Source: a virus | Direction: 5' to 3' (one strand) | IMG/VR virus record: IMGVR_UViG_3300014208_000007 | Span: 1-62,041 of that record | DNA length: 62,041 nucleotides | In this document: positions 1-62,041 of the stretch, piece after piece | Layout of the letters: each line of letters starts with the position of its first letter | How positions within the stretch are numbered: the first letter of the stretch is position 1 | The notes under the pieces: model-generated | What the model was told of the DNA's origin: nothing | What the model saw: only the letters and a program-made list of their open reading frames with translations | The model's database searches: none | Translations under genes and position numbers: made by a program

Positions 1-123
1 AGGTAGGCATACCCCCCGCCAACAGGACGCAGCACAGACCGATTATGGCGGTTTTCCTCATTGGACTTTCCCCCGATACCCCATTTTCAGGAATCGTTCC
101 TCGATTTCGCCGGGATTCTTGGG
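1..123. repeat. Terminal overlap copy 1 (identical to 61919-62041); circular or circularly permuted genome, unit 61,918 bp
   Basis: aggtaggcataccccccgccaacagg...cgggattcttggg reads identically at both window ends. The repeat lies inside coding sequence, so it looks like an assembly overlap rather than a physical end. Confidence 0.9.
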
Positions 124-395
124 GTCCACGGGGCCACCATCCTCCCCTTCGCCGCCTCGTACTTCTTCCGGTAGGTGTCCCGGTCAGCGGTCAACCCCTT
201 GATCCTCGCCTCGTAAGCGGTCTTCGACGCCGCCGTGTCCCGCTGGTACGCCGCCGCCCAACCCTTCGCCGCGTTCAGGTACCCTTGCGCGGTCTGTCGC
301 ATCGATACCCCATCGGCGACAGAGCCGAGGACAACGATCCCGAAGGCCACAATGATGACCGCAAAGAGTCGATTCGCTTTCGCCCATTCCCACAT
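87..395 (-). CDS. Rz-like i-spanin candidate (N-terminal TM helix plus helical Ala/Lys/Arg-rich part), 102 aa
   Basis: Internal ATG of ORF 87-524 with GGAGG 7 nt upstream. Start overlaps the holin stop (TGATG). TM segment LFAVIIVAFGIVVLG. Sits after endolysin and holin. Confidence 0.5.
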   Translation of the reverse strand: MWEWAKANRLFAVIIVAFGIVVLGSVADGVSMRQTAQGYLNAAKGWAAAYQRDTAASKTAYEARIKGLTADRDTYRKKYEAAKGRMVAPWTPRIPAKSRNDS

Positions 396-610
396 CACTT
401 CACCTCCGGCTTCTCTCCCCAAATCCGCTGTGCTGTCGGAAGGCCGAGTATACTTACGAGGAAGATCAGCACGGATTCCGGGATGGACGGGATCTCCTTC
501 TTCACGATGGCGACCACAGACCACACGACGAGGAACACCATCAGGGTTATGAACGCCCGCAGCCGCACCGAACTCTTGTTCCCGTTGTCATCTTCGAAGA
601 AACCGGCCAT
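395..610 (-). CDS. Holin-like small membrane protein, 71 aa
   Basis: Two hydrophobic segments (FITLMVFLVVWSVVAIV and VLIFLVSILGL) and a charged C-terminus. Directly downstream of the endolysin. Confidence 0.55.
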   Translation of the reverse strand: MAGFFEDDNGNKSSVRLRAFITLMVFLVVWSVVAIVKKEIPSIPESVLIFLVSILGLPTAQRIWGEKPEVK

Positions 611-1003
611 TTAAGCCTCCTTCGGCATCTCAAAATGCGGGAAGTCCGGCGATTTCCACCGTCCTCCCCATACCAACCCGCACGATTCCCCTATCTGCCC
701 CGCCTCGAAGTAGTCCGGCACCCCGTCGAGATCCACGTCCACCTTGCCGTCCCATTGGGGTACGCCGTCCTTGCAGATACAGATGTCGAACGCTTCCCCG
801 TCGATATGGCGGCTCTTGCGCGTCCATGTGACCTTGCGCCCCGGTTTCGTGCGCCCCCTCGCGTACAGCTCGTCCTGCTCCGCCTGAGTGCGCCGGGTAC
901 AGGTGATGATGAACGGGACGCCTTCGGACGCCATCTTCGCGGCGAACATGGCGGCTTTCATCCGCATCGCGGGGATCAGATCGTCTATTTTACGGGACGG
1001 CAT
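611..1003 (-). CDS. Endolysin, zinc peptidase M15 family (VanY / L-Ala-D-Glu peptidase-like), 130 aa
   Basis: Metal-ligand motifs SRHIDGEAFD and DFPHFE are typical of M15 cell-wall peptidases. Followed by holin and spanin-like genes. Confidence 0.8.
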   Translation of the reverse strand: MPSRKIDDLIPAMRMKAAMFAAKMASEGVPFIITCTRRTQAEQDELYARGRTKPGRKVTWTRKSRHIDGEAFDICICKDGVPQWDGKVDVDLDGVPDYFEAGQIGESCGLVWGGRWKSPDFPHFEMPKEA

Positions 1004-1294
1004 TTATCTCACATCCTCCCACAGATGCGGCGTGGGCTTCGGCTTGACTTGCCGCTTGCCGCAATTCAGGCACGCCCTTGACCGATTCGGCGAGCCACAA
1101 TCAGGATCGCCCGGACAGTATATGGTGTAGGAGGCGTTCGGGGTCGTGTCCTCCCACGCATGAACATACCCGATGGATTCGCAGTCGGGGCGGGACTGCA
1201 TGGACGGGGCAGGTGGTCCACCTTCGATGCGATAATGCACTTCCCCGAACGCGCTCCCCGCGACCAACAGAATCAAGATTGCCCAGTACCTCAT
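1004..1294 (-). CDS. Small secreted Cys-rich protein, 96 aa
   Basis: ATG at 1294 overlaps the upstream stop (ATGA) and follows GGAGGGTGGAG. Sec signal MRYWAILILLVAGSAFG|E. Several Cys in the mature part. Confidence 0.7.
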   Translation of the reverse strand: MRYWAILILLVAGSAFGEVHYRIEGGPPAPSMQSRPDCESIGYVHAWEDTTPNASYTIYCPGDPDCGSPNRSRACLNCGKRQVKPKPTPHLWEDVR

Positions 1295-3000
1295 CTCCAC
1301 CCTCCGCTCATCGAACTCCCCCGGAACCGGGGCGTCTGCGGGTTATTCACCGCCGCCAGCGTCGTCACGCGCCACACATCCGTCACCCCGCCGATATTGA
1401 GTGTGCACGACACCGCCGTGTTGTGGGACGCGGAGGACGTTACGCGCAGGGCCACGTTGTCGTTCAGCGTCACGTTGTCGTCAGCCGTGGCGAACGCCGC
1501 ACCGTTGACGGAATACTCGCAACCGGTACCGGTCAGCGTGAGCGTGGTCGTGTTGTCGATGGCCATCACGGTCACGTTGTCGGAGGTGACGACGGTGGAT
1601 AACCCCTGCCCGGCGGCATCGGCGAAGGAGAAGGCGGCGGGGGTGGAGTCGGAGGCAGTCCCGAGTTCGGCAACATAAGCAAGATCGTCCGCGCCTTGAA
1701 CTCTCCAATTCGATCCCCATACGATTTTCGTGAAATCAAAGTTCATCGACGCATGGGGTTCGGAATAGTAATCTCCGTCTTTGAAGTTGCTCTGCGTATG
1801 GGCGATCCGTCTCACTGTGCAATTATCTACGTTCATGGCAAAGTTCTCGGCGGCAAAGATACCCGTTCCGATCCCGCTGCCGTCGCCATATATGCTGATC
1901 AAAACCCAACTCCTTTGCTTGCTTCCGTCTGTCCTTCCTGATACGTGATAATTGTACTGCGCGTCCGGCACATAGCATGATCGAATCACCGTGTTATCAG
2001 AGAGTCTCGTCACACGATACGCTTTGTATCCATTCTCCTGATCAAGGTGCGCCACACCGACCATCACGTCCGTACCGTCCGCAAGTTGTGCCATGTCCAT
2101 GTGCCAGTCTTTTTCGCTGATTTTCCCGATGTAGTTCAGAGATCGGTCGAATACCTCCGTTCCGTACCCTCGTTCCGTCATAACACCATCGGATGAATCC
2201 AGATCCCAGTTGATAACGACGTGTCCTCCAGTGTGAGACATCCCAATCCAATTAACCGATGTTGGGCATGCTCCCGCGCCGCACACACCACCGGCCCCAA
2301 GTGTCTTCCCTGAGATTACATTGTCGTCCGTTCGGTCGTAAACAAGGACACCCCCCTGCACATATCCGCTGGTCTGCCCTATGAAAGCCCAGTACCTATC
2401 GGTATCGTCTGGATTCCCCTCGTCACCATTCCTAACGGCGGTAAGGGTAGAACCCGTTACCCCGAAGTTGGACGTGGTGAATGTTTTGATGGTGGTGGAG
2501 GATTGTGTGCCGATGTTGTACGACAGGAGCCTCATACCAGAGCGATAGTAAAATACCTGATTGTCCGAATGACTCCACCTTGGTTCGCTGTCCAACCCGT
2601 CCTCTGACAGGCCAGTATCGATTGCGCCGATATAAGCGTAAGTGTTTCCGTTTAGCAGGTGCCACCATCCGTTGTTGGAATAGAGCAACAGTCGCGTTCC
2701 ATCGGAATTCCATGCTGGAACCTTCGCGTAGTCCGGGATAAGTTGCGTGGACGATTTTTCTACCCCAACAGACACGGCGATCCTGAAATACTGTGCCCCA
2801 AACGCCCCGTCGTACTTAGTGGCGCTCGTCCCATCGTACAGGTCCGGGATCGCCACGTTGTCGGGTGGTATGTCCGTACAGGTTCCACCGGACAGGTCAG
2901 AACTCGTGGACAACTGACAGGATGTAAGGTTATCAAATTGCCCCGCCGTAACAGTTACCGGCAATAGGAGTGCAAGAAGCAGGAGAAGTATAGGCATCAT
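1291..3000 (-). CDS. Secreted beta-propeller-like protein with C-terminal Ig-like region, 569 aa
   Basis: Sec signal MMPILLLLLALLLPVTVTA|GQ. TolB/DPP-IV-like blade motif AWNSDGTRLLLYS. ATGA overlap with the upstream gene. Visibly lower GC than the flanks. Confidence 0.7.
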   Translation of the reverse strand: MMPILLLLLALLLPVTVTAGQFDNLTSCQLSTSSDLSGGTCTDIPPDNVAIPDLYDGTSATKYDGAFGAQYFRIAVSVGVEKSSTQLIPDYAKVPAWNSDGTRLLLYSNNGWWHLLNGNTYAYIGAIDTGLSEDGLDSEPRWSHSDNQVFYYRSGMRLLSYNIGTQSSTTIKTFTTSNFGVTGSTLTAVRNGDEGNPDDTDRYWAFIGQTSGYVQGGVLVYDRTDDNVISGKTLGAGGVCGAGACPTSVNWIGMSHTGGHVVINWDLDSSDGVMTERGYGTEVFDRSLNYIGKISEKDWHMDMAQLADGTDVMVGVAHLDQENGYKAYRVTRLSDNTVIRSCYVPDAQYNYHVSGRTDGSKQRSWVLISIYGDGSGIGTGIFAAENFAMNVDNCTVRRIAHTQSNFKDGDYYSEPHASMNFDFTKIVWGSNWRVQGADDLAYVAELGTASDSTPAAFSFADAAGQGLSTVVTSDNVTVMAIDNTTTLTLTGTGCEYSVNGAAFATADDNVTLNDNVALRVTSSASHNTAVSCTLNIGGVTDVWRVTTLAAVNNPQTPRFRGSSMSGGWR

Positions 3001-3758
3001 TGCGCCTTGAATGTTGCAATGACGCTTGAGTAATTATGGTCCGCGCCAGTTCCTACGAAAGTACCAGATGCGGTTTGCGCACCAGTTGAAGACAAAATTT
3101 TATATTGACCAAACCCCCTGTCCGGGAATGTAGCGGTATTCCAGAATCCAATCCACCCCGCCGTCCCTGTCCACGTGACATTAGTCTGAAGATGTGTTTG
3201 ATGTGTGTACGAAACTACAATTTCATTGGCTTGAGACGTTGCCGAGGTGGTTCCGGTTGACCAGTTATCACCCGCGTTATATGCCTGGAAATTATGCACG
3301 GCATTGTCTAACGCGCCGGAAGTAGCCGCGCCCGATATAGTCAGAACGATTAGTTTAGTCTCGTTGTAGTTACTCGCCACAGACACACTAGTTATTCCCG
3401 CCGCACAGTTTTCTACATAATAAATTCCTGCCCAATTCCTACTATCGGTAGTGTTATACCCCCCCGCCGCTAAAACGTAAGTGCTTGATCCCCCGCCTTT
3501 ATCGTCTGTAACCGCGAGGGGTCCCGTAGTTTCATTGCCAGTCATAACCACTATCATGGACCCGGATGTGGTGCTTGGTATCGTTACGGAAAGCGTAGCC
3601 CCGTTGCTACCGGCCATCGCGACGTTGTCAACGGTGATTGGATTATCTCCTCCCTCCGCCGCCCCCGCCTTCTTCTTGAAGTACATGAAGTCTTGTTCGG
3701 CCTGCGCGAACGAGGACGCGACCGCTACGAGCAGGAACGCCAGGAGTAGTTTACGCAT
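2997..3758 (-). CDS. Secreted beta-sandwich/lectin-like protein, 253 aa (possible receptor-binding module)
   Basis: Internal ATG of ORF 2997-3854 preceded by GGGAG. Sec signal MRKLLLAFLLVAVASSFA|QA. Mature part is Thr/Ser/Gly/Asn-rich. Confidence 0.7.
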   Translation of the reverse strand: MRKLLLAFLLVAVASSFAQAEQDFMYFKKKAGAAEGGDNPITVDNVAMAGSNGATLSVTIPSTTSGSMIVVMTGNETTGPLAVTDDKGGGSSTYVLAAGGYNTTDSRNWAGIYYVENCAAGITSVSVASNYNETKLIVLTISGAATSGALDNAVHNFQAYNAGDNWSTGTTSATSQANEIVVSYTHQTHLQTNVTWTGTAGWIGFWNTATFPDRGFGQYKILSSTGAQTASGTFVGTGADHNYSSVIATFKAQ

Positions 3759-3762
3759 CGGT

Positions 3763-5028
3763 TTACTCCCGGTACCGGATCGTGCAGGAGAGTTTGTTGC
3801 TGTTCGTCGTACCGACCGAAGTCGTACTCCACCGCAACCATGCGCCCGCCGCAACCGCGCCGTCCGTCATCGAGGAATCGGCGAATCCCGTCACCGCGTT
3901 CGTCACAGTCCACGAATCCAGCACGGTGCAGGAGGTCACGTCGTCTGCCGCGCATTCCATCAGCGACCCGACCACGTTATCCGTCGAGGCGTAGCAATCG
4001 GCCTGAGTTATCGTCCGAGCGATCGGCACCTTCATCAGCAGGATGTTATCCGTCGCCGTGACCACGTTGTCGATGACGAAGGAGAAGGTCTTGACCGCCC
4101 GCACCAGTATCACGTTGTCGGCAATCGTGTTGTCGTAAATGGTGATTGCACCGGTCGTCAGGTTGTACGCCATGTCGCCAGCCGTCGTGAGATTCGACGA
4201 CGCGCCGCTATTCGCCCCGTTGATCTTGTGCGTACCGTCTGCCGCCGATGATACGAACTCGTCTCCCGTCACCGTCGTGAACGTCCCCGCCGCAGCGGTC
4301 GTGCCGCCGATGACGGTGTTATCTATCGTGCCGCCGAGGGTCCCCGCGATGACCACCTTCGAGATGGTCGCGGTTCCCGTGAACGTGGGGGAGGCCAGCG
4401 TAGCCAACGCCGACAGCGCAACCCCGCCGTCCTTGATCGTCGTGTTATCCGCGCCCCATGTGACGACGTAATCCTCCGTTGCGGTAGCGGGGCCGGTAAC
4501 GGTGCCGGTGCCCACCCCCGTCACCCCGGTGATCGACCCGCCGGTGATCTGCACGTTGTCGGCGATGAAGGGGACGCCGGAGGCGACGGCCACGTTGTCG
4601 CCAGCAAGAACTATATTTCTTCCCGCCGCCGCGAACATATACACACTGCCGGTAGTGAAGTCCAGGTAGCCCGTAGCCGTGCCCGTATTATCCGACCCGC
4701 CAAGGTATACCTCGCCGGTCGAATAAAACCTCAACTTCCCCAATGCAACATTGTCGGCGGAATAATGCGTTAAAATAATCCTGTTGCCGGATGGTTGCTC
4801 GAATACGGAGTAACTGTTATCGTCCGCGACGAACTTCACATGCCGCAAGTTCACCGCGTTGTCCGCAATGTCCCCGCCCGCGATCGTCTCGTCGAGGATG
4901 TGCGCCGAGGTGACGGAGCCGGTGGCCAGGGTGGTGCCGGAGGGGCCTCCTATCGGCGAACCGGGGAAGTCGGCGCAAGCCCACGCCGCCAATAGGATCA
5001 GGAACAGGGTGAGGAAAGTCTTTCGCAT
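3763..5028 (-). CDS. Tail-fibre-like repeat protein with N-terminal signal/lipoprotein-like peptide, 421 aa
   Basis: N-terminus MRKTFLTLFLILLAAWAC. Gly/Thr/Ala fibre-like repeats (PTFTGTATI..., GTFTTVTG) and a C-terminal globular part. Confidence 0.65.
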   Translation of the reverse strand: MRKTFLTLFLILLAAWACADFPGSPIGGPSGTTLATGSVTSAHILDETIAGGDIADNAVNLRHVKFVADDNSYSVFEQPSGNRIILTHYSADNVALGKLRFYSTGEVYLGGSDNTGTATGYLDFTTGSVYMFAAAGRNIVLAGDNVAVASGVPFIADNVQITGGSITGVTGVGTGTVTGPATATEDYVVTWGADNTTIKDGGVALSALATLASPTFTGTATISKVVIAGTLGGTIDNTVIGGTTAAAGTFTTVTGDEFVSSAADGTHKINGANSGASSNLTTAGDMAYNLTTGAITIYDNTIADNVILVRAVKTFSFVIDNVVTATDNILLMKVPIARTITQADCYASTDNVVGSLMECAADDVTSCTVLDSWTVTNAVTGFADSSMTDGAVAAGAWLRWSTTSVGTTNSNKLSCTIRYRE

Positions 5029-5040
5029 GGGGGTCTCCTA

Positions 5041-5406
5041 TTAGAACTTTACTTTGAGTCCGATACTGTAGTTGTGGGCGACACAGGCGGCATCAACCGC
5101 TATAGTCAGGGCTTGCCAAATGCGCCGGTACGGGTGAGGCAACCGGTAGGCGATATAGGTGTTCAGCGGGACATACAACGCCGTGAACGCGATCAGTTTG
5201 TCCCGGCTTGGATGCCTGCCAAGTAGCGGGTTCATTTCATGCCCGTTCGTGGTCTCCGCCCCGTTGATAGTCTGGCCCAAGTCAACAATCGCCAACCCCG
5301 CATACGTGACCGCAAGGGCCGTGTCTGTATTCGTCCACGGATCTTGTGCGAAAGCCGGAGTGCCGAGTACGGATATCAGGAGAACTGCTGCGATTGTGTG
5401 CTTCAT
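5041..5406 (-). CDS. Secreted/membrane protein, 121 aa
   Basis: Internal ATG (MKHTIAAVLLISVLGTPAFA|QD) overlaps the upstream stop (ATGA). Additional hydrophobic segments downstream. Confidence 0.65.
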   Translation of the reverse strand: MKHTIAAVLLISVLGTPAFAQDPWTNTDTALAVTYAGLAIVDLGQTINGAETTNGHEMNPLLGRHPSRDKLIAFTALYVPLNTYIAYRLPHPYRRIWQALTIAVDAACVAHNYSIGLKVKF

Positions 5407-6338
5407 GGCGATGTCCACGTGCCGTACCGATTGAACGATGACCACCCCGCCGCAGAATCGTAAATGAGGGTGATGTGTGACCCGGTTGTGCCCCCTACAT
5501 GGATGGAGGTGTTGTCGGCCAACGCAGTCCCATCAAGGCGAATCCGATCCGCCGAGTCGGGGTACACAACCAAATTTGAACCGTTGTTGAAGTGGTGGAA
5601 TGTGATGCTCATCCCGGCAAGAACGGCGGGAAGCGTGAGTACGATATTGTCGCCAGTCGATGTGTATACGACGCCGCCATAGCAATATGTAGTCGGAATT
5701 GTCGTATTGTCGGTATACGTAACGGTAGCGATAGACGCGCTTCCACCTGCGGTCCACGCCCCATCCCCGCGCAAAAAAGTAGTATTATCTTTTGTTCCCG
5801 TCCCGCCAAGTTTCCCTACGTCAATCGTGTTGTCCAGCATCTTCGCCGACGTGACCGTGTTGTCTATCAGGTCCGCACCGTTGAGAGTGTTGTCGGTGAA
5901 GACCGGCGTCCCCGTCACGGTAAGCGTGGCAGTCGTCACCCGCCCCGTCGCCGTCACATTGTCGAACCCGCTGATGTTGCCGGTACCGTCGCCGGTGATA
6001 TTGCCGGTCAGGGTAAGGTTGTCGAAACCGGAGATGGAACCGGTGCCGTCGCCGGTCAACCCCCCGACGATGGTGGTCGGAAAGCGGTATGGTTGATACT
6101 TGAGGGTGGTCCAATGCGTCAGGCCGTCGCCGATCTTCCAGTTTCCCGTGTCCGTTTCGTAGCCCGGTTCGCCGGCCGCAAGCACATTGTCCGCAGCGGT
6201 CCACGCGGCAGCCGTCCCCCGGCGGAACTGGATCGTGGAATAGAGCGAGGCGGCAGAAGCGAAGTGCGGTGGAATGGCGAGAGAGGAAATCAGGACCGCG
6301 ATGGTGATCGCGTAGAAGGCGGCGAGGAATTTCTTCAT
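5403..6338 (-). CDS. Tail-fibre protein with HylP/Mtd-type N-terminal domain, preceded by a Sec signal peptide, 311 aa
   Basis: STIQFRRGTAAAWTAADNVLAAGEPGYETDTGNWKIGDG matches the N-terminal motif of phage hyaluronidase/Mtd-type fibres (recollection). Here it follows MKKFLAAFYAITIAVLISSLAIPPHFASA. Tandem GDGTG.ISGFDN repeats. Confidence 0.65.
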   Translation of the reverse strand: MKKFLAAFYAITIAVLISSLAIPPHFASAASLYSTIQFRRGTAAAWTAADNVLAAGEPGYETDTGNWKIGDGLTHWTTLKYQPYRFPTTIVGGLTGDGTGSISGFDNLTLTGNITGDGTGNISGFDNVTATGRVTTATLTVTGTPVFTDNTLNGADLIDNTVTSAKMLDNTIDVGKLGGTGTKDNTTFLRGDGAWTAGGSASIATVTYTDNTTIPTTYCYGGVVYTSTGDNIVLTLPAVLAGMSITFHHFNNGSNLVVYPDSADRIRLDGTALADNTSIHVGGTTGSHITLIYDSAAGWSSFNRYGTWTSP

Positions 6339-6401
6339 GGACAGACCTCCCGTTATTCGGTCGGCCTGTCCTGGGCCTTCGTTGTGCTATACTGTTAAGT
6401 T

Positions 6402-6430
6402 TTTGTACTACATGGCTCGGTGTATGTCAA
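6402..6430 (-). promoter_or_regulatory. Possible internal sigma70-like promoter for the fibre/lysis genes (TTGACA-N17-TACAAA)
   Basis: AT-rich 94-nt gap after the giant gene. -35 is the rc of 6425-6430 and -10 the rc of 6402-6407. The -10 lacks the conserved final T. Confidence 0.3.
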
Positions 6431-6432
6431 TT

Positions 6433-9400
6433 CTATCTTCGCTCTCGAAGTATGCGGTTCCGCATGATTCTCGCCTCCCGGACGATATCCCTTTCCCCGG
6501 CGGAAAGGACGTTCTCGTGGAAGTGAATCGCCTTGGCGAGCTTGTCCTTTTCTTCGGCGTCCAACGTGTTCACGAAATCCCTGCCGTCCTTCTTGTTCAT
6601 GCCTCCCAACGGGTGCATTCTATCCAGGGAGGACCGTATCCCTTCCGGCGTCCCGTTGAGCGACAGGTATTCCTCCATGAACTTCTCTTTCGCGTCCGCG
6701 TCCTTGTACCGGATCGCAAGCCTCAAGTTGTAGAGTGCGTTGTTCTTCGGTGAGATGAAAGCTCCCTCCGAGGCTTTGCCGATCTTCTCGAGGTAGCGCG
6801 ACCTGGCCTGAAGGATATCGGAATAGGCGTTCTGCCCCGGGTCCGCCCGATAGACGAAGAACTGCGCGAGGGATTTCTGGTATCCCTCCGAGGGCAGTCC
6901 GGCGATCTCCTTGTATTCGTTCTCCAGCCCCACCGACTGAGCGAGGTAATACCCTCTGTCCCGGATCGTACGAGGCTTGAAGACATCAGGGAAGAGGACC
7001 TTGCCTGATGCGAGTTCCGCCGGGGTCTTGGCGATCGGCGTTATCCCCTGCGCGATGACGTTGACCGGGGATTTCGCCATCTCCAAGGCGATCTCGCGGA
7101 GCGTCCGCTTGCCGGAAGCCCACCGGGAGACGTGCAAGGGGAAGGCGTCCAACCCGAACCATTGCAGGAAGTCACCAAGCGCACCGATCCTTGTGAAGTT
7201 GATGATCTTCCCATCGGGGTCCCGCCCGAATATAATGTGCGGTCGGTTCCGGTTCTGTTCGTCCAGTTCGTCCTCTTCCTCGGGGAACATCAGGTTGTTC
7301 CACGCCTGAAGCATGGCCCAGAAGGCGGTTGCGGATATCAGGAACTTCCCGACGCGCCAAGCCGTGTACGGGGTCTTGGCGAACGCCCCGAGGGCTTTGC
7401 GACCAACCGCCTCGGCCACCTTCTTGTCGGAGGCCGCGTTCTTTGCGAACTGGATGTACCGTCGGAAGTTGACTTCCTTCCACGACCAGAATGGGATGAG
7501 ATGGTCCCGCATCGCATTTCCCATGACGCTGACCTGATCGTAGGCGCCGAGCAGTTGATTCGAGAGTGTGAATGCTTTGTCGTGCGGATCCTTGATCGCC
7601 GTGATCTCTTCGGGGATGGATGCGCCGAAGTTCTTCGGCGTACCCTTCGGGTCGGCCTTGATCTGCTCGATGTAGTCGAGGAACGCTGCGTACCGGAGCA
7701 CGGATTCCCGGAAGTCGGTAGCCAGTCGGACGGTTTTCCAATACTTCTTGAAGGCGGCCACCGGAAGGTCTCGCAGCGGTTCTCCGGCCTCACGGACGTG
7801 GGAGAAGATCCGCATCTTGTTCAATTCGGAGAGTTCCTGCGCCTGCAGGGTAGTCTCAAACCCGCCCCGCTTGAACCACTCCCGCATCTCCGGCGTCATC
7901 CCGCGGTCGGACGTGAAGACCTGATACAGTTCCCGTGCCGCCTGCGGGACCTTCTTGAACGTGGAGGGATTCCCGACGAACGCCGCGTCCGCATCGCCGG
8001 TAAGGTTTCGGAAGTTGTACTTGAAGAACCGCCGCGGGGAGACCAGTTGCCATACCTTCCAACCGGTCAGGATCTTCTTGTCGTACCCGAGCAGAACGCC
8101 CTGCGGCTTCGCCTTCAGGAGACTATTGAGCGTGTCTGCAACTTCCTGCTTGACGATGAACCGCTTCCGCTTACCACCAAGTGCCATGACCTGCCGAATT
8201 AGATCAGGATCGACCTCGGCCATGTCGAGGGCGCCTTCGCGCAACTGGTCCGCCAATTTCGCAGGGATCGACTCGGCCATGTAAAAGGTGTTACCTTCCC
8301 GGGGTTGCCACTCGATATACCCCTCCGGGATCCCCACGTCCTTGGTCATCGAGGCGACGTTGTAGACGTCGTCCACCGCCTTGATGGTCTTCGCCACCTC
8401 GATGTCGTAGAGCATCTGGGCGATGACTTCATACTCGGCTTCGAGATAGTTCGTGTTGATGTCGTACTCTGATCCCTTGCGTTTCTTGAGGAATCCTCGG
8501 CCAGTAGGAGTCCGCAACCGCTTGCCCGTGCCGGCCACGCCTTTGAGGTTCGCGTATTCGATGACCTGATGCCGGAAGTAATTCTCTTTCGTGAATCGGT
8601 CGGCCACCTTGAATCCTATAGCGCCCATCGCCGAGATGTAGGACTGCTTGACCGATTCCGAGAACTCCTGGCGCAGGAAGAGTCCCTGCTCCACCACGGG
8701 GTCCCTTCCCACAAGCCGGTCTATCTTTGCCAGTTCCGCCGCAACGGACTCCTTGGTGAATCCGAACGGCAGTAGGTGATCCGCCTTGGCTTCCTCCGCC
8801 AGATCGTCCAGCAGGACCTTTCGCTCGAAGAGGCCCATGCGTACCTTGTCGAATTTCACGGTGATCGCCTGCATCGCCCTGACGGTTCGGTCGGCCGCTA
8901 CCCCCTTCTGCTTCGAAAGTCGCAGCAGAGCGGTGCGAAGCGGGGCGAATTCGGCGTTCCTTGGAAGATGCTCGTACTCCCGGGTCGCCTTGTTGACCAA
9001 CGCACGGACGACCTCTCGCGCGCGGCCAAGCAGCGGTTCCGGCTTCAGCCCGTGCGCCGCCTTGTACCGGGCCTCGGACTCCTCCGTACCAAAGGCGTAG
9101 TCCTTCTCGGAGTATTCCGGTTTCCCGATCACCACGTCGACAGGGCGGATAGAAAGTCCCGCGGAAGGTTCCGACTCCGGTATAACCTTGTTGACCACAT
9201 CGGCGAGTGCCTGCTCTGGATCAGAAGATGAGGCAGTCGGCTTCTTCCCGTACCGGGGGGAGTAACCTTGATCCTGCTTCTCGACCGCAGCGGTAAGATT
9301 CTCGTCCAGCCACTTCTTCAGGGATTTCCCAGGCAACGTGTCGATGGCATTCTTCGCGCCCTCGATAGCGGCTTCCCTCGTGTCGTGGATGCCTCCAAAT

Positions 9401-12400
9401 CCAAGGCCCGATCTTCCTTCAGATACGGTCCATGACTTCCTCCCCATGACATGATGGACAAAGGTGTCCGTCCCTTCCTCGATGTCGACAGCGTATCCCT
9501 TTACTTCTTGGAACCCCGGAGTGTCGGACTGTACCCCCTTCGCCACAAAATACTTTTTCGTAGTTGGGGCGTCCGCAACGTCTTCCTTCCCGAGGACCTT
9601 CCCCTCCCACCAGTCCGCCTCGGGGGCCACTTCCTTCGCCATCACGGGGTCCGGAAGGCCGGTAAGTCCGGTCAGGTCGATCTCGTCTGCCGGTGTCTTC
9701 GACAGGTCCTCTACCGGCATCGCCTTGAGTTCCGCTTCCACTTCGATCAGGCGGCTTTCCTTGGCGGCGAGGTCGTCCTCGTGGTCGAACGGTTTATCAA
9801 GAAGTTCCCCGAGGTCCTTGTTCTGCTTGGCGAGCCGGTCGGTTTCCTTCCTTAATTCGGCCGGTTTTTCCTGCGCGTTCCGGACGAAGGTCTCGATCGA
9901 CGACATCACGCCGCGGGGGGTGGAGACGGTACGGTTTGCCCCAAGTTTGTCGCTCATCGTCTTTTCGAAGAGTTGATACCTGAATCCAGCGTCGCCTACG
10001 GTAACAATTATCCCATCGCCTTTCGCCATATTTACGTAATTATAATCAACGGTTGATTCCACTCTCATACCGAACGGAATACCATTCACGGTTCCGGAAT
10101 ATACCTGCGAAAGATTGACGCCGTTGCTTTTTAATTCATAGAACCGATCCCTGCTGTTTACATTTTTGAATGCTTCTGCGGTCTTCGCTCGAAGGGTTTT
10201 CTCTACCTCCGTGAAATGCTCAACGAAGGAATCCCTATCGAAGTCACCCTTTACCCCGGACAGCTTGAACTCGACTACCTTCCCGTCCGGGAACGCCTTG
10301 GCGAGAATCTTGATGGCGGATTCCCATTCCTTCGCGGACGCTTCGAGCCTTTCGATGCCGTTGTTGTTCTGCCATATGGTCGTCCTTGCCCTGCCGATTT
10401 CGTTCTCGTGGGAAGATTTCAGGGACTTGAGATTCCGGATCTGGCTTTCCAACCCGAACTTCTCCCGGACCTTCGGATTCCCGAAGGACGCCATCATATC
10501 TTCGAACGTACCCTGCGCCGGGTCGAACGGATCTTCAAAGGTCCGATCCTGCAGGTCGCCGCGGAGGATCTGGTTGATGAACTTCTGTTTCGTCTGAAGG
10601 CGCTGCGCGGCGACGGAATCCATGGTCGCCTTGTGCCCGTAGGTGGTTATGTCGATGGTGTCGATCGTGTTCCCTGGCCGCCAGATACGCCCGTTCCGCT
10701 GCTCGAAGTCCATCGGCCGGCCGGGGATGTCGAGGTGGTGGGCCCGGACGAGGCGCTCCTGGATGTTGACGCCTACCCCGAGCTTCTCCGTGCCCCCCAT
10801 GACGAACCGCACTTCGCCGTCATTCACTTTGGCAAAGAGGGATTCCCTTTTCTCGTCGGTCTTGTAATCGTGGATGATGGCGATTTCGCTCTCAGGCACC
10901 CCGTTCTTTATGAGTTTCTTCTTGATGTCCTCGAAGAGGTTGAATTTACCGTCGGGACTCTGATACAGGTCGGAGAAGATGACCTGCGCGGCTTTCAGCT
11001 CCTTCGTGTCCTTCCACACCTGCACGGCTTCCTCGACGAGCCTGTTCACCTTGGACCCCGGGATGTCCGGCCGAGAAGAATCGACCAATCGGAGGTCGAT
11101 CGCCGCCTTCTTCGCCAGACCGAAGAGGACCATGGGAACGTGGCGGCTGTCCCTCTTCTCCCTACCGGGCAGTTTGTCCCATGCTTCCTTCTGCAACTTG
11201 ATCCCTTGGATAAAACTCGCAAGTTCGGCCGGCCGCTCCAACATGATCTGCCGTGGGGCGCCGCCCTTGATCGTCGGACGGGCCACGTTCACGTCTTCCG
11301 CCATGATGACGTCGGCCGCCGTTCTCCACATCGTCAGGAGTTCCGGGCCGTTGACGTACTCCGCGAACCGCGAGACCTCCTTGAAGTCCGTCGTCATCGT
11401 TTCTTCCAGTTCCGTCTTCACGTTGCCGAAGTTCGCGGCGAACGCATCGAAACTGGTAACGCCGTATGCCTCCATGAGGTCGGGACGGATGTACCGCAGG
11501 TGCGTCCACAACTCCGCCATGGTGTTCGATATCGGAGTACCGGTGGCGATGATGACGTTCTTCCCGCCGGTCTTCCCTCGAACCTCGGCCGTCTTCAGGA
11601 GGTGAAGCATGGAACGCCCGGCCGATCCAGAGTCGATCCCCTTGACCCGGTCCATCTTCGTGTAAAACTCGCTGCGCTTGTATTTGTGGGCCTCGTCGAC
11701 AAGGAGGGCGTCCACCCCTAGGTCGTCGAAGTTCAGCATCCCTTCCTTATGGCCGCGCGCCAGAAGCGCCACGATCTTCTCTTCCTTGTTTTTCTTCAGT
11801 TTCTCCCACTGCTTTACGGTCCGCTTGTCTTCCCCTCGCGCCTCCATCTCCTTGATGATGGCTTCCAGTTCCGCGACCTGCTCCTGCACGTAGGCGGCTT
11901 CCTTCTCCGGCTTCACCGACAGCATGTCGTAGGTGCTGTGCTGAAGAACTACCGCGTCCCAATCACCTGTCGCTATCTGGGCAAGGAGTTTCTTTCGGTT
12001 CTTCGCCTGGAGCTGTCGGGTGTTCGGGATCAGGACCCTCGCCGTCGGGTACAGTTCACGGAACGCCCTGCCGTACTGGTTGAGGGTGGACCCCTGTACC
12101 ACGATCATCGGCTTCTTGGCCGTTCCGATGCGCCGCATCTCCATGGCCGTGGTGGCGAAGATGTAGGTCTTCCCGGTTCCGACCGCATGGGCCAACAGGG
12201 TGCTCTCCTGCAGCGACCGGGAGACCGCTCGCTTCTGGTGAGGATGCAGCGTGATCGAATGCGAGGCCCCGGGGTAATGCTTCATCGTCGGCGTGTGCGC
12301 GGTCTTCAGGACCATGTTGTTCTTGTCGCGGTTGTAAATGTCCTTCAGGACCGGCGCCCACTTCTCGCTCTTCCTCGTCCACGACAGGAACTCCGCCTGC

Positions 12401-15400
12401 AGTTTCTTCTGCATCTCGCGGGCGGCGATGGTCCTCTTTTCGTCAACCACCCACTTCGGGGCATTCCTCTCGCCCACGTCTATACGGACTTCCGTGAATT
12501 TCAGGTTGAAGGAGTCCTTTAGGATATCGAGCGCGTTGGCGCCATCCACCCCCCACGTGTTCTGCGCAAGGGCGGAGAGCCCGTGTCGCGGGTTATCCAT
12601 GAAAAACTTGCTGTTGTCGGCGGATTCAGAATACGAAACGGCGATGTCCATGCCGAGGGTGTCTTTGATGAAGTCGGTATATGCCTCCGTGGGTACCCAC
12701 GTCGACCCGATCCTCATGTATATCTGGTCGATCTCAAGGTCCTTCGGCTGCACCCTCTTCAGCGCCTCGATGTTCTTCTCGAACCGCGGATCGTCCTTGA
12801 CCGCCTCTTCCGCCCGGATCAGTTTGTCGCGCACGTTCCCGGAAAGGTATTCGTCCTGCCCCTCGAGCAGGCCGGTGGCGGGGTTGATGTACGCAAGTCC
12901 GTCATTGGCGAGTTTTTCCGTGACGCCTTCCACGGTGCTATTCAGAAGTTTTGCGATGTACGCCGCGTCGACCTTGTTCCGGTACGTCATCGATATCTTC
13001 ACCGCATCGTCGGCCGACTCCGCCGAGACCGGTTCCTTGAACGGGAAGATGGTCCGCTCCGTGAAGATCGCCGCCTTCACGAAAGTCTTTTCCTTCGCTG
13101 TGGTGGTCTGCCCCTTGTTCGGCCCGCTCTTCACCAGGTAGGTCTTCGGGACCTCGACCTGCTTCTCCAGGGAGAGGGCAAGCGGATACTCGCCGTCTTC
13201 GGAAAGCCACTGATGGGACTTGTCGGATACCGGCCCGTGGCGTTTCACGAATTCGTCGTATGCCTTGTTGAGTTTCGTCCGCTGCGCTTCGATCTGTGCG
13301 TCCGTCGATCCCTCGTCGAGTTGCAGGTGGATCAGTTCCTTCGCCAGATCCCGTACTCCGATATACCTTTTCGCAACTACCACTCTCGCTGCGTACTTCG
13401 TGAAGTCGGGACGTACCAGTTCCCCGCCTTCGTTCACGTACAGTTGCCCGTCCTTTTCGAGCAGGATCCCGTTCTTCGTGCCGGATTCGGCGAAGACCGT
13501 TCCCTGCTGACTGACAAGCGCCCCCTCGCCGGCGATCGCCGCGGGGAAACTGTTGACGGCCTTGGCGAGTGCCTCCTCGAGGGGTTCCTTGCCAGGCAGG
13601 AGGGTGTATTCCTTCCCGTCGCCGCCGTACATCGACCCCTTCATGGAGTGCTCGCCAAGGACCATCTCGGGGTGATTGATGAAATACTCGTTGACCGGGG
13701 CGTTCTCTCCGGCGGCTGTCTCCACAGTCAGGACGTTGCGGAACTGCTGCGCGCCGGTGAACTGCGAGGCGTCTTTTTTACGGAACACGAGGATGTCGGT
13801 GACCACTTCCGTCCCTGCGCTCTTCTCGAACGCGGCGGAGGGAAGGCGGACGGCTCCTACGAAATCCGCCTTCTTCGCAAAGTAGTCACGCATCTTGCCG
13901 CCGGAAGCGGAGTCAAGCGTGTAGTGAGACGTGATTGCGATGACGATTCCGCCTGGACGGACGAGATCGATCTTTCGTGCGATGAAATAGTTGTGGATGC
14001 TCCAGCCGGAATAATCCTTATGCTTGGGGTCAGTGACAGGATACTTCCCAAACGGCACGTTGGATATGGCGAGGTCCGCGGAGTTGTCCTTCATCGCCTG
14101 TGCGGTCTGGAACCCGGTGATCTGCACGTTCGCCTCGGGATAGAGGCGCTTCAGCATGGCCCCGGAGGTCTTGTCGAGCTCGACCGCCTGGACGATTGCG
14201 CGCTTGGCGATGCCTTCCGGCATCAGACCGAGGATGTGCCCAATACCTGCGGAGGGTTCCACGATCCGGCCGCCCTTGATCCCAAGGCGTTCCGCGATCG
14301 GCCACAGCCCTTTCGAAATGACTTCCCGCGAGGTGTAATGCGCGTTCATCGTGGACGCCTTGGCGGCGTTCCACTCCTCTTTGGAGAGGATCCCGCCGAG
14401 GTCCGGGTGGAGTTTCTTTCCGATGCGGTCAAACCACTTCTTGTATTTCTCAGGCTCTCCCTGCCACGACTGGATGGTCCCGTCCTTCTGTCTGTCGTAG
14501 ACGACTTCTTTGTCGAAACCGAACACGTCCTGCGCGAGGGACCCCCACCCGGAAAATTGAGCAAGGATCTTCTTCTCTTCGGGAGAGGGGTTACGGTTTT
14601 CCGCTTCGAGTTTTCGGGAGAGTTCTAACGCCTTGATGTTTGCATTGATCCGGCCGACCTTGCCAGCAGGTACGATTATATCTCCTGGAGCAATGACGTG
14701 GTTTCGGTCCTCGATTCGTACAGGTTCTCTGCCCACTGGATGATTGCGGACTTCAGGGACTCCTGCAACGGCTCCGGTTCCTTCTCCGGCGGGGGCGGCG
14801 ATATCACCTGCTCCGCCACGATCTCGTCGATCTGGTACCTTGGAAGTCCCTTTTCCTGAAGGTTGTACCCCAGGTCCAGCGCCCGCCCCACCTTCTCCGA
14901 CAGGTACATCCGGAGTGCCGACCGGTCCTTGAAGTACATCTTCTTCACGAACTGCGGCTTGTTCTCCAGGAGCCACAGAAGGTGGTCCATCCAATAACTG
15001 TCCTTCTCGTACTCCCTCGCCAGTTCCACCAACATCGGGGACTCCTCCTGATTCTATTGGGAGCGGTTTTTTCTCGGTTGTCAAGGGGGAAGTTACAGGT
15101 TCCTGGGCGATCTGTTTTCGCACCTCCGCCGCTGTAATTGCATTTTCTATCACCTCTTCCCGGGTGGCCCAACCGAGGCCATCGGCCAACAGGGGTTCTA
15201 CCGTGCGACGTACCCCCTCTTTCGTGATCTCGTAGGAGTATCGCCCCTTGTCGTTCTGGAGAATCTTGTAATCAATGTTCCCAAGGGTTCCGGCACCCTT
15301 TCTTGCGAGGTCTGCCCGCAGCGCATGTTCCGGAGAGAGAGAACCAGCAGCACCTTCTTTATTCTTTGTGAATTCAGTAGGAGACACCGTGGCCTTACTT

Positions 15401-18400
15401 CCCTCAAGGCGAATGTTCCCTTCCGAGTCGATATGTGAAATCTTATGCCCGGCCTTGTTCCATCCTGTCCTGTAATAAACCGTATCGCCGACACTGAATC
15501 CCTGCGCCAAAGTGAGTGCCTTGTTGGAGGAAACCTTTTCCTCGATCGGTATGGCCTTCACGCCATCGCGCGTTGGAATAATCGCGGCCTTCTTCCATGT
15601 GACGACGGGGGCCGACTCCGGTGTCTCTTCCTTCGCCTTCTCCTTCAGCCACGCCGCTTTCTTCTCGAACGGTTTCAGCGTGAAGAATTTCTGCGTGGCC
15701 CCCACGCCCGCGGGGAGTTTCTGCCCGGTGATCTCGTAGAAGATGTTCCGGCTGATCTTGTTCGACGGGTGGAGCATGGAGTTGTAGGCGCCGCGCTCGA
15801 TGGCGGTCCGCACCATCGCGGCGGACTTGATGGCAGCCGTCTCGCTGATCTTGTCGTCGATGGCCCGGTAGCGGTCGGCGATCTTCTGAAGTTCCTTCCC
15901 GCGCTCCGGCAGGGTCCCGTCCTTCAGGAAGTCCCGGACGAGGCGATAGTCGGTCATGACGGGCTGCAGGTGCGGCGACAGGTTCGGCTGGTAGCCAATC
16001 TGCCCGGGCTTCAGGTAGACGAGGAACCGGGGATCCGATTCGTGCTTCCCGAGGTCCCTGTTGCGCTCCGACATCGGCCGGCCTTCCGGGGCGGTGATGA
16101 CGTCCATGTCCGCGTCGGTCAGGTCCTTGCCGGGCTTGTCGATAGGGAGGCCCTTGAAGAGTTTCTGGTCTGTCTTGGCACGAGTAACCTCTGGCTTAGG
16201 CGTGCCTTCGCCCCCCTTGTCGACAGGTGCCTCCGGGGGGACGGAAGGGGGCGGCTCAACCGGTGCCTTCTTCGCTTCCGGGACCTCGACCACGCCCTGC
16301 TTGACCACTCTCGTCTCAGGAAGGACCTTGAAGTCAGCCTTGTCGGACTGCCCGATATGGGACGCCCACTGCTGGACTTCCTTTTTCCCGACCTTGTCGG
16401 TCTCAAGGGACCCAAGGTTGTGCTTCGCCGATGCCTCGTCGTCCCATACGATGTTCGTGGTCCCGTCGGAATTTGCCGAGGTGACCGTACCCTTCGACCC
16501 GTCGAAGATGGATTCGATCCGCTTCCCACGGATGGCCTCTACTCCGTGGGGGAGTTGGTCGAGGTGGACGGTGCCGGTCGCCTTCGATTGCTTGATGGCG
16601 AGGTTCCGCTTCTCGCGGTCAAGGCGAACATCCTTGCTTGTTGGATCAAGTTTCTCCCCCGATCTCGGCACCGCACCCCGTTCAGCTCGAGCATTCTCGA
16701 AGGATATCTCCGCTTCGGTCTTCTTCCGGGCGGGTTCGGGAACGACTACCTCGATCGGTTTCGGCTTCTCGCCGGCCAGTATCGCCTTGCGCCGGTCCTT
16801 CAAGGCGTCCAATGATCCCTTGTGCTTACTCAGGCGGTCGGACAATTCCATCCGCCCTAGGGTATCGGATGCCGGGGTATCCTTCAGTTCCTTCTCGAGG
16901 TTGGCGATGTGGGAATCGACCACCTGGATGTCGGAATCCACGGTCGGCAGGTCGGGCACCTGGCTTTCGGGGTACGGTGATCGGACAGGGCGCGGAGCGG
17001 TGCGGCGGTCGCCAACATGTGCCTCGGCCGCCTTCGCCGCCGCCTCGAGGTCAGTGAACTGACCGAGGGACTTCCCGCCCGGGGCCTTGGCCTCCCAGAC
17101 GGCCTCTCCCTTGTCGTTCTGCACCTCAACGATACCCGCCTTCGCGGTGCCGAAGTCGTCATCCTGCACGTCGAGGAAGTGCGACGGCTCGCCGGGGATG
17201 GCGCCGCGGTCTCCGGTCCAACGGTCGCCCGGGGGCGTCACTGGAGCGTCGGATACTTCGTGCGGGACGGGGCGGAGTTCGCTCTTGGGCTTCTCAGCCT
17301 GCCTTGTAAGGTATTTTTGATGTAACAGGGAATTTTTCAGGACGTAGGTAATCCCCTGCTCCCTCGGGGATTTACCTCCATACCCCATCTCTGGATCATC
17401 CAGAATTTCCTGTTGAATCTCGGGCGGGAGAGCGGGATTCAACTGATCGACCTTTCCGGGTTCGAATGCTACCCCTTTCCCTTCCTCGGCAACGGGAGCG
17501 GGTTTCTTTTCCCCGGCTTCAGGGACATTGACGGTCTCCTTCTTGGCTTTCTTCGCCGCCTTCGGCGCAGGTGGGGCCGGTTCAGGGGACGGAGTAGGAC
17601 CGGGGGGCGGAGCCTCTTCCGCGGCCTTTCCACCCTTCTTCTCTTCCCGGGTCTCCCGGAGCGCTGACCCGGCGCCTCCCATGAGGCCCATGATGAACGA
17701 CGGGGGGATAACGTTGATCCCGGAGATGAGTTGTTTTTTCGCCTCTTCTGCGGAGGGAGGTTCATAAGATACCCTTGCGTTTTCGTCGTAAAACGCCTCT
17801 TGCGCCTTGATTTTACGGACGTTTTCAGGTTCGGCAACAACATTCTTCGCCAGTATCTCGGCCGGTTCCTCAAGGTATTCCGTCCCCGCTTCGACGGCGC
17901 CGGTAGTCAACCAGTTGAGAAGGCGGGATTTCGCGCCTGGGGACTTGAGCATCTTCCCGACGGAGATAGCGTTGAGTCCGGCCGAGGCAAGCGTCATCGT
18001 CTCGCCGGCCAAAAGCGCCTGATCCTCGGTTCCTCCGCGCTTCAGGACCTCTTCGAAGGTCGACGCCCCCTCGAGCGCCCCGCCCGCGGAGCCACCGGCA
18101 ACGGATCCGCCGATCTGCGCGAGGCGGGCAATCACCTGTGGAGTCCACTGTATAGCCTTCCCGAGCACCTGAATCCCACGTCCTGCTCCCAAGGCCGGAA
18201 TGATCGAGGCGGCGAACGACGGGACGGTATCGGCTATGTTGTAGGCCCACCAAGCGGATTCTCCAAGAAGTTCGGGTTTCTTCAGGATGTCACCTTGGAG
18301 TTTCGTATCCGGCTTGAAGTTTTCGGCCGCCCCCTCCCAGAATTCCTTCGCCACCCGGCCGGCGCCCGAAAGCGACGGAATACCCAATTTCCTTCCGGCG

Positions 18401-18903
18401 ATATCGGTAAGGGTTCCGATGGTCTCGCCAAGACGGGTAGTCCCATGAAGAAGTCCGGTTCCAAGCGCCTCGGCCGTGCCGCCCTCCGACCCCGGGTAGT
18501 CGACGACAGGGAAGCCCCCGGCCTCTTCTTGGGGCCGAACCGACCGCACCATGGCGTCCCTCGCCCTCGAAAGCGGCCCCTGTGCCGCCACAGGCTGCGC
18601 AGGAGGCACGGAAGCGGCGGGGAGGGGGGTAGGGGCGGCGGAAACGGGTTCCGCCACAGGGGCGGCGCCCTCGGCCCCGGCAAGCATGGATTCCTCGGGG
18701 GGGACAGATGCCACCGGGGGCCCGGAGGGTTGCCGCAGGGTCAGCAGGCGGGGGATGTCCTCGGTGACGACCCGCTTCGCGCGCTCCCATGCGGTGTCGG
18801 GAGCAGGACTCCCGAATTCCGAGAATGCGCTCTGCCCGGAGGGGGTTGGCGGTAAATGCTCTTCAGCGGCGCTTCCCTTGCCGAATTCGTCGAATGCGCC
18901 CAC
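6433..18903 (-). CDS. Giant polyvalent protein, 4,156 aa: Gly-zipper/hydrophobic N-terminus, N6-adenine DNA methyltransferase module, SNF2/DEAH helicase module, long C-terminal region (P1 DarB-like architecture)
   Basis: Uninterrupted ORF with a GTG start 2 nt after the upstream stop. MTase motifs VEPSAGIGH and NVPFG. Helicase motifs AVGTGKTY, DEAH, ATGTPISN and QRNGRIWRPGN. Lies inside the virion gene block. Confidence 0.8.
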   Translation of the reverse strand: MGAFDEFGKGSAAEEHLPPTPSGQSAFSEFGSPAPDTAWERAKRVVTEDIPRLLTLRQPSGPPVASVPPEESMLAGAEGAAPVAEPVSAAPTPLPAASVPPAQPVAAQGPLSRARDAMVRSVRPQEEAGGFPVVDYPGSEGGTAEALGTGLLHGTTRLGETIGTLTDIAGRKLGIPSLSGAGRVAKEFWEGAAENFKPDTKLQGDILKKPELLGESAWWAYNIADTVPSFAASIIPALGAGRGIQVLGKAIQWTPQVIARLAQIGGSVAGGSAGGALEGASTFEEVLKRGGTEDQALLAGETMTLASAGLNAISVGKMLKSPGAKSRLLNWLTTGAVEAGTEYLEEPAEILAKNVVAEPENVRKIKAQEAFYDENARVSYEPPSAEEAKKQLISGINVIPPSFIMGLMGGAGSALRETREEKKGGKAAEEAPPPGPTPSPEPAPPAPKAAKKAKKETVNVPEAGEKKPAPVAEEGKGVAFEPGKVDQLNPALPPEIQQEILDDPEMGYGGKSPREQGITYVLKNSLLHQKYLTRQAEKPKSELRPVPHEVSDAPVTPPGDRWTGDRGAIPGEPSHFLDVQDDDFGTAKAGIVEVQNDKGEAVWEAKAPGGKSLGQFTDLEAAAKAAEAHVGDRRTAPRPVRSPYPESQVPDLPTVDSDIQVVDSHIANLEKELKDTPASDTLGRMELSDRLSKHKGSLDALKDRRKAILAGEKPKPIEVVVPEPARKKTEAEISFENARAERGAVPRSGEKLDPTSKDVRLDREKRNLAIKQSKATGTVHLDQLPHGVEAIRGKRIESIFDGSKGTVTSANSDGTTNIVWDDEASAKHNLGSLETDKVGKKEVQQWASHIGQSDKADFKVLPETRVVKQGVVEVPEAKKAPVEPPPSVPPEAPVDKGGEGTPKPEVTRAKTDQKLFKGLPIDKPGKDLTDADMDVITAPEGRPMSERNRDLGKHESDPRFLVYLKPGQIGYQPNLSPHLQPVMTDYRLVRDFLKDGTLPERGKELQKIADRYRAIDDKISETAAIKSAAMVRTAIERGAYNSMLHPSNKISRNIFYEITGQKLPAGVGATQKFFTLKPFEKKAAWLKEKAKEETPESAPVVTWKKAAIIPTRDGVKAIPIEEKVSSNKALTLAQGFSVGDTVYYRTGWNKAGHKISHIDSEGNIRLEGSKATVSPTEFTKNKEGAAGSLSPEHALRADLARKGAGTLGNIDYKILQNDKGRYSYEITKEGVRRTVEPLLADGLGWATREEVIENAITAAEVRKQIAQEPVTSPLTTEKKPLPIESGGVPDVGGTGEGVREGQLLDGPPSVAPGEQAAVREEDVLQGPVGTPDVPVGEGGAGAGPGVQPSGKGTSKVPDRRDRGGAGDIAAPAGEGTGAVAGVPEVRNHPVGREPVRIEDRNHVIAPGDIIVPAGKVGRINANIKALELSRKLEAENRNPSPEEKKILAQFSGWGSLAQDVFGFDKEVVYDRQKDGTIQSWQGEPEKYKKWFDRIGKKLHPDLGGILSKEEWNAAKASTMNAHYTSREVISKGLWPIAERLGIKGGRIVEPSAGIGHILGLMPEGIAKRAIVQAVELDKTSGAMLKRLYPEANVQITGFQTAQAMKDNSADLAISNVPFGKYPVTDPKHKDYSGWSIHNYFIARKIDLVRPGGIVIAITSHYTLDSASGGKMRDYFAKKADFVGAVRLPSAAFEKSAGTEVVTDILVFRKKDASQFTGAQQFRNVLTVETAAGENAPVNEYFINHPEMVLGEHSMKGSMYGGDGKEYTLLPGKEPLEEALAKAVNSFPAAIAGEGALVSQQGTVFAESGTKNGILLEKDGQLYVNEGGELVRPDFTKYAARVVVAKRYIGVRDLAKELIHLQLDEGSTDAQIEAQRTKLNKAYDEFVKRHGPVSDKSHQWLSEDGEYPLALSLEKQVEVPKTYLVKSGPNKGQTTTAKEKTFVKAAIFTERTIFPFKEPVSAESADDAVKISMTYRNKVDAAYIAKLLNSTVEGVTEKLANDGLAYINPATGLLEGQDEYLSGNVRDKLIRAEEAVKDDPRFEKNIEALKRVQPKDLEIDQIYMRIGSTWVPTEAYTDFIKDTLGMDIAVSYSESADNSKFFMDNPRHGLSALAQNTWGVDGANALDILKDSFNLKFTEVRIDVGERNAPKWVVDEKRTIAAREMQKKLQAEFLSWTRKSEKWAPVLKDIYNRDKNNMVLKTAHTPTMKHYPGASHSITLHPHQKRAVSRSLQESTLLAHAVGTGKTYIFATTAMEMRRIGTAKKPMIVVQGSTLNQYGRAFRELYPTARVLIPNTRQLQAKNRKKLLAQIATGDWDAVVLQHSTYDMLSVKPEKEAAYVQEQVAELEAIIKEMEARGEDKRTVKQWEKLKKNKEEKIVALLARGHKEGMLNFDDLGVDALLVDEAHKYKRSEFYTKMDRVKGIDSGSAGRSMLHLLKTAEVRGKTGGKNVIIATGTPISNTMAELWTHLRYIRPDLMEAYGVTSFDAFAANFGNVKTELEETMTTDFKEVSRFAEYVNGPELLTMWRTAADVIMAEDVNVARPTIKGGAPRQIMLERPAELASFIQGIKLQKEAWDKLPGREKRDSRHVPMVLFGLAKKAAIDLRLVDSSRPDIPGSKVNRLVEEAVQVWKDTKELKAAQVIFSDLYQSPDGKFNLFEDIKKKLIKNGVPESEIAIIHDYKTDEKRESLFAKVNDGEVRFVMGGTEKLGVGVNIQERLVRAHHLDIPGRPMDFEQRNGRIWRPGNTIDTIDITTYGHKATMDSVAAQRLQTKQKFINQILRGDLQDRTFEDPFDPAQGTFEDMMASFGNPKVREKFGLESQIRNLKSLKSSHENEIGRARTTIWQNNNGIERLEASAKEWESAIKILAKAFPDGKVVEFKLSGVKGDFDRDSFVEHFTEVEKTLRAKTAEAFKNVNSRDRFYELKSNGVNLSQVYSGTVNGIPFGMRVESTVDYNYVNMAKGDGIIVTVGDAGFRYQLFEKTMSDKLGANRTVSTPRGVMSSIETFVRNAQEKPAELRKETDRLAKQNKDLGELLDKPFDHEDDLAAKESRLIEVEAELKAMPVEDLSKTPADEIDLTGLTGLPDPVMAKEVAPEADWWEGKVLGKEDVADAPTTKKYFVAKGVQSDTPGFQEVKGYAVDIEEGTDTFVHHVMGRKSWTVSEGRSGLGFGGIHDTREAAIEGAKNAIDTLPGKSLKKWLDENLTAAVEKQDQGYSPRYGKKPTASSSDPEQALADVVNKVIPESEPSAGLSIRPVDVVIGKPEYSEKDYAFGTEESEARYKAAHGLKPEPLLGRAREVVRALVNKATREYEHLPRNAEFAPLRTALLRLSKQKGVAADRTVRAMQAITVKFDKVRMGLFERKVLLDDLAEEAKADHLLPFGFTKESVAAELAKIDRLVGRDPVVEQGLFLRQEFSESVKQSYISAMGAIGFKVADRFTKENYFRHQVIEYANLKGVAGTGKRLRTPTGRGFLKKRKGSEYDINTNYLEAEYEVIAQMLYDIEVAKTIKAVDDVYNVASMTKDVGIPEGYIEWQPREGNTFYMAESIPAKLADQLREGALDMAEVDPDLIRQVMALGGKRKRFIVKQEVADTLNSLLKAKPQGVLLGYDKKILTGWKVWQLVSPRRFFKYNFRNLTGDADAAFVGNPSTFKKVPQAARELYQVFTSDRGMTPEMREWFKRGGFETTLQAQELSELNKMRIFSHVREAGEPLRDLPVAAFKKYWKTVRLATDFRESVLRYAAFLDYIEQIKADPKGTPKNFGASIPEEITAIKDPHDKAFTLSNQLLGAYDQVSVMGNAMRDHLIPFWSWKEVNFRRYIQFAKNAASDKKVAEAVGRKALGAFAKTPYTAWRVGKFLISATAFWAMLQAWNNLMFPEEEDELDEQNRNRPHIIFGRDPDGKIINFTRIGALGDFLQWFGLDAFPLHVSRWASGKRTLREIALEMAKSPVNVIAQGITPIAKTPAELASGKVLFPDVFKPRTIRDRGYYLAQSVGLENEYKEIAGLPSEGYQKSLAQFFVYRADPGQNAYSDILQARSRYLEKIGKASEGAFISPKNNALYNLRLAIRYKDADAKEKFMEEYLSLNGTPEGIRSSLDRMHPLGGMNKKDGRDFVNTLDAEEKDKLAKAIHFHENVLSAGERDIVREARIMRNRILRERR
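10600..12260 (-). other. SNF2/DEAH helicase module of the giant protein (approximate bounds)
   Basis: Motif I GTGKTY at 12163-12180, motif II DEAH at 11686-11697, motif VI QRNGRIWRPGN at 10669-10701. Confidence 0.7.
13700..14560 (-). other. N6-adenine DNA methyltransferase module of the giant protein (approximate bounds)
   Basis: SAM-binding motif VEPSAGIGH at 14236-14262 and catalytic NVPFG ((D/N)PP(Y/F)-type) at 14047-14061. Confidence 0.7.
14676..15035 (-). CDS. Nested 119-aa gene overprinted in the +1 frame on the giant ORF; helical protein of unknown function
   Basis: ATG at 15035 with GGAGGAG 6 nt upstream and an in-frame TAG 7 codons upstream. Protein-like sequence (MLVELAREYEKDSYWMDHLLWLLENKPQF...). 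By hand count about 101 of 119 codons end in G/C, the genome's coding signature. The giant frame here is A/T-rich at position 3. Confidence 0.6.
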   Translation of the reverse strand: MLVELAREYEKDSYWMDHLLWLLENKPQFVKKMYFKDRSALRMYLSEKVGRALDLGYNLQEKGLPRYQIDEIVAEQVISPPPPEKEPEPLQESLKSAIIQWAENLYESRTETTSLLQEI

Positions 18904-18905
18904 GC

Positions 18906-20921
18906 CTATTCCCCTTCCACCTTGGAAGGATCATATCCGCGTCCCTTGGCCTCTTCTTCCATCGCCTTCTGCTTTGCTGGTCCGTTCTTCATATCCTTGA
19001 ATTTCTTTACGATAGAGTCACGCGCCACCTTTGTTATCGCAACGAGTCTTGGCGGAAACTTCTTCCTTGCCTTTTCTATCGCTTGGCTGGCGTTCATTCC
19101 TCCTTCGATAAGCCGGAGGGATTCTGCTTTCTCGTCAGCAAGTCGATCGCGTTCTCCGTCTATCCATCCTTGGTCTTTTGTTGAGGCATCGAGTTTCTTG
19201 TCGTTCTTTTCGTAGATACGTTCCGCTTGTGCGGACTGCGAATCGACCCGTCGCAACCTGCGGTCTTCGTCCCGATCCTCCGCCCCCGCTTCCGGCGCCT
19301 TCAGCGACCACCCTTTCGGGGGAACGTACTCCTTCCCCTTTTCGATGAATACTTCCTTGGTCTGGACCTGCCCCTTGGAGTCCTTGGGACCGTAGATCGT
19401 CTTGGCGAGTCCCTTCTCGGCCTTCTTCTCCCCCGCGGCCTCGTCGAACGCCTTGACCTGGGGGGACCCCTCTCCGAACCGGGTGACGAGCCGGACGCGA
19501 TCGGAGACGGTCTTACCCGCCTCGGACTGCAACGCTTCCTTCTCTCCGATGATCGTCTTCGCCAGTTCGGTCGTTTCCTTCACCGACGAATCCGGGGCCA
19601 GCTTCGTGAACTCCGTGATGAACGTATTCCGCTGCTCGGCGGTCGACTTGGAGGTATCGACCTTCGCCATGGCGGCGGATACGGCCTTGTTCTCCGCCCG
19701 GGTACGCTTGATCTCCTCCATCTTCTTGGCGAATTCCTTGGGGTCCAGCCGAGCGCGCAACTGCTGAATCTTCGTCCCGAGACCCTCGTGCGCACCGAGG
19801 TACTGGTCGAGTACCCCGGCGGGGAGCTTCACCACCGGGGCGTTCGGATCCCCGCCGGCACGGTCAGCCGTCAGGGGGGCGTCGTAGGTGTTGGTTTCCC
19901 CTCCCGAGTCCAACTGCTCACGAACCGTCTCGGCAAACGCCTTCTGTTCGGGCGTGACGTTAAGGGCCGACGGATCACCGGAAATGATCCTTCCGACAAT
20001 CGTTTCCCGAATGGCCTGCTTGTCCCCTACCCCGTAATCGGCGAAAGACTTCTCCTGCTCCGGGGTCAGGTCGAAGCTGGGAGAAAGGTTCTTTTTTTTC
20101 ATCACAAGCCTTGCTTGCTCGTTCCTTATGACGGCATTCTTTTCCTTGTCCGACAGTTTGCTGTATGGGTTCAAGACGACCGTGTTGGACTCGAAATCCG
20201 CCATCCCGGCCACGCCAGGGTTACCCGCGAAGTAATCGTTTTCGGATGAAGACGGTTTTCGTGTGCCGTAGGCCGGTGCCGTGACGTCGAGGACGAACGA
20301 CAGGGAGCCGTCCTTCGGATCGACGATGACGGCCTTGACCTTCTTGGTAACGCCGGACTTCGCATCGTTCCCGTACCGGTCCGTTCCTCGGTTGATCTGT
20401 GGTTCAAATACCGTGTCGAAGGCGTCGAAAGTATCGGGGGCCTGCTCCCGATTCAATACTCCGCCCTTCATCAGTTGAGGGGCCTTCTCCTTTATGAACC
20501 CCCGGACCTTTCGGATCGCATCGGTCTGCACGTCAACCTTGTCCGGGTCAAGAAGCGGATTCTTCCCGAGCGTCTTGAATACTGCGTCCTGCTGCTCCGG
20601 CGTGTAGTTCGGATCCCGGCCTTCCGCCTTGGCTGCCTCGTTCTCTGCGTCCGCACCGAGAAGGTGACCGAGCGTGGCCTTCGTCTCGTCGTCTACCTTC
20701 TTGATACCGGTAGCCCGCGACCACTCCTCGTTTTCCTTGGCCTTCTGGTCCATCTCCGCCCGCGTCTTCTCGCTGGACAACTTCTTGTCCGCGATCTCCT
20801 GCGCCAGGAGCTCCCGGCGAAGCGGAGCCTCGTCTCGCTTCTGGAGGATGTCCGACATTTCGCCGAACGACTTGATGGCGGATTCGATCGGATTGCTTTG
20901 GACGGACCTGAGAAAGCCCAT
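18906..20921 (-). CDS. Large coiled-coil virion/internal (ejection) protein candidate, 671 aa
   Basis: Internal ATG of ORF 18906-20987 preceded by AAGGGGGGA. Lys/Glu-rich helical sequence. Lies immediately upstream of the giant protein. Confidence 0.6.
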   Translation of the reverse strand: MGFLRSVQSNPIESAIKSFGEMSDILQKRDEAPLRRELLAQEIADKKLSSEKTRAEMDQKAKENEEWSRATGIKKVDDETKATLGHLLGADAENEAAKAEGRDPNYTPEQQDAVFKTLGKNPLLDPDKVDVQTDAIRKVRGFIKEKAPQLMKGGVLNREQAPDTFDAFDTVFEPQINRGTDRYGNDAKSGVTKKVKAVIVDPKDGSLSFVLDVTAPAYGTRKPSSSENDYFAGNPGVAGMADFESNTVVLNPYSKLSDKEKNAVIRNEQARLVMKKKNLSPSFDLTPEQEKSFADYGVGDKQAIRETIVGRIISGDPSALNVTPEQKAFAETVREQLDSGGETNTYDAPLTADRAGGDPNAPVVKLPAGVLDQYLGAHEGLGTKIQQLRARLDPKEFAKKMEEIKRTRAENKAVSAAMAKVDTSKSTAEQRNTFITEFTKLAPDSSVKETTELAKTIIGEKEALQSEAGKTVSDRVRLVTRFGEGSPQVKAFDEAAGEKKAEKGLAKTIYGPKDSKGQVQTKEVFIEKGKEYVPPKGWSLKAPEAGAEDRDEDRRLRRVDSQSAQAERIYEKNDKKLDASTKDQGWIDGERDRLADEKAESLRLIEGGMNASQAIEKARKKFPPRLVAITKVARDSIVKKFKDMKNGPAKQKAMEEEAKGRGYDPSKVEGE

Positions 20922-20932
20922 GTGAATCCCCC

Positions 20933-21202
20933 TTAGAATAACTGCGAGAAAAGGTAACCCAAGCCAGCCCCGATGACCGCGCCCCACGGACCGCCGACGG
21001 ACCCGTACTCCGCCCCTACGTAGGCGCCAACCATCGCCCCAGAAGTCGTACCGGTTACGGCCATCTGGGTCTTCTGCGCCTTCCTTGCGGAATCCAGTTC
21101 CTTGTTGGCGGAGTCGATTTCATTCTGCTCCGCGGATTCACGGACAAATCCCGACAGCGCACGGTTCTGGTAGTCGATCCCGGTATTGATAAGTCCAGAC
21201 AT
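20933..21202 (-). CDS. Small protein with C-terminal glycine-zipper membrane segment, 89 aa
   Basis: C-terminus GAMVGAYVGAEYGSVGGPWGAVIGAGLGYLF. Located in the virion module. Confidence 0.65.
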   Translation of the reverse strand: MSGLINTGIDYQNRALSGFVRESAEQNEIDSANKELDSARKAQKTQMAVTGTTSGAMVGAYVGAEYGSVGGPWGAVIGAGLGYLFSQLF

Positions 21203-21211
21203 GATCGCCCC

Positions 21212-21772
21212 CTATTGAATTGTTCCACGAACAATGTTTGGGTTGGGCATCCCACCGAGCAATATCTGCTGATCCTGCGTCCTGATGTTTTCCCGCGCCT
21301 TATTCGCCGCCCCTGCAACTGCCGTGGACCGATCAAGATCAAGGATCCGATTCGACACCCGCGTCTGCTGCTCCGTCGGAGCAACCCCCATGGCCGCATT
21401 GCTTCGAGTCAAGACTCCGCGCATCGTCTCCGCCTGCCCTGTCGCGGTAGCGGTAGCCTTGTTGACGGCCGCCGGAAGAACATCCGGGTTGTTGAATGAC
21501 AACTGATTCAGCGCATTCAGTTCGATCGGCTTGAAGCCAGACTGCCATTCCTCGAATTGTGCACGAAGAAGTCGTGCGGCCGTTGCGTTTGAATCGTTAT
21601 TCGCCGGATCAACCCAACTGGATATATTCGCCGGAACCTCGCTAGGAGCATCTGCCAGTGTAAGGGATGGAGCGACCACGCCAGTCGGGATATTACTTTC
21701 ATCCGTGATCTTTCCTGGGTCGCCGGGGTTGTAGGTGTACCATTTTCCGGTTGCCGGATCATACATTGACAT
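21212..21772 (-). CDS. Hypothetical virion-module protein, 186 aa
   Basis: Compact ORF co-directional with the structural genes. No family recognised. Confidence 0.65.
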   Translation of the reverse strand: MSMYDPATGKWYTYNPGDPGKITDESNIPTGVVAPSLTLADAPSEVPANISSWVDPANNDSNATAARLLRAQFEEWQSGFKPIELNALNQLSFNNPDVLPAAVNKATATATGQAETMRGVLTRSNAAMGVAPTEQQTRVSNRILDLDRSTAVAGAANKARENIRTQDQQILLGGMPNPNIVRGTIQ

Positions 21773-21784
21773 GATGTTTCTCCC

Positions 21785-22348
21785 TTACGTCAATATGCTT
21801 GTAACTGCGGGCTTCTTTGTCGCCGGTTTCTTCAGTAGTCCAGCCGCCACCATGCCCGCCGCCGATCCGTAGGCGTTCTCGATCTTGGCCTGCTCCGCTT
21901 CCTGTACCGCACGATCGGATATCTCGGAGCGAATTGACTGAGCGGCCACATCTCCAAGTCCGGCTTGTGCCGTCACGGCCTTGCCCCGTCCGATGTCGAT
22001 CACGTTCTGCGTGTCCGCGATGGACAGGGACCGCGCGCCACCCTGCCCCTGCACCTTCGCCGAAGTCCCTACCTCCGTAAGACCCGACAGCATCTTGGTA
22101 TTCGCCACAGGGTTCGACGATATCTTCCGGGGATCGACGTTCTTCATGATCTCGGCGTTGATCTTGCCCGCGACCGCCTTCTCTTCCGCCGCCTGTACCT
22201 CGGGGCTTGTGACGTTCGCGGAATACTTCTCCATCAACGGTTTGTAATTCGTGACGTAGTGATTCCATAATTCTGCGTTGATCTTCTGCTGCTCGACCAT
22301 GTCCGCCGTTGGTGCTACGGTCTGACTCCCGCCTCCGCCGCCGCCCAT
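21785..22348 (-). CDS. Hypothetical virion-module protein, 187 aa
   Basis: N-terminal Gly run, then Ala/Gln/Glu-rich helical sequence. No family recognised. Confidence 0.65.
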   Translation of the reverse strand: MGGGGGGSQTVAPTADMVEQQKINAELWNHYVTNYKPLMEKYSANVTSPEVQAAEEKAVAGKINAEIMKNVDPRKISSNPVANTKMLSGLTEVGTSAKVQGQGGARSLSIADTQNVIDIGRGKAVTAQAGLGDVAAQSIRSEISDRAVQEAEQAKIENAYGSAAGMVAAGLLKKPATKKPAVTSILT

Positions 22349-22352
22349 ATCC

Positions 22353-22793
22353 CTATCCCTCCTTCAGGAAGGTTCCGATATTGCCGTCGTCCTTCACCAT
22401 CCTGAATCCCATGTGGTGAATCCAATCCCGGGACTTCTCGGTCAACGGAGCCGAAAGAACTTCGATCTTTCCCTTGGTGTCCGACACGATCTTGTCGGAG
22501 ATGTCCCGAAGGAATCGCGTGATCCCGAGACCCCCCGAGCGAATCGCCTCTTCCGTCGCAACGAACCGGATCCGCCAATGCAGCAGACCGACCGACTCAA
22601 GCGCGACCAGCGCGAAGGGGCGCCCATCGTCGTGGCAGAACACCCCCGAAAACGGTTCCCCGATGTGCCACTGGAAGATTCCCGCCGTGTCCTCCATGGA
22701 CAGGCCGAACGCTTCGGCCTCCGCACGGTGGACGTCGGATATCGCCCCGATGACGGATGCGATACGCTCTTTCGAGAGGGGGAAGATCGTCAT
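22353..22793 (-). CDS. Hypothetical protein, 146 aa (weak GNAT-like impression only)
   Basis: Internal ATG of ORF 22353-23039 overlaps the upstream stop (ATGA). The N-terminal extension of the long ORF is Arg/Gly-rich junk. Confidence 0.6.
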   Translation of the reverse strand: MTIFPLSKERIASVIGAISDVHRAEAEAFGLSMEDTAGIFQWHIGEPFSGVFCHDDGRPFALVALESVGLLHWRIRFVATEEAIRSGGLGITRFLRDISDKIVSDTKGKIEVLSAPLTEKSRDWIHHMGFRMVKDDGNIGTFLKEG

Positions 22794-23185
22794 CGTTCCC
22801 GCTCGACGATCATGTGAACCTTGGCGTTCGACCCGGCGGTGGAGTTGCAAATCTTGGCATCCTGTACCGACGGATTCGCCCATCGACCGGTAGACCCTGC
22901 CGTGATTACGGTCCCTACGTTGTCCACGGAAGGCGTATCCCCACCGAACCCGATCCTCAACCCGTAGGTTTCCGGCTGGATGGTCATGGCTTTCGGCGCC
23001 TGCCCGTTCTTCTTCCATGCGTTCCCGGCAGCCACCCACGCCGCTTCGAGCGTGATGGCATTGTCGGACGTCAGGGTGTAGTCCTTCGATTCGAGACGCC
23101 CCATCGCGCTGAAAACTTCACCCTCCGCGCAGGCGATGGCCGCGAGACCGATAACCAACAGGATTACGAGTGCTACTTTCTTCAT
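22790..23185 (-). CDS. Secreted (possibly lipo-)protein, 131 aa, embedded among virion genes
   Basis: ATG at 23185 preceded by AAAGGGG. Signal peptide MKKVALVILLVIGLAAIACA|EG. Confidence 0.65.
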   Translation of the reverse strand: MKKVALVILLVIGLAAIACAEGEVFSAMGRLESKDYTLTSDNAITLEAAWVAAGNAWKKNGQAPKAMTIQPETYGLRIGFGGDTPSVDNVGTVITAGSTGRWANPSVQDAKICNSTAGSNAKVHMIVERER

Positions 23186-23199
23186 GGCAAACCCCTTTC

Positions 23200-23604
23200 T
23201 CAATGACTATGCGAGGATATGACGCCTGTGAGTTTCGCCTCTATTTCCGCTTTCGTGATGTCGCTGTTTTTCTGAGCGTTGGATGGAGCATGGACGGCAG
23301 CGTGGGCGACAACGGCCGCATCCGCCTTGCTCTGTGCTCCCGCAGGTGTTTCGTGTCCGGAATGCGGCGCTCCGGCAAGATTCGAAAGGTTCGCATGACT
23401 GATCTGCGCGCCGTCGCCACCCGAGTGATCGTGAAGGTCTCCACCAGATACCCCTTGAGCGATAGGGGAATACGTCTCTTCCGCGGTCACCGTGTCGAGG
23501 ATGACGCCCATCTGTACCAGGTAACTCCGGAAGTTATTGAGCGCCGACTCCACGTCCCGGAAGGATCGGATCGACGGAATGACTGGTACTTTCGGTGTCG
23601 TCAC
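23200..23604 (-). CDS. Hypothetical virion-module protein, 134 aa
   Basis: ATGA-coupled to the upstream gene. His/Ala/Gly-rich centre. No family recognised. Confidence 0.65.
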   Translation of the reverse strand: MTTPKVPVIPSIRSFRDVESALNNFRSYLVQMGVILDTVTAEETYSPIAQGVSGGDLHDHSGGDGAQISHANLSNLAGAPHSGHETPAGAQSKADAAVVAHAAVHAPSNAQKNSDITKAEIEAKLTGVISSHSH

Positions 23605-25199
23605 AGCGCCATCTCCTCGAGGGTCGACGTCAGGAGGATGGCCGATACCCCTTCTGTCCCGAGGACCCGGATCTCGCAGGTATCGACGAGGAACGTCTCA
23701 AGCCGGACCGGTTCATCGGATGTGACGGTTTTGGGAATCGTGTACGGAATATCCCGGTAGATTACGTCGACCTTTACAGGGTACGTTTTCGCAACGACCT
23801 TCACCCACCCGAAGCAGGTCGGCAGGAACCGGTACTTCTTCGACAGGTAATTGATTTCCCGTGAGGAACCTCCCGCCGTGAACTTCACAATTTCCCCGGA
23901 CACCAGCAGGTACAGGGTGCCGTCCGTCTTGTCGTAGAACCCCGCCGTGGCGTAGAAGTCCAGATCCACAAGGTTCTTTGACTTCAGGTCGAAGATGAAG
24001 CCGCTCGTGCTGCCGTAGAACCCGACGTACTTCCCCTGCCAGTAGTAGGCGTGGATCGTCGACGGAGAGTAATTCGCAAGCCATTCGTCCTGCCCGATGA
24101 CTTCTTCCGTCACGATCCCACTCGCTCCGGGACCAACGGCCGCCAATCCCTCCGCGCACGGGTAGATGACGACCTCGCCGGCCTGGACCTTTCCCTGCTT
24201 CGACAGGCAGGAGAAACCCAGATCCATGCGCTCCATGACGGTGTTCGAGGGATCGTTTCCGATGACGAGGTACGGTTGCCCTTCCGTCAGGACCACCACC
24301 GTCGTCCCGTAGGCCCCAAGCGCCACGATGTCCCGGTCGACCGCCTTCTGATACGAGGCCGGCCATGCGTGCGGGTAGTACGGGACCGAGAAGCAGACGA
24401 GGTTGTCGACGAACCCTGCAAGGACACCGTTAGGCAGGGAGACCAGGCCGGAGATTCCAGCCGGGGGGCCGTCCCATTCCGTTGACGCAAGGACCTCCCC
24501 GAGATCCGCGTCGAGAACGGTATCGGCGTAACTCGAAGTCGCAATGGCGATTTCGACCACGAATTGATATTCCGCCCCGCTGGTCCCCTGGTTGATCCGG
24601 TAGATGCGCTTCGCCGTAATCCAGTAGTCGGTGGCCGCGGTGACGTCCATGCCGGTGATCGTGCAGAGATCGCCGTCGTACAGGTCCTTCAGGTTCGACA
24701 CGGCGGAAGGGGGTCCCTCCTGCCCGTACCCGTTGACGAGGGTGTAGACGTACCCGCGCGTCTCGAGCAACGTAGGGTCGGCACCGGAGGCCGTACCCGT
24801 CGCAATCGGCGTGATGGTCGGAGCCAAGGGGGACGGGATCCGGGACGCCATAGGGTAATCGGTGCCGGCCTGATTGAACAGGTTCTTGTCGGTGACCTTG
24901 AAAACACCGCTCTCGGTATAGTAGACCCGGTTGTACGAGTCGCTCAGATGCGGAGCCCGCACGGCGTCGACGTCGGTGTTCCACGTGAAACTATATCGGG
25001 ATCCCAAGTTGTAATACTCGTAAAGGGACTCCGCAAGGGTCTTTGCGGGCACGGAATCCAAAAGGTCCGTATCCAGCGGGGTAATTCCGCCGCTACCGAA
25101 TTCGCAGTTTGTGGCGACCTGCGAACGATTCGGTGGGATGAGGACCGGATCAAGGATCCTCGGGATGATTCCCCCGAACGTATCCAAGGTGATCTTCAT
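23601..25199 (-). CDS. Large virion structural protein (tail hub/tube candidate), 532 aa
   Basis: Size and position. Segment RGYVYTLVNGYGQEGPPSAVS resembles a motif I recall from podovirus tail proteins. Not verified. Confidence 0.55.
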   Translation of the reverse strand: MKITLDTFGGIIPRILDPVLIPPNRSQVATNCEFGSGGITPLDTDLLDSVPAKTLAESLYEYYNLGSRYSFTWNTDVDAVRAPHLSDSYNRVYYTESGVFKVTDKNLFNQAGTDYPMASRIPSPLAPTITPIATGTASGADPTLLETRGYVYTLVNGYGQEGPPSAVSNLKDLYDGDLCTITGMDVTAATDYWITAKRIYRINQGTSGAEYQFVVEIAIATSSYADTVLDADLGEVLASTEWDGPPAGISGLVSLPNGVLAGFVDNLVCFSVPYYPHAWPASYQKAVDRDIVALGAYGTTVVVLTEGQPYLVIGNDPSNTVMERMDLGFSCLSKQGKVQAGEVVIYPCAEGLAAVGPGASGIVTEEVIGQDEWLANYSPSTIHAYYWQGKYVGFYGSTSGFIFDLKSKNLVDLDFYATAGFYDKTDGTLYLLVSGEIVKFTAGGSSREINYLSKKYRFLPTCFGWVKVVAKTYPVKVDVIYRDIPYTIPKTVTSDEPVRLETFLVDTCEIRVLGTEGVSAILLTSTLEEMAL

Positions 25200-25898
25200 T
25201 TACTTGCTCTTTTCCCCCGCCTTGGTCTCCATCGCCGTCTTGATACCGAAGAACTGGTGGAACTTCTGCAAGGCCATGCCCGCCTTGGAAAGGGCGTTCG
25301 GAATCGTCGTCTCTTCAAAAAGCGCCCGGTAGATCAGGTAGTCGATCGCCGGTTCCTTGTAGGAATCGTCCAGGGGGAACGTGCTGTCGTTTGCCGCAAG
25401 GGCCGTCGGTGGGGTCGAGATGATCGCCTGCACCTTCGCCGTCGCCCCGGACTGTGGCGGGTAGACGTAAAACGCCTTCGGGTCGTTCGGGTCGGTGATG
25501 CCGAAGATCGGTACGGCATCGGCCGTCGCCTGCATCCACCCGGGCATGAGGTTGTCCATCGCGTCCTTCTCCACCGTGACGAGCGCCCCGGCTATGGCAT
25601 CGGCCACGCCCAGGTTGCACACCAGGTCCAGAAGGGCGATGGCGCCCGCGGGAAGGGACTGCTTCGCTCCCGCGACCAGAGTGATGTTCACCGTCGTCGG
25701 GTAGGCGGACGGCCTGACGTTGAGAATCGCCATGATCGCCATGTCGAGGTACGGCAGGATCAGGTCGTCTCCCCACTTCGTCCCGGTGACGTCCTGAAGC
25801 TGCTGCCTGGCGTTCAGGAGGATCAGTTGGGTCGCGTTGAGACTTCCGGTCGGAGCCGGTAGACCTGACGGTCCTCCTCCATCGATTACGGGGCTCAC
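25200..25898 (-). CDS. Virion structural protein (head-tail adaptor candidate), 232 aa
   Basis: Abuts the downstream gene with no gap. Position between capsid and tail genes. Confidence 0.55.
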   Translation of the reverse strand: MSPVIDGGGPSGLPAPTGSLNATQLILLNARQQLQDVTGTKWGDDLILPYLDMAIMAILNVRPSAYPTTVNITLVAGAKQSLPAGAIALLDLVCNLGVADAIAGALVTVEKDAMDNLMPGWMQATADAVPIFGITDPNDPKAFYVYPPQSGATAKVQAIISTPPTALAANDSTFPLDDSYKEPAIDYLIYRALFEETTIPNALSKAGMALQKFHQFFGIKTAMETKAGEKSK

Positions 25899-26860
25899 AG
25901 GTACGCTCCTCGCTTGATTCGGTGGGTTGACGGCAGGATCCTGGCCCGGGAGTCAAGGATTGTATCGACTTCATGCTTCACGAACGCGGCGAAAGCAGGA
26001 TCCACCCCGGGCATGGAGACTCCCTTGGTGAGAATCCAGACGACTCCTTCCCTGAATACCTCGTCGAACATCCCATTCCATGGGATCGTCTGCGTCACGA
26101 GCGTCAGATCCGACGGCTTCGCGTTGTACCGACCCGTCACCATGCAGGAATCTGAAACCTTCGGACGAACGTACAGATTCGTCCCCAGGACCTTGTACTT
26201 CCGCGGGGTAATCGCAGCTGTTTCGAAGGTTTCTCCGTAGATCCGGTACTTTTCCCACCACATCAGGTCGTCCCGGTCGTCTTCGTCCAAGGGATTCGGG
26301 TCAAGGCGGGACCTGTACGTCGTGTCGGTCGGCAGTTCGACGCTCGAGATGATGATGTTCTGGCCGACCGCAAGCGACAGTTCCGTCGCCGTCACGAACG
26401 TCTTACTACCGAGGCCGACGAGGACCGAAGAGGCCGACGTGTCGAGGGTGTAGATCGGTTGCCCGGGAGTGACCCCGACGGCGACGTGCCACGACGCCAG
26501 GGTCCCGCTCCCGTTGATGGATGTCACGCTCATTACAAGCGTTTTCGTGGCCGTATCGTAGGAAGTGACTGTGCCTGCCATCCATGGGGTCGTCCCGAGC
26601 CAGGAGGTCGCCCCGATCGCGCTCGGCTTCTCGGCCATCGACAGAAAGTCCGATGGCAAGGGGGCCATGTAGTCGTACTCCGGGATGACGAGGAAGAGAT
26701 TCCCCGTCGCCAAGAGGTCCGATTTCCGGTCCAAAAGGCGCTTGAAGACCAACGATTGCACGGAGGTGGCCGCCCGGAACAGGGTGATTCCACTCTGTTG
26801 CGGCAGGCGGCCAACCCTCGGCAGTAAGTCCTGGACCAGATTCGATACCAGATACGACAT
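25895..26860 (-). CDS. Virion structural protein, 321 aa
   Basis: ATGA-coupled within the structural operon. No family recognised. Confidence 0.6.
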   Translation of the reverse strand: MSYLVSNLVQDLLPRVGRLPQQSGITLFRAATSVQSLVFKRLLDRKSDLLATGNLFLVIPEYDYMAPLPSDFLSMAEKPSAIGATSWLGTTPWMAGTVTSYDTATKTLVMSVTSINGSGTLASWHVAVGVTPGQPIYTLDTSASSVLVGLGSKTFVTATELSLAVGQNIIISSVELPTDTTYRSRLDPNPLDEDDRDDLMWWEKYRIYGETFETAAITPRKYKVLGTNLYVRPKVSDSCMVTGRYNAKPSDLTLVTQTIPWNGMFDEVFREGVVWILTKGVSMPGVDPAFAAFVKHEVDTILDSRARILPSTHRIKRGAYL

Positions 26861-26863
26861 GGA

Positions 26864-27301
26864 TTAACCTCCCGCGGCTCCGGCTTCCATCGCATCGAAC
26901 GCCGTTTCGCCCTTGAGCCATTCGAACGCATCCGTCATCGACAGGAACGGAGAGACCTTCTCGCGGTCCTTGACCCACTTCCCGTCGGAACCGGCATAAA
27001 GGTTCTTCTTCTTGTCCGTGACGATGAAGGAATCCTTGAACTTGTCGATGGAGTACCCGTCCATCGGGTTGAACTCCGCCCGGAGCGGACTGCCCTGTGT
27101 CGGGACGTACTCCCGGAACTGCCCCGGCTTGGAGAGCATGTACTTCAGGTGCTCCTCCGAAGTCACGTCACAGAACGAAGTCGTCACCGCCACCCGCTTC
27201 CCCTTCTCGTCGAACGTCGGGATCGGCATGAAGTTGTAGACCTGCTTCCCGATCGACATCGGCGTTACGCCTTCCCTCTTCACCAAGCATTCGATCAACA
27301 T
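26864..27301 (-). CDS. Hypothetical virion-module protein, 145 aa
   Basis: ORF follows the capsid/decoration genes, with GGAGACGACACG before the ATG. Confidence 0.65.
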   Translation of the reverse strand: MLIECLVKREGVTPMSIGKQVYNFMPIPTFDEKGKRVAVTTSFCDVTSEEHLKYMLSKPGQFREYVPTQGSPLRAEFNPMDGYSIDKFKDSFIVTDKKKNLYAGSDGKWVKDREKVSPFLSMTDAFEWLKGETAFDAMEAGAAGG

Positions 27302-27326
27302 CGTGTCGTCTCCTTTTCTTTTATGA

Positions 27327-27355
27327 GGGGCGGGGTTTGTCGTGTACCCCGCCCC
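27327..27355 (-). other. Perfect 10-bp GC hairpin (GGGGCGGGGT / ACCCCGCCCC, 9-nt loop) downstream of the decoration gene
   Basis: Read directly. No U-tract follows on the minus-strand RNA, so it looks like a stabiliser or processing site rather than a classic terminator. Confidence 0.5.
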
Positions 27356-27391
27356 GTCTCGTTGTTCACAACAGGTTCGCCCGTGGCCGAT

Positions 27392-27913
27392 TTAGTCCTC
27401 GGCCGTCTCGTACACGATGGAGATGTCCCCGGCGATCGCGGTGGTCGCCTGGGTGCCGATCTCGACCGCGATGATCCGATCCTTCGTGGTATCGACCCCG
27501 ACCGCGTGCGACGGGATCAGGGTAGCGGTGATCCCGCCGCGCCCGGCAGCCGAAGACCGGCCGATCGTGGCGGACGAGATGATCTCGTGCCCGGAAACAA
27601 GCGCCGGAGCGGTTCCGGTATCGGTCTGCCCACCGGAATCGTAGGCTGCCGCATTGGTCGCGGACGCCTCGGCCTCGTTGTAGTACGTGTTCAGGATACC
27701 AACATTCAGGACAACGGCCGTCCCGGTGTCGAGCGGGTCGACCTCGAGACGCAGGTCGTGGAGCCGGTGACCGGACGGCAGGATGCCGAGCGCCACGATG
27801 TTCCCGGTGACGTTCTGCGCCGCGGTGAGGGCGTGGGTCCTGTACTCCACGTTCGGACCGACCCCCGTTTTCGGCGGCTTCGTGTAGAGACTCGCTGCCT
27901 TGATGAGTGACAT
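27392..27913 (-). CDS. Head decoration / capsid accessory protein candidate, 173 aa
   Basis: Immediately follows the major capsid gene and has its own SD (AGGGAGGG). Beta-rich Thr/Ala/Gly composition. Confidence 0.5.
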   Translation of the reverse strand: MSLIKAASLYTKPPKTGVGPNVEYRTHALTAAQNVTGNIVALGILPSGHRLHDLRLEVDPLDTGTAVVLNVGILNTYYNEAEASATNAAAYDSGGQTDTGTAPALVSGHEIISSATIGRSSAAGRGGITATLIPSHAVGVDTTKDRIIAVEIGTQATTAIAGDISIVYETAED

Positions 27914-27930
27914 GGGTATTTTCCCTCCCT

Positions 27931-27966
27931 GAGAAAAGGTTGCGCGGGGGGATTGACTCCCCCCGC
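27931..27966 (-). terminator. Leaky intrinsic terminator after the major capsid gene
   Basis: 8-bp stem GCGGGGGG/CCCCCCGC (27944-27951 / 27959-27966) with a 7-nt loop. The minus-strand RNA then reads GCAACCUUUUCUC. Confidence 0.5.
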
Positions 27967-27970
27967 TGGA

Positions 27971-29080
27971 TTACGGCTTGGTCGACGCGGTGTCGATCGC
28001 CATCACGCCGAAGTCGTTCCCGTTGAAGGTCGTCTTCTTGACCCCGAAGATCGTGTGGGTCGAGATGATGATCTTGTTCCCGTTGTCCCGGGTCTCCTCG
28101 TTCCACCCGAACCGGAGATCCTGGCCCGGGGAACCGAACGCGACGACGGCGGCCTGCAACCCGCAGAAGAGCGCGCGGGTCGCCTCGATGGCGCCGGAGC
28201 CGTAGTCGGTGTACCGGATGCAGTTCTGGTGCTGTTGCAGGACGACGCCGTTCCAGATCCCCAGGCCGCCCTTGAAGAACTCGTTGTTCTTCCCGACGGA
28301 GGCGAGCAGGGCCTTCTGGATGTCGGCCCAATCCATCGACGTGGTGTTGCGGCGGAAGTTGTACGCCTGGTACCCGTCCATGACGCACAGGAACACGTCT
28401 TCCCCGTCGATGTTGCACTTCTGGAGCTGCGGAACCTCGGACGCCACCGGTCCGCCTCCGCCCATCATGTTGGCGTAGGCTACCGCCCGGTCGATCGGCA
28501 GGGTCGACATGGTGTCCGTCGCCGTGATGGACGCCTTCGACGTCGCCGTGCCACCGTACACGATGTGGTTGGTGTCCGGCGAGGTGAAGGAGTTGTTCCC
28601 GAACCCGGTGTACGTGGTCGGGAAGACGTACTCCGAGTTCGTCCCGCGGGCGCCCGACAGGTACATGAAGAAGATCTGGTCGAACACCCGGCCCCACCAG
28701 TCGGTCTCCCGGGCCTTGGCGATCTTCCGGAGGTCGTGCAGGGTCCGCTTGCGCGTCATCCGGCCGCCCGCGTCCGCACCGCCCCGCATCTGGTCGATGT
28801 AGACGTTGTCGGAGTAGAACTGCAGGGCCTCTTCCTTGCCGTGCAGCTCGGCGTCGCCCTCGATCGGCTGCATGTTGAGCTGCATGGACAGGTCGAAGGT
28901 GATCTGCTCGCCCGCGCCAGCCTCTAGATCCGTCAACTGCCAGATCGGCTTGGTCGGGACTTCGCCCTTGCCCATGAACTTCCGGGCCCAGAACCCTTTA
29001 CGTCCGACGTCGACCGCGAGGTTCCCGGAATACCTCTTGACGGCCTTGGCGTCGTTCAGACCGATGATCGTCTGCGCCAT
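27971..29080 (-). CDS. Major capsid protein (HK97 fold; resembles the N4 gp56-type family by recollection), 369 aa
   Basis: GGAGG SD. Downstream of the scaffold-like gene and followed by a terminator hairpin. Size and composition are typical of an MCP. Confidence 0.65.
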   Translation of the reverse strand: MAQTIIGLNDAKAVKRYSGNLAVDVGRKGFWARKFMGKGEVPTKPIWQLTDLEAGAGEQITFDLSMQLNMQPIEGDAELHGKEEALQFYSDNVYIDQMRGGADAGGRMTRKRTLHDLRKIAKARETDWWGRVFDQIFFMYLSGARGTNSEYVFPTTYTGFGNNSFTSPDTNHIVYGGTATSKASITATDTMSTLPIDRAVAYANMMGGGGPVASEVPQLQKCNIDGEDVFLCVMDGYQAYNFRRNTTSMDWADIQKALLASVGKNNEFFKGGLGIWNGVVLQQHQNCIRYTDYGSGAIEATRALFCGLQAAVVAFGSPGQDLRFGWNEETRDNGNKIIISTHTIFGVKKTTFNGNDFGVMAIDTASTKP

Positions 29081-29135
29081 GGTGTGGCCTCCATTTCGTT
29101 TTTAGGCCATCCTGGGCCGACGTTGAATATGGGCG

Positions 29136-29336
29136 TTATTGCCCCGTGCTGACCGCTTGCACCTTGAAATGCCGTATGGGAATAGACTTGTCGGCGGTGA
29201 TCTTCAACACGGCAGACCGTCCCGCCTTCTCCACAAGGAAAATCGAAATCTCCTTCCTGGCGTCTTGTGGAACAGCCGAAAAATCCATCTTCAGCTCGTC
29301 GCCGATCTTGATGATTTTCAGGAGGCACCCGTCCAT
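29136..29336 (-). CDS. Small hypothetical protein between scaffold and capsid genes, 66 aa (start uncertain; a GTG at 29369 is possible)
   Basis: ORF 29136-29369. The ATG at 29336 lies just after the scaffold stop. Confidence 0.45.
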   Translation of the reverse strand: MDGCLLKIIKIGDELKMDFSAVPQDARKEISIFLVEKAGRSAVLKITADKSIPIRHFKVQAVSTGQ

Positions 29337-29343
29337 CTCGTCG

Positions 29344-30414
29344 TCACGCCCTCGCTGCGTAGGTGTCACGCTGTTCCTGCGTCATCCGTTCGAGTGCATC
29401 CTCGTATGCCTTGCCGGACAACTTGTCGATTGCCGCAAACCCGTCGTCGGTAGAGTTCGGCGCCGCCGCCGGCACGGTCCCGAGGGTCTTTACGTCGGGC
29501 ACGGTCGCCGGTGGTTTCCCGCCGTCCTTGGCCGCTGCCGCGGACGGAGTTGCCGCCTTCTTCCCCGGCGCCGGGATGCCGAACGCGCTTCGAACCGCCC
29601 GGTCGGCCGCGATCAGGATCGTCATCCCCGAGGCGTTGGTGTACTTCGGGTCGGATCCGATCCGGTTGACGGCCTTCCCGAACGCCCCGAACAGGAGCTC
29701 CGACCGTTCCGTAAACTTCCCGTCGACCTTCTCGAGGTATTCGGGACGCGCGCGGAGGAACTCCCCCTGTTCGACGTCCCACACCTTCTGCGCCCGGAGA
29801 GCGTCCCGGGCCTGCAACTGCATCTCTGTGACTTCCCGGTTAAGGGCGTCCCGCTCCCGGTTGTACTCCTTCAGTTCGACGTCCCCGGCGTCGTATTTCG
29901 CGTCCAAGGCGTCTAGTTTCGTCTGGATCTCCGGCGGGACGGTGTTCGGCAACTTGACCGAAAGTGCCGATTCGGGCGGTCGGAACGCCAGAAGATCCTC
30001 GTCCGACGGTAGGACGGTCTCTTCCGTTGCCGGGGGCGTGGCCGGGGGAGTTGCTGCCGCAGGTGCGGCCCCCTCGGCCCCAGGTGCCGGTGCCGCCGCT
30101 TCGCTTGCGGGCGTACCCGCTGCAGGCGGCTTTGTGGGTGCCCCATCCGTTGCCGGTTTCTCGGGAGACTTGCCTTCCCCCTCCGCGGCGATGGCCGCGA
30201 GTGCCTTCGGGTCGATCTCGAACTCGGCCGGGGTGACTTCTTCGTTACCTCCAACCTCCGGGTTGTCGATGGAATCCTTGATTCCCGCGCGCTCCGTCTC
30301 CGACAGTCCCGCCCACTCCTCGAGCGTGTACCCCTCGGGAGGCGAACCGGACGTGTCGACCGCCGGGGTCTCCGGCGCCTTGCCTTCGTCTTTCGTGTCC
30401 GTGGCTCCTGCCAT
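29344..30414 (-). CDS. Scaffolding protein candidate, 356 aa
   Basis: Internal ATG (MAGATDTKDEG). Acidic Ala/Pro/Glu-rich N-terminal half, then coiled-coil. Located upstream of the MCP. Confidence 0.5.
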   Translation of the reverse strand: MAGATDTKDEGKAPETPAVDTSGSPPEGYTLEEWAGLSETERAGIKDSIDNPEVGGNEEVTPAEFEIDPKALAAIAAEGEGKSPEKPATDGAPTKPPAAGTPASEAAAPAPGAEGAAPAAATPPATPPATEETVLPSDEDLLAFRPPESALSVKLPNTVPPEIQTKLDALDAKYDAGDVELKEYNRERDALNREVTEMQLQARDALRAQKVWDVEQGEFLRARPEYLEKVDGKFTERSELLFGAFGKAVNRIGSDPKYTNASGMTILIAADRAVRSAFGIPAPGKKAATPSAAAAKDGGKPPATVPDVKTLGTVPAAAPNSTDDGFAAIDKLSGKAYEDALERMTQEQRDTYAARA

Positions 30415-30489
30415 GGCTACACCCTGTCCTTTCTGAATTTGTGGGGGCCTTGAACGTCCGCCAGGACGCAGGTCCCCGGCCCGGTTTTC

Positions 30490-30532
30490 ACGTGCGCGCT
30501 CAATAGCCAAGGCCCTTTGGGGACGCGCACGT
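30490..30532 (-). other. Stem-loop in the leader of the scaffold gene (9-bp stem ACGTGCGCG/CGCGCACGT, 25-nt loop with an internal imperfect palindrome)
   Basis: Read directly in the 170-nt gap 30415-30584. No U-tract on either strand. Confidence 0.45.
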
Positions 30533-30584
30533 TACTCGCTTCGGCCTCTTTCCCCGACGAGGAGAACCCCCAAGGGCCAACCAT

Positions 30585-30845
30585 TTACTTCATCCCTTCC
30601 TTGCCCATCTTGATGAGCATTTCCGCTTCCTTCTTCTTGCCCTCGCTCTCGTCCATCTTCTCCTTGGCGAGAGCGCACGCCCGCTTCATCCGGGCCGGGT
30701 CCGCCTTGACGGCCATCGCCCGGGCCATCGCCCGGAGGTCGTCTTCGGCTTCCCACCGCTTCTGGTCTTCCACCATGTTCGAAGGCATGGTCGCAAGCGC
30801 CACGCCTCCGCCACCCTTTTTCTTCCGCTTCTTCTCGTACCCCAC
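30585..30845 (-). CDS. Small Lys/Glu/Ala-rich protein, 86 aa from the GTG (67 aa if the ATG at 30788 is used)
   Basis: C-terminal part of ORF 30585-31064 (…WEAEDDLRAMARAMAVKADPARMKRA…). The GTG at 30845 follows GGAAGAGG. Confidence 0.45.
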   Translation of the reverse strand: MGYEKKRKKKGGGGVALATMPSNMVEDQKRWEAEDDLRAMARAMAVKADPARMKRACALAKEKMDESEGKKKEAEMLIKMGKEGMK

Positions 30846-30859
30846 GGGACTGCCTCTTC

Positions 30860-31111
30860 CTACGACGTGGTGAGGGAGATGAGCTTCCCGCCGGCCAGGC
30901 CGATGTACAGGGTCCCGGAGTAGAGCGTCAGCGACAGGACCTTCTCCCCGACGTCCCGGATGTCCGTCAGGGCGCCGCTCGCCATGTTGTACTTCCGGAC
31001 CACGCCCTTGTCGGTGCCGAAGTACAGGTACCCGACGCCGCTCTCCACTACGGAGACGACGCACGTCACCTCGTTGCTCAGAACTTTCAGATCGGTCTTC
31101 GTTACGGTCAT
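30860..31111 (-). CDS. Small beta-rich hypothetical protein, 83 aa
   Basis: ORF with repeated hydrophobic/Gly beta-strand pattern (GYLYFGTDKGVV, GTLYIGLAGGKL). Confidence 0.6.
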   Translation of the reverse strand: MTVTKTDLKVLSNEVTCVVSVVESGVGYLYFGTDKGVVRKYNMASGALTDIRDVGEKVLSLTLYSGTLYIGLAGGKLISLTTS

Positions 31112-31141
31112 GACAAATACCCTCCCGTCTTTCGGTTGACG

Positions 31142-31729
31142 TCAGTACGCTACGGTGCGATGGAGCACGAATCCTTCGGCATGGTGGCCGTCTCCTGGTA
31201 TCAGCGATCCGAAAAAGCGGTTCTGCGCGACCATCGTCTCCATGAACTTCGGCCGCCGGGACATCTGCGATTCGAACAGGGAAACGAGTTTCTTCTTCGC
31301 CTCAATGTTGATAACGCTCAGGTAATTCGGGTAGTAGGAATGCGATGTCGTCACCAGATACCGAAGAACGGTGATCCGGACGTTGCGCGATACCGCGAAT
31401 CCCACCTGCGACGCTGCGTTGTGGTGCTGGTGGTAGTCGTGCTCGAACGGGAAGTAGAGGATCGTTGGTTGCACAGCGTCGAGGACGCAGACTTTCTCCT
31501 CGATCGACATGTCCGCGTCGAATAGGTGAACCACGCATCCGCCCAACATCCTCGAGGAATCCACCTGCTCGGATTGACGGACTACCGGATTAGCCGTCAG
31601 TTCCTCGTCCGCGTTCAGGATGGCGAGTACGATCTTGTCTCCCGCATCCCGGTGCTTCAGGAGGGTTCCCCCACAGCCGATCTCGATGTCGTCGATGTGC
31701 GCGCCGATGGCGAGGACTGTTTCGCTCAT
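31142..31729 (-). CDS. PIG-L/LmbE-family deacetylase, 195 aa
   Basis: N-terminal motif LAIGAHIDDIEIGCGGTL. Start overlaps the upstream stop (ATGA). The long ORF 31142-32671 has a junk N-terminal extension. Confidence 0.7.
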   Translation of the reverse strand: MSETVLAIGAHIDDIEIGCGGTLLKHRDAGDKIVLAILNADEELTANPVVRQSEQVDSSRMLGGCVVHLFDADMSIEEKVCVLDAVQPTILYFPFEHDYHQHHNAASQVGFAVSRNVRITVLRYLVTTSHSYYPNYLSVINIEAKKKLVSLFESQMSRRPKFMETMVAQNRFFGSLIPGDGHHAEGFVLHRTVAY

Positions 31730-32550
31730 CGCGCCACCTCTTCCCACGGCCGGTACATTCCATCCACCGGCGAATACCGGAACCGAATCCCGTTCCTGCG
31801 CAACTGGTTGCGGACGGCCTCCGTCGCCCCCGTCATAGGCCCCTCGATGATCCGACACCCGATGTCGAAGAAGGTCTCCCCGCACACTATGGCCGTGGTA
31901 CGCTCCATCTCCCGGACCGACACGCCTCGCAACTGCCCGAGGACTTCTTCGAGGCGGCTTGCGGACGGGTAGGCGTTCTCCTTCAGGACCTTGGCGGGGC
32001 ATCCGGCCGCCAGGCAACCGCTCGGCAGGTCGGAATTGATGAGAGACCGCGCGGCCACGACGACGTTGTCGCCGATCGTCACCCCGGGGTTGACCCAAGC
32101 GTTCGGCAGCCATACCCGGTTGCCGATCTTCACCGGCGCCCACTGTGCCGGGAATCCGAAATCTACCGGCAGGTACGCTCCATGCGTGAATATCTTCGTT
32201 TCGATGCCGATTCCGGCCTCGTGTCCGATCTCCACGCCTCGAGCGATGTTCACCTGTGAATTCCATCCCATGTGCAGCCAATCCCCTGCGTTCAGGAAGG
32301 CCCCTTCGTCGAAACACGACCCGCCGCCGATCCACGCGCCATGGTCCAGATACGATTCCCGGCCAAGGACGACCGAGTTCCCCTCCACCCTGGCGCCGGA
32401 CCGGATGATCGTCCGATCCCCGATGTGACCGCCGATGACGTTGAACACCGCCCCCGCCTCGATCAGCACGTCCGACCCGAACGTGCATCCCTTGAACCGG
32501 AATCCGGCCTCTATCTTCGTATCCCTCGTGAAGGTCATCCCGGTATTCAT
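31726..32550 (-). CDS. Left-handed beta-helix (hexapeptide-repeat) acyl/acetyltransferase, 274 aa
   Basis: Repeated [LIV]-G-x-x-x-x hexapeptides (IGDRTIIRSGARVEGNSVVLG, IGDNVVVAARS). The ATG at 32550 shares one nt with the upstream TGA. Confidence 0.7.
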   Translation of the reverse strand: MNTGMTFTRDTKIEAGFRFKGCTFGSDVLIEAGAVFNVIGGHIGDRTIIRSGARVEGNSVVLGRESYLDHGAWIGGGSCFDEGAFLNAGDWLHMGWNSQVNIARGVEIGHEAGIGIETKIFTHGAYLPVDFGFPAQWAPVKIGNRVWLPNAWVNPGVTIGDNVVVAARSLINSDLPSGCLAAGCPAKVLKENAYPSASRLEEVLGQLRGVSVREMERTTAIVCGETFFDIGCRIIEGPMTGATEAVRNQLRRNGIRFRYSPVDGMYRPWEEVAR

Positions 32551-33485
32551 CACTGCACCGCCACGGTCTGACACGCATCCACGCGCGTGCAGGGGAATCC
32601 GATTTCCTCGAACCGACCGGACTCAAGGCTATCCACCAGTACCCTTCGTGCTTTTGAGTTGGCAATTTCAAGGACCGACCGACGGTTCACGTTGCCCAGG
32701 ACCAGTTCGTTCCCCATGTCGTAGCAGCAGGCGTACCAGTCGCCGGTCGGATTGATGTAGGCGCAGTGACGAACCCGCTGGATGTTCGGGCACTTGAAGT
32801 CTCCCGACCTTGCCTCCTTACCGTACCGCTCTGCCCACAGGAGGGCGTTGTCCACTCCGATGAAATCCCCCGCCCTGAGACGATTTCCCCACGCCGCCAC
32901 GACGAGGTGGGCGTCAAACGGAGGAACCAATCCGTTACCCTTCCCGGGTGCGGACCCGTAGGACGCCACAACCGAATCGTGGTAGTTCTTGTACGGCATG
33001 GCGTGGATGCAGATCCGTACAGGAGACTTCATGACGTCCCGGATGGACAGGAACCTTCCGAGGTTCGCCGAAACGACGTCCAACGGTAGTTTCTTGACGG
33101 CACGATACGATTCTTCCGTTGCCCCGTCGATATTCACGTGGATGGCGTCGACCAGGTTCTCCCGCAAGACCGTCTCGGCGATCGATTCCCCCATGAGCGC
33201 GAAGTTGGAAAACAGGGATATCCCCAACCCGGCCCGGCGAGTCGCCCGGAGAATGTCCAGGATGTCGGGATTCAGGAAAGGCTCTCCGTTTTCCGACAGG
33301 ACGGAGTGGCATACCGGGTGCTGACGCTGAAACTCCGGCGTGGTGACCTCGGAGAGAACCTTCTCCACCAGAGACACCGGCATGTACCGATCCTCGACCG
33401 GCACCTTGACGAACGACCTCGGACAGAACACGCAATCCGCGTTGCAGATATTCGCCACGGCGAAGTTGATCTCCCTTATTTCCAT
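32550..33485 (-). CDS. Radical SAM enzyme with C-terminal SPASM/twitch-like Cys cluster, 311 aa
   Basis: CNADCVFC (CxxxCxxC) at residues 14-21. C-terminal CPNIQRVRHCAYINPTGDWYACCYD...GNV. The start (ATG at 33483-33485) overlaps the 3' end of the upstream gene by 10 nt (its stop is at 33476-33478). Confidence 0.75.
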   Translation of the reverse strand: MEIREINFAVANICNADCVFCPRSFVKVPVEDRYMPVSLVEKVLSEVTTPEFQRQHPVCHSVLSENGEPFLNPDILDILRATRRAGLGISLFSNFALMGESIAETVLRENLVDAIHVNIDGATEESYRAVKKLPLDVVSANLGRFLSIRDVMKSPVRICIHAMPYKNYHDSVVASYGSAPGKGNGLVPPFDAHLVVAAWGNRLRAGDFIGVDNALLWAERYGKEARSGDFKCPNIQRVRHCAYINPTGDWYACCYDMGNELVLGNVNRRSVLEIANSKARRVLVDSLESGRFEEIGFPCTRVDACQTVAVQ

Positions 33486-34480
33486 GGGACCACCTTCGTC
33501 ATCGCGTAGGCGAGTTCGTCGTCTATCGGCCGGACGATCCCCATGTCGATGGTCTGCCGCCGGATCTCTTCCGGGACAACCGCCTCCCACATGTCGTACT
33601 CTCGCCTCAACCACCACCAGAGTTTCGGAATGTCGAAGTCGTAGATGTTGTGCTTGTCGAAGTTGTGGGAGACCGTCCCGCCCCAATAGTGGATGAAGTA
33701 CGGATCCTCGAACGGGCCGACGAACGTGTGCTTGTGGGGAATCCCGGTCTCCTGCGCCTGCTCGTTCATGACCATGCCACCAGGCAGTCGTACGCATTCC
33801 CACTGCATCTCGCACCGGTTGAAGATCCAGTTGCCCGGCTCCGGCGTCCACTGCTCGACCTCCGGGAAGGGGTAGACGTTGCCGAAACCCCGGCACTCGG
33901 AGAACGGACCCCAATTTCCTTGAGGAATCAGCATACCGGCCGTGTGCGGGTACTCCGTGGCGAGGTTGATCCGCTTCGACATGTCCCGCCCGTAGCAGAC
34001 GGAGAGGTCCTTGTTGCGCAGGCACTCTTCTTTCAGGCTTTTCAGCACCGATGTACGGTAGAGCGCACCCGCGGGGCTGATGTAGTGGCGCCCGTCCTCG
34101 AATCCGGCGTCCCAATACCATCCCGCCATGGCTACGAAATCGTCTTTCACGTGCGACAGCATCCAGTCGAGCCACCCGTCCCGCATCGCCCGAACGTCGG
34201 TCTCCCAGGACAGGAACCACGGGGTATCGACGAGGTCGATCGCGTGATCCAGCGCGAGCTGATGGCCGGTGTTGACCAGATCCTTCGACGGAACCACCCG
34301 TACCTTCTCTCCGTAGGGCGTCTCGGTGATCCCACGGATCGACGGGTTGCCGATGGGGCTGTTGTCGACGATCAGGATGTCCATATCGGCGTCGTTCCTG
34401 TGTTGCAGGAGCGACTGGACGGTGATCTGCGTCCATCGGACGGTATAGGCGTGTGGGATGACGCACGTGACGGCCTTCAT
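33476..34480 (-). CDS. GT-A-type glycosyltransferase-like protein, 334 aa
   Basis: N-terminal VIPHAY...DILIVDNS pattern. ATGA overlap with the upstream methyltransferase. Confidence 0.55.
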   Translation of the reverse strand: MKAVTCVIPHAYTVRWTQITVQSLLQHRNDADMDILIVDNSPIGNPSIRGITETPYGEKVRVVPSKDLVNTGHQLALDHAIDLVDTPWFLSWETDVRAMRDGWLDWMLSHVKDDFVAMAGWYWDAGFEDGRHYISPAGALYRTSVLKSLKEECLRNKDLSVCYGRDMSKRINLATEYPHTAGMLIPQGNWGPFSECRGFGNVYPFPEVEQWTPEPGNWIFNRCEMQWECVRLPGGMVMNEQAQETGIPHKHTFVGPFEDPYFIHYWGGTVSHNFDKHNIYDFDIPKLWWWLRREYDMWEAVVPEEIRRQTIDMGIVRPIDDELAYAMTKVVPWK

Positions 34481-35040
34481 AGCGCCCCCTCCACCAGAAA
34501 CACCCCCGTTTGGATGTAGGGAACGACCCACAGCGGATCGAATACGATCTGCAGTTCCGCCATCGTCCAGTCGTGCCGGTGCTGATTCAGGGGATTCTCG
34601 ACCCATTCTTCGGCGCATTGCCGGTATCCGGTCGACCACTCCCGCCCCTCGACCTTGACCGGAAGCGCCCCCCACAGGAACCGACACCCGCCCGTCAGTC
34701 CACGCACCACCTCCACCGCCTCGATCATCTCCAGATGCTCGAGCACGTCGCCACAGATGATGACGTCGTAGGGTTCGAGCCGATGGTACGCGCCACGGAT
34801 ATCCTCCAGGAAGATCCGGTCGTACTTCTTCAGGAGGTTGTACCGGACGACGTATTCGGCGAACCCCTCTACCGCATCGACCTGCACTTCCCGGCCGAAC
34901 ACCTCCCGGATGATGTCCCCGTACAGGCCGGCGCCGCATCCGACGTCCAGAAACCGCTTGAATCCGAGCGGCTTGGCGACGTGGATCAGCCAGTCCTTGA
35001 AGAATCCCTTCCCCTCTTGCGCCGAGAACGCCATTACCAT
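34477..35040 (-). CDS. Class I SAM-dependent methyltransferase, 187 aa
   Basis: Motif I FLDVGCGAGLYG and post-I/II DVIICGDVLEHL. Start overlaps the 3' end of the upstream GT2 gene by 7 nt (ATGGTAATG; GT2 stop TAA at 35034-35036). Confidence 0.75.
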   Translation of the reverse strand: MVMAFSAQEGKGFFKDWLIHVAKPLGFKRFLDVGCGAGLYGDIIREVFGREVQVDAVEGFAEYVVRYNLLKKYDRIFLEDIRGAYHRLEPYDVIICGDVLEHLEMIEAVEVVRGLTGGCRFLWGALPVKVEGREWSTGYRQCAEEWVENPLNQHRHDWTMAELQIVFDPLWVVPYIQTGVFLVEGAL

Positions 35041-35816
35041 GTACCCCACTGGTCCCACTCGCGCAGGACGTAGTCGGGCCATTCGAAGGCGATCTCTTCC
35101 GCGTTTCCCATGTTCGCGCCCGAGTTGTACCAGGCCGGGAACATCGTCGGGGGATGGTAGGGCGGGCCCGGAGGCGCCTTCTCGCCACCTTCCTGCCAGA
35201 ACGCGACCGCTTTCGGGCCGAACGTCCGATGCAGGTGGATGTTGCAGACGCCCGGCAGCCACAACTGCGGCACCGGATCGGGCGACAGTACCGGATGGAA
35301 CCGCACGAAAGCGGGATTGGAGACGTACTTCACGCCCATCCCCGCCCGCCACAGCTGCGTATGCGGATCGACGAACGGGACCCCGGCGGGACTGACCTCG
35401 ATCGCCGATGGATGGACGGACCGATGCGTCCGGGAGATGAACCGATCGCCGGCCACGCGGACTGCGTTGACGTCCGACAGATCCCGGGTTTCGAGCGACC
35501 GGAAGAAATGCTCGGTGTAAATCTCGTCGGCGTCGAGTTTCAGGATCCAGTCCGGCTTGAATATCCTCTCGCACTCTTCCACCGCGATGGTCCGATATCG
35601 GGGCTCGTTGTACTCCTTGTCGAACCGAGGAAGGCCGGTGTTGATGAAGTCCGCGACGATCTTGTCGCACGCCATCGCCCGAATCGCCTGCACCGTACCG
35701 TCGGTCGATCCCTGATCCTGGATGTAGACCCCGACGACGTGCGGCAGGACGCTTCGCAACGCCATCTGCACGTAGAACGCATCGTTCTTGACCACCATGA
35801 ACGCCGCAATCCTCAT
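35034..35816 (-). CDS. Family 2 glycosyltransferase, 260 aa
   Basis: MVVKNDAFYV...IQDQGSTDGT and a DxD-like KLDADE. ATGA overlap with the upstream GT9 gene. Confidence 0.7.
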   Translation of the reverse strand: MRIAAFMVVKNDAFYVQMALRSVLPHVVGVYIQDQGSTDGTVQAIRAMACDKIVADFINTGLPRFDKEYNEPRYRTIAVEECERIFKPDWILKLDADEIYTEHFFRSLETRDLSDVNAVRVAGDRFISRTHRSVHPSAIEVSPAGVPFVDPHTQLWRAGMGVKYVSNPAFVRFHPVLSPDPVPQLWLPGVCNIHLHRTFGPKAVAFWQEGGEKAPPGPPYHPPTMFPAWYNSGANMGNAEEIAFEWPDYVLREWDQWGTW

Positions 35817-36904
35817 TTGAATCCTCCTGTTTCCTTCACCGCATTCGTTATGCGGTCTGGGGTTATGAGTTCCATGCACTTCACCGATTTGCCGGGATCA
35901 CTGGAGCACGGATGCAGGTCCCAACACGGGACACACTTGATCTCGCCCACCGGGTAGATGGGGCGGACGGTCGGATAGTAGGAGCACCGAGTCCGCGGGT
36001 TGATGTTGCCGAACAGCGCCACAGTCGGCTTACCCAAGGCCGCGGCGATGTGCAGCGATCCGGTATCCGGGGTGACCACGACGTCGGACAAGGACAGAAG
36101 GGCGATCATCTCGTCCAACTCCGTCCGGTCGATCAGGTTGACCGTGCCATACACCGACAAGTCTTTCAGGTCCCGATTCCACGATTGCGAAGAGCCGAAC
36201 AGGACGACACCGAGTCCGAGGTTCGCCAGTTTCCGGCACAGCGGGCGGACGTATTTCGGGGGAATGGAGCGTGCCGAGGCGACCATGCAGGCGTTCACAG
36301 CCACCACCCTGAGGCCCTTCAGGTCGGAAAGAAGGGCGTCAACCTTCTTCAGGGCTACGGTGGATACCGGAACCTCGAACATCTTGCGCGCCGGGTAGAC
36401 TCCGAGCAGTTCGTCGAAGGAATCCGACCGGTCCTTCGTCGTGTAGTCGGTCCATGTTCCCTTGCAGGTCTGCCCGAGTTCCTTCGGCTCGACCGCGAAT
36501 CTCAGGTCGATTACCTTGTCGAATTTGAACCGGCCGATGTCCTGAATCTTGATTACCCGGCAGGCAATTCCGAGAGACAACATAAAGGCCGTGTATTGTG
36601 GCAGGGTAGCGACCGTTACCTTCTCCCCGCGACGGACCATCTCCCGCAGTCCGGACGACAGCATCGCCAGGTCGCCAAGTCCGCCCATCCGGATGACGAG
36701 CGTTCCCGGGATCTTCTTCTGCCGCACGAACTCGCGCACTTCGTAGACGTTGATATTCAACGAGGATCCTGCGGACACTTCCTCGCTGATCGGCAGGCAC
36801 ATGATCTTCTTCTCTCCGTGTGTCGCACCGAAGAAGCCCTGCGCGACATTCCGGGAAATGCTCAAGGCCTTGCCGTTGGCCTGGTTGACGATCTCGTAAC
36901 TCAT
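35813..36904 (-). CDS. Family 9 glycosyltransferase (heptosyltransferase-like), 363 aa
   Basis: LVIRMGGLGDLAMLSSGL and DTGSLHIAAALGKPTVALFG are GT9 hallmarks. ATGA overlap with the portal stop. Confidence 0.7.
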   Translation of the reverse strand: MSYEIVNQANGKALSISRNVAQGFFGATHGEKKIMCLPISEEVSAGSSLNINVYEVREFVRQKKIPGTLVIRMGGLGDLAMLSSGLREMVRRGEKVTVATLPQYTAFMLSLGIACRVIKIQDIGRFKFDKVIDLRFAVEPKELGQTCKGTWTDYTTKDRSDSFDELLGVYPARKMFEVPVSTVALKKVDALLSDLKGLRVVAVNACMVASARSIPPKYVRPLCRKLANLGLGVVLFGSSQSWNRDLKDLSVYGTVNLIDRTELDEMIALLSLSDVVVTPDTGSLHIAAALGKPTVALFGNINPRTRCSYYPTVRPIYPVGEIKCVPCWDLHPCSSDPGKSVKCMELITPDRITNAVKETGGFK

Positions 36905-39129
36905 TGGCCGTCCACCGAAGGCTCCGACAACTGCCGGGGAGGCGCGAAACCGTTCCCGCCGCCGATGGTTTGCGAATCCGCTATAAGAGCGTCTGCTGCC
37001 GAGACGATACCGGGGGCGCTCGCCACCGCACCGGCCGCCTCCATCGCCTTCAGGTACCCGTCGAGCTTCTTCATCTGCGCGTCGACCGTGTTTTTCAGGG
37101 CTTGCGCACTTTGATTCGATGCGTTCGCATTCGCAACGGCGACCTGCGCTTGCAGGAGGGCGGTTTGCAACGCCTTGAGCATCTGCGCTTCCTGCCCGGC
37201 TTGCGCGTCTTGAGCCTTCGCCGCCTCCTTCTCCTCCGGCGTTATGTCTTCATCCGGAGACCGCTGCCCGCTGATCTTCCGGATCCGGGCCATGATCTCG
37301 TCCTTGTTCGGCAGGTCGTCCATCATGTCGACGGCGAGGTCCAGGATCGCCAGACCGACGTTCGCCTGCCCGGACTGCGCCAACCCGAGGATCAGGTCGG
37401 TGAGCATCTGCAACATCGTGAGGCGTAACGTCTCCCGGAAGTCCTGCTTGGTGACGATGAAGTCCGCCTTGACGTCCTGCATGGAATTCTTCACCGATCC
37501 GTCGGGTTGCGGCTCGTTGACCGTCAGGAAGTCGTCCTTCTGCCGATCGCCGGTGATCCGGAATTCCATCATCCCGTCGATGAACTGCTCGATGAGCGAC
37601 ACCTTGATCTCGCCGCCGCTTTGGAAAGCGTAGTAATAGTTGTCGAAAAAGACTCCCGAGGTGGTGTGCCCCTGCAACTGAATCGCCTCGATCGCCTTAC
37701 CCGACAGGTCCTTGCGTACCGTGCCCTTGTTCTCTGGGGTGACGCCAGAGATTCCCTCGATGAATCGCTCGTCGTCCCGCGCCAGTTCGACGTGCTCCCG
37801 GGCAAGCACGATGTCCTTCTGCGACTGGACCTTGTTGCTGGTCAGGGCGCCGTTCGCCACCTCCGCCATACCGTCCGGCCGGTTGTTCTCGTCGTAGAAC
37901 TTGACCGGATCGTCGATCGCGCCCCTCTCGTACCAGACCTTGTTGGCCGTCAGGAGCACCAGCGCGCGCGACCGGCGCTTGTTCAGGTCGGACTGCGGGT
38001 CCCGGATGTCCCTGATGACGCCGTAGGGCATTCCGTTCCGCTGCATCCGGTAACAGAACATCGGGACGAACGGGAACTGATCGTGGTTGTAGGGCGACAG
38101 GACGTCCTGGAGGTAAGTCGACCCGGCCCACACCGCACACCGCACCGTCATGCGCTTCTGCGGTACCAGGTCGAAGTACCCGCCCCGGACGAGGTACTGG
38201 TGATCGGAGTGCGTCGGCCGGAAGATCGTTCCATGCAGGGCGCCGTAGGGCGTATCGGTGTCCCGCATTCTCATCACTTCGACGTTGGCCGGCATCCGGT
38301 ACCACATCTCGACCGGCTTGATCCGCTTGCGGTTCGTGTCGAACGGACCGCCGAACATCGAATCGATATCGCTCTCCATGTCGAATTCGGAGGCCAGATC
38401 CGTCGTCACCATCTCGTCCGGCATGTACGGGTAGAGGGAGTTGACGCCTTCGGCCAACACCCGCAACGCCTCCGCGCGCTCCGGGAACATCTCGCTGATG
38501 ATGTCCAGGTCCGCCCACTTCGACCGGATGACGTATCGCCAATCGCTGCCGTCGTTCGAACTGCCGAGGTGGTCGAACCACATGTTCCGCCACTTCTCGG
38601 ACCGCTCGAAGATCGGACACCCGTCGACGCCGGACTGCGCGCCGAACTCCATCCACCCGAGCCCCGCCTTGACTGCCGACTCGAACGCCCAGGACCGGTG
38701 ATACTCGCCCTTCGACGAGTCCTGCACGTATTTCATCACCTGCGTCTTGCTCTTCGCTCCCTGCGCGCCCTTCTTCTTCCGCGGCAGCACCCGGTAGTCG
38801 ATCCGGTTCTTCCGCTCGACGCCCAGGATCCAGTTCACCGTGTTCTTCACGACGTTGAACGCGAGGACGGGCTGATTCCGGTCCATCAGCGTCCGGACGT
38901 CCTCCGCCTCCATCTGGATCCCGTCGTAATAATCCTCGTCGATCGCCATCTCCGTCCGGTTGTCGGCCTGCGCAACCCGCGCCTGCCGGTACCACTGCTG
39001 CAACCGGTGGAGCCGATCCTGCCATTCCTGCGCCTCGAGGGGATGGGACAGGCCGGAGGACGCGACAACGGCGTTCGCAGCGGCCATATCCGCCTTCGGG
39101 CGCTTCTCTCTGCGGGTCGGTAGGGCCAT
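36901..39129 (-). CDS. Portal protein candidate, 742 aa
   Basis: Size and position downstream of TerL. Coupled start. Call is by synteny only. Confidence 0.55.
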   Translation of the reverse strand: MALPTRREKRPKADMAAANAVVASSGLSHPLEAQEWQDRLHRLQQWYRQARVAQADNRTEMAIDEDYYDGIQMEAEDVRTLMDRNQPVLAFNVVKNTVNWILGVERKNRIDYRVLPRKKKGAQGAKSKTQVMKYVQDSSKGEYHRSWAFESAVKAGLGWMEFGAQSGVDGCPIFERSEKWRNMWFDHLGSSNDGSDWRYVIRSKWADLDIISEMFPERAEALRVLAEGVNSLYPYMPDEMVTTDLASEFDMESDIDSMFGGPFDTNRKRIKPVEMWYRMPANVEVMRMRDTDTPYGALHGTIFRPTHSDHQYLVRGGYFDLVPQKRMTVRCAVWAGSTYLQDVLSPYNHDQFPFVPMFCYRMQRNGMPYGVIRDIRDPQSDLNKRRSRALVLLTANKVWYERGAIDDPVKFYDENNRPDGMAEVANGALTSNKVQSQKDIVLAREHVELARDDERFIEGISGVTPENKGTVRKDLSGKAIEAIQLQGHTTSGVFFDNYYYAFQSGGEIKVSLIEQFIDGMMEFRITGDRQKDDFLTVNEPQPDGSVKNSMQDVKADFIVTKQDFRETLRLTMLQMLTDLILGLAQSGQANVGLAILDLAVDMMDDLPNKDEIMARIRKISGQRSPDEDITPEEKEAAKAQDAQAGQEAQMLKALQTALLQAQVAVANANASNQSAQALKNTVDAQMKKLDGYLKAMEAAGAVASAPGIVSAADALIADSQTIGGGNGFAPPRQLSEPSVDGQ

Positions 39130-39737
39130 CAGTGCCTCGTAACCTCATCGGTGACGAACAGATCGGACTCCGTCATCGGCACTTCGCCGTCGAAGATCGT
39201 CCGATTGCCGTCTTTGAGGACCATCTCCGCCATGTGGGAGCCCGGGATCGTGTCGTCCTGCGAGTGCTCGGGGTAGTTCTTCAGGTCGTCCAGCTCGTTC
39301 TGGATCCACATCAGGAGTTGCGCCGCCGCCTGGGGGGAAGGCGTGATCTCGAATATCTGCATCATCTTGGCGAGGTTCAAGGCCGTGCAGAGCAGCATGC
39401 CCATGCCGCGGGAGAGGGTTTCCGCGACCACACAGCACGCGATATCCGACGTCGCCCGCATGGTCTCGGCCTGCGATACGGCCAGTCGGCGCCGGATCAG
39501 GGCACGCCGCTTGACGATATCGAAGTCCTCGGCGTCGGCGTGGATCGTGGCCGCCTCTTGATTGTTCGACGGGTCCAGATATTTCCACCCCGCACCGATC
39601 GGGATCATGAACGACCGGCCCGGGCGCTCCGGGCGGGTGATGACCATCGTCGGTTCGTACCTCTCCTGCCCGTCGATCATCTGCTTAACGTGGTGGATCT
39701 CCTTGCGAAGACCGCCGAGGTGATTCAGGTGTGCCAT
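39129..39737 (-). CDS. Hypothetical protein between terminase and portal, 202 aa
   Basis: Internal ATG (MAHLNHLGG) overlaps the upstream stop (TAATG). Confidence 0.6.
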   Translation of the reverse strand: MAHLNHLGGLRKEIHHVKQMIDGQERYEPTMVITRPERPGRSFMIPIGAGWKYLDPSNNQEAATIHADAEDFDIVKRRALIRRRLAVSQAETMRATSDIACCVVAETLSRGMGMLLCTALNLAKMMQIFEITPSPQAAAQLLMWIQNELDDLKNYPEHSQDDTIPGSHMAEMVLKDGNRTIFDGEVPMTESDLFVTDEVTRH

Positions 39738-39955
39738 TACTGGTTCACCTTCTTTTCGAGCCAATCAAGGAACGCCTTCGTTCCGCCGCACATGTTGCAT
39801 CGGTCGGTGTAATGCCACGGGAGTTCATCGTCCGCGGAGGCGATCTTCTGAAGCATCGGCATGTGCTCCCTCATTGCCGCCTTGAACTTCTCACCCTCTT
39901 CGCGTACCAGGTATTCCGCGATGATCACCATCGCTGACCGATCGTCTTTCTCCAT
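39737..39955 (-). CDS. Small hypothetical protein, 72 aa
   Basis: The ATG at 39955 is preceded by AGGAGG at 8 nt. C-terminal CNMCGG motif. Confidence 0.55.
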   Translation of the reverse strand: MEKDDRSAMVIIAEYLVREEGEKFKAAMREHMPMLQKIASADDELPWHYTDRCNMCGGTKAFLDWLEKKVNQ

Positions 39956-39987
39956 ACCGAGACCTCCTGTCTCCTCGTTCGCTGCGC

Positions 39988-42516
39988 TCACTGACTCCTC
40001 CATGACGATCCTCGTTTGACCTTCGCCCGCCAGTCCTTGCCCTTCGGCGACACCTTGACCGTGCAGATCGAGGCGTTGACCACCGCGTCCCCGTCGTCTG
40101 GCGACCGCCCAAGGCGCTTCTTGATGCCGGGCCCGTCCGGCCCGTCTTCCTTCGGCTCGACGAGGATCCCGCCCGGCGTCAGCTTCCACATCGGCGCGCA
40201 CAGGTCGGCGCGCAACTGCGAGTCGTTCGGCAGCGCGATGTTGTCGCCGATCTTCGGGTCCAGCGACTCCCTGAACCGCCACCAGAGCATCGCCCGCTTG
40301 TTACGGAACTTGAGGCGATTCGTCATCTTGTCCGTCTGGCCCTCGACGCCCTCCCGGTCCCCGCCGTTGACCGCAACGACCTGGACATCGTTCGATTCGA
40401 GGTGATCGACCACCGACCCGCCCACGCCCACGACGTCGACGTGGACAGGCGCCCCGTCCCGTCGGTTGGCGACCACCAGCCCCGCGGTCGTGCCCCCGTC
40501 CGGCGTTTCAGCACCCGGATACCGCTTCAGGGGCGCGTACCAGGTCCCGTGCCGCATCGCCAGCACGGTCTTGTCCTTGCCTCCGCGCGCCACGTCCACA
40601 CCCATCGAGTCCATCGGCCTGCCGAGACCGCCCTCCGGCGTCCACCGGGCCATCGCCGCATCGATCCACGCCGTCGGGATCACCTGCCACGCCGAATCCT
40701 CCGTGCCGGCCTTGAAGTCCCCGCGGAGCATCTGCGACCGGAGCGGCTCGGGCAACGCCTGGAGCTGCGCGACGTACCCGGACGACATCAGGAACGCATT
40801 GTCCTGGACCTTGGAGGGGATGAACGTGCGGCTTTGCGGCTGGATCGTCTCGCCGTTGTGGACGAACAGCGCACCGTCGGGGCGCTCGATCTCCTCCCCG
40901 TCGATCATGGCGTACCACCGCAACTCGCCCGGCTTGGCGGGGTTCGGGTGCTTGTCGTCCAACCATGGGGCCCAGAACTTGACGACCCACTGCCCGTCCT
41001 GATTCGTCGGGGGATTCCCCGCGCACACCACCCGGCACCGCTGGCCGGGGGTCGTGGTGCGCAACCACCCCGCGAGGAATCGGAACTGCTGCTCAAAGAA
41101 GTGAGTTATCTCATCAAAGCAATTCTTGTTGACAAATCCGGCCCCTGTTATATAATGATTGACGGATTCAACAGTTAAATCGAATAATTCTGTCTCGGGG
41201 AGGTCTGAAAATGACACCAAAGCAGGAGAAACATCAGCCTGTGTTTGACGTCTTTCCATCGTATAAGGGTGGTCGTACCACCGAATACGGTGGATACGTC
41301 TGGGAAGAACTCCCGGGGCACCACCTGCAAAACCTTTGGGGATACGTCGCCCAACATCGCCTTGTGGCCGAAGACATATTAGGGCGCGAACTCCTGCCGG
41401 GGGAGACGGTCCACCATATCGACGAGTGCCGATCGAATAATTCACGGGAGAACCTTGTGGTAATGGGAACGACGGCCCACCGCCGATACCACGCGAGGAA
41501 GGCGGGTCTTGCAAGCCGCTCGCCGATAACGCGAAAGATGGTACGGGAAGCATTGCGGTCAGAAGGTGGGATAAAGCCCGCCGCGCGGCTCCTGAAAGTC
41601 TCTCATTCCACACTTCGCGGAAGATATCCTGGGCTTTGTAAGCCGTATCAGCGGACCAGCCCAACGGTGATCGACAACCCGAGAGATATTGACATAGTGC
41701 TCGCAGCCGCCCCGGATCCAAAGATCGGACTCCGGGAGATAATGGCGGCCGCCCATATGTCGGCGATGACGATCCTTCGGATATGCAGGCGGCGCGGAGT
41801 GACGTGGGTGAAAAAGACAAAGGCCGGGGAGATTCATAGAACGTATCGCGGGAAGCCCACCCGTCGGTCGTTAGAATCGAGTGATTCCGACTCTGCACCT
41901 GCTGGCCGATAACGCGACCATTGATCGAAGCGGACACCAACGCCGCCGGTTTACTGACAACGTGAAGCTGTGATACGCGACGAGAACCCTCGAGCGTATC
42001 AACAAGATCCCCAACCTTCACGTCCTCGACGGGTTTCCACGATCCGTCGGCCATCCACACAGGCGTCCCGCGCCCAACGCAAATCAAGTCGTGCGGCCGC
42101 CCCTGGTACCGGATCTCGTCGCCGAGGTCCTTACACGACCCGAGCTCCACCTGCCGCCCGAGTTTCGGCAGGCGCCACACGTGCTCCTGCCCGTTGTACC
42201 CGTCCCGCGTGCCGAGGACTTCCGTGGTCCGGTCGATGATGGCGAGGAGTTGCGTGCCTTCCCGCCTGAAGATGATCGACCGCCGGTGCTGAGTCAGTGC
42301 CAACCCGATCAGCAGGTCCGTCTTGCCGCCGCCGGCCGCGCCGCCGTAGTAGACGATGTCCGCTTCGGACTCAAACGCAAGCGTTTGCGGCCCGGGCTGT
42401 GGAACCCATATCGGTTGCTCCGCCGCAAGGATCCCGTCCACCTCGGCCATCTCCGCGGGGGTGAGGAAACGCAGCACGGACGCCAGTTCGGCGATCTGTG
42501 CCGCTGCGCCGTTCAC
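39988..42516 (-). CDS. terL: Terminase large subunit, 842-aa precursor containing a 320-aa intein (522 aa after splicing)
   Basis: Walker A YYGGAAGGGKTD. Walker B is split as HDLI|intein|CFDEITHF. ATGA overlap with the TerS stop. Confidence 0.8.
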   Translation of the reverse strand: MNGAAAQIAELASVLRFLTPAEMAEVDGILAAEQPIWVPQPGPQTLAFESEADIVYYGGAAGGGKTDLLIGLALTQHRRSIIFRREGTQLLAIIDRTTEVLGTRDGYNGQEHVWRLPKLGRQVELGSCKDLGDEIRYQGRPHDLICVGRGTPVWMADGSWKPVEDVKVGDLVDTLEGSRRVSQLHVVSKPAALVSASINGRVIGQQVQSRNHSILTTDGWASRDTFYESPRPLSFSPTSLRAACISEGSSSPTYGRPPLSPGVRSLDPGRLRALCQYLSGCRSPLGWSADTAYKAQDIFREVWNERLSGAARRALSHLLTAMLPVPSFALSASGLQDPPSSRGIGGGPSFPLPQGSPVNYSIGTRRYGGPSPPAGVRALICLRPQGDVGRRIPKGFAGGAPGVLPRRIHRIRWYDHPYTMERRQTQADVSPALVSFSDLPETELFDLTVESVNHYITGAGFVNKNCFDEITHFFEQQFRFLAGWLRTTTPGQRCRVVCAGNPPTNQDGQWVVKFWAPWLDDKHPNPAKPGELRWYAMIDGEEIERPDGALFVHNGETIQPQSRTFIPSKVQDNAFLMSSGYVAQLQALPEPLRSQMLRGDFKAGTEDSAWQVIPTAWIDAAMARWTPEGGLGRPMDSMGVDVARGGKDKTVLAMRHGTWYAPLKRYPGAETPDGGTTAGLVVANRRDGAPVHVDVVGVGGSVVDHLESNDVQVVAVNGGDREGVEGQTDKMTNRLKFRNKRAMLWWRFRESLDPKIGDNIALPNDSQLRADLCAPMWKLTPGGILVEPKEDGPDGPGIKKRLGRSPDDGDAVVNASICTVKVSPKGKDWRAKVKRGSSWRSQ
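41129..41156 (+). promoter_or_regulatory. Consensus sigma70-type promoter for the HNH gene (TTGACA-N16-TATAAT)
   Basis: TTGACA at 41129-41134 and TATAAT at 41151-41156, followed by GGGGAGG at 41197-41203 and the ATG at 41211. The hexamers are formed by the antisense of intein codons FVN and NHYI. Confidence 0.6.
41211..41912 (+). CDS. HNH homing endonuclease with C-terminal HTH-like regions, 233 aa, encoded antisense inside the TerL intein
   Basis: GYVAQHRLVAEDILGRELLPGETVHHIDECRSNNSRENLVVMGTTAHRRYH is a canonical HNH motif. Has its own SD and promoter. Confidence 0.75.
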   Translation: MTPKQEKHQPVFDVFPSYKGGRTTEYGGYVWEELPGHHLQNLWGYVAQHRLVAEDILGRELLPGETVHHIDECRSNNSRENLVVMGTTAHRRYHARKAGLASRSPITRKMVREALRSEGGIKPAARLLKVSHSTLRGRYPGLCKPYQRTSPTVIDNPRDIDIVLAAAPDPKIGLREIMAAAHMSAMTILRICRRRGVTWVKKTKAGEIHRTYRGKPTRRSLESSDSDSAPAGR

Positions 42517-42896
42517 GCCTTCGCCTCTGCCGCGCGCTTCGCTGCGGTCTCGATCAACAGGCGCAACCGGTTCGCTCTTTCGAGGTCGCTGAATTGTATC
42601 GGAGACCCGCCAGGCCCCGATACTTCGGCCTTGGAGGGCGCATGAAGTCCAAGCATCAGGTTGATTTCGTGGATGGCTTTGATTTGAACGTCGGGATGGT
42701 CGAGGGCCTTGCTGTAAAACAATTCACCCTCATACGAAAAGGGCTTTTCTCCCTTGAAATCGGCTAGTTCATGGAGCCTCCTTGCAAGGAATTTGAGGTC
42801 GACACCATCGTCGCTGAACGCACGGCGAACGTCGTCCACCGTCTTGCGCGCAGCGTCGGCACCAATCTGCTCTGGCGTTCTCGTGGGATCGCCCAT
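42513..42896 (-). CDS. terS: Terminase small subunit candidate, 127 aa
   Basis: Directly upstream of TerL and ATGA-coupled to it. Helical DNA-binding-like N-terminus and …IKAIHEINLMLGL… motif. No SD seen. Confidence 0.5.
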   Translation of the reverse strand: MGDPTRTPEQIGADAARKTVDDVRRAFSDDGVDLKFLARRLHELADFKGEKPFSYEGELFYSKALDHPDVQIKAIHEINLMLGLHAPSKAEVSGPGGSPIQFSDLERANRLRLLIETAAKRAAEAKA

Positions 42897-42939
42897 ATGC
42901 TGACACGATGCAACTCATTGAAAACGCTTGTCAAATCAT

Positions 42940-43212
42940 TCATATACGCTTCGATAACTGTTTTTGAGGGGTATTTGGGGGGATTCTTCGCCGATCGGGA
43001 GGGGTATTTCGCCCTCCGCCTATTTTCTGTGAAAATGCCACGAAATTGGTATACCAGGCGTGGTATACCGCCTCATCGAGTACAGGGCAACGCCCGAGCC
43101 TTATGACGGGGATGCTGTACTTCTTGACCCTGCGTTTCGCTGTGTCTATGTCTCTCACTCCCAAGCGATTTGCGATTGCTTTCCATCCCGAGTGTGTGAT
43201 GGGGTTGGTCAT
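42940..43212 (-). CDS. HTH DNA-binding protein (excisionase/AlpA-like fold), 90 aa
   Basis: Internal ATG overlaps the upstream stop. WKAIANRLGVRDIDTAKRRVKKYSIPV. Confidence 0.5.
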   Translation of the reverse strand: MTNPITHSGWKAIANRLGVRDIDTAKRRVKKYSIPVIRLGRCPVLDEAVYHAWYTNFVAFSQKIGGGRNTPPDRRRIPPNTPQKQLSKRI

Positions 43213-43949
43213 GGTTTTGCTCCCCCGATGGGGTGGACGTTGGCCATAGCGTTTGCGATGAGGTCTGCTGTGGTGGTGGGGTTGTCTGGATCGTGTCTCC
43301 GGCAGTACCACCTGCCGTTGTGTCCGGTGGTTCCGATTCTGTCGCATCCCCCGATGAAGGCGCAGGCGTCTTTCGGTCGAGTCGCCTTTGACGTGGGCGG
43401 AGCGGGGGGGGTATCAGAACCCCCCGCCGTGACGCCTGCCGTGGGGGGTAGATCTTTCTTTTCTGGAGACGGAGACGGAGACGGAGACGGGGCATTGCGT
43501 TTCGAATTGCTTTCTGTATTGCCTTTCGTATTAAGGTGTTGTTCTTTAACCTTTTTCCTTCGCTTCTCCCACCCTATATCGGCTGCCATGCGCGCCGTCT
43601 CGGACCTTTCCTCCCTGAAGTATGCGTAAGGATTACGTTTTCTCCAATTATGCAACCCGTATTGCGTATTGCTTTGCAAATCGAATGAAATATCGAGAAA
43701 ACCTGGCTTATTCACCGATCCGCCAGCGGTCAGTAGAGCATCTATAAATTCATCCGGATCGCCCTCCCAGAGCACCGCCTTGGTGATCTCCTTGGCGTTC
43801 ATCCCGGTCAGAATCCCCTTGTGGAAAAACTTCGAGGCGTAGCACCAGAGACGGAAGAGACAGGTCACCCCATGGTCTCCGGTCCGCCTGTGGAATCTTA
43901 CCGTCTTGGGGTGGTTGAAGAAGTCATCGTCGACCCTGATGTCCTGCAT
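43209..43949 (-). CDS. Hypothetical protein, 246 aa, with (SP)n linker and C-terminal Cys/His cluster (possible replication-organiser-like N-terminus)
   Basis: ORF. Central SPSPSPSP is encoded by a (GGAGAC)4 tract. C-terminal CAFIGGCD...GRWYCRRH. Confidence 0.6.
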   Translation of the reverse strand: MQDIRVDDDFFNHPKTVRFHRRTGDHGVTCLFRLWCYASKFFHKGILTGMNAKEITKAVLWEGDPDEFIDALLTAGGSVNKPGFLDISFDLQSNTQYGLHNWRKRNPYAYFREERSETARMAADIGWEKRRKKVKEQHLNTKGNTESNSKRNAPSPSPSPSPEKKDLPPTAGVTAGGSDTPPAPPTSKATRPKDACAFIGGCDRIGTTGHNGRWYCRRHDPDNPTTTADLIANAMANVHPIGGAKP

Positions 43950-44120
43950 CTATTTCCCCTCCTGGGCTTCCAGTTTCCTCATCCACTCCACATCCTGCCT
44001 GCTCATCATCGCCTCGGGCCGGTGGTGTTTGTGACACTCAGGGCACCTGACCTTCTCCCCGGGTTCGAGCTCGAACTGCCCGCGGTGTCCGCAGGAGCGA
44101 CAGAAGCACCAGACCTTCAT
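43950..44120 (-). CDS. Zinc-ribbon protein, 56 aa
   Basis: MKVWCFCRSCGH...VRCPECH (two CxxC pairs). Start overlaps the upstream stop. Confidence 0.6.
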   Translation of the reverse strand: MKVWCFCRSCGHRGQFELEPGEKVRCPECHKHHRPEAMMSRQDVEWMRKLEAQEGK

Positions 44121-44290
44121 CACCCCACCCGTGCGCGCGCCGCGAAACGTGCCGTCCACGGCATCTCCGACCACGCCTTTTTCATGGCCCGGCCGATCCT
44201 CTTCGTGTGCTTATACCAATTCCGTCCGTATTCTTTGTACGCCTCACGAACTGCCGCCCGACGCAACCGCTTCGCCACCGTTGCCCTCAT
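44120..44290 (-). CDS. Small basic protein, 56 aa; first gene of the long minus-strand block
   Basis: Last 56 codons of the spurious ORF 44120-46063. The ATG at 44290 has GGAGG 5 nt upstream, next to the AT-rich divergent promoter region. Confidence 0.55.
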   Translation of the reverse strand: MRATVAKRLRRAAVREAYKEYGRNWYKHTKRIGRAMKKAWSEMPWTARFAARARVG

Positions 44291-44334
44291 GCTCGCCTCC
44301 TGAAATCTATTTTCCTGCCCACACAAAATAATAC

Positions 44335-44363
44335 TTGACAGCGTATTTTCTTGCCTATACATT
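44335..44363 (+). promoter_or_regulatory. Sigma70-like promoter (TTGACA-N17-TACATT; a TATAAT overlaps its last base, at 44363-44368) for the 44397-46059 unit
   Basis: Read directly in the AT-rich gap 44291-44396. Followed by AAGGAGGA and the ATG at 44397. Confidence 0.55.
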
Positions 44364-44396
44364 ATAATCAACACAACCGAAAGGAGGATCGACCCG

Positions 44397-44567
44397 ATGA
44401 AGAAAAACCGCCTGATGGTGTGGTTCGCAGCCCTGCTGTTGGCGAACCTGCTCGCGTTCCAGATCACGTGCGCGTACCCGGTGTTCGGGTACCACCCGCA
44501 AGCCTGCCTGTGCGACCAGTGCCTCGCCGAGTTCGAGGCCGATCGCGTGGAAGGAGAGCAGGAATGA
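44397..44567 (+). CDS. Small membrane/Cys-rich protein, 56 aa (below the ORF-track size cut-off)
   Basis: AAGGAGGA 8 nt upstream. MKKNRLMVWFAALLLANLLAF hydrophobic N-terminus. ATGA overlap with radC. Confidence 0.55.
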   Translation: MKKNRLMVWFAALLLANLLAFQITCAYPVFGYHPQACLCDQCLAEFEADRVEGEQE

Positions 44568-45013
44568 CGGCGGGAATGAAGACGATCCGATGGCAGATGG
44601 TGATGGAAGCGCAGGGAGAGTACCCCGACGCGCCGAAGATGACGGGGCCTGCGGACGTTGCCCGCCTGATGAAGGAGCAGGGGCACACGACGGCGGACCG
44701 GGAGCGGTTCGTGGTCTACCTGCTGAACGTCAAGCACCAGATCATCGCCTCGGAGATGGTCAGCATGGGGATCCTGGACGGCGCCCTGATCCACCCGCGC
44801 GAGGTCTTCAAGGCGGCCATCGTCGCCTCCGCTGCCGGCCTGATCGTGGCCCACAACCACCCCTCTGGCGACGTCACCCCGTCCGGGGAGGACAAGGCCG
44901 TCGCCCGGCGCTTGCGCGAAGCAGGGACGCTCCTGGGCATCCCCTTGGTGGATTTCCTGGTGGTCAGCCCCTTGGGTACGTTCTTTTCGTTCAAAGACGA
45001 CGGAATTATCTGA
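44564..45013 (+). CDS. radC: RadC-like JAB/MPN domain protein, 149 aa
   Basis: JAMM motif VAHNHPSGDVTPSGED. Internal ATG with GGAAGGAG upstream. Confidence 0.8.
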   Translation: MTAGMKTIRWQMVMEAQGEYPDAPKMTGPADVARLMKEQGHTTADRERFVVYLLNVKHQIIASEMVSMGILDGALIHPREVFKAAIVASAAGLIVAHNHPSGDVTPSGEDKAVARRLREAGTLLGIPLVDFLVVSPLGTFFSFKDDGII

Positions 45014-45025
45014 AAGGAGGACGTG

Positions 45026-45214
45026 ATGCCCTGCACCGTGTCGCAAGGTCGCGACGGAAGGTGGAAGGTGGTGGACGACGCTCCGGTCGCCACCGGAGGA
45101 GAGCCGAAGGTGGTGGGAATCTGGAACAAGCACCCCGCCGCCGTGAAGGACATGCACCAGAGGAACGGTACCCAACCCGCAATGCTCGGCAATCTCGCCG
45201 AGGGAGAGGAGTAA
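45026..45214 (+). CDS. Hypothetical protein, 62 aa
   Basis: AAGGAGGA SD upstream of the ATG at 45026. Confidence 0.6.
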   Translation: MPCTVSQGRDGRWKVVDDAPVATGGEPKVVGIWNKHPAAVKDMHQRNGTQPAMLGNLAEGEE

Positions 45215-45217
45215 GAA

Positions 45218-45553
45218 ATGAGGATCCATTTCGCGCTCAGCAACAACGGTACGCCCGCTTCGAAGTTGGCTGACGTCGAGATCCATTTCGAAGAGGGCTT
45301 GCTCGCCGGCCTGAAACTGGTAGGCTGTTCGGTCTGGAAGGGGAAGAAGGGGGACGCGCCGACCGTGCTGGTTCCGTCCCGCTCCTACGCCACCGCCGGG
45401 GGGGTCCGCTACTACGAGCTGCTGCGGGACGCCGCCCCGGGCGAGAAGGAGATCGGGCCGGCCGTCAAGGCTTTCAAGAAGTACATCCGGGACGAGTACC
45501 AGAAGGTCGCGCAGATGCCCGTGGAAGAGCCGACCGCGCAGGCGGGGAGGTAG
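45218..45553 (+). CDS. SpoVG-like nucleic-acid-binding protein (tentative), 111 aa
   Basis: LADVEIHFEEGLLAGLKLVGCSVWKGKKGDAPTVLVPSRSY parallels the SpoVG core pattern (recollection). Confidence 0.45.
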   Translation: MRIHFALSNNGTPASKLADVEIHFEEGLLAGLKLVGCSVWKGKKGDAPTVLVPSRSYATAGGVRYYELLRDAAPGEKEIGPAVKAFKKYIRDEYQKVAQMPVEEPTAQAGR

Positions 45554-45559
45554 GACGCC

Positions 45560-45871
45560 ATGCCGCACACGCCGGGACCGTGGATTGTGGTGGATAATGT
45601 CGGGGAATTTGCCATTGATTCCCCCGTCGAATCGAACAATGGAGACGAATCGATCGAGGTTTGCATGATTTCCCATCAGGACGAAGATCCGCAAGTAAGG
45701 GCCAACGCCCGCCTGATCGCCGCCGCGCCGGAACTGCTGGAGGCGTTGAAAGAACTTATAGACGGAGAGGAAAAATGCACCGAAGATGAGTTTATTGCTT
45801 CGGTACAGAAGGCCCGCGCCGTCATCGCCAAGGTGGAAGAGCCGACCGCGCAGGCCATGGGGAAATGCTGA
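45560..45871 (+). CDS. Conserved phage hypothetical protein, 103 aa
   Basis: The GPW... and ANARLIAAAPELLEALKEL motif is common in phage proteins of unknown function (recollection). Confidence 0.65.
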   Translation: MPHTPGPWIVVDNVGEFAIDSPVESNNGDESIEVCMISHQDEDPQVRANARLIAAAPELLEALKELIDGEEKCTEDEFIASVQKARAVIAKVEEPTAQAMGKC

Positions 45872-46059
45872 TGGATACCCCCCGCCGCCCCCGCGGGCGC
45901 CCCTTGGGATCCACGTCGCCCGGTGCGCGCCGGCACCAGTACAACCTCCGCCTGAACGACGACGAGCGGGACCGCCTGGAGCGCCTGGCGAAGATGCACA
46001 ACCTCGCCGTGTCCGAATGGCTCCGCCGCCGCGGACTGATGCTGCGCGTGAAGAAGTAG
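45865..46059 (+). CDS. Ribbon-helix-helix DNA-binding protein, about 62-64 aa (start 45865 or 45871)
   Basis: YNLRLNDDERDRLERLAKMHNLAVSEWLRRR has a CopG/MobC-like RHH pattern. Confidence 0.6.
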   Translation: MLMDTPRRPRGRPLGSTSPGARRHQYNLRLNDDERDRLERLAKMHNLAVSEWLRRRGLMLRVKK

Positions 46060-46078
46060 TCACCCCTCGCCTTTCATC

Positions 46079-46117
46079 CCGGCCCGCGCTTGGACAGGCG
46101 GGCCGGATTCATTTTCC
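46079..46117 (+). terminator. Intrinsic terminator ending the 44397-46059 unit
   Basis: 9-bp stem CCGGCCCGC/GCGGGCCGG (46079-46087 / 46098-46106) followed by ATTCATTTTCC. Confidence 0.6.
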
Positions 46118-46126
46118 ACCGGCACG

Positions 46127-46621
46127 TTATTTCAACGCGATATATTTTCCGTCAAAGCCTGACGCCTTGAGGCGTTGCGCGTTGATCTCGCCGTAGGCGA
46201 TCAGGACCGAAGGGCCCCCGGCGTTGTAACCCGATCGTCTTCCGTCAGCATGATAGAAGTTCAGGCGACCGGCGAAGAAAAATAGCGCATCAGCGGCGCC
46301 CCACACGAACCGATGGAACATATCCGTTTCCGTCCGGGCGAACGTAAGGGCGATTCCGTTGCCGTGTTGCGCAAGGCGGGCAAGCCATACTTTCGTTTTC
46401 TGTCCGTAGGGGGGATTCATCCAGACGCGACCCGTCCAATCCTTCTTCAACCCGTTGTCGAGGACCGTAAAGTGCTCCCTTGCGGTAGACCACGGACGCA
46501 TTATGCTGGCGCATGGGTCGAGATCGAACGGCCCAAGAGCTTCGATGATCTCCGGGGGAGTCAGCCATTCCTCCTTGAGCGCACAAGCAGACTGATGCCC
46601 GCCGATCCCTCGCCTTGTCAC
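46127..46621 (-). CDS. dam: Phage-type DNA N6-adenine methyltransferase, 164 aa
   Basis: EWLTPPEII...FDLDPCA and the catalytic VWMNPPYG motif. Confidence 0.8.
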   Translation of the reverse strand: MTRRGIGGHQSACALKEEWLTPPEIIEALGPFDLDPCASIMRPWSTAREHFTVLDNGLKKDWTGRVWMNPPYGQKTKVWLARLAQHGNGIALTFARTETDMFHRFVWGAADALFFFAGRLNFYHADGRRSGYNAGGPSVLIAYGEINAQRLKASGFDGKYIALK

Positions 46622-47175
46622 GCCCCTACCCTCGCCAGGTCGATGTAATAAACCGCCACCGCGAACGCGCTCCGCTTGTCGGTGCAGTTCAGGGCATGGA
46701 GGGGTTGCGGGGTCCGAACCTCCCGGATGCGAGGCTGCCCCTTGCGAGGACCGCCCTTGTAGAGGCCCGCGCCGGGCTCCCCTTCCGGGATCACCTCGGA
46801 GGAAACGATCTCCCCGTACCCACCGAAGCGAAGTTCGAGCGCCTGCCGCAGGATGGCGTCGTTCACCTTACCCGCCCCGCAGATCCGCCGGGTGTATTCG
46901 GGCCGCGGTATGAGCGTGTAGGGAAGCCCGAGGTCCTTGCAGACCTGGATCAGCCGGCCGATCATGAAACAGGTATCGAAGACCTCGCGCCCGACCGCCA
47001 TTCCATATGATTGAATTGATTCCAGAGCGACGTGCCCGGTGGACGACGCCGAGGACCTGACCATCTCGATCAGGCCCTCGTTGCCGACCTTGTTCGTCGC
47101 GTCGACGGTCTGCTCCGCCGTGACATAGCAGTACGCCGATTCCGTCGGACCCGGATCGATGCCGAGGATGAGCAA
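46618..47175 (-). CDS. RuvC-like Holliday junction resolvase, about 185 aa (TTG start inferred)
   Basis: N-terminal LILGIDPGPTESAY RuvC-type motif. No ATG is available after the upstream stop, so the start is uncertain. Confidence 0.55.
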   Translation of the reverse strand: MLILGIDPGPTESAYCYVTAEQTVDATNKVGNEGLIEMVRSSASSTGHVALESIQSYGMAVGREVFDTCFMIGRLIQVCKDLGLPYTLIPRPEYTRRICGAGKVNDAILRQALELRFGGYGEIVSSEVIPEGEPGAGLYKGGPRKGQPRIREVRTPQPLHALNCTDKRSAFAVAVYYIDLARVGA

Positions 47176-47180
47176 CGCCG

Positions 47181-47897
47181 CTACGCCAGGATCACGGTGT
47201 TCTTGGGGAGCTGCTTGACGAGGTACGCCTGAATCGCCTTGATCGCCTCGTTCTTCCACTTCCCGCCGTCCGCCTCGAACAGCGCGCACGACGGAGGCTC
47301 CCCGTCCTTGCTCCCGCGGCGCATCCGGAAGAGGAAGGGGCTCTTGGGTTGCTCGATCTCCAGGAATGTCCGGTACGGGGCGAGCTTCACCAGACGCGGC
47401 ACGGGCACGTTGTCGACCTTGGCGATGCCGACCTTCGCCACGACGCCCTGAGACACGCCGTCGTCGGTGTACGTGTGGACTTCGCTGTCCGTGAGGTTTC
47501 CGACGACTTTGAGGATCTTCTGCGCGTCCTCGGTGTCCACGAACCGGGACTGGAGCATGATGATGAACCCTTCGAGGTCGTGGAACTGGCCGAAGATGAA
47601 CCCCGTCGGGGACGCCTTGGCGACTACAAACACCTTCCGCTGGCAGAACGTGCCCACCAGCGGGGACCACAGGACCACGTGATCGGGAGACTGGACGTGG
47701 ACGATGGCGTCCTTCCCCCGGTCGGCTTCGCATTCGGTGAAGAAATCGACGAACCCGGTCAGCGTGTTGACGGCCAAGGGGTCCGGCATCGGCTCCTTGA
47801 CGGGAAAGACCTGCTTGTCGGTGTAGGGTCTGCTGTCGATCGTGAACCGCTCGACGCCGGCAAGGGAAATGATTTTCTCGATCGCCTCCTTTATCAT
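47181..47897 (-). CDS. Hypothetical protein, 238 aa
   Basis: Protein-like ORF in the minus-strand early unit. No family confidently recognised. Confidence 0.65.
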   Translation of the reverse strand: MIKEAIEKIISLAGVERFTIDSRPYTDKQVFPVKEPMPDPLAVNTLTGFVDFFTECEADRGKDAIVHVQSPDHVVLWSPLVGTFCQRKVFVVAKASPTGFIFGQFHDLEGFIIMLQSRFVDTEDAQKILKVVGNLTDSEVHTYTDDGVSQGVVAKVGIAKVDNVPVPRLVKLAPYRTFLEIEQPKSPFLFRMRRGSKDGEPPSCALFEADGGKWKNEAIKAIQAYLVKQLPKNTVILA

Positions 47898-47901
47898 GCG
47901 C

Positions 47902-48261
47902 CTACTCCTCCTTCTCGCCGGCCAGCGCGACCACCGGGGTCTTGTTGGTGAGTTTCAGTTTCAACTGCTCCGGGTTGTGCTCGAACGCGATCGACACCCC
48001 GCGGTCCTTCCCGATGAAGATCATCGTCGGGACGGCCTTCGGGCCCCGGACGGAGGAATCGACGTGGATGGAAACGCCCGCGCTGGTGCGCTCCTCGTTC
48101 GGGGAGATGGTGACCTTGAGGGTGACCGACCGCGGGCCGTCCGCCGTGTTGGGGTCGAGGATGTTGTCGAGGACCCGCTTGAATTCATCATCGAACCGCT
48201 CGATACATGCGCCCCTTGCGAAATTCGCCAGCGATACCTTTCCTTCTTCCGAAATATCCAA
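47902..48261 (-). CDS. Conserved phage hypothetical protein, 119 aa
   Basis: The LANFARGACIERFDDEFKRVLDNILDPNT... pattern recalls a family sometimes labelled replication terminator protein (weak recollection). Confidence 0.6.
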   Translation of the reverse strand: MDISEEGKVSLANFARGACIERFDDEFKRVLDNILDPNTADGPRSVTLKVTISPNEERTSAGVSIHVDSSVRGPKAVPTMIFIGKDRGVSIAFEHNPEQLKLKLTNKTPVVALAGEKEE

Positions 48262-48294
48262 GGCTTGACTCCTTTCGTGGTTGGAGGTGCTTGG

Positions 48295-48522
48295 CTACTC
48301 GTTCCGGGCGATCGAGGCATTCGCCCACATGACGCACTCTTCGAGGGCCGTCAGCGCGAGCGACCGCTCCCGGGAGGGCGGGCAGTCCGCCATGATGTCG
48401 GTTGCGAACTTCTTGGCGACCGTCCGAAGGAACTCGTACCGCGCCGCCTGACCTCCCTTCGGCGGGTGATACGTGAAGTCCTTCTTCAGGCGGGCTTGGT
48501 CTACGTCGGTGATCGGGTACAT
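48295..48522 (-). CDS. Acb2/Tad1-hairpin-like small protein (candidate cyclic-nucleotide sponge), 75 aa
   Basis: AAAGGAG SD. FTYHPPKGGQAARYEFLRTVAKKFATDIMADCPPSRERSLALTALEECVMWANASIA matches the F-x-YH-x-P ... SRE-x-SLA ... MWANA-x-IA pattern I recall for this family. Confidence 0.4.
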   Translation of the reverse strand: MYPITDVDQARLKKDFTYHPPKGGQAARYEFLRTVAKKFATDIMADCPPSRERSLALTALEECVMWANASIARNE

Positions 48523-48682
48523 GTGGCTCCTTTCGATTGGTGTTGGGCGGCGGCAGGATTGGATACCTGCCTGTGCAGTGGGGCCGATGCGCCCCTCACT
48601 GGCACGGGAGCAGGGCGCTCCGTGCTTTGCAAGACATCGGCCTTCCATCCCCGGTGCGCCGGGGCCGCGCCGCCCTTTCGGT

Positions 48683-48892
48683 TTACTTCCCTTCCGCCAT
48701 CACGATGTCCAGCAGCGCGCGCTCCGCCTCTTCCGGCTTGAGGGTGTCGATGTCGAAGACCGGGCCGATCTCCTTGCTCGGCATCACGTCGCCCCTGTTC
48801 CCCTTCGCGATCGACTTGAATACCTCCTTTGCCTCCGGCGTGGTCGCCTTGAACAACTGGTTTCCGGCGGTGAACAGGACTCCCTTTGCCAT
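48683..48892 (-). CDS. Hypothetical protein, 69 aa
   Basis: Protein-like ORF with no family recognised. Confidence 0.55.
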   Translation of the reverse strand: MAKGVLFTAGNQLFKATTPEAKEVFKSIAKGNRGDVMPSKEIGPVFDIDTLKPEEAERALLDIVMAEGK

Positions 48893-48936
48893 TTCCTTGG
48901 CCTCCTTGTGCTCCGTCCTGGGAGCGGTTGTGGGGT

Positions 48937-49119
48937 TTACTCCTTACTATCCGGTCCAAGCGCCTCCTGAACCCTCCGGCTGTCGTCCAGGTCGATACCT
49001 TGCCGTTTGAGGCTCCGCAACACGCATTGGCATAGGATGACAAGGCCGGTATCGGCTTGTCTGCCGAAGATCCCCTCTCCGTGGCAACTCACGTGCCCCC
49101 GCTTGGCGAGGGATCGCAC
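48937..49119 (-). CDS. Possible small gene, 60 aa (GTG start, weak SD)
   Basis: By hand count about 70% of third positions are G/C in this frame. The start is not convincing. Confidence 0.3.
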   Translation of the reverse strand: MRSLAKRGHVSCHGEGIFGRQADTGLVILCQCVLRSLKRQGIDLDDSRRVQEALGPDSKE

Positions 49120-49150
49120 CTTTTCAAAGTCGAGTGTGATGGGCCTCGGT

Positions 49151-49288
49151 TTACTCCTTGATTTCCTTCCGCATGAGCACCTGACTCCACCCTCCGATCG
49201 GCCACAGATCCGTGACGAATACCCACCCCTTGCGCTCGTAGGCTTCCCGTTCGTCCGCCAGAACGCGCAAGTAAAGGGTTACCGGCAT
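49151..49288 (-). CDS. Possible small gene, 45 aa
   Basis: The ATG at 49288 lies 1 nt after the upstream stop. MPVTLYLRVLADEREAYERKGWVFV... Below the ORF-track cut-off. Confidence 0.35.
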   Translation of the reverse strand: MPVTLYLRVLADEREAYERKGWVFVTDLWPIGGWSQVLMRKEIKE

Positions 49289-49289
49289 G

Positions 49290-49568
49290 TCAGATCCAGC
49301 CCTTCATCGCCAGAGCCATCTGGTCCGCTTCGAGAGATCGGCGCCGAAGATCCTGCGTTGCCTGCCACCACCAAATCCCCTTGGTCGTGTTGCAGGTATG
49401 CGACCGCTTGACGATCACGCCCCACCGCAGGAGTTCCATGTCGTACTCCTTCGCGCCCGGGCAGTTCCAGAGCGCCAACATCGGGCGCCGGTCGAGGTAC
49501 TGAGTACCGACCGGGTAGATCCGCTCCGGGGCGGGCATGGGGGATCCGCAACATTTGCACGTCCTCAT
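49290..49568 (-). CDS. Cys-containing hypothetical protein, 92 aa
   Basis: Internal ATG (MRTCKCCGSPMP) in an ATGA overlap with the upstream gene. Confidence 0.55.
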   Translation of the reverse strand: MRTCKCCGSPMPAPERIYPVGTQYLDRRPMLALWNCPGAKEYDMELLRWGVIVKRSHTCNTTKGIWWWQATQDLRRRSLEADQMALAMKGWI

Positions 49569-49777
49569 ATCCGATTTTTCCCGCGCATTCTTGATTTTCT
49601 CTTCGGCACGATCAACCCGAGGGCTTCGGCAAATTCGTTGATGGAGAAATGAACGGGCGGAATCGTGTTCTCGTGGGGATACCATCCCCGGAGGGAGATT
49701 CTCTTATTCGAACCCCGGCATGTGAGCTCCACCGAAACGCCGGAGGGCGCCGAAAGGTCCGTGCCGATGCGCTTCAT
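49565..49777 (-). CDS. Hypothetical protein, 70 aa
   Basis: ATGA-coupled on both sides. Confidence 0.55.
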   Translation of the reverse strand: MKRIGTDLSAPSGVSVELTCRGSNKRISLRGWYPHENTIPPVHFSINEFAEALGLIVPKRKSRMRGKNRI

Positions 49778-49986
49778 ACGGCGCTGCCCTTGCTGCTTTT
49801 TACTGGCGGCGGATTGCGCCCGTACAACACATCGACGAGGTCGCGGCCCGTGTACTCGACCACGATGAGGGCGTTGTCCTTGCCGGGGTTACACGCCCCG
49901 CGCTCCCACGAATCGAGTAATTGCGGGTATAGCCCCGCCTTCGTAATCAGGATATGGCGTTCGGCATCGTTGAATTTTAGCGGCAT
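49774..49986 (-). CDS. Hypothetical protein, 70 aa; first gene of the minus-strand early unit
   Basis: GGGAGGG SD. Immediately downstream of the promoter at 50006-50034. Confidence 0.6.
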   Translation of the reverse strand: MPLKFNDAERHILITKAGLYPQLLDSWERGACNPGKDNALIVVEYTGRDLVDVLYGRNPPPVKSSKGSAV

Positions 49987-50005
49987 GGATTACCCTCCCG
50001 CGATA

Positions 50006-50034
50006 CTTATAGCGGATCGTGAACCTCGTGTCAA
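50006..50034 (-). promoter_or_regulatory. Sigma70-like promoter, TTGACA-N17-TATAAG, leftward
   Basis: -35 is the rc of 50029-50034 and -10 the rc of 50006-50011. Same hexamers and spacing as the rightward partner. Confidence 0.55.
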
Positions 50035-50066
50035 ATTATTTCTTTCAGCCCGCGTAAAAATGTTTC

Positions 50067-50095
50067 TTGACATGCGCGGAACGATCTTTTATAAG
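50067..50095 (+). promoter_or_regulatory. Sigma70-like promoter, TTGACA-N17-TATAAG, rightward
   Basis: TTGACA at 50067-50072 and TATAAG at 50090-50095. About 115-nt leader before the first gene at 50210. Confidence 0.55.
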
Positions 50096-50209
50096 GGTAT
50101 CAGTTGCGCCGCATCCCAAACCGGAATCGGGAGACGACGGCGCGATGGCCGGGGGAAAGCGGTAGGGCACCGCGCCGGATCCCCCGGCCGCCCACAAAGG
50201 AGGAAGACC

Positions 50210-50506
50210 TTGGACCTGTTCGTCGCTTCCTACAAAGAAGCCAAGTGGCCGGAGATCCTGGCGCTCGGAGAAACGACCGCGAAGGGTCGGGCGTTCCATC
50301 TTCTCCGCAGTAGAGGTTGGACCGAGGGCGAGCGATTGGCACAGGTAGCAGGATTCGATTATAGGACCCGCTGCAGTCGTCTCCGCGACCTCGGCGTGCC
50401 CGTGGAAACAATGCCGTCCGTTGATTCCCCCTGTTACCTGTTTCGCATTCCGCACACGTTTTTAATGGTGTACGAGGAAAAACTACGAGAACGGAGGACA
50501 GCATGA
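50210..50506 (+). CDS. Winged-helix-like DNA-binding protein candidate, 98 aa (TTG start)
   Basis: AAAGGAGGAAG 6 nt upstream of the TTG. In frame with ORF 49649-50506, whose upstream part is junk. Confidence 0.5.
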   Translation: MDLFVASYKEAKWPEILALGETTAKGRAFHLLRSRGWTEGERLAQVAGFDYRTRCSRLRDLGVPVETMPSVDSPCYLFRIPHTFLMVYEEKLRERRTA

Positions 50507-50592
50507 CACCTGAATGGGAAGGACCGGTTACGTTCGCCTGCATGGTGGCCGTGCTCATCATGGGCATCGCATACGGGAGGTTGACCGCATGA
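50503..50592 (+). CDS. 29-aa single-TM peptide
   Basis: ATGA overlaps at both ends and an ACGGAGGA SD. MTPEWEGPVTFACMVAVLIMGIAYGRLTA. Confidence 0.4.
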   Translation: MTPEWEGPVTFACMVAVLIMGIAYGRLTA

Positions 50593-50813
50593 CTCCGAAA
50601 ACGGAATGGAAGGACCTGCTTGCCCGCTCCCGCCGCCTGTTGGACGCGGCGCTGTTGCTGCTCATCACCTTCGCGTTGCTGATCGTGGCCGCAGGGACGC
50701 TGTTCTGCGTCTCCTTCACCACCGTTTTCACGATGGGCCGGAACACGATCGACCGGATGACGGCACGGGTGACCGTCGAGAAGGGGGCGGAGTTTCATGT
50801 CCTTCCATCGTAA
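50589..50813 (+). CDS. Small membrane protein, 74 aa
   Basis: GGGAGG SD. TM segment LLLLITFALLIVAAGTLFCVSF. Confidence 0.55.
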   Translation: MTPKTEWKDLLARSRRLLDAALLLLITFALLIVAAGTLFCVSFTTVFTMGRNTIDRMTARVTVEKGAEFHVLPS

Positions 50814-50913
50814 GCCGATTCTGACGGAGTTCGGCGAGAAGGCGTTGATCGTCCTGGCGACGTTGCTATTCGTCGTCGTGCTGTCGTTCACGCTGGCGGG
50901 GTGGATCGGGTAA
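50797..50913 (+). CDS. 38-aa single-TM peptide
   Basis: AAGGGGG SD. MSFHRKPILTEFGEKALIVLATLLFVVVLSFTLAGWIG. TAATG junction with the next gene. Confidence 0.4.
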   Translation: MSFHRKPILTEFGEKALIVLATLLFVVVLSFTLAGWIG

Positions 50914-51143
50914 TGCCCGTCCGCGTATCCATGTTCGCCTGCGAGTTCCGGTGTGGTCGCGTGTCCGCGAAGCACGATCCCGTCGCAAAGCATGAACCAA
51001 CCTGCTTCCTGAACCCCGCGCGGAGGGCTTGCAAGACGTGCAAGCACGAACAGTTCTTCGATGACGGCCGGAACTGCGCGGCCGGTGTGGACCTCGGCGA
51101 GAAGGACATCCGGTTCGATTGTGAAAAGTGGGAGGGGCGGTAA
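50913..51143 (+). CDS. Cys/His-rich (zinc-binding-like) protein, 76 aa
   Basis: FACEFRCG...H...H...C...CKTCKH...C. Coupled start. Confidence 0.55.
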   Translation: MPVRVSMFACEFRCGRVSAKHDPVAKHEPTCFLNPARRACKTCKHEQFFDDGRNCAAGVDLGEKDIRFDCEKWEGR

Positions 51144-51331
51144 TGTGCGACACCTGCGAATGGGAAGAGCAGTTGGAGGAATTGAACGAGCTGTGCGCCG
51201 ACAACGACTACGAGTGGGCGAACGAAACCCTGTCGGGCATCGCGGAATGGGTCGAAGAGAAGAAGCACATCACTGCGAAGCAGATGGACGCGATCGGAAG
51301 GATCAAGGCCGCGGTGGAGGACCGGCGATGA
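51143..51331 (+). CDS. Acidic hypothetical protein, 62 aa
   Basis: TAATG-coupled. MCDTCEWEEQLEELNELCADNDYEW... Confidence 0.55.
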   Translation: MCDTCEWEEQLEELNELCADNDYEWANETLSGIAEWVEEKKHITAKQMDAIGRIKAAVEDRR

Positions 51332-51359
51332 GGAAGGCCATACGATTCAACTGCGACTT

Positions 51360-51995
51360 GTGGGAGGGGAAGTGCCCAACCTGATCGACATGACAGGAAA
51401 ACGAATCGGCGCATGGAGGTTTCTCCATCGCGCCGGAACGGACAAGGCAACCAACCAAGCCCTATGGTCGGTAGTTTGCGATTGTGGGTTTGAGGATTTA
51501 CGAACGGCCGATCATATGAGGAGGGGCCAGTCGCTTTCTTGTAGTAATTGCTGTTCTGGCAACGTGAAACACGGTGGATCGACGAAGGCCGGCAAGACAC
51601 GCGATTACATCACTTGGACAGCGATGAAGGCTCGGTGTTCCTGTCCGACACACAAACAATGGAAAGACTACGGCGGTCGCGGGATAACGGTTTGCAGTCG
51701 ATGGTTTGATGATTTCTCGGCGTTTCTTTCGGACATGGGGCCATGTCCTACCGGTCTTACGATTGAACGAAGGAACAACAACGGAGACTACACGCCGCAG
51801 AACTGTTATTGGGCAACGCGGAAGGAGCAAGCGAATAACCGAAGGCCAAGGTGGTTGGTGAAAACGCCAGAGAGGTCCTGTCGTTTTTGCGGGGATGTAT
51901 TCGTCCCTGAGTTCAAGGAGCAGATTTACTGCCATGAGGATTGCGAGTCCGTCGATAGGAAGATCGACGAGAGAGAACAAAGGAGGGAGGCCTGA
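51360..51995 (+). CDS. Conserved phage Cys-rich DNA-binding-type protein, 211 aa (GTG start; family often seen as a free-standing homing-endonuclease-like gene)
   Basis: LIDMTGKRIGAW...CDCG...SCSNC...ITWTAMKARC...YGGRGITVCSRW...DMGPCPTGLTIERRNNNGDYTPQNCYWAT pattern (recollection). Confidence 0.5.
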   Translation: MGGEVPNLIDMTGKRIGAWRFLHRAGTDKATNQALWSVVCDCGFEDLRTADHMRRGQSLSCSNCCSGNVKHGGSTKAGKTRDYITWTAMKARCSCPTHKQWKDYGGRGITVCSRWFDDFSAFLSDMGPCPTGLTIERRNNNGDYTPQNCYWATRKEQANNRRPRWLVKTPERSCRFCGDVFVPEFKEQIYCHEDCESVDRKIDEREQRREA

Positions 51996-51996
51996 T

Positions 51997-52884
51997 ATGT
52001 GGACCCAATTTATTTGCCCAGACGACGTGCCAATCAAGATCGAGGACTGCATCAAGGAGTGCCGGATGGATCGCCGCTGTGTGGCAAAGCCGACGCTCAT
52101 CATGTTCGCCAAGGGCCGCCGCGAGTGGAAGGGGAAGATCAGCACGACGCAAGCCCTGAACGGAACGAGGCTCGAATACCTGAAGATCCGGCACGAATAC
52201 GGGGAAGCGCCGTGCGACCGCGCCTTCGCGCTGGCCGGGACGCAGCATCACCTGAAGTACCAGCAGGTCGAGATCCCGAACGCCCTCTACGAGGAATGGA
52301 TGGAGGACGAAGAGGGGACCGGGATGTTAGACTACTACGACTCCGAGATGTTCGAACTGTACGATTTCAAGTTGATCGGCGGGTACAAGGTCAACCGGGT
52401 GCTCGGGAAGATTTCCGAAGATGTAGTGATCCCCGGGGAGTTCTTCAGAAGCGGGCCGAGGAAGGGCCAGCCGCGAACGCAGAAGGTTTGGGGGATGTGC
52501 GAACCGGATCATTTTGAATACCGGATGCAACTGTCCCGCTACGGGTGGATGTTGCGGGATGCGGGGTTCCGGGTAGATCGGGTGTTCCTGCAGGCGACGG
52601 TCCGGGACTGGACGAAGCAGACCTCGAAGCAGTACGGGTTGGACCGGAAGATATACCTCATCGAGATCCCGATGTTCGAGCGCGACATGGTAGTCAACTT
52701 CTACCGAGGCAAGCGGGATGCACTCCTGAAGGCCCTCGAAACGAACACCGTCCCGGAAAAATGCAGCGACGAGGAACGATGGAACGACCGGCGATGCATA
52801 GAGTATTGCCCGATCTGGAATCACTGCGATCACGGCCGCCAAGTCCGCGCAACGGTCTTTCCGAAGGAAGAGGAGGTGGCGTAA
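51997..52884 (+). CDS. Cas4/RecB-like PD-(D/E)XK exonuclease with Cys cluster, 295 aa
   Basis: AGGAGGGAGG SD. N-terminal CIKEC plus C-terminal RCIEYCPIWNHC (Fe-S-like). YDFK and QLSRYGW nuclease-like motifs. Confidence 0.6.
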   Translation: MWTQFICPDDVPIKIEDCIKECRMDRRCVAKPTLIMFAKGRREWKGKISTTQALNGTRLEYLKIRHEYGEAPCDRAFALAGTQHHLKYQQVEIPNALYEEWMEDEEGTGMLDYYDSEMFELYDFKLIGGYKVNRVLGKISEDVVIPGEFFRSGPRKGQPRTQKVWGMCEPDHFEYRMQLSRYGWMLRDAGFRVDRVFLQATVRDWTKQTSKQYGLDRKIYLIEIPMFERDMVVNFYRGKRDALLKALETNTVPEKCSDEERWNDRRCIEYCPIWNHCDHGRQVRATVFPKEEEVA

Positions 52885-54189
52885 ATGGCCCGACCGGCGA
52901 GAGTTTTCAATTTTGCAACGCAACGCCCGCACACGACGTCCATCATGGGCCTTTCCCAGACGGTGCAGTTGACCCGCCTCGGCAAGATCCACCTGGGGAT
53001 CAAGAAGGCGTCCTCGAAGAACGCCGAGTGCAAGAAGAAGAATCACCCGTCGGAGCCGATCTGCATGTACTGTTCCTACCCGGTACAGACGGACTACTTC
53101 GTGTTCGGGGGGCCCGGGGACTACCCGCCGGGGATCCACGAGGCGCTCGTCAAGGAGTACGGGGAGAAGCCGAAGTCCCTCCAGTTCTACTTCCCGACGG
53201 AAAACCGGGCGCTCGTGTTCCCCCACGCCCTCAAGTTTTACAAGGGACCGCGCCTGTGGTGCCGCGGCGACAACCAGACGGCCACCCGGATCGACGAGAA
53301 GACGGGCGGGCAGTTCTCCGTGAATTGCCCCTGTGAGCACTTGGGCGCCGGCTGCGCGCCGAGAGCTTCGCTCATGATCGCACTCTACAAGGTGAAGGTG
53401 TCCGGCGTGTTCCAGTTGGATACGGGATCTATCCACAACATCATCCGGACGAACTCCTTCATGAACGAGATTGCGGGCGACCCCGCCCACCCGGAGACGA
53501 CCCATCAGTCGCTTCTGCGCCGGATATCCTACGTCCCCCTGACGCTCTCCCTGATCCCGCAGCAGATCATGACACCCGGGCCCGAAGGAAAGGCGGTCAC
53601 CAAACCCCTGTGGGTCTTCACGTTCGACGGAGACGGACGCCAGGCCGCCATGCTCCGCCAACGGGACGCGATTTCCGCCCTACTGCCGGGACAACCCGAG
53701 ATGGCGGCGCTCCCGCCTGCTCCGGACGACCGGCGGGACGACGTGCGTGACGCCACCGGCCCTACCCTCGACGGAAAGCCCCTGACGCCCCCGGACGAGG
53801 CGATCGAGGGGGATGTGATCGACGGGGAGACCGGGGAGGTGCTGCAGGAGGCCGTCAAGGATGCCCCCGGTCCGGAACCGGACCCGAAGGCCCCGCCCTA
53901 CGACCGCAGCGTGCCCGTGGAGGCGCCGGCGCAAGGCGAGGTACCCTTCCCGGAGGCCGAGAAGCCCGCCGCCGAGGGTACCCCCCCGCCGCCCCCGACG
54001 TACCCGTGGACGAACAAGCTGCCCCAGGACGCCGGCAGCATCGTCCAGACCGTGAACGCCATCAAGTCCCGGGACGAATTCGACGCCTTCAAGGCCGCCA
54101 TCGAACCGATCTTGGCGGAGAAGGTGAAACCCGGGATGCGGAAGGCGGTCGAGAATGTGATCACAGAGAAGCAGGCGGAACTGTACTAA
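52885..54189 (+). CDS. Hypothetical recombination/replication-module protein, 434 aa, with Cys-rich core and Pro/Asp/Glu-rich C-terminal half
   Basis: GAGGAGGTG SD. Conserved-looking core (KIHLGIKK...DYFVF...LWCRGDNQTATR...CPCEH). Family not recognised. Confidence 0.65.
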   Translation: MARPARVFNFATQRPHTTSIMGLSQTVQLTRLGKIHLGIKKASSKNAECKKKNHPSEPICMYCSYPVQTDYFVFGGPGDYPPGIHEALVKEYGEKPKSLQFYFPTENRALVFPHALKFYKGPRLWCRGDNQTATRIDEKTGGQFSVNCPCEHLGAGCAPRASLMIALYKVKVSGVFQLDTGSIHNIIRTNSFMNEIAGDPAHPETTHQSLLRRISYVPLTLSLIPQQIMTPGPEGKAVTKPLWVFTFDGDGRQAAMLRQRDAISALLPGQPEMAALPPAPDDRRDDVRDATGPTLDGKPLTPPDEAIEGDVIDGETGEVLQEAVKDAPGPEPDPKAPPYDRSVPVEAPAQGEVPFPEAEKPAAEGTPPPPPTYPWTNKLPQDAGSIVQTVNAIKSRDEFDAFKAAIEPILAEKVKPGMRKAVENVITEKQAELY

Positions 54190-54214
54190 ACCTACGAAAA
54201 TACAGGAGAAGGAT

Positions 54215-55723
54215 ATGCCAGACATGAGGATTGCTTGCTTGACGATTCGAAACTACCTCGGAATTACCGAGGCGAAGATTACCCCGAAGGGGAAGGTGAC
54301 CGTCCTTGCCGGCGACAACCGGCAGGGAAAGTCCTCGGTCCTCAAGGCCATTCCCGCGTGTTTTCAGGGGATGACGCCCGCGATGATCCACAACGGCGCC
54401 GAGCGCGCGGAGATCGCCATAGAACTCGGAGACCTCGTTGTAACCCGGGTCCAGACGCTCCTGAATCAATCGGTCACCGTGAAGGACGTGAAGGGCAGGG
54501 TCCAGACCGCCCCGCAGAAGTTCCTGAACGGCCTGTTCGGAGGCTTCGCCTTCAATCCGATGGCGTTCCTCCTGGCGTCCGACAAGGAACAGCGGTCGAT
54601 CCTACTGCAGGCGATGGCCGTGACGGTGACGAAAGAGGAGGTCGAGGCGGCCGCTTCGACGGGGGAATCCAAGGAGATGATCCCCCTCCCCGCCTCCGGG
54701 CCCGCCCTCGAGATGTACGCCGATGCGCATCGGCATTTCTACTCCGCCCGCACCGACGTCAACCGGACCCTGAAGCAGAAGAAGATCGCCGCGGCGGAAG
54801 TCCTGAAGAAGCTCCCGGAGGGGTACAAGCCGGTAGAGGGGATCGAAGAGAAGGCGAAGGCGAACCGGCAACTGATCTCCGGTATACAGGCGACGCTATC
54901 CGGGCTCCAGGCGGAAAAAATGGCGGCGGAGCGCGCGAAGGAGACGCGGAAGAAGACCGAGGAACGAATCCGGAACAATCAGGGGATCCTCGCCCGGACG
55001 AAGGAATCCCTCGCCAAGGAACAGTTCCCCGATATGGATCTGCTGACGAAGAAGGTCGAGGAAGCCCGGCTCGCGCTCCGCGCCGCGGAGGAAGCCTTGC
55101 AGTCCGGACGGGCGATCGTGGCGAACATCGATCGGCTGACCGAGTCCGTCTCAAACATGGAGCGGGACATCCGGCAGGATCAGGAGACGCTGGCAGCCCT
55201 CCCCGGGGCGTTCGACGAGTCCCTGCTCGACGCCGAGGCGAAGACTCTCGACGAACTGCTGACCGAATCCGCCACGATCGAGGCCGAGCGGTCCCGGCAG
55301 CGGATCTGGAACGAGTACGCCATCCTGCGGGACGATGCGACGGAAGCCGAGACCGAAAGCGCCCGCCTGTCCGCCCTGTGCGACCGGTTCGGCAACGAAC
55401 TTCCCGCCCAAGCGGTACGCGAGGCGAAGCTCCCGATCCCGGGACTGGCCCTCTCGGGCGAGAAGATCACGGTCGACGGGAAACCCCTGGACGACTTGTC
55501 GACCGCGGAACAGATGGGCGTCACCATGGCGATCGCCAAGGCGCTGGCCGGGGAGCTGAAGGTGGTCTGCATCGACGGTGCCGAGCGCCTGGACGAGAAG
55601 ACCCGCGCCGAGTTCATCCGGCAGGCCGAGGGGGACGAGTTCTACTACTTCGTCACGCGGGTCGGGGCTCCGCAGGCAGGCGAGATCGAGATCCGGGAGG
55701 GAAAGGTGGCAGTCAATGGCTAA
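54215..55723 (+). CDS. SMC/Rad50/RecN-like AAA ATPase, 502 aa
   Basis: Walker A LAGDNRQGKSS, long central coiled-coil, C-terminal signature/Walker B region (LSTAEQMGV...LKVVCIDGAERLD). Confidence 0.65.
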   Translation: MPDMRIACLTIRNYLGITEAKITPKGKVTVLAGDNRQGKSSVLKAIPACFQGMTPAMIHNGAERAEIAIELGDLVVTRVQTLLNQSVTVKDVKGRVQTAPQKFLNGLFGGFAFNPMAFLLASDKEQRSILLQAMAVTVTKEEVEAAASTGESKEMIPLPASGPALEMYADAHRHFYSARTDVNRTLKQKKIAAAEVLKKLPEGYKPVEGIEEKAKANRQLISGIQATLSGLQAEKMAAERAKETRKKTEERIRNNQGILARTKESLAKEQFPDMDLLTKKVEEARLALRAAEEALQSGRAIVANIDRLTESVSNMERDIRQDQETLAALPGAFDESLLDAEAKTLDELLTESATIEAERSRQRIWNEYAILRDDATEAETESARLSALCDRFGNELPAQAVREAKLPIPGLALSGEKITVDGKPLDDLSTAEQMGVTMAIAKALAGELKVVCIDGAERLDEKTRAEFIRQAEGDEFYYFVTRVGAPQAGEIEIREGKVAVNG

Positions 55724-56099
55724 TGTGAACTGCTGCATACTCGCCGGCAACCTGACTCGCGCGCCGGAAGTGAAGTTTTCCCAAGCAGGAACCGCCATCT
55801 GCAACATTTCCCTTGCCGTCAACTCGAAGAGGAAGTCCGGCGACCAGTGGATCGACGAGGTTTCCTACTTCGACCTGGTGGCCTTCGGAAAGACGGCAGA
55901 AGCGATCGGGGAATACGTCGGCAAGGGACAGTCAATCCTGGCCGAGTGCAGGGCCAAGCAGGAGCGATGGGAGAAGGAAGGCGTCAAAAAGCAGGCCGTC
56001 CGGTTTCAGATAGACAGGGTGCATTTCCTGTCGCCGAAGAAGGACGAGGCCGCCGCAGCAGGGCAGGATCAACCGCCCGACGACGATATACCTCTTTAG
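55716..56099 (+). CDS. ssb: Single-stranded DNA-binding protein, 127 aa
   Basis: OB-fold pattern (NCCILAGNLTRAPEVKF...) and acidic tail DDDIPL. Confidence 0.85.
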   Translation: MANVNCCILAGNLTRAPEVKFSQAGTAICNISLAVNSKRKSGDQWIDEVSYFDLVAFGKTAEAIGEYVGKGQSILAECRAKQERWEKEGVKKQAVRFQIDRVHFLSPKKDEAAAAGQDQPPDDDIPL

Positions 56100-56160
56100 C
56101 CGCCCGCCCTTACTCTGCCGCAGGAGGGAAGATGAACTGGATCGACGTGAAGGAGACGAA

Positions 56161-56541
56161 ATGACACATGAAGAATGTCTGCGACGCATCCAAGGACTTA
56201 TCGAAGAATGTTTGCCTGGTGCGAGTCCCGACGACCTTATCAACATAGAGGAATTACTGTCAGCATTTGGCAAGGATGACTCTATTGTCCAGATCGCAAC
56301 AATGATACACGATGACGGGACCAAGGACGACCGCATAACACTTCGATGTTACCTGCCAGACATGGTTGGATCAGAGATTTACGATGAGGACTCTATTCCG
56401 AAAATCCCTTTCAGGGATGTAGTCATGACTCACGCGGAAGAGGAATCAGATGAGGAAGTTCGTCATCTCGTAATGCTACTGCGCAAACTCGCCGATGAAC
56501 TTGAAACGAAACTCCCCGCCCCGCCGAAGGAGGGAACGTGA
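56161..56541 (+). CDS. Strongly acidic hypothetical protein, 126 aa
   Basis: AAGGAGACGAA SD. Asp/Glu-rich throughout and locally AT-richer DNA. Directly upstream of dcm. Confidence 0.65.
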   Translation: MTHEECLRRIQGLIEECLPGASPDDLINIEELLSAFGKDDSIVQIATMIHDDGTKDDRITLRCYLPDMVGSEIYDEDSIPKIPFRDVVMTHAEEESDEEVRHLVMLLRKLADELETKLPAPPKEGT

Positions 56542-56554
56542 GGGTGCTGGTCGC

Positions 56555-58024
56555 GTGAAGCTCGCTACGTTATGCTCCGGCATCGGTGCCCCCGAGGTCG
56601 CCGCCAAGCGGCTCGGATGGGAGTGTCTATGGTCATCGGAAATCGAACCGTTCTCGTCTGCCGTGTTGGCGCATCATCACCCCGAATCCGTGAATCACGG
56701 AGATCTGACTAAGTTGTGCGGAGGCGACCTTGAAAAGCCAGATGTCATTGTTTTCGGCAGTCCCTGTCAGTCCTTCTCCGTCGCCGGAAAGCGGGCCGGA
56801 CTGGATGACCCGCGTGGCGACATCACGCTTGAGTGCCTACGAATTGTTGGCGAACTTCTTCCCGAATGGATTGTCTGGGAAAACGTCCCCGGTGTCCTGT
56901 CAATCGATGGAGGACGGACGTTTGGAGCCGTCCTCGGAATCCTGGGCAAACTCGGGTATGGGTTCGCCTACCGGATTCTTGACGCTCAATTCTTCGGAGT
57001 TCCGCAACGGCGCCGTCGCGTGTTCGTTGTCGGACATCTTGGAGGATGGCGAAGTGCCGCGGCGGTACTTTTTGAGCGGGAGAGCCTGTGCGGGCATCCT
57101 CCGCCGCGCCGAGAAAAGGGGGAAGACATTGCCGGGACAATTAAGGGCGGCTCTGGAGAGCGTGGCTACCCTGACCCCTCGGACGGTAACGGAGGCGGTT
57201 TGATCGCGCAACCGTTGAGGGCAAAGGCGAACATGGTGCATCGGGAAGACATGGACACGCTCATCGCCCACCCCCTCCGCGCCGAAGGATTCGACGCAAG
57301 CGAGGACGGCACGGGCAGGGGGACGCCGCTGGTGCTGGCCCACGGTCAAGGGAACGCCGAGGTCGGAGAGGACATCGGGACCACGCTGAGCTGCAACCAT
57401 GAAGCGCCCATCGTCTTCGACCCGAACCAGGTGACATCGCCGGGGAACTACAGCAACCCGAAGCGGGGCGATCCGTGTCATCCGCTGGTGAGTGCGGCGC
57501 CGCCGATGATGGCGTTCACCCAGAACACCCGCGAGGAGGTGCGCGACCTGAAGGATGTCGCCGGGGCCATATCATCTGAACCCGGGACGCATCAGACGAC
57601 GTATGTCGCTTCAGGATTCCTGCCGACTCAGGGCGCGGGCGCGGGCGCGGGCACAATCGGCTACGAGAAGGAACTTGGACCGACTCTGCGTAGCGGATGC
57701 GACCAGTACGGGGTGCATATCGCACCATCCTTGACCGCATCGAACGATCCATCCCGTTCCCCACAGTCTCAGGAGATAACGCAACAGGTGGACGCGGTGT
57801 ATCTGGCATCCATGTCCGTCCGCCGCCTCACGCCACGGGAATGTTGCAGACTCCAGGGCTTCCCCGACGATTACTCGCTTATCCAGTACAAGAACAAGCC
57901 CGCCGCCGATGGTCCACGTTACAAGGCCCTCGGTAACTCGATGGCGGTGCCGGTGATGGAATGGATACTCAGGAGGATCGGGATGATAACCTGCCCGCAC
58001 CATATCGGGGAGAGAGAGGGCTGA
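56555..58024 (+). CDS. dcm: DNA (cytosine-5) methyltransferase with an unusually long variable region, about 489 aa (GTG start; an ATG at 56495 is possible)
   Basis: Motifs LCSGIG (I), GSPCQSFS (IV), ENVPG (VI), QRRRR (VIII), RECCRLQGFP (IX) and GNSMAVPV (X). Roughly 230 aa lie between VIII and IX. Confidence 0.85.
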   Translation: MKLATLCSGIGAPEVAAKRLGWECLWSSEIEPFSSAVLAHHHPESVNHGDLTKLCGGDLEKPDVIVFGSPCQSFSVAGKRAGLDDPRGDITLECLRIVGELLPEWIVWENVPGVLSIDGGRTFGAVLGILGKLGYGFAYRILDAQFFGVPQRRRRVFVVGHLGGWRSAAAVLFERESLCGHPPPRREKGEDIAGTIKGGSGERGYPDPSDGNGGGLIAQPLRAKANMVHREDMDTLIAHPLRAEGFDASEDGTGRGTPLVLAHGQGNAEVGEDIGTTLSCNHEAPIVFDPNQVTSPGNYSNPKRGDPCHPLVSAAPPMMAFTQNTREEVRDLKDVAGAISSEPGTHQTTYVASGFLPTQGAGAGAGTIGYEKELGPTLRSGCDQYGVHIAPSLTASNDPSRSPQSQEITQQVDAVYLASMSVRRLTPRECCRLQGFPDDYSLIQYKNKPAADGPRYKALGNSMAVPVMEWILRRIGMITCPHHIGEREG

Positions 58025-58073
58025 TGCCCATGAAAATCGACGGACGCGAGTGGAAACAATTCCCGGAGGCAAC

Positions 58074-58289
58074 ATGATTAAGGAAGAAAAGGAACTGAGG
58101 GAATGGTGGGCATCTATTGAGTTCCCGCATGAGAACAAGCGTGATTTTTTCAAGGACATCCGCGCTTTCGAGAAAGCCGTGCGGGAGGGCTGCGCTTCGG
58201 TGGCGGAAAACTGTGTCGTGAGAAGTGACAACTTCAACGTATCTGTTATTCGAGAGGGCATAGCCGCCGCCATCCGGGGGAGGAAGTGA
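58074..58289 (+). CDS. Hypothetical protein, 71 aa
   Basis: GGAGG SD before the ATG at 58074. Confidence 0.55.
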   Translation: MIKEEKELREWWASIEFPHENKRDFFKDIRAFEKAVREGCASVAENCVVRSDNFNVSVIREGIAAAIRGRK

Positions 58290-59089
58290 TGCTGATAACA
58301 AAGTTGGACGATGAGAGGCTGGATCATGTTCATACCAAGGCAACTGGCTTACCAATACTTTACTTAACATCCCTCCGCGCCTCCTTGGAGCGCGAGGAAG
58401 CCGTCATGGAAAAGAGTCGGATGCAACTTGTGGCGATAAGTGTTGTGGCGCTTGCGAACACTTTGGAGTCCGCGAAGGGCGCGAGGCTGTCAAGGGACCA
58501 CGAATACTGGACGCCAAGCCACGATGATGTGTGCGCCGCCGTAGATCGGGAGATGGCCCTACGCGCCGAGCGCGACGTCACCAACGCCCGCTTCACCGTG
58601 CCCATCGTCTGTATCTGTGGATCGACGCGCTTCAAACAGGCGTGGATCGCGGAGAACGCCAGACTCACAGGTGAGGGGAACATCGTCCTCGCAGTCGGAC
58701 TGTGGGGCCATCACGAACGTGTGTTTCCTGACGCGGAAACGAAAAAGAAGTTAGACGAACTCCACCTCCGCAAGATCGACCTGTGCGATTGGGTGTGGGT
58801 GCTCGACATCGGCGGGTATATCGGAGAATCAACGCGGAGCGAGATCGCCTACGCCGAGGCGCACGGCAAGCCGGTGTGCTACTTGTCTAAGGAGATCCCC
58901 GATTACGTGGAACCGGTTGACGCCGCCAACGCCATCCTCGCCCGCATCGAGGTGGAGGGGATGGCGGAGATAATGTATGAGGCACATGGTATCCATAAAT
59001 GGAATATCGAAATACTACACACTTCTACCGTGAATTATTGGAGAGAGAAAGCCCGCGCCCTGCGCGACTACCTGAAGGGAGGGAAGTAG
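58289..59089 (+). CDS. Protein with a nucleoside 2-deoxyribosyltransferase-like domain, 266 aa
   Basis: PIVCICGSTRF...VLDIGGYIGESTRSEIAYAEAHGKPVCYL resembles the Nuc_deoxyri_tr2-type pattern (recollection). N- and C-terminal extensions are unassigned. Confidence 0.4.
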   Translation: MLITKLDDERLDHVHTKATGLPILYLTSLRASLEREEAVMEKSRMQLVAISVVALANTLESAKGARLSRDHEYWTPSHDDVCAAVDREMALRAERDVTNARFTVPIVCICGSTRFKQAWIAENARLTGEGNIVLAVGLWGHHERVFPDAETKKKLDELHLRKIDLCDWVWVLDIGGYIGESTRSEIAYAEAHGKPVCYLSKEIPDYVEPVDAANAILARIEVEGMAEIMYEAHGIHKWNIEILHTSTVNYWREKARALRDYLKGGK

Positions 59090-59090
59090 T

Positions 59091-59258
59091 ATGGGTGAGA
59101 TAGCCGACATGATGCTTGATGGTGTGCTGTGCGAAACCTGCGGGGAATACATCGGAGACGAAGTTGGATTCCCTCGGCGGTGTGCGTCCTGTGTTGCGAA
59201 ATTGAAAAAGCCGAAGATGCCCACGAAGCCAAAGTGGTTACGGAAGGGGAAGCCATGA
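59091..59258 (+). CDS. Zinc-ribbon peptide, 55 aa (below the ORF-track cut-off)
   Basis: GAAGGGAGGGAAG SD. CETCGEY...CASCV. ATGA overlap with the next gene. Confidence 0.5.
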   Translation: MGEIADMMLDGVLCETCGEYIGDEVGFPRRCASCVAKLKKPKMPTKPKWLRKGKP

Positions 59259-60031
59259 CCCCCGAACAGAAGGTGTGGGATGAACGTGTGGAGTTGGCGA
59301 AACGCGACCGTTGCGACATAACGATGCACTCAGAAACCATCCTCGCTCGTGACGCCTACACGAAGGAGTTGGAGGGGAGGCTGTGTAAGGCGGAGGAATT
59401 AATTGCCAACGCCGGAATGCACGACTCGTCGTGTAAGGTTGATGAGGGCGATGAATGTTCATGCTCCCAATTTCCCTCCCCCTGCCGACACGAGGAGGAG
59501 GCGAAGCGCAAAACAGCGGAGTGCACGTTGTTGTTTGATGACGGGGTACAGGTGCGTGAAGAAAACAAGCGGCTGCGGGAGGCGGTGGAGTGGGCGTGTG
59601 CGGAGCTGGAAAGGGAATCCAAGGCTGACGTATTGTTGTCTCTTAACGCCGAGTGCCGAAAAATACAAGAAGGATTAGGTAATATAATTCGCACTCGGCT
59701 TGCCAATTTCGCGACCGAACTCCGCCGCCGGGCAGGAGGAGGGGTGATGAAGATCGAACGCTGTTGCGCTTGTGGCGATCCTACGGATAGGGCGGGACGT
59801 GCCGATGACTCCTTATATACGAGTGAGGGTATTGGTCCGTTCTGTTCGTCGTGTTACGACGGGGCGTTACACGTGGAGAAGGTCTACAAAGAAATGCTTG
59901 CCCGTAAGACGTCCGAGTGTACCGCTTTCTTCGATGATGGCGTGTTGAAGGGTAAGCGAATAAAACAATTGGAAATTGGATATGACGAATTGCGCACTGT
60001 TTGCAATAGGCTCATGCCGGGAGGCAAGTGA
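59255..60031 (+). CDS. Cys-rich coiled-coil hypothetical protein, 258 aa
   Basis: Internal ATG of ORF 59129-60031 and lower-GC DNA. Internal duplication hinted by ...KTAECTLLFDDGVQV... and ...KTSECTAFFDDGVLK... Confidence 0.6.
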   Translation: MTPEQKVWDERVELAKRDRCDITMHSETILARDAYTKELEGRLCKAEELIANAGMHDSSCKVDEGDECSCSQFPSPCRHEEEAKRKTAECTLLFDDGVQVREENKRLREAVEWACAELERESKADVLLSLNAECRKIQEGLGNIIRTRLANFATELRRRAGGGVMKIERCCACGDPTDRAGRADDSLYTSEGIGPFCSSCYDGALHVEKVYKEMLARKTSECTAFFDDGVLKGKRIKQLEIGYDELRTVCNRLMPGGK

Positions 60032-60303
60032 TGCCGCCAGAATGCCATGCTTGCGGGACATATTGGGCAAACGGTGCGCCGGGATGTGGTTGCGATGGCC
60101 GGGAACCGAGGGTAATTATCCGCGAACTGCAATCCTCCTGCGCCGCCAAGGACGCGGAGATCAGGGGGCTGAGGGCTGACCTGGAAACTAGTACTCACCT
60201 TACCATCGCGGTGGGGGATAGGAATAGGGAATTGAGGGATACCATAGACGTACTGGACGGATTGATTAAACTCGCCATTCGCGCCCTCAACGGGAAGGAG
60301 TGA
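60031..60303 (+). CDS. Hypothetical protein, 90 aa
   Basis: TGATG-coupled. N-terminal Cys cluster (CHACG...GCGC), then coiled-coil. Confidence 0.55.
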   Translation: MPPECHACGTYWANGAPGCGCDGREPRVIIRELQSSCAAKDAEIRGLRADLETSTHLTIAVGDRNRELRDTIDVLDGLIKLAIRALNGKE

Positions 60304-60306
60304 CGC

Positions 60307-60459
60307 ATGGGAGACGCCATCAGCATCGTATTCATCGTCATGATCGCCATGTGGCTCGGCTTTAACTTGGGCGTAATGGTCGGAGAGAAACATGAGCGCA
60401 ACCGGACTCGGTTGATGGTAGGTGGCGTGGAACCACCTATCGACAGTAAGAAGGGGTGA
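60307..60459 (+). CDS. 50-aa single-TM peptide
   Basis: AAGGAG SD. ISIVFIVMIAMWLGFNLGVMV. The junction sequence AAGGRGTGACGCATGG is repeated at the next gene. Confidence 0.45.
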   Translation: MGDAISIVFIVMIAMWLGFNLGVMVGEKHERNRTRLMVGGVEPPIDSKKG

Positions 60460-60462
60460 CGC

Positions 60463-60633
60463 ATGGACAAGGGACCGTGGAAGGTACGCCGGTCTGATAA
60501 GTACGGCGCACTCGTGACATCCGACGACTTCACGCACGACGTTACGCTGACGATCAGTGGGGATTTCCGCAACCGTGCCGAGAAGATAAAGTACGCCGAG
60601 TGGCTGGCGAAAAGACTGAACGGGAAGGGGTGA
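60463..60633 (+). CDS. Hypothetical protein, 56 aa
   Basis: AAGGGG SD. MDKGPWKVRRSDKYGALVTSDDF... Confidence 0.45.
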   Translation: MDKGPWKVRRSDKYGALVTSDDFTHDVTLTISGDFRNRAEKIKYAEWLAKRLNGKG

Positions 60634-60670
60634 GGATGGTAGCCAACAATCAGACCATAGGAGGGCCGAC

Positions 60671-60958
60671 ATGAAAGGCAAGTATTGCATGGTCAGGACG
60701 TACAGCGCGGGAGTGTTTGCGGGAACGATCGTGTCCATGAAGGGGAAGGAGGCGAAACTAAAGAATGCCCGGCGGATCTGGTATTGGGACGGCGCGGCGT
60801 CCCTGTCGCAGTTGGCGACCAGCGGGACATCCAAGCCCGAGAACTGCAAATTCCCCGAACCCGTGGCGTCCATACTGCTCACGGAGGTCATCGAGGTGAT
60901 TCCGATCACGCTCGCCGCGAAGAAGTCCATCGAGTCGGTGCCGGTATGGAAAAAATAA
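60671..60958 (+). CDS. Conserved phage hypothetical protein, 95 aa
   Basis: GGAGGG SD. The MKGKYCMVRTYSAGVFAG...ARRIWYWDGAASLSQLA pattern is common in phages (recollection). Confidence 0.65.
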   Translation: MKGKYCMVRTYSAGVFAGTIVSMKGKEAKLKNARRIWYWDGAASLSQLATSGTSKPENCKFPEPVASILLTEVIEVIPITLAAKKSIESVPVWKK

Positions 60959-61185
60959 CTTCGGGGTCCGGGTACGGGTCCGGGTCCGGGGACGGGTCCG
61001 GGGACGGGTACGGGTCCGGGTACGGGTCCGGGTCCGGGTACGGGTCCGGGTCCGGGGACGGGTCCGGGGACGGGTACGGGTCCGGGTACGGGTCCGGGTC
61101 CGGGTCCGGGGACGGGTCCGGGGACGGGTACGGGTCCGGGTACGGGTCCGGGTCCGGGTACGGGTCCGGGTCCGGGTACGGGTAA
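60946..61185 (+). CDS. Possible 79-aa low-complexity protein: MEKITS followed by 36 Gly-X dipeptides and a terminal Gly (37 Gly; X = Ser, Tyr or Asp only)
   Basis: ATG-initiated frame through the tandem array. Every Gly is GGG, Ser is TCC, Tyr is TAC and Asp is GAC. Overlaps the upstream gene by 13 nt and has no clear SD. Coding status uncertain. Confidence 0.4.
   Translation: MEKITSGSGYGSGSGDGSGDGYGSGYGSGSGYGSGSGDGSGDGYGSGYGSGSGSGDGSGDGYGSGYGSGSGYGSGSGYG
60963..61182 (+). repeat. Tandem hexanucleotide array (GGG-TCC/TAC/GAC) with 37 G-runs and higher-order ~60-66-nt units
   Basis: Read directly. Strict 6-nt period. Fits the G3-N3 G-quadruplex consensus many times over on the plus strand. 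Confidence 0.9.
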
Positions 61186-61258
61186 TCGGTTTTACCGGGG
61201 GCCGCGCATCCGGTAAAAACACGCGCCTACATCCTCCTGAACAGCGCAGCGATGACGC

Positions 61259-61531
61259 CTACTTCCCGAATATCATCGGCAGGTATGATTTTAACAAGAT
61301 CACAACTATGCCGCCGAGTGCGCCGACGACCATCAGCATGAGGTTGTCTAGTTTGCCGAATATCTTGTCGCCCATTGCGCCACGGGCCTTTATCTCAGAG
61401 ATTAAGTCCTGCCGCAATTCGTTCGATGTCCGCTCGTGCCATTCCTTGTGGCCGCATCCGTCGCGGGCCAAGTTGGTATGATCGTCTCGTAATTTGTCGA
61501 TGGCTTTCCACACGTCGTCACCGTTCGCCAT
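61259..61531 (-). CDS. Tail-anchored membrane protein, 90 aa
   Basis: Internal ATG of ORF 61259-61756 with a GGGAG SD. C-terminal TM LMLMVVGALGGIVVILL. Confidence 0.55.
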   Translation of the reverse strand: MANGDDVWKAIDKLRDDHTNLARDGCGHKEWHERTSNELRQDLISEIKARGAMGDKIFGKLDNLMLMVVGALGGIVVILLKSYLPMIFGK

Positions 61532-61547
61532 GATTGACTCCCGCCTG

Positions 61548-61979
61548 TTATTTTGCCGCCGCGCCGATGAAGCCGACGATGATCCCGAGCGCGACCCACT
61601 TCCCGGCATTGAGTACCCTCTGATACCACGGCCCCGCCGCGATCTTGGCGGCGTCTTGTCCGGCCTTCCGGGTATCCTCCACCAGTTTCCGGGCGTCCGC
61701 GAGTTCCCGATCCTGTTCCGCGACCCGCTGGTCGATGATCCCGGCGCGGGATTCACAGGATGTCAAGGCGTCCTCCGCGGCGACCACCGCATCCCGGCAG
61801 GGGGGCAGGGACTCCAGATCCTGGAGGATTCGCTCCCCATCGGGCAGGGGGAAGCAGATTTCGCCCCCGGAGGGGTGCGATGCCGGGGGGTAGACGGGGT
61901 TATCCCCCCCGAGGCCATAGGTAGGCATACCCCCCGCCAACAGGACGCAGCACAGACCGATTATGGCGGTTTTCCTCAT
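61548..61979 (-). CDS. Envelope protein with N-terminal signal/lipoprotein-like peptide, Pro-rich and coiled-coil regions and a C-terminal TM (spanin-related candidate), 143 aa
   Basis: MRKTAIIGLCCVLLAGG... and C-terminal WVALGIIVGFIGAAA. Follows the Rz-like gene across the circular junction (the start lies in the terminal overlap). Confidence 0.45.
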   Translation of the reverse strand: MRKTAIIGLCCVLLAGGMPTYGLGGDNPVYPPASHPSGGEICFPLPDGERILQDLESLPPCRDAVVAAEDALTSCESRAGIIDQRVAEQDRELADARKLVEDTRKAGQDAAKIAAGPWYQRVLNAGKWVALGIIVGFIGAAAK

Positions 61980-62041
61980 TGGACTTTCCCCCGATACCCC
62001 ATTTTCAGGAATCGTTCCTCGATTTCGCCGGGATTCTTGGG
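61919..62041. repeat. Terminal overlap copy 2 (identical to 1-123)
   Basis: Exact 123-nt identity with the window start. Confidence 0.9.

Follow-up and report, generated by a model that had tools for sequence, protein, structure and literature searches.

The locus at 6433..18903 (-) raises the question of what a phage accomplishes with a gene that commits a fifth of its genome to a single polypeptide, and of where that polypeptide would act. The window—the whole stretch of DNA analysed, of 62,041 nucleotides—begins and ends with the same 123 nt and is therefore a circularly closed assembly of 61,918 unique bases (61.9 kb), 20.1% of which belong to this gene, in agreement with the 20% given for the frame in a preliminary description of the locus. 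According to the mechanical list of open reading frames, the gene opens with a GTG codon, which lies 2 nt beyond the stop codon of the frame at 18906..20987 (-) and has the Shine–Dalgarno sequence GGAAGGGG on its 5' side; the 12.5-kb frame then runs on without one internal stop, GC3 is uniform over the modules of the gene, and gene calling yielded an identical protein on two contigs from metagenomes. The product is a cysteine-free polyvalent protein of 4,156 aa (457 kDa, pI 7.4), to which we refer as the giant.

The enzymatic content of the giant is located in a core at aa 1350–3096 (9616..14856 (-)), composed of an N-terminal helical region with the motif SGWGS, a methylase, an SNF2 helicase, and a C-terminal extension. 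In the PHROGs profile search the family phrog_10089, "DarB-like antirestriction," matched aa 1387–3096 with E=0 and 1431 bits, and over about 1,500 aa the core is 30–35% identical to the giants of the phages LASTA, Bcep22, PEp14, VvAW1, Atu_ph08, and Heva. The methylase (aa ~1500–1760; 13624..14406 (-)) is of the gamma class of N6-adenine DNA methylases, with motif I (VEPSAGIGH, aa 1548) preceding motif IV (NVPFG, aa 1615); this region is also matched by phrog_3820 and phrog_1685, and by the Eco57I methylase family of Pfam below the curated cut-off. C-terminal to it, at aa ~2217–2790 (10534..12255 (-)), lies a SWI2/SNF2-type helicase/translocase with the motifs GTGKTY (aa 2242), DEAH (aa 2403), TGTPISN (aa ~2450), and QRNGRIWRPGN (aa 2735), for which the Pfam families ResIII, SNF2-rel_dom, and Helicase_C all scored over their curated cut-offs. 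All five motifs quoted in the preliminary description (VEPSAGIGH, NVPFG, GTGKTY, DEAH, and QRNGRIWRPGN) were thus found, and the profile searches upheld the two modules assigned from them. An alignment of 12 sequences, moreover, keeps methylase motifs I and IV and helicase motifs I, II, III, and VI throughout.

The comparison with the DarB protein of phage P1, likewise proposed beforehand, was borne out by pairwise BLASTP, which gave three collinear matches: one to the methylase (31% identity, E=2e-25), and two to the lobes of the helicase, in order (E=9e-10 and 1e-9). The unusual motif IV, NVPFG, is common to both proteins. Ahead of the methylase, DarB-type dyads are described as having a helical domain of the LPD36 type, marked by the motif GxG[GAS] (Iyer et al., 2017); in the giant the SGWGS sequence stands at aa ~1447–1451, inside the phrog_10089 match, in a region where Pfam LPD36 gave no match at E<=0.1, and the Pfam search detected no LPD or MuF domain anywhere in the protein. 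Homology and motifs together show the core to be a complete DarB-type pair, predicted from its sequence to be catalytically intact. An RNA polymerase, which the preliminary description had named as one finding that would speak against its reading, did not appear: no polymerase family was matched in Pfam, PHROGs, or NCBIfam, no PDB sequence match was obtained, and the only two polymerase-type DxDxD strings in the giant are chance occurrences.

The genes around the giant suggest how such a pair might be delivered. At the head of a cysteine-free block stand two adjacent genes of 186 and 187 aa (21212..22348 (-)), which are 90% and 95% identical in a sibling phage and match PHROG "virion structural protein" weakly. 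There follows a cysteine-free protein of 89 aa (20933..21202 (-)), which Pfam assigns to P22_gp7 over the cut-off (E=2.9e-8) and which hhalign, with a probability of 90%, aligns to residues 184–227 of P22 gp7, the Gly-zipper C-terminal end of that protein. The next frame, of 693 aa (671 aa in the source-contig call; 18906..20987 (-)), is also cysteine-free, and its product is 66% identical to that of the sibling's 681-aa gene; having neither a family match nor hhalign similarity to P22 gp20 or T7 gp15, it is by its position only a candidate middle ejection protein. The giant comes after it and a tail fibre with an Mtd_N-type N-terminus after the giant (5403..6338 (-); PHROG tail-fibre families and Pfam Mtd_N), so that the block, whose frames abut, reads 89 aa (gp7-like), 671/693 aa, 4,156 aa, tail fibre. 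Podophage ejection operons have such a small/medium/large layout (PMC8954989).

Upstream of the giant are encoded, along with the gp7-like protein, an adaptor of the SU10 type and a tail protein of the GP4/933W type. The latter, 532 aa long, matches PDB entry 8jov_A with E=2e-70 and has matches in 376 phage genomes, among them groups that carry such giants. The placement of the giant between internal-virion-type and fibre genes in the preliminary description is accordingly correct. As to the order terminase, portal, major capsid protein, and giant given there, the portal is firmly identified as P22-type (E=1e-136) and the terminase has one weak match, while the major capsid protein was not identified by profile or PDB searches.

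The amino-acid composition of the block points in the same direction. At the cysteine content of the 33 other ORFs of this phage (1.26%), about 52 cysteines would be expected in the giant, which has none in its 4,156 aa (P~1e-23), and the giant and the four genes upstream of it, which are adjacent, together have none in 5,311 aa. Cysteine is equally absent from T7 gp15 and gp16, P22 gp20 and gp16, and the N4 virion RNA polymerase, and from the giants of Bcep22, LASTA, PEp14, VvAW1, and Heva. For N4/DEV, its suppression has been published as characteristic of the ejection operon (PMC11445570) and points to a passage through the periplasm; the extension of this mark from N4-like operons to the present lineage provides a cheap marker of ejected proteins that needs the sequence only.

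Outside the core, the regions that the preliminary description had left unassigned remained so in every library: aa 1–1350 and aa 3001–4156 were matchless in Pfam, PHROGs, NCBIfam, and 50,697 phage genomes. The protein starts with a Pro/Ala-rich leader (aa 1–125; 18529..18903 (-)), delimited by its composition and probably disordered, which relative to the sibling phage is conserved in part only (aa ~36–176, 55% identity); at its end, the first 20 residues of the AF2 model of the module that follows (giant aa ~120–139) have pLDDT<50. That module, a bundle of long helices at aa ~126–430 (17614..18528 (-)) with the motifs WWAYN, GGxLEGxxTY, and TEYLEEPAE, we call the N-module. The model is entirely helical (pLDDT 84, pTM 0.79) and found no fold match in the PDB. 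Homologues with 35–49% identity begin other large proteins of phages or lie close to their N-terminal end, and are partnered there by all three C-terminal tail types described below.

It was at this site that a hydrophobic, Gly-zipper-rich N-terminus had been claimed, and the claim was right in part: Gly and Ala make up about 26%, yet a Kyte–Doolittle value of 1.3 is exceeded in a single window of 19 residues (aa 392–411). The hydrophobic peaks of this conserved helical module (aa 220–252, 296–317, and 390–417), like another at aa 3847–3874, reach 0.9–1.4, as befits moderately hydrophobic, Gly/Ala-rich helices, and the scan found no strong transmembrane segment in the giant. Between the N-module and the core, low-complexity linkers (P/A/K/E-rich at ~430–520, G/P/E-rich at ~1230–1345) occur together with small unassigned domains (aa 431–1349; 14857..17613 (-)); this stretch has no match in Pfam, PHROG, or NCBIfam, is 49% and 72% identical to the sibling P0132 at aa 466–705 and aa 995–1079, respectively, and has patchy matches also to P0151, P0001, and P0208. 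Behind the core, an acidic linker with a small domain (aa 3097–3224; 9232..9615 (-)) is covered neither by the match to the DarB family nor by those of the C-terminal module; the net charge of aa 3001–3200 is -14.

The most conserved part of the giant is its C-terminal ~900 aa, an all-helical scaffold at aa 3225–4133 (6505..9231 (-)) that we call the C-module, or type C tail, with the DarB pair as its exchangeable cargo. The C-module gave 129 matches at 40–65% identity, and in the 120 listed it is C-terminal, as it is in all of the ~226 proteins examined, whose lengths range from 725 to 5,484 aa; most proteins of the family have ~1,400 aa and cargo unrelated to the DarB pair. At E<=1e-3 the family numbers 2,606 cluster representatives from metagenomes and, by sequence search, is absent from the 50,697 deposited phage genomes; it has no match in the PDB, Pfam, PHROG, or NCBIfam. 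Its AF2 model (pLDDT 77.8, pTM 0.73) gave 52 fold matches in BFVD (best E=5e-34, TM 0.4–0.54), which fall in the C-terminal portions of polyvalent proteins of phages. After the module there remain only a basic tail and the stop codon (aa 4134–4156, ending in ...RIMRNRILRERR; 6433..6504 (-)); the last 15 residues have a net charge of +5, and since a comparably basic end occurs in only 29% of the homologues, the basic tail is no feature of the family.

Ejection proteins are usually less conserved, with ~20% identity among T7 gp16 homologues (PMC8954989), so that the degree of conservation of the C-module, which is above that norm, may reflect an additional function. With its 40–65% identity and some 35 invariant residues, of which around half are charged or polar, the module might have an activity of its own—that of a DNA-binding hub, for instance, or of a ratchet at the inner membrane—rather than a passive anchor.

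What the C-module carries varies. Its N-terminal partners include ART-PolyVal, GGDEF, SLT, NlpC/P60, ddrB-ParB, and the Strawberry-notch (Sno) helicase; relatives of the giant bear ART-PolyVal, LPD1, LPD38, InPase, and ddrB-ParB domains; and 9–10 of 13 giants with a C-module have a helicase of some type. The clearest case is the sibling phage L014, in which the flanking genes are 90–95% and the C-module 89% identical: its giant has ART-PolyVal (an ADP-ribosyltransferase) and LPD1 where the DarB pair stands here, and no helicase. This comparison of sequences shows that cargo has been exchanged between sibling phages, and the swap renders a model of scaffold plus exchangeable effector directly testable. 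The combination of DarB core and C-module, for its part, is found independently on four other contigs (P0183, P0159, P0206, and P0202). We suggest, tentatively and as a possibility that we would not yet call probable, that the C-module and the N-module constitute a chassis for delivery, conserved to an unusual degree and not described before, with which uncultivated podophages carry swappable, multi-kilobase enzyme cargo.

From all these data we consider it probable that the source of the window is an uncultivated phage whose short tail belongs to the GP4/933W/Bcep22 lineage, and that the giant is its third ejection (internal virion) protein, a polyvalent one, built as scaffold, cargo, and scaffold, whose cargo is of the DarB anti-restriction type. 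Packaging, ejection, methylation, and anti-restriction by the giant we infer from analogous proteins. Four independent lines favour packaging and ejection: the small–medium–giant block headed by a P22 gp7-like gene, the absence of cysteine from the giant and the four preceding genes, the equivalent giants detected by proteomics in the virions of JC1 and phi24B, and the peptidoglycan hydrolases and effector domains borne by relatives of the C-module. Points that weigh against the reading as a whole are that the C-module resembles neither the gp16 proteins of T7 and P22, nor any PDB entry, nor the tails of the giants detected in virions, that the giant has no strong transmembrane segment, that the 20 neighbouring ORFs scanned include no accessory Dar protein of P1, that P1 DarB contains cysteine and is delivered by a different route, and that the C-module is more conserved than is usual for an ejection protein. 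The helical N-module and the ~900-aa C-module would bring the giant into the capsid and subsequently out through the tail channel, and both would probably join, with the 89-aa gp7-like and the 671/693-aa proteins, in a conduit crossing the envelope; the cargo, strung between the modules on flexible linkers, would be suited to being threaded along a narrow passage. If it behaves as P1 DarB does, the pair would enter with the DNA or ahead of it, load onto the incoming genome, track along it at the expense of ATP, and methylate or shield it in cis before the phage genes are expressed, thus sparing it from cuts by type I (and similar) enzymes of the host, a step of protection that derives from P1 genetics and from the published model for the domain pair. 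The packing and threading of enzymes of half a megadalton by a 60-kb podophage bears on host range, through the evasion of restriction, and on the engineering of protein delivery.

A packaged and ejected giant might alternatively serve chiefly to bring the genome in, its SNF2 translocase acting as a motor in the way of the T7 gp16 ratchet or of transcription by the N4 virion RNA polymerase, with methylation secondary and anti-restriction not selected for. The giant does hold the position of gp16 and gp50, which are implicated in DNA translocation, a helicase is frequent among the C-module giants, as described above, and the original description of Bcep22 reportedly suggested a role in facilitating DNA entry. 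SNF2 enzymes, in addition, are translocases of double-stranded DNA (PMC5512222). Yet the sibling, with nearly identical virion genes, has only ART-PolyVal and LPD1 in its giant, and most C-module proteins, at ~1,400 aa, carry unrelated cargo, from which it follows that DNA entry here needs no DarB pair. The genetics of P1 DarB, furthermore, indicate protection against type I restriction (PMC5512222), and the methylase motifs of the giant are kept as fully as those of the helicase, so that we hold the motor function to be unlikely as the main one.

That the giant is not packaged at all, being a late cytoplasmic methylase with a remodelling helicase that protects the phage's own progeny DNA, with its location in the virion module incidental, we judge to be quite improbable. 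Orphan methylases are common in phages, the giant has no strong membrane segments, and its packaging is deduced by analogy; but such a role would leave unaccounted for the size of 457 kDa, the ~2,400 aa of helices and linkers without enzymatic function, and the complete suppression of cysteine, which is shared with the gp7-like block and with known ejection proteins. The same overall architecture, moreover—with a DarB core or different cargo ahead of a ~900-aa C-terminal tail—is found in virions, and both the ADP-ribosyltransferase swap and the peptidoglycan hydrolase partners fit delivery to a new host and not a function in the producing cell.

As a fixed component of the tail or capsid, such as a ruler or an internal core that is never released, the giant would have enzymes that either worked on the surface of the cell or were idle. 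One BFVD match of the C-module is labelled "Tail protein" (Anabaena phage A-4L), and several homologues in phage records are annotated as "structural protein"; a DNA methylase and an ATP-dependent translocase, however, require cytoplasmic DNA, SAM, and ATP, phi24B gp47 is abundant by mass spectrometry, does not appear in the ordered virion density, and has been assigned as an ejection protein, and the suppression of cysteine suggests a passage through the periplasm, all of which makes the fixed component very improbable. Finally, that the frame is an artefact (an assembly chimera or genes fused by a frameshift), as its metagenomic origin and extreme size might lead one to suspect, or else a disguised N4-type virion RNA polymerase, is hardly credible in view of the identical protein on two contigs, the unbroken 12.5-kb frame with even GC3, the recurrence of DarB core plus C-module on the four contigs cited, and the lack of any RNA polymerase family, motif, or PDB match.

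Among known systems, the ejection proteins T7 gp16 and P22 gp16 resemble the giant in being the product of the third and largest gene of an ejection block, after gp14/gp7-like and mid-sized genes, and in being mostly helical and cysteine-free; the lytic transglycosylase at the N-terminus of T7 gp16 also occurs in some relatives of the C-module. The giant, however, is 3–7 times larger and bears no similarity to them in sequence or fold, the C-module having given hhalign probabilities below 1% against both and no PDB fold match at E<=0.001; even the known homologues of gp16 can hardly be aligned from one group to another (PMC8954989).

The N4 comparison made in the preliminary description holds as a functional and positional analogy, without homology. 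N4 gp50 and DEV gp71, the virion RNA polymerases, are cysteine-free giants of ~3,500 aa encoded beside small and medium ejection proteins (PMC11445570), as the giant is here; they consist of an N-terminal injection region, a central enzyme, and a large C-terminal domain required for encapsidation, and a beads-on-a-string build has been proposed to permit passage through a channel of ~35 Å. The central enzyme is an RNA polymerase there and a methylase–helicase pair here, no sequence relationship was detected between the two, and no N4-type protein was among the 50 BFVD fold matches of the C-module listed.

P1 DarB (2,255 aa) has the homologous methylase and SNF2 helicase in the same order, is packaged in the head, and acts in cis on the entering DNA to protect it against restriction of type I (PMC5512222). 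P1, however, is a long-tailed myovirus whose DarB is without N-module and C-module; the 9 cysteines of that protein, together with the long tail, indicate that the delivery route of P1 differs. For packaging and antirestriction P1 also needs DarA, Hdf, DdrA, DdrB, and Ulx (PMC9144972), homologues of which were not found by the PHROGs scan among the 20 neighbouring ORFs of the virion module, and Bcep22-like phages likewise do without these proteins (PMC9144972), which are a trait peculiar to P1 and its system rather than one that goes with the domain pair.

The closest likeness is to the giants of the Bcep22 type, which comprise Bcep22 gp75 (4,602 aa), JC1 gp69 (4,515 aa), and kin in Ralstonia GP4/Heva, Klebsiella LASTA, Erwinia PEp14, and Vibrio VvAW1. 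With 3,600–4,900 aa, they too take up about 20% of a genome of ~60 kb, have the same DarB-type core and no cysteine, close the virion module as its last large gene, and carry ~900–1,000 aa of helical sequence behind the core, in genomes whose nozzle-type tail protein is homologous to the one here. Proteomics of purified virions detected JC1 gp69 with 51 peptides (PMC9144972), and phi24B gp47 (2,811 aa), a large polyvalent protein of an Stx phage, abundant by virion mass spectrometry and missing from the ordered virion density, was considered an ejection protein by its authors. Neither the first ~1,350 aa of the present giant nor its last ~1,060 aa have sequence or profile similarity to theirs, and the Bcep22-type giants have tails of two other families, the PLxRFG type (73 phage records) and the Bcep22/Stx type (337 records). 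No profile similarity links the C-module to either of these tails of virion-detected giants, for which reason their equivalence rests on position, size, and shared partners; in particular, a PLxRFG domain had no NCBIfam match in the giant, the motif is absent, and the LASTA tail gave a non-significant BLASTP result and an hhalign probability of 0.7%.

With the polyvalent proteins at large, among whose commonest cargo is the "DNA methylase-helicase dyad" (Iyer et al., 2017; PMC5512222), the giant shares the presence of several unrelated domains in one polypeptide, the context of virion genes, and the diversification of architectures among orthologues; unlike the others, it has an N-module and a C-module that are not in the libraries searched. 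Since giant DarB-bearing virion proteins such as Bcep22 gp75 and JC1 gp69, as well as polyvalent injected proteins, are already established, the headline finding at this locus is not new; what the locus adds, besides the cargo swap and the extension of the cysteine mark, is a large metagenome-only family of C-terminal scaffolds, missing from current domain libraries, to which the giant belongs.

The giant protein is encoded at 6433..18903 on the minus strand by an open reading frame of 4,156 codons, which begins with GTG, is preceded by the ribosome-binding site GGAAGGGG, and has no internal stop in its translation, so that the frame claimed in the preliminary description was borne out. The protein comprises an N-module (aa ~126–430), a DarB-type core (aa 1350–3096), and a C-module (aa ~3225–4133). 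The stop of the preceding gene finishes 2 nt ahead of the giant's start codon, and gene calls on two metagenome contigs, of which a 61,943-bp ENA assembly is the longer, gave the identical protein. Positions 1–123 of the window are identical to 61919–62041, which assembly overlap indicates that the genome is complete, with 61,918 unique bases, and either circular or circularly permuted; 20.1% of the phage genome is taken up by the giant gene. GC3 lies between 0.69 and 0.80 throughout the parts of that gene and in its neighbours, which evenness gives no sign of a chimera or of a very recent foreign insert. Among the deposited phages no near-identical DNA to the window was found, no terminator or promoter was detected on the coding strand in the interval separating the giant from the fibre gene, and the HExxH metallopeptidase motif, considered with regard to self-processing, is absent from the giant.

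With respect to the core, phrog_10089 ("DarB-like antirestriction") matched aa 1387–3096 of the giant with E = 0 and 1431 bits, which result we consider decisive, and BLASTP against P1 DarB yielded three collinear matches, one in the methylase (31% identity over 210 aa, E = 2e-25) and one in each helicase lobe (E = 9e-10 for lobe 1, 1e-9 for lobe 2); both results uphold the earlier assignment of a DarB-like methyltransferase plus helicase. The five motifs on which that assignment was based were all located, at aa 1548, 1615, 2242, 2403, and 2735, the unusual motif IV NVPFG being common to P1 DarB and the giant. In Pfam, ResIII, SNF2-related, and Helicase_C exceeded their curated cut-offs, and an Eco57I-type methylase matched below threshold. 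The tblastn search of the giant against 50,697 phage genomes returned 137 records, with all matches within aa ~1350–2870 at 31–35% identity, among them the giants of Klebsiella phages LASTA and SopranoGao, Pseudomonas Itty13, Vibrio VvAW1, Agrobacterium Atu_ph08, Sinorhizobium PBC5, Erwinia PEp14, and Ralstonia and Burkholderia phages. The pair is intact: an alignment of 12 sequences shows conservation of methylase motifs I and IV as well as of helicase motifs I, II, III, and VI, by which both enzymes look active. Upstream of the methylase, an SGWGS string fits, as a motif without profile confirmation, the GxG[GAS] signature of the LPD36 domain described for the methylase–helicase pair (PMC5512222). 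Nothing similar to an RNA polymerase was found in the giant in Pfam, PHROGs, NCBIfam, or PDB sequences. Membership in a defence system (DISARM DrmD, anti-phage PLD protein, BREX PglX, MADS) was rejected, the NCBIfam matches being partial and restricted to the helicase or methylase, and all scoring far under the cut-offs, those to DrmD, the PLD protein, and PglX by 10- to 40-fold.

The giant contains no cysteine in its 4,156 residues. In 33 other ORFs of the phage, cysteine accounts for 159 of 12,644 residues (1.26%), at which rate the probability of finding none in a protein of this length is ~1e-23; the four genes directly upstream are likewise devoid of cysteine, the contiguous cysteine-free block amounting to 5,311 residues. 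The same total suppression is present in T7 gp15 and gp16, in P22 gp20 and gp16, in the 3,500-aa virion RNA polymerase of N4, in the giants of LASTA, Bcep22, PEp14, VvAW1, and Heva (3,640–4,914 aa), and in 189 of 226 C-module-bearing proteins, and P1 DarB, from a long-tailed phage, has 9 cysteines. Cysteine suppression was recognized in the study of phage DEV as a conserved trait of the Schitoviridae ejection operon, the reason offered being the transit of the disulfide-forming periplasm (PMC11445570). The composition of the giant is evidence that, over its whole length and in its enzymes too, it is subject to the constraint that typifies ejected proteins.

The genes of the block upstream, in the order of transcription, encode proteins of 187, 186, 89, and 671 or 693 aa, after which comes the giant and, downstream, an Mtd_N-type tail fibre. 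The 89-aa product matches the Gly-zipper C-terminus of the P22 ejection protein gp7 (Pfam 2.9e-8, above the cut-off; hhalign probability 90%). The 671/693-aa protein has no family match, nor did its longer version exhibit similarity to P22 gp20 or T7 gp15. As delimited mechanically, the 693-aa ORF (18906–20987) overlaps the gp7-like gene (20933–21202) by 55 nt; the 671-aa call in the source contig, together with the alignment to a sibling phage, which starts near 20921, suggests that the true start lies later. The adjacent 186- and 187-aa genes (21212–22348, minus strand) are near-equal in size, lack cysteine, and lead the cysteine-free block; these genes, which are 90–95% conserved in the sibling, may specify additional ejection or plug proteins. 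According to a review, ejection-protein genes form a small operon with a gp14-like gene, then gp15, then the larger gp16 (PMC8954989), and N4-like phages have a small/medium/giant gene order whose giant is a ~3,500-aa virion RNA polymerase (PMC11445570; PMC13434306). Here the giant occupies the third position of such a block, headed by the gp7-like gene, so that the comparison with N4 drawn in the preliminary description is apt as a positional analogy; beyond that analogy it does not hold, there being no RNA-polymerase signal.

The recognizable virion genes of the phage also include a P22-type portal (Pfam E = 1e-136), an SU10-type adaptor, and a 532-aa tail protein related to the PDB chain 8jov_A, "Virion-associated phage protein" (E = 2e-70), which tail protein was matched in 376 phage genomes, carriers of giant polyvalent proteins from the Vibrio, Stx-converting, Ralstonia, Burkholderia, Klebsiella, and Pseudomonas groups among them. 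Searches of PHROGs, Pfam, and PDB sequences identified no major capsid protein. Four enzyme genes (31142–36904, minus strand) separate the portal gene from the probable head genes, those for a family-9 glycosyltransferase of the heptosyltransferase type (E = 3e-17), a SAM methyltransferase, a radical SAM plus SPASM protein, and a PIG-L deacetylase; the site is an odd one for sugar or peptide modification, and the cassette could serve virion glycosylation or produce a modified peptide. An 842-aa ORF at 39988–42516 (minus strand), with weak matches to Terminase_6N (aa 466–612) and to Hint, an intein domain (aa 146–180), may be an intein-containing large terminase.

The ends of the giant, of which the C-terminal one had been described as unassigned, are indeed without a library match; both belong to a conserved scaffold, a point which that description overlooked for the C-terminal part. 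Homologues of the N-module, 35–49% identical, are located N-terminally, or nearly so, in other large phage proteins, and its model is a bundle of 30–35-residue helices (pLDDT 84), for which the PDB fold search gave nothing significant, the best weak matches being helical bundles of transporters. No phage match covered aa 1–1350 in tblastn against the 50,697 genomes, and word-indexed searches for homologues of the N-terminal region produced only 4 matches apiece, low-complexity segments probably swamping them. The N-module is joined to three distinct tails of ~900 aa: that of the giant's family (as in the homologue P0050), the Bcep22/Stx type (as in P0121, from a 61-kb phage with InPase and LPD38 as cargo), and the PLxRFG type (as in P0122). 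Among deposited phage genomes, 337 carry the Bcep22/Stx type, which spans aa ~3690–4602 in Bcep22 gp75, and 73 carry the PLxRFG type, which spans aa ~3490–4433 in LASTA. The three families could not be aligned by profile comparison; they agree in size, position, and partners, which suggests functional equivalence.

A search with aa 3101–4156 matched 129 metagenomic proteins at 40–65% identity, and in all 120 of those listed the match, spanning giant aa ~3225–4133, was C-terminal and preceded by a variable extension of 0–930 aa. An exhaustive profile search retrieved 2,606 cluster representatives at E ≤ 1e-3 (1,952 at E ≤ 1e-30), the module being again C-terminal in the 150 matches listed. Its host proteins measure 725–5,484 aa (median ~1,414; ~226 family members), and its partners include ART-PolyVal, GGDEF, lytic transglycosylase, NlpC/P60, ddrB-ParB, and Strawberry-notch and DarB-type helicases. 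The C-module has no match in Pfam, PHROGs, NCBIfam, or PDB sequences, and tblastn of aa 3001–4156 against the 50,697 deposited phage genomes returned nothing; the sole match in the PDB sequence-profile search, Huntingtin, was discarded as low-complexity. The AlphaFold2 model, from a 72-sequence alignment, is all-helical (pLDDT 77.8, pTM 0.73) and found nothing in the PDB at E ≤ 0.001; against predicted viral structures it found 52 matches at E ≤ 1e-3 (best 5e-34; TM 0.4–0.54 across ~1,000 columns), which include proteins of the cultured phages PTXU04, Anabaena A-4L, and Cellulophaga phi19:3, and of which the named ones are nearly all C-terminal pieces of proteins that bear the annotation large polyvalent protein, RelA/SpoT, LT_GEWL, Zeta toxin, or ART-PolyVal. 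A PLxRFG identity of the giant's C-terminus was ruled out by NCBIfam, motif search, BLASTP, and hhalign. Homology to the Bcep22-type tail, T7 gp16, or P22 gp16 was undetected with shallow profiles (3–4 sequences or a single one), at which depth a distant kinship is possible, and a basic C-terminal end, which is conserved in T7 gp16, is not shared family-wide. Roughly 35 residues are invariant, about half of them charged or polar, and the conserved motifs in the alignments of C-module relatives (window 6505–9231) include YFRHQV, KYNxRNxTGDAD, DFRExxLRY, LSNDLLGAYD, and RPHII. Whereas T7 gp16 homologues average about 20% identity (PMC8954989), the C-module is 40–65% identical across many phages, a degree of conservation that hints at an intrinsic activity or at many interaction partners.

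The exchange of the cargo between these modules is observed directly in the sibling phage, which was found on several contigs (loci L014:10001–19864 and L015:5025–14888; ERZ27237019 k141_219538 is a contig of this sibling) and whose neighbouring virion genes are 90–95% identical to those of the window. Its 3,287-aa orthologue, P0132, has a C-module 89% identical to the giant's and carries in its interior ART-PolyVal and LPD1 where the giant has the DarB pair. A Lar-type restriction-alleviation protein (PF14354) and, downstream, an integrase are likewise encoded in the sibling genome; that phage seems to cope with restriction in another way, and it is probably temperate. The combination of DarB core and this C-module family recurs in the homologues P0183 (with an ART domain too), P0159, P0206, and P0202, at a core identity of 32–35%. 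Among 13 giants with this C-module, the cargo is a Strawberry-notch helicase in 6, of DarB type in 3 or 4, ART in 2, and ddrB-ParB in 1. The Strawberry-notch helicases (AAA_34 plus Helicase_C_4; P0151, P0225, P0208, P0200, P0135, and others) are preceded in the alignment consensus by a methylase, TVLEPSAGIGG ... MNPPFS, and constitute a second, unrelated methylase–helicase pair on the same scaffold. From the sibling swap and the varied cargo among the giants it follows that the scaffold is stable and the cargo exchangeable. The main alternative would retain the same delivery and take the helicase as a DNA-entry motor, against which reading the sibling, having no helicase, counts.

We favour the anti-restriction function, which has been proposed before for such a pair. 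Polyvalent proteins were defined by Iyer et al. as multi-domain proteins injected together with the DNA, among which the methylase–helicase pair, with P1 DarB as archetype, was singled out and proposed to translocate along the entering DNA and methylate it against restriction (PMC5512222). In the Stx phage phi24B, a 2,811-aa polyvalent protein is packaged in abundance and is unseen in the ordered density; the authors of that work assigned it as an ejection protein. On the favoured reading, the giant would be packaged in the capsid, and would unfold and thread through the tail channel with the help of the long low-complexity linkers at aa ~430–520 and ~1230–1345, a beads-on-a-string build having been proposed for N4 (PMC13434306); the scaffold would then join in the envelope conduit, and the entering genome would be protected in cis by translocation-coupled methylation or by shielding. 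The interpretation in the preliminary description, of an injected DarB-like protein, is supported, with N4 as an analogy alone. A protein of this type has already been described in the Bcep22-like podophages, whose "DarB-like" product of 4,500–4,600 aa is encoded at the end of the virion module by about 22% of the genome, the JC1 representative having been found in CsCl-purified virions with 51 unique peptides (PMC9144972). The scaffold of the present giant is different, its N-module and C-module sequence families being without counterpart in cultured phages or domain libraries, and it is chiefly this large uncharacterised scaffold family, together with the clean cargo-swap pair, that gives the protein its interest beside those known systems.

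Follow-up and report, generated by a model that had tools for sequence, protein, structure and literature searches.

Embedded genes that are read from the same strand as a longer gene are a familiar feature of phages: the spanin gene Rz1 lies inside Rz in the +1 frame, and in phiX174 gene B lies in A and gene E in D. Protein genes can also accommodate ORF-preserving insertions, as with the in-frame Rickettsia palindromic elements. Among mobile elements, TnpV is a small protein of the Tn4451/Tn4453-type mobilisable transposons and of integrative mobilisable elements of Firmicutes. The function of TnpV is unproven and has only been postulated to be Xis-like (PMC3158075). Injected anti-restriction polyvalent proteins that carry a methyltransferase-SF2 helicase pair form a described class (Iyer et al. 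2017, PMC5512222), and the survey that describes them is silent on linkers, frameshifts and genes that overlap (Iyer et al. 2017, PMC5512222). An embedded Rz1 has already been described in Bcep22-like phages (PMC9144972).

In this study, we have explored a window of viral DNA (the whole stretch that was analysed, 62,041 nt, IMG/VR record IMGVR_UViG_3300014208_000007) in which a giant DarB-like ORF contains, in its +1 frame, a complete gene for a small protein. Based on our results, we infer that this is a genuine dual-coding architecture that is conserved among phages, and we put the probability of this reading at about 0.85. No prior annotation or description of the nested arrangement was found in searchable sequence records and literature.

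A complete gene in the +1 frame of a giant phage ORF

The features of the locus are the following.

6433..18903, minus strand: giant ORF of 4,156 aa, without internal stop (ORF list and translation)
14676..15035, minus strand: nested gene, 119 aa plus stop, in the +1 frame of the giant ORF (translation and codon-position GC)
15042..15048, minus strand: GGAGGAG, the Shine-Dalgarno sequence of the nested gene, 6 nt before its ATG (15033-15035)
15054..15056, minus strand: TAG that closes the nested frame upstream, 7 codons before the nested ATG (three-frame stop map)
14677..15036, minus strand: giant-frame linker, codons 1290-1409, Gly/Pro/Val/Ala/Glu-rich, where the giant ORF reads through the nested gene
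9703..14700, minus strand: methyltransferase-helicase block, first residues NHVIAPGDIIVPAGKVGRINANIKALEL...GWGSL... at the nested stop (BLASTP and Pfam)

The nested ORF lies wholly within 6433-18903, on the same strand and at offset +1, and its frame is open solely between the TAG at 15054-15056 and the TAA at 14676-14678. Its product would have a mass of 14.1 kDa and a pI of 4.9. Over positions 14674-15033, GC at the three codon positions of the giant frame is 0.84/0.57/0.32, compared with 0.62/0.42/0.75 over the whole giant ORF, and because of this the nested frame has a GC3 of 0.84 (about 100 of 119 codons) and 68% of the giant-frame third positions are A or T. Read in the giant frame, the same stretch consists to 80% of G/P/E/A/V/R/D, a share that is 51% in the whole giant protein. 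The sequence-only reading of the window had claimed the 119-aa ORF with GGAGGAG 6 nt before its ATG and a TAG 7 codons upstream, about 101 of 119 nested codons ending in G or C against mostly A/T third positions in the giant frame, a low-complexity Gly/Pro/Glu/Val-rich linker, and a methyltransferase module that resumes right after the nested stop. All of this holds when computed, and the last point is supported by translation and homology alike.

In the giant ORF, a variable N-terminal part is followed by the linker, then by an N6-methyltransferase and an SNF2/SF2 helicase, and last by a C-terminal part, with Pfam matches to Eco57I (aa 1605-1679), to ResIII and SNF2-rel_dom (aa 2217-2492) and to Helicase_C (aa 2661-2744). 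The methyltransferase module begins at the nested stop with the residues NHVIAPGDIIVPAGKVGRINANIKA.... Identity to other giant phage proteins is 37-44%: BLASTP aligns aa 1289-3067 of the window protein with aa 1112-2895 of the relative L013 at 44%, and the methyltransferase-helicase block is 43-44% identical to those of L017 and L020 and 37% identical to that of L012. A tblastn search with the N-terminal segment of the methyltransferase reaches annotated DarB-like proteins at 30-40% identity, and GenBank relatives of the giant protein carry the annotation 'DarB-like antirestriction'. The gene belongs to the structural module, where its neighbours are a tail-fibre gene and a gene for an internal virion protein, with portal and TerL upstream. 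The matches identify the host ORF as a DarB-like polyvalent protein in which one polypeptide carries a methyltransferase followed by an SF2/SNF2 helicase, and the neighbours suggest that it is a virion protein. Packaging in the virion has been demonstrated only for the JC1 homologue, of which virion proteomics detected 51 unique peptides (PMC9144972); that study had no annotation for the nested ORF, which was presumably missing from its search database (PMC9144972). For the N-terminal flank of the linker (aa 900-1289) we found no homologue among 5.8 billion proteins, and only 24-aa matches in IMG/VR.

We assume, and have not shown, that the small protein is produced by internal initiation within the translated giant ORF. 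No sigma-70-like promoter was found inside the giant ORF at the nested start. Termination at the nested stop with reinitiation into the methyltransferase module was considered and rejected for want of a conserved giant-frame start codon near that stop: there is no ATG, GTG or TTG in the window or in L020, and only a GTG in L013. Expression data (Ribo-seq, proteomics) covering either reading of this segment in the window do not exist.

The same architecture in other phages

Nested +1 homologues are present in the giant ORFs of L013 (4,386 aa), L014 (4,281 aa) and L017 (4,590 aa), where the small protein shows about 30% identity, contains the motifs WLLENKPQ and PPEPLP, and ends at the start of the methyltransferase. 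L020 has the same nested arrangement before its methyltransferase module. In the 6,698-aa giant of L012, a +1 ORF occupies the corresponding position but does not belong to the family. Another related contig, the short L019, corresponds to L013 in rearranged or chimeric form.

Surveying 80 DarB-like methyltransferase loci in IMG/VR, we found a match to the small-gene family at 42. All 42 matches are at offset +1 and at most 620 nt upstream of the methyltransferase match (41 of them at most about 420 nt), and the methyltransferase frame runs open through each of them. Stretches of 3 kb before the methyltransferase match were searched at the 80 loci, and none of them contained an in-frame copy of the small gene; this, with a conserved reading in the +1 frame that has its own stop, does not fit an intein-type in-frame insertion. 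An iterated profile recognised 63 of the 77 +1 ORFs tested at these loci and failed on 14, with no match among reversed decoys. Two scans of genome contigs for the small gene yielded no confirmed locus. P1 DarB has no nested or upstream small gene; given this absence and the 14 unrecognised +1 ORFs, the gene is not universal.

The nested ORF is also carried by 40 Ralstonia and Burkholderia records in GenBank, always under a single annotated giant CDS; in Bcep22 gp75 it lies at offset 4387 (= +1). It occurs as well in PEp14, SopranoGao, VvAW1, Itty13 and PBC5, and Eline is among the GenBank phages that carry it unannotated. The cultured carriers include Burkholderia, Ralstonia, Klebsiella, Erwinia, Pseudomonas and Vibrio phages. 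The old PBC5 record annotates the giant gene as two CDSs and leaves a gap without annotation between them.

These genome comparisons show that the position and frame of the nested gene are conserved across many phage lineages, and by the same alignments the nested gene and the methyltransferase-helicase block are a conserved unit common to other phages. The suggestion that the gene had been captured in this genome has to be given up in favour of an old and widely conserved architecture with fixed position and frame.

In nearly all nested copies elsewhere, AGGAGG or AGGAG precedes the ATG by 6-9 nt, and in several relatives the +1 frame remains open for 20-60 codons upstream of it. Phages use frameshifting to produce alternative C-termini. 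Programmed +1 frameshifting could yield here the N-terminal modules fused to a TnpV-like domain and truncated before the methyltransferase, beside the read-through product; the overlap of the frames on one strand, the nested stop exactly at the module boundary and the open upstream stretches would all be compatible with this. However, a frameshift has no need of the strong Shine-Dalgarno sequence at optimal spacing and of the ATG that nearly all copies conserve, and homologues function as free-standing genes of 107-140 aa. In the window, the distance from TAG to ATG leaves 21 nt for a shift site, with no slippery motif evident there, and the RNA at the nested start and junction folds no better than shuffled sequence (z = 0.62). 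We consider frameshifting very unlikely, and the conserved start signals, together with the existence of stand-alone homologues, speak for the separate gene that had been proposed at the outset.

Selection on the two reading frames

Conservation in the two frames was compared by dN/dS in relatives. Among L013, L014 and L017, dN/dS is 0.18-0.29 in the nested frame as opposed to 1.5-2.3 in the giant frame, and the methyltransferase region, which served as a control in this comparison, gives 0.26. Over 11 pairs from five lineages, the median is 0.22 for the nested and 1.57 for the giant frame, with the nested value lower in 11 of 11; across relatives, the giant-frame values over the linker range from 1.1 to 2.4. 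It should be kept in mind that NG86 estimates are biased for overlapping frames, since the "synonymous" sites of each frame are constrained by the other, but the contrast between the frames is large and consistent despite this bias. The substitution patterns show purifying selection on the nested protein, with no such constraint on the giant frame. Added to the reversal of GC over the gene and to the 12 close and more than 100 distant homologues, they bear out the claim that the nested frame is the selected one.

What remains under selection in the giant frame is its openness. In simulations for the window, the giant frame stayed open in 2.8% of cases when synonymous codons were drawn from the neighbouring methyltransferase region, and in 23% when the nested gene's own synonymous codons were permuted. 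At 44 of 44 loci the giant frame is stop-free, where synonymous-codon simulations predict 1.9 (null 1) or 9.3 (null 2); selection therefore keeps it open, and the continuation without a stop that had been noted in the window is real. When the loci are clustered at 50% identity, which leaves 22 clusters, an open giant frame in all of them has a joint probability of ~1e-37 (null 1) or ~1e-17 (null 2); since the surveyed loci share ancestry, these figures are approximate even after clustering. T at the third position is depleted specifically in the nested genes, even in phages of 43-51% GC; in L028 (43% GC), T3 is 0.05 in the nested gene and 0.29 next door. At the level of codons, these data show that the amino-acid sequence of the giant frame is unconstrained and that its sole requirement is the absence of stops, which is met by avoiding T at nested third positions. 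An open giant frame as a mere by-product of high GC3 was the explanation that we favoured at first, the alternate frame being stop-free in all stand-alone homologues. It was rejected on the simulations, on the T3 depletion specific to nested genes, and on the finding that stand-alone copies are unlike their own neighbouring genes in this respect.

The window is apparently an uncultured, assembled sequence, and compensating indels, a missed stop or an assembly chimera could turn ordinary adjacent genes into a spurious giant ORF; the chimeric or rearranged state of L019 and the two CDSs with a gap in PBC5 could be cited in the same sense. Such an error would have to recur identically across independent assemblies, of which more than 60 show the arrangement, and across finished cultured-phage genomes whose annotated giant CDS is continuous, and it would leave the proteomic detection of the JC1 giant protein unexplained. 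Moreover, codon-level selection for an open giant frame cannot stem from sequencing errors. We give an artefact practically no credence.

Stand-alone copies in mobile elements

The free-standing homologues are located in chromosomal mobile elements. They are up to 84% identical in protein to the window copy, which itself has at most 38.5% identity to the nested copies of other phages. At the nucleotide level they are ~90% identical to the window from the Shine-Dalgarno sequence to about 14700, and the homology begins abruptly about 12 nt before the nested ATG. Their neighbours are regulators and replication genes, without adjoining methyltransferase-helicase genes; a tRNA that we had guessed from sequence next to these copies was not found by ARAGORN. 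T3 in the stand-alone copies is 0.03-0.08 as against 0.14-0.21 in the neighbouring gene, and their alternate frame is open over nt 1-303 (P <= 0.003). In one of them (L006), 17 nt from the start of the methyltransferase module are still present, which in the giant frame read EDRNHV.

The close relationship of the window gene to these copies and its distance from other nested copies, as well as the abrupt ends of the homology, would suit a recent capture specific to this genome, in which a mobile-element gene was inserted into a permissive linker in a phase that left the ORF open by luck. The alternate frame of the stand-alone genes, stop-free over the first 300 nt, means that an insertion could indeed preserve the ORF. 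Nevertheless, cultured phages and no fewer than 22 diverged lineages have the same family in the same +1 frame and at the same place before the methyltransferase, from which it follows that their ancestor already had such a gene at this position. The stand-alone copies, in turn, bear the T3 depletion and the open alternate frame of nested genes, a signature that is pointless outside nesting and points to transfer from phage to element, as does the remnant of the methyltransferase module in L006. Capture thus seems most improbable to us, and on the sequence evidence the stand-alone copies most likely escaped from phage-nested ones. By its identities, the window copy is part of a sub-lineage that also occurs as stand-alone genes, and replacement of one nested allele by another via recombination is possible.

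The small protein and its family

The nested product has 12 homologues at 58-84% identity, and the family comprises 113 representative homologues at E < 1e-3, almost all of 90-130 aa. AlphaFold2 models it with confidence (pLDDT 86) as an all-helical protein of six helices. A fold search with this model returned nothing significant (best E = 1.3 in PDB; best E = 0.23, Q8W6J4_2, in BFVD), and the profile of the family alignment A4 had only chance-level matches to PDB sequences. The window protein has no match in Pfam at E <= 10, so that the TnpV gathering score (27 bits) is not met; no match in NCBIfam, where it was scanned with other members of A4; and only phrog_2733, at E = 0.013, in PHROGs. 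These scans give no direct family assignment, and of the modelling and profile searches that had been suggested for the 119-aa product, the first gave a confident helical model and the second no match in Pfam.

The link to TnpV (PF14198) comes from other members. Weak matches were obtained from 6 of 49 family members; the nested protein of L081 scores 56.9 bits, above the cut-off of 27, that of PEp14 remains below it at 20.7 bits, and one iterated profile family joins the L081 protein to the window copy. Seen through these profiles, the window protein is a distant relative of TnpV and not a demonstrated member, which agrees with the resemblance to small helical proteins of conjugative and transposable elements that had been noticed in the sequence alone. 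No serine recombinase was found among the 20 window ORFs scanned, in a search that was not exhaustive.

Discussion

Our findings indicate that one stretch of DNA, 360 nt long, serves two readings. Ribosomes coming from the giant start would read through it and make a disordered, Gly/Pro/Ala/Glu-rich linker of ~120 residues, which would join the variable N-terminal modules to the methyltransferase-SNF2 helicase pair. Initiation at the internal Shine-Dalgarno sequence and ATG would give a separate, acidic, all-helical TnpV-related protein of 119 aa, and this second reading would terminate just where the methyltransferase module begins. That both products are actually made is an inference, in the absence of expression data.

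Homology between the giant proteins sets in at or within the nested stretch (window aa 1289 for L013, aa 1362 for L017), and the N-terminal parts of the window giant and of the L013 and L017 giants are unrelated. For this reason, of the two origins put forward earlier, a fusion of a large ORF across a small gene fits better than a capture in a linker. We infer that an upstream ORF was joined to the methyltransferase-helicase gene by being read through an intervening small gene with which the phage could not dispense. Of the two readings, the small gene, folded and widely distributed, is the older and sequence-constrained one, and the disordered giant-frame stretch is overprinted on it; this is the reverse of the sequence-only reading, in which the gene was overprinted on the linker.

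The function of the small protein is unknown. One possibility, which we infer tentatively and hold to be rather unlikely, would be an accessory partner of the methyltransferase-helicase (a chaperone, a packaging factor or a regulator of its activity). Its only basis is the invariable position directly 5' of the module, and the lack of methyltransferase-helicase genes beside the stand-alone copies makes these a poor fit to an obligate methyltransferase partner. A broader hypothesis, and a more doubtful one, is that giants absorb a neighbouring gene as an other-frame linker, with the TnpV-like protein an obligatory partner locked together with the methyltransferase-helicase and the stand-alone copies having escaped. 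If this were true, the partner might be an assembly or packaging chaperone, or an off-switch in the producer cell with activity on after injection, and the escaped copies might have been reused against such phages.

Standard annotation is blind to the nested gene because it lies within a longer ORF. As a result, a conserved gene has remained unannotated in phages of Burkholderia cenocepacia, Ralstonia solanacearum, Klebsiella pneumoniae, Pseudomonas aeruginosa, Erwinia and Vibrio vulnificus, and several of these groups attract interest for therapy or biocontrol. A giant gene of this kind that is recoded synonymously or codon-optimised would lose its second gene. The locus is also an unusually clean case of long same-strand dual coding, with purifying selection on one frame and a mere demand to stay open on the other, and one in which the direction of overprinting can be inferred. 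Polyvalent proteins may grow by fusing across genes that cannot be lost. For TnpV-like proteins, whose function was never established, a fixed place before a methyltransferase-helicase represents a testable lead.

In comparison with known systems, the nested protein is like TnpV in being small (about 110 aa), helical and encoded in mobile elements (phages and chromosomal elements). It differs in that its gene sits in a phage structural gene and not in a serine-recombinase transposon. With P1 DarB and the polyvalent proteins, the giant shares the methyltransferase and SNF2-type helicase pair and a place among virion genes, in line with the known class of injected polyvalent proteins that counter restriction; P1 darB, in contrast, starts from a promoter of its own, and no TnpV-like gene is nested in it or lies upstream of it. 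The DarB-associated small protein Ulx of P1, considered as a counterpart of the nested protein, proved to be unrelated, with negative HMM scores. As with inteins and in-frame Rickettsia palindromic elements, extra DNA is accommodated in a protein gene with the host frame unbroken. Unlike an intein, the nested gene uses a different frame, with a start and a stop of its own, and is not spliced out, and unlike ORF-preserving insertions in general it is fixed and inherited at one position and not mobile at varied sites.

The closest likeness is to Rz1/Rz and the phiX174 pairs, where a longer ORF encloses, on the same strand but in another frame, a complete gene that has a ribosome-binding site and a start of its own, and both readings are retained across related phages. 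The window gene meets the criteria of such an embedded pair: containment, initiation signals of its own, and evolutionary maintenance of both readings. It departs from Rz1 and phiX174 in that the embedded gene is the older one, folded and widely distributed, and the host overlap is a featureless linker, belonging here to a polyvalent virion protein of ~4,000 aa that is constrained in this stretch only against stops.

Two reading frames over one segment

The window carries, on its minus strand, a giant gene for a DarB-like polyvalent protein with methyltransferase and SNF2/SF2 helicase modules, and within it a second, shorter reading frame, here called the nested ORF:

6433-18903, minus strand: giant ORF, 4,156 aa, stop-free
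14676-15035, minus strand: nested ORF, 119 aa, offset +1 to the giant ORF
15042-15048: Shine-Dalgarno GGAGGAG, 6 nt 5' of the nested ATG
15054-15056 (TAG) to 14676-14678 (TAA): limits between which alone the +1 frame is open

All factual statements of the sequence-only reading were reproduced, namely the GGAGGAG placed 6 nt ahead of the nested ATG, the TAG that closes the nested frame upstream, and a giant frame without a stop in which the methyltransferase module resumes right after the nested stop. It had also assigned the genome's coding signature to the nested frame, and codon-position composition bears this out. Over 14674-15033 the GC per giant-frame codon position is 0.84/0.57/0.32, as against 0.62/0.42/0.75 for the entire giant ORF, and the switch is abrupt at either end of the nested gene; the normal coding signature here is therefore that of the nested frame. 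The giant-frame translation across it (the linker) consists to 80% of G/P/E/A/V/R/D, with hydrophobic residues nearly absent, and genuine methyltransferase sequence (NHVIAPGDIIVPAGKVGRINANIKALEL...GWGSL) begins where the nested ORF stops.

Opposite the giant gene lie antisense ORFs of 681, 501 and 456 aa (12583-14628, 10216-11721 and 15445-16815, plus strand), probably the usual by-product of high GC3, which illustrate how easily giant genes are mis-annotated.

Conservation of the nested arrangement

Scanning IMG/VR with the family alignment gave two viral contigs (L013 and L014), to which a metagenome scan added L017. Their giant ORFs (4,386, 4,281 and 4,590 aa, respectively) each contain a +1-frame ORF whose product is about 30% identical to the window copy and which stops where the methyltransferase module starts; its ATG is preceded at 6 nt by AAGGAG, and codon-position GC flips there as in the window. 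L020 represents a fourth lineage with this arrangement. We then surveyed 80 IMG/VR loci, retrieved through the methyltransferase N-terminal region, by running the family HMM over 3 kb of upstream sequence translated in each forward frame. A match was found in 42 of the 80, at offset +1 and beneath an open methyltransferase frame in all 42, never more than 620 nt upstream of the methyltransferase match (within about 420 nt in 41); no in-frame copy was found in the searched 3 kb of any locus. A GC flip of this kind together with a +1 ORF of 85-155 aa was also seen in many loci that lacked an HMM match, and an iterated profile recognised 63 of 77 +1 ORFs and none of the reversed decoys.

L030 (IMGVR_UViG_3300029258_005029) has an extended +1 ORF of about 167 aa. 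It runs from -425 to +96 with respect to the methyltransferase match and overlaps the conserved N-terminal region of the methyltransferase by about 100 nt; some lineages may have an overlap that is truly constrained in both frames. L019 (ENA ERZ27250303 k141_83431, 4,908 bp) is 99.5-100% identical to L013 over 1284-2108 and 9799-10743, two separated parts joined across about 22 nt. Either a deletion has removed most of the giant gene's N-terminal half, or the contig is an assembly chimera.

The arrangement also occurs in finished GenBank genomes of phages in culture. Ralstonia phage Eline has a 107-aa +1 ORF (AGGAGG, 6 nt, ATG) inside an annotated "DarB-like antirestriction" CDS, and by tblastn this ORF matches 40 Ralstonia and Burkholderia records, including Bcep22, BcepIL02, DC1, BcepMigl and CSP3, always beneath a single giant CDS with no other annotation there; in Bcep22 gp75 it lies at offset 4387 nt, that is, +1. 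The nested gene also occurs in Erwinia PEp14, Klebsiella SopranoGao, Vibrio VvAW1, Pseudomonas Itty13 and Sinorhizobium PBC5. P1 darB is without it, and none of the GenBank records examined annotates it.

The Itty13 record (NC_070969.1, 4493-8458) has CDSs PQC19_gp01 and gp02 ("hypothetical protein") antisense to the DarB-like methyltransferase match and nested ORF, and probably annotates long antisense ORFs of the GC-rich giant gene in place of the real gene. In PBC5 (NC_003324.1, 23165-27130) the giant gene is given as two "DarB-like" CDSs with about 1.6 kb left unannotated between them, including the methyltransferase N-terminus. Upstream, the methyltransferase frame stays open for only 1,101 nt, and the nested-family match, at -833 to -558, is located further upstream than in other phages. 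This may reflect errors in the old sequence or a genuine variant of the architecture.

Selection on the two frames

Comparison of both frames across related phages found the nested frame under purifying selection and the giant frame merely kept open. Between L013 and L017 (dS 0.86) the nested frame has a dN/dS of 0.18 and 78% amino-acid identity, while the same nucleotides in the giant frame give 2.3 and 54% (methyltransferase-region control, 0.26). Across 11 pairs from five lineages the median dN/dS is 0.22 nested and 1.57 giant, the nested value being lower in 11/11; these NG86 estimates are biased where frames overlap. We also ran codon simulations with the nested protein fixed, either redrawing synonymous codons from the usage of the adjacent methyltransferase region (null 1) or permuting the gene's own (null 2). 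The giant frame lacks a stop in 44/44 loci, where 1.9 and 9.3 would be expected, and the joint probability that all are open in 22 clusters is about 1e-37 and 1e-17, respectively (clustering at 50% identity, most favourable member per cluster; the loci are phylogenetically related). For the window alone the values are 0.028 and 0.23. The mechanism that keeps the giant frame open is avoidance of T at nested third positions (for example 0.05 vs 0.29 in a 43%-GC phage).

From the dN/dS contrast and the 44/44 open giant frames it follows that the nested reading is constrained as a protein and the giant reading only not to stop. Judged by these substitution patterns, and without expression data, the segment is true dual coding. 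The pattern rules out both a sequencing artefact and the possibility that translation does not in fact continue through the giant ORF, although read-level data for the window were not available.

The nested protein family

Twelve homologues of the nested protein (58-84% identity, all 107-140 aa) turned up among 5.8 billion proteins, and a profile search of 1.84 billion representatives gave 113 matches at E < 1e-3, nearly all of 90-130 aa. AlphaFold2 predicts a confident six-helix model (pLDDT 86), with no significant structural match in PDB or BFVD. The window copy has no direct Pfam match; six of 49 family members match TnpV (PF14198) weakly, and one nested relative, L081, clears the Pfam cut-off (56.9 bits vs 27). 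What ties the window copy to TnpV is indirect, namely profile chaining. The sequence-only reading, which saw a vague resemblance to small helical proteins of conjugative and transposable elements, was right on this point. Tn4451-type elements encode TnpV, a small protein for which an Xis-like role is merely postulated (PMC3158075). In Streptococcus suis integrative conjugative elements, TnpV-carrying mobile elements are reported to integrate specifically into snf2 (PMC9815147), a second, independent co-occurrence of TnpV with SNF2-type genes, possibly though not necessarily connected with the nesting.

Stand-alone copies and the direction of the overlap

In six contigs the closest homologues of the nested gene are ordinary free-standing genes. 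They mark the junction where chromosomal-type genes (molybdopterin oxidoreductase, cytochromes, PPK2) give way to a mobile-element block (HTH_17, a primase or DnaB-type helicase, a 1,713-aa ORF). Their DNA is about 90% identical to the window copy from about 12 nt 5' of the ATG to near 14700, and on this bounded identity alone it looked like a recent capture of a stand-alone-type gene by this phage; however, the same +1 nesting 5' of the methyltransferase is conserved across many phages. Every stand-alone copy also lacks stops in the giant-equivalent frame over its first 300 nt. These copies first suggested that the open alternate frame is a compositional accident, an idea rejected against T depletion and the codon simulations: their T frequency at third positions is 0.03-0.08 (0.14-0.21 in the neighbouring gene), and the frame is open across nt 1-303 with P <= 0.003. 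One of them (L006) retains 17 nt reading EDRNHV in the giant frame, the first residues of the methyltransferase module. With their low T, open alternate frame and these 17 nt, the chromosomal copies carry a fossil of nested history, and their most likely origin is escape from copies nested in phages and close to that of the window.

The stand-alone gene is always followed by an ORF of 235-370 aa (L004, 964-2076; L008, 2604-3602; L001, 3150-4043), with Sigma70_r2 and GerE domains in L004 and a weak MarR-like match in L008, a hint that the gene, where free-standing, may be part of a regulatory operon.

The sequence-only reading had the gene overprinted on the linker; our results support the reverse. 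The small gene is folded and widespread, and the overlapping part of the giant protein is extreme in composition and freely evolving; the linker was therefore laid over the gene. Homology of the window giant protein to those of L013 and L017 starts at or within the nested stretch (window aa 1289 and 1362, respectively) and extends across both the methyltransferase and the helicase as far as about aa 3067. Between these proteins the N-terminal 1,100-1,290 aa show no relationship, and no relatives of window aa 900-1289 were detected anywhere. In some phages the big ORF begins merely 300-800 nt 5' of the nested gene and still reads across it. From these borders and short upstream ORFs, small gene and methyltransferase-helicase together form the conserved unit, which is entered from a variable upstream ORF. 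We infer, without having shown it, that an upstream coding region and the methyltransferase-helicase gene became one ORF, which reads across an indispensable small gene.

Proposed working and function

The giant gene is surrounded by genes for TerL, portal, internal virion protein and tail fibre, and the window is a phage genome; a homologue of the giant protein in phage JC1 is a virion component (PMC9144972). In the working we propose, for which there are no expression data, one late mRNA would serve both readings. Ribosomes from the giant ORF's start would read through to yield the polyvalent protein with a flexible linker, and those entering at the internal Shine-Dalgarno and ATG would make a 14-kDa acidic helical protein. 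At the internal start neither a promoter-like site nor unusual RNA structure was detected, and no conserved restart codon was found 3' of the nested stop in the window, L013 and L020 sequences. Because the small gene is invariably directly 5' of the methyltransferase-helicase pair, an accessory role for its product is suggested, by inference only and with its function not established; the unrelated contexts of the stand-alone copies call for some caution.

Elsewhere in the window, TerL (39988-42516, minus strand, 842 aa) matches only about 280 PHROG profile positions (140-421) across residues 26-618, as would fit a large insertion, for instance the intein already mentioned in the sequence-only reading. 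Two plus-strand genes, at 52885-54189 and 56495-58024, encode a phiC31 Gp3-like protein ("recombination directionality factor-like", PF18897, 81 bits) and a C5 cytosine DNA methyltransferase (PF00145), respectively, and no serine recombinase was present among the window ORFs scanned.

Comparison with known systems

The survey of polyvalent DarB-like proteins that Iyer et al. published in 2017 has no mention of overlapping genes, frameshifts or linkers (PMC5512222). We found no description of the nested gene in literature on DarB, Bcep22 or TnpV with overlapping, nested or embedded genes. Same-strand embedded genes are known in phages from Rz1 within Rz and from phiX174. The former embedding is present in Bcep22-like phages too (PMC9144972). 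What is new here is a long, ancient and fully embedded gene for which the overlapping part of the host ORF is a read-through linker, in an arrangement that is both widespread and experimentally accessible.
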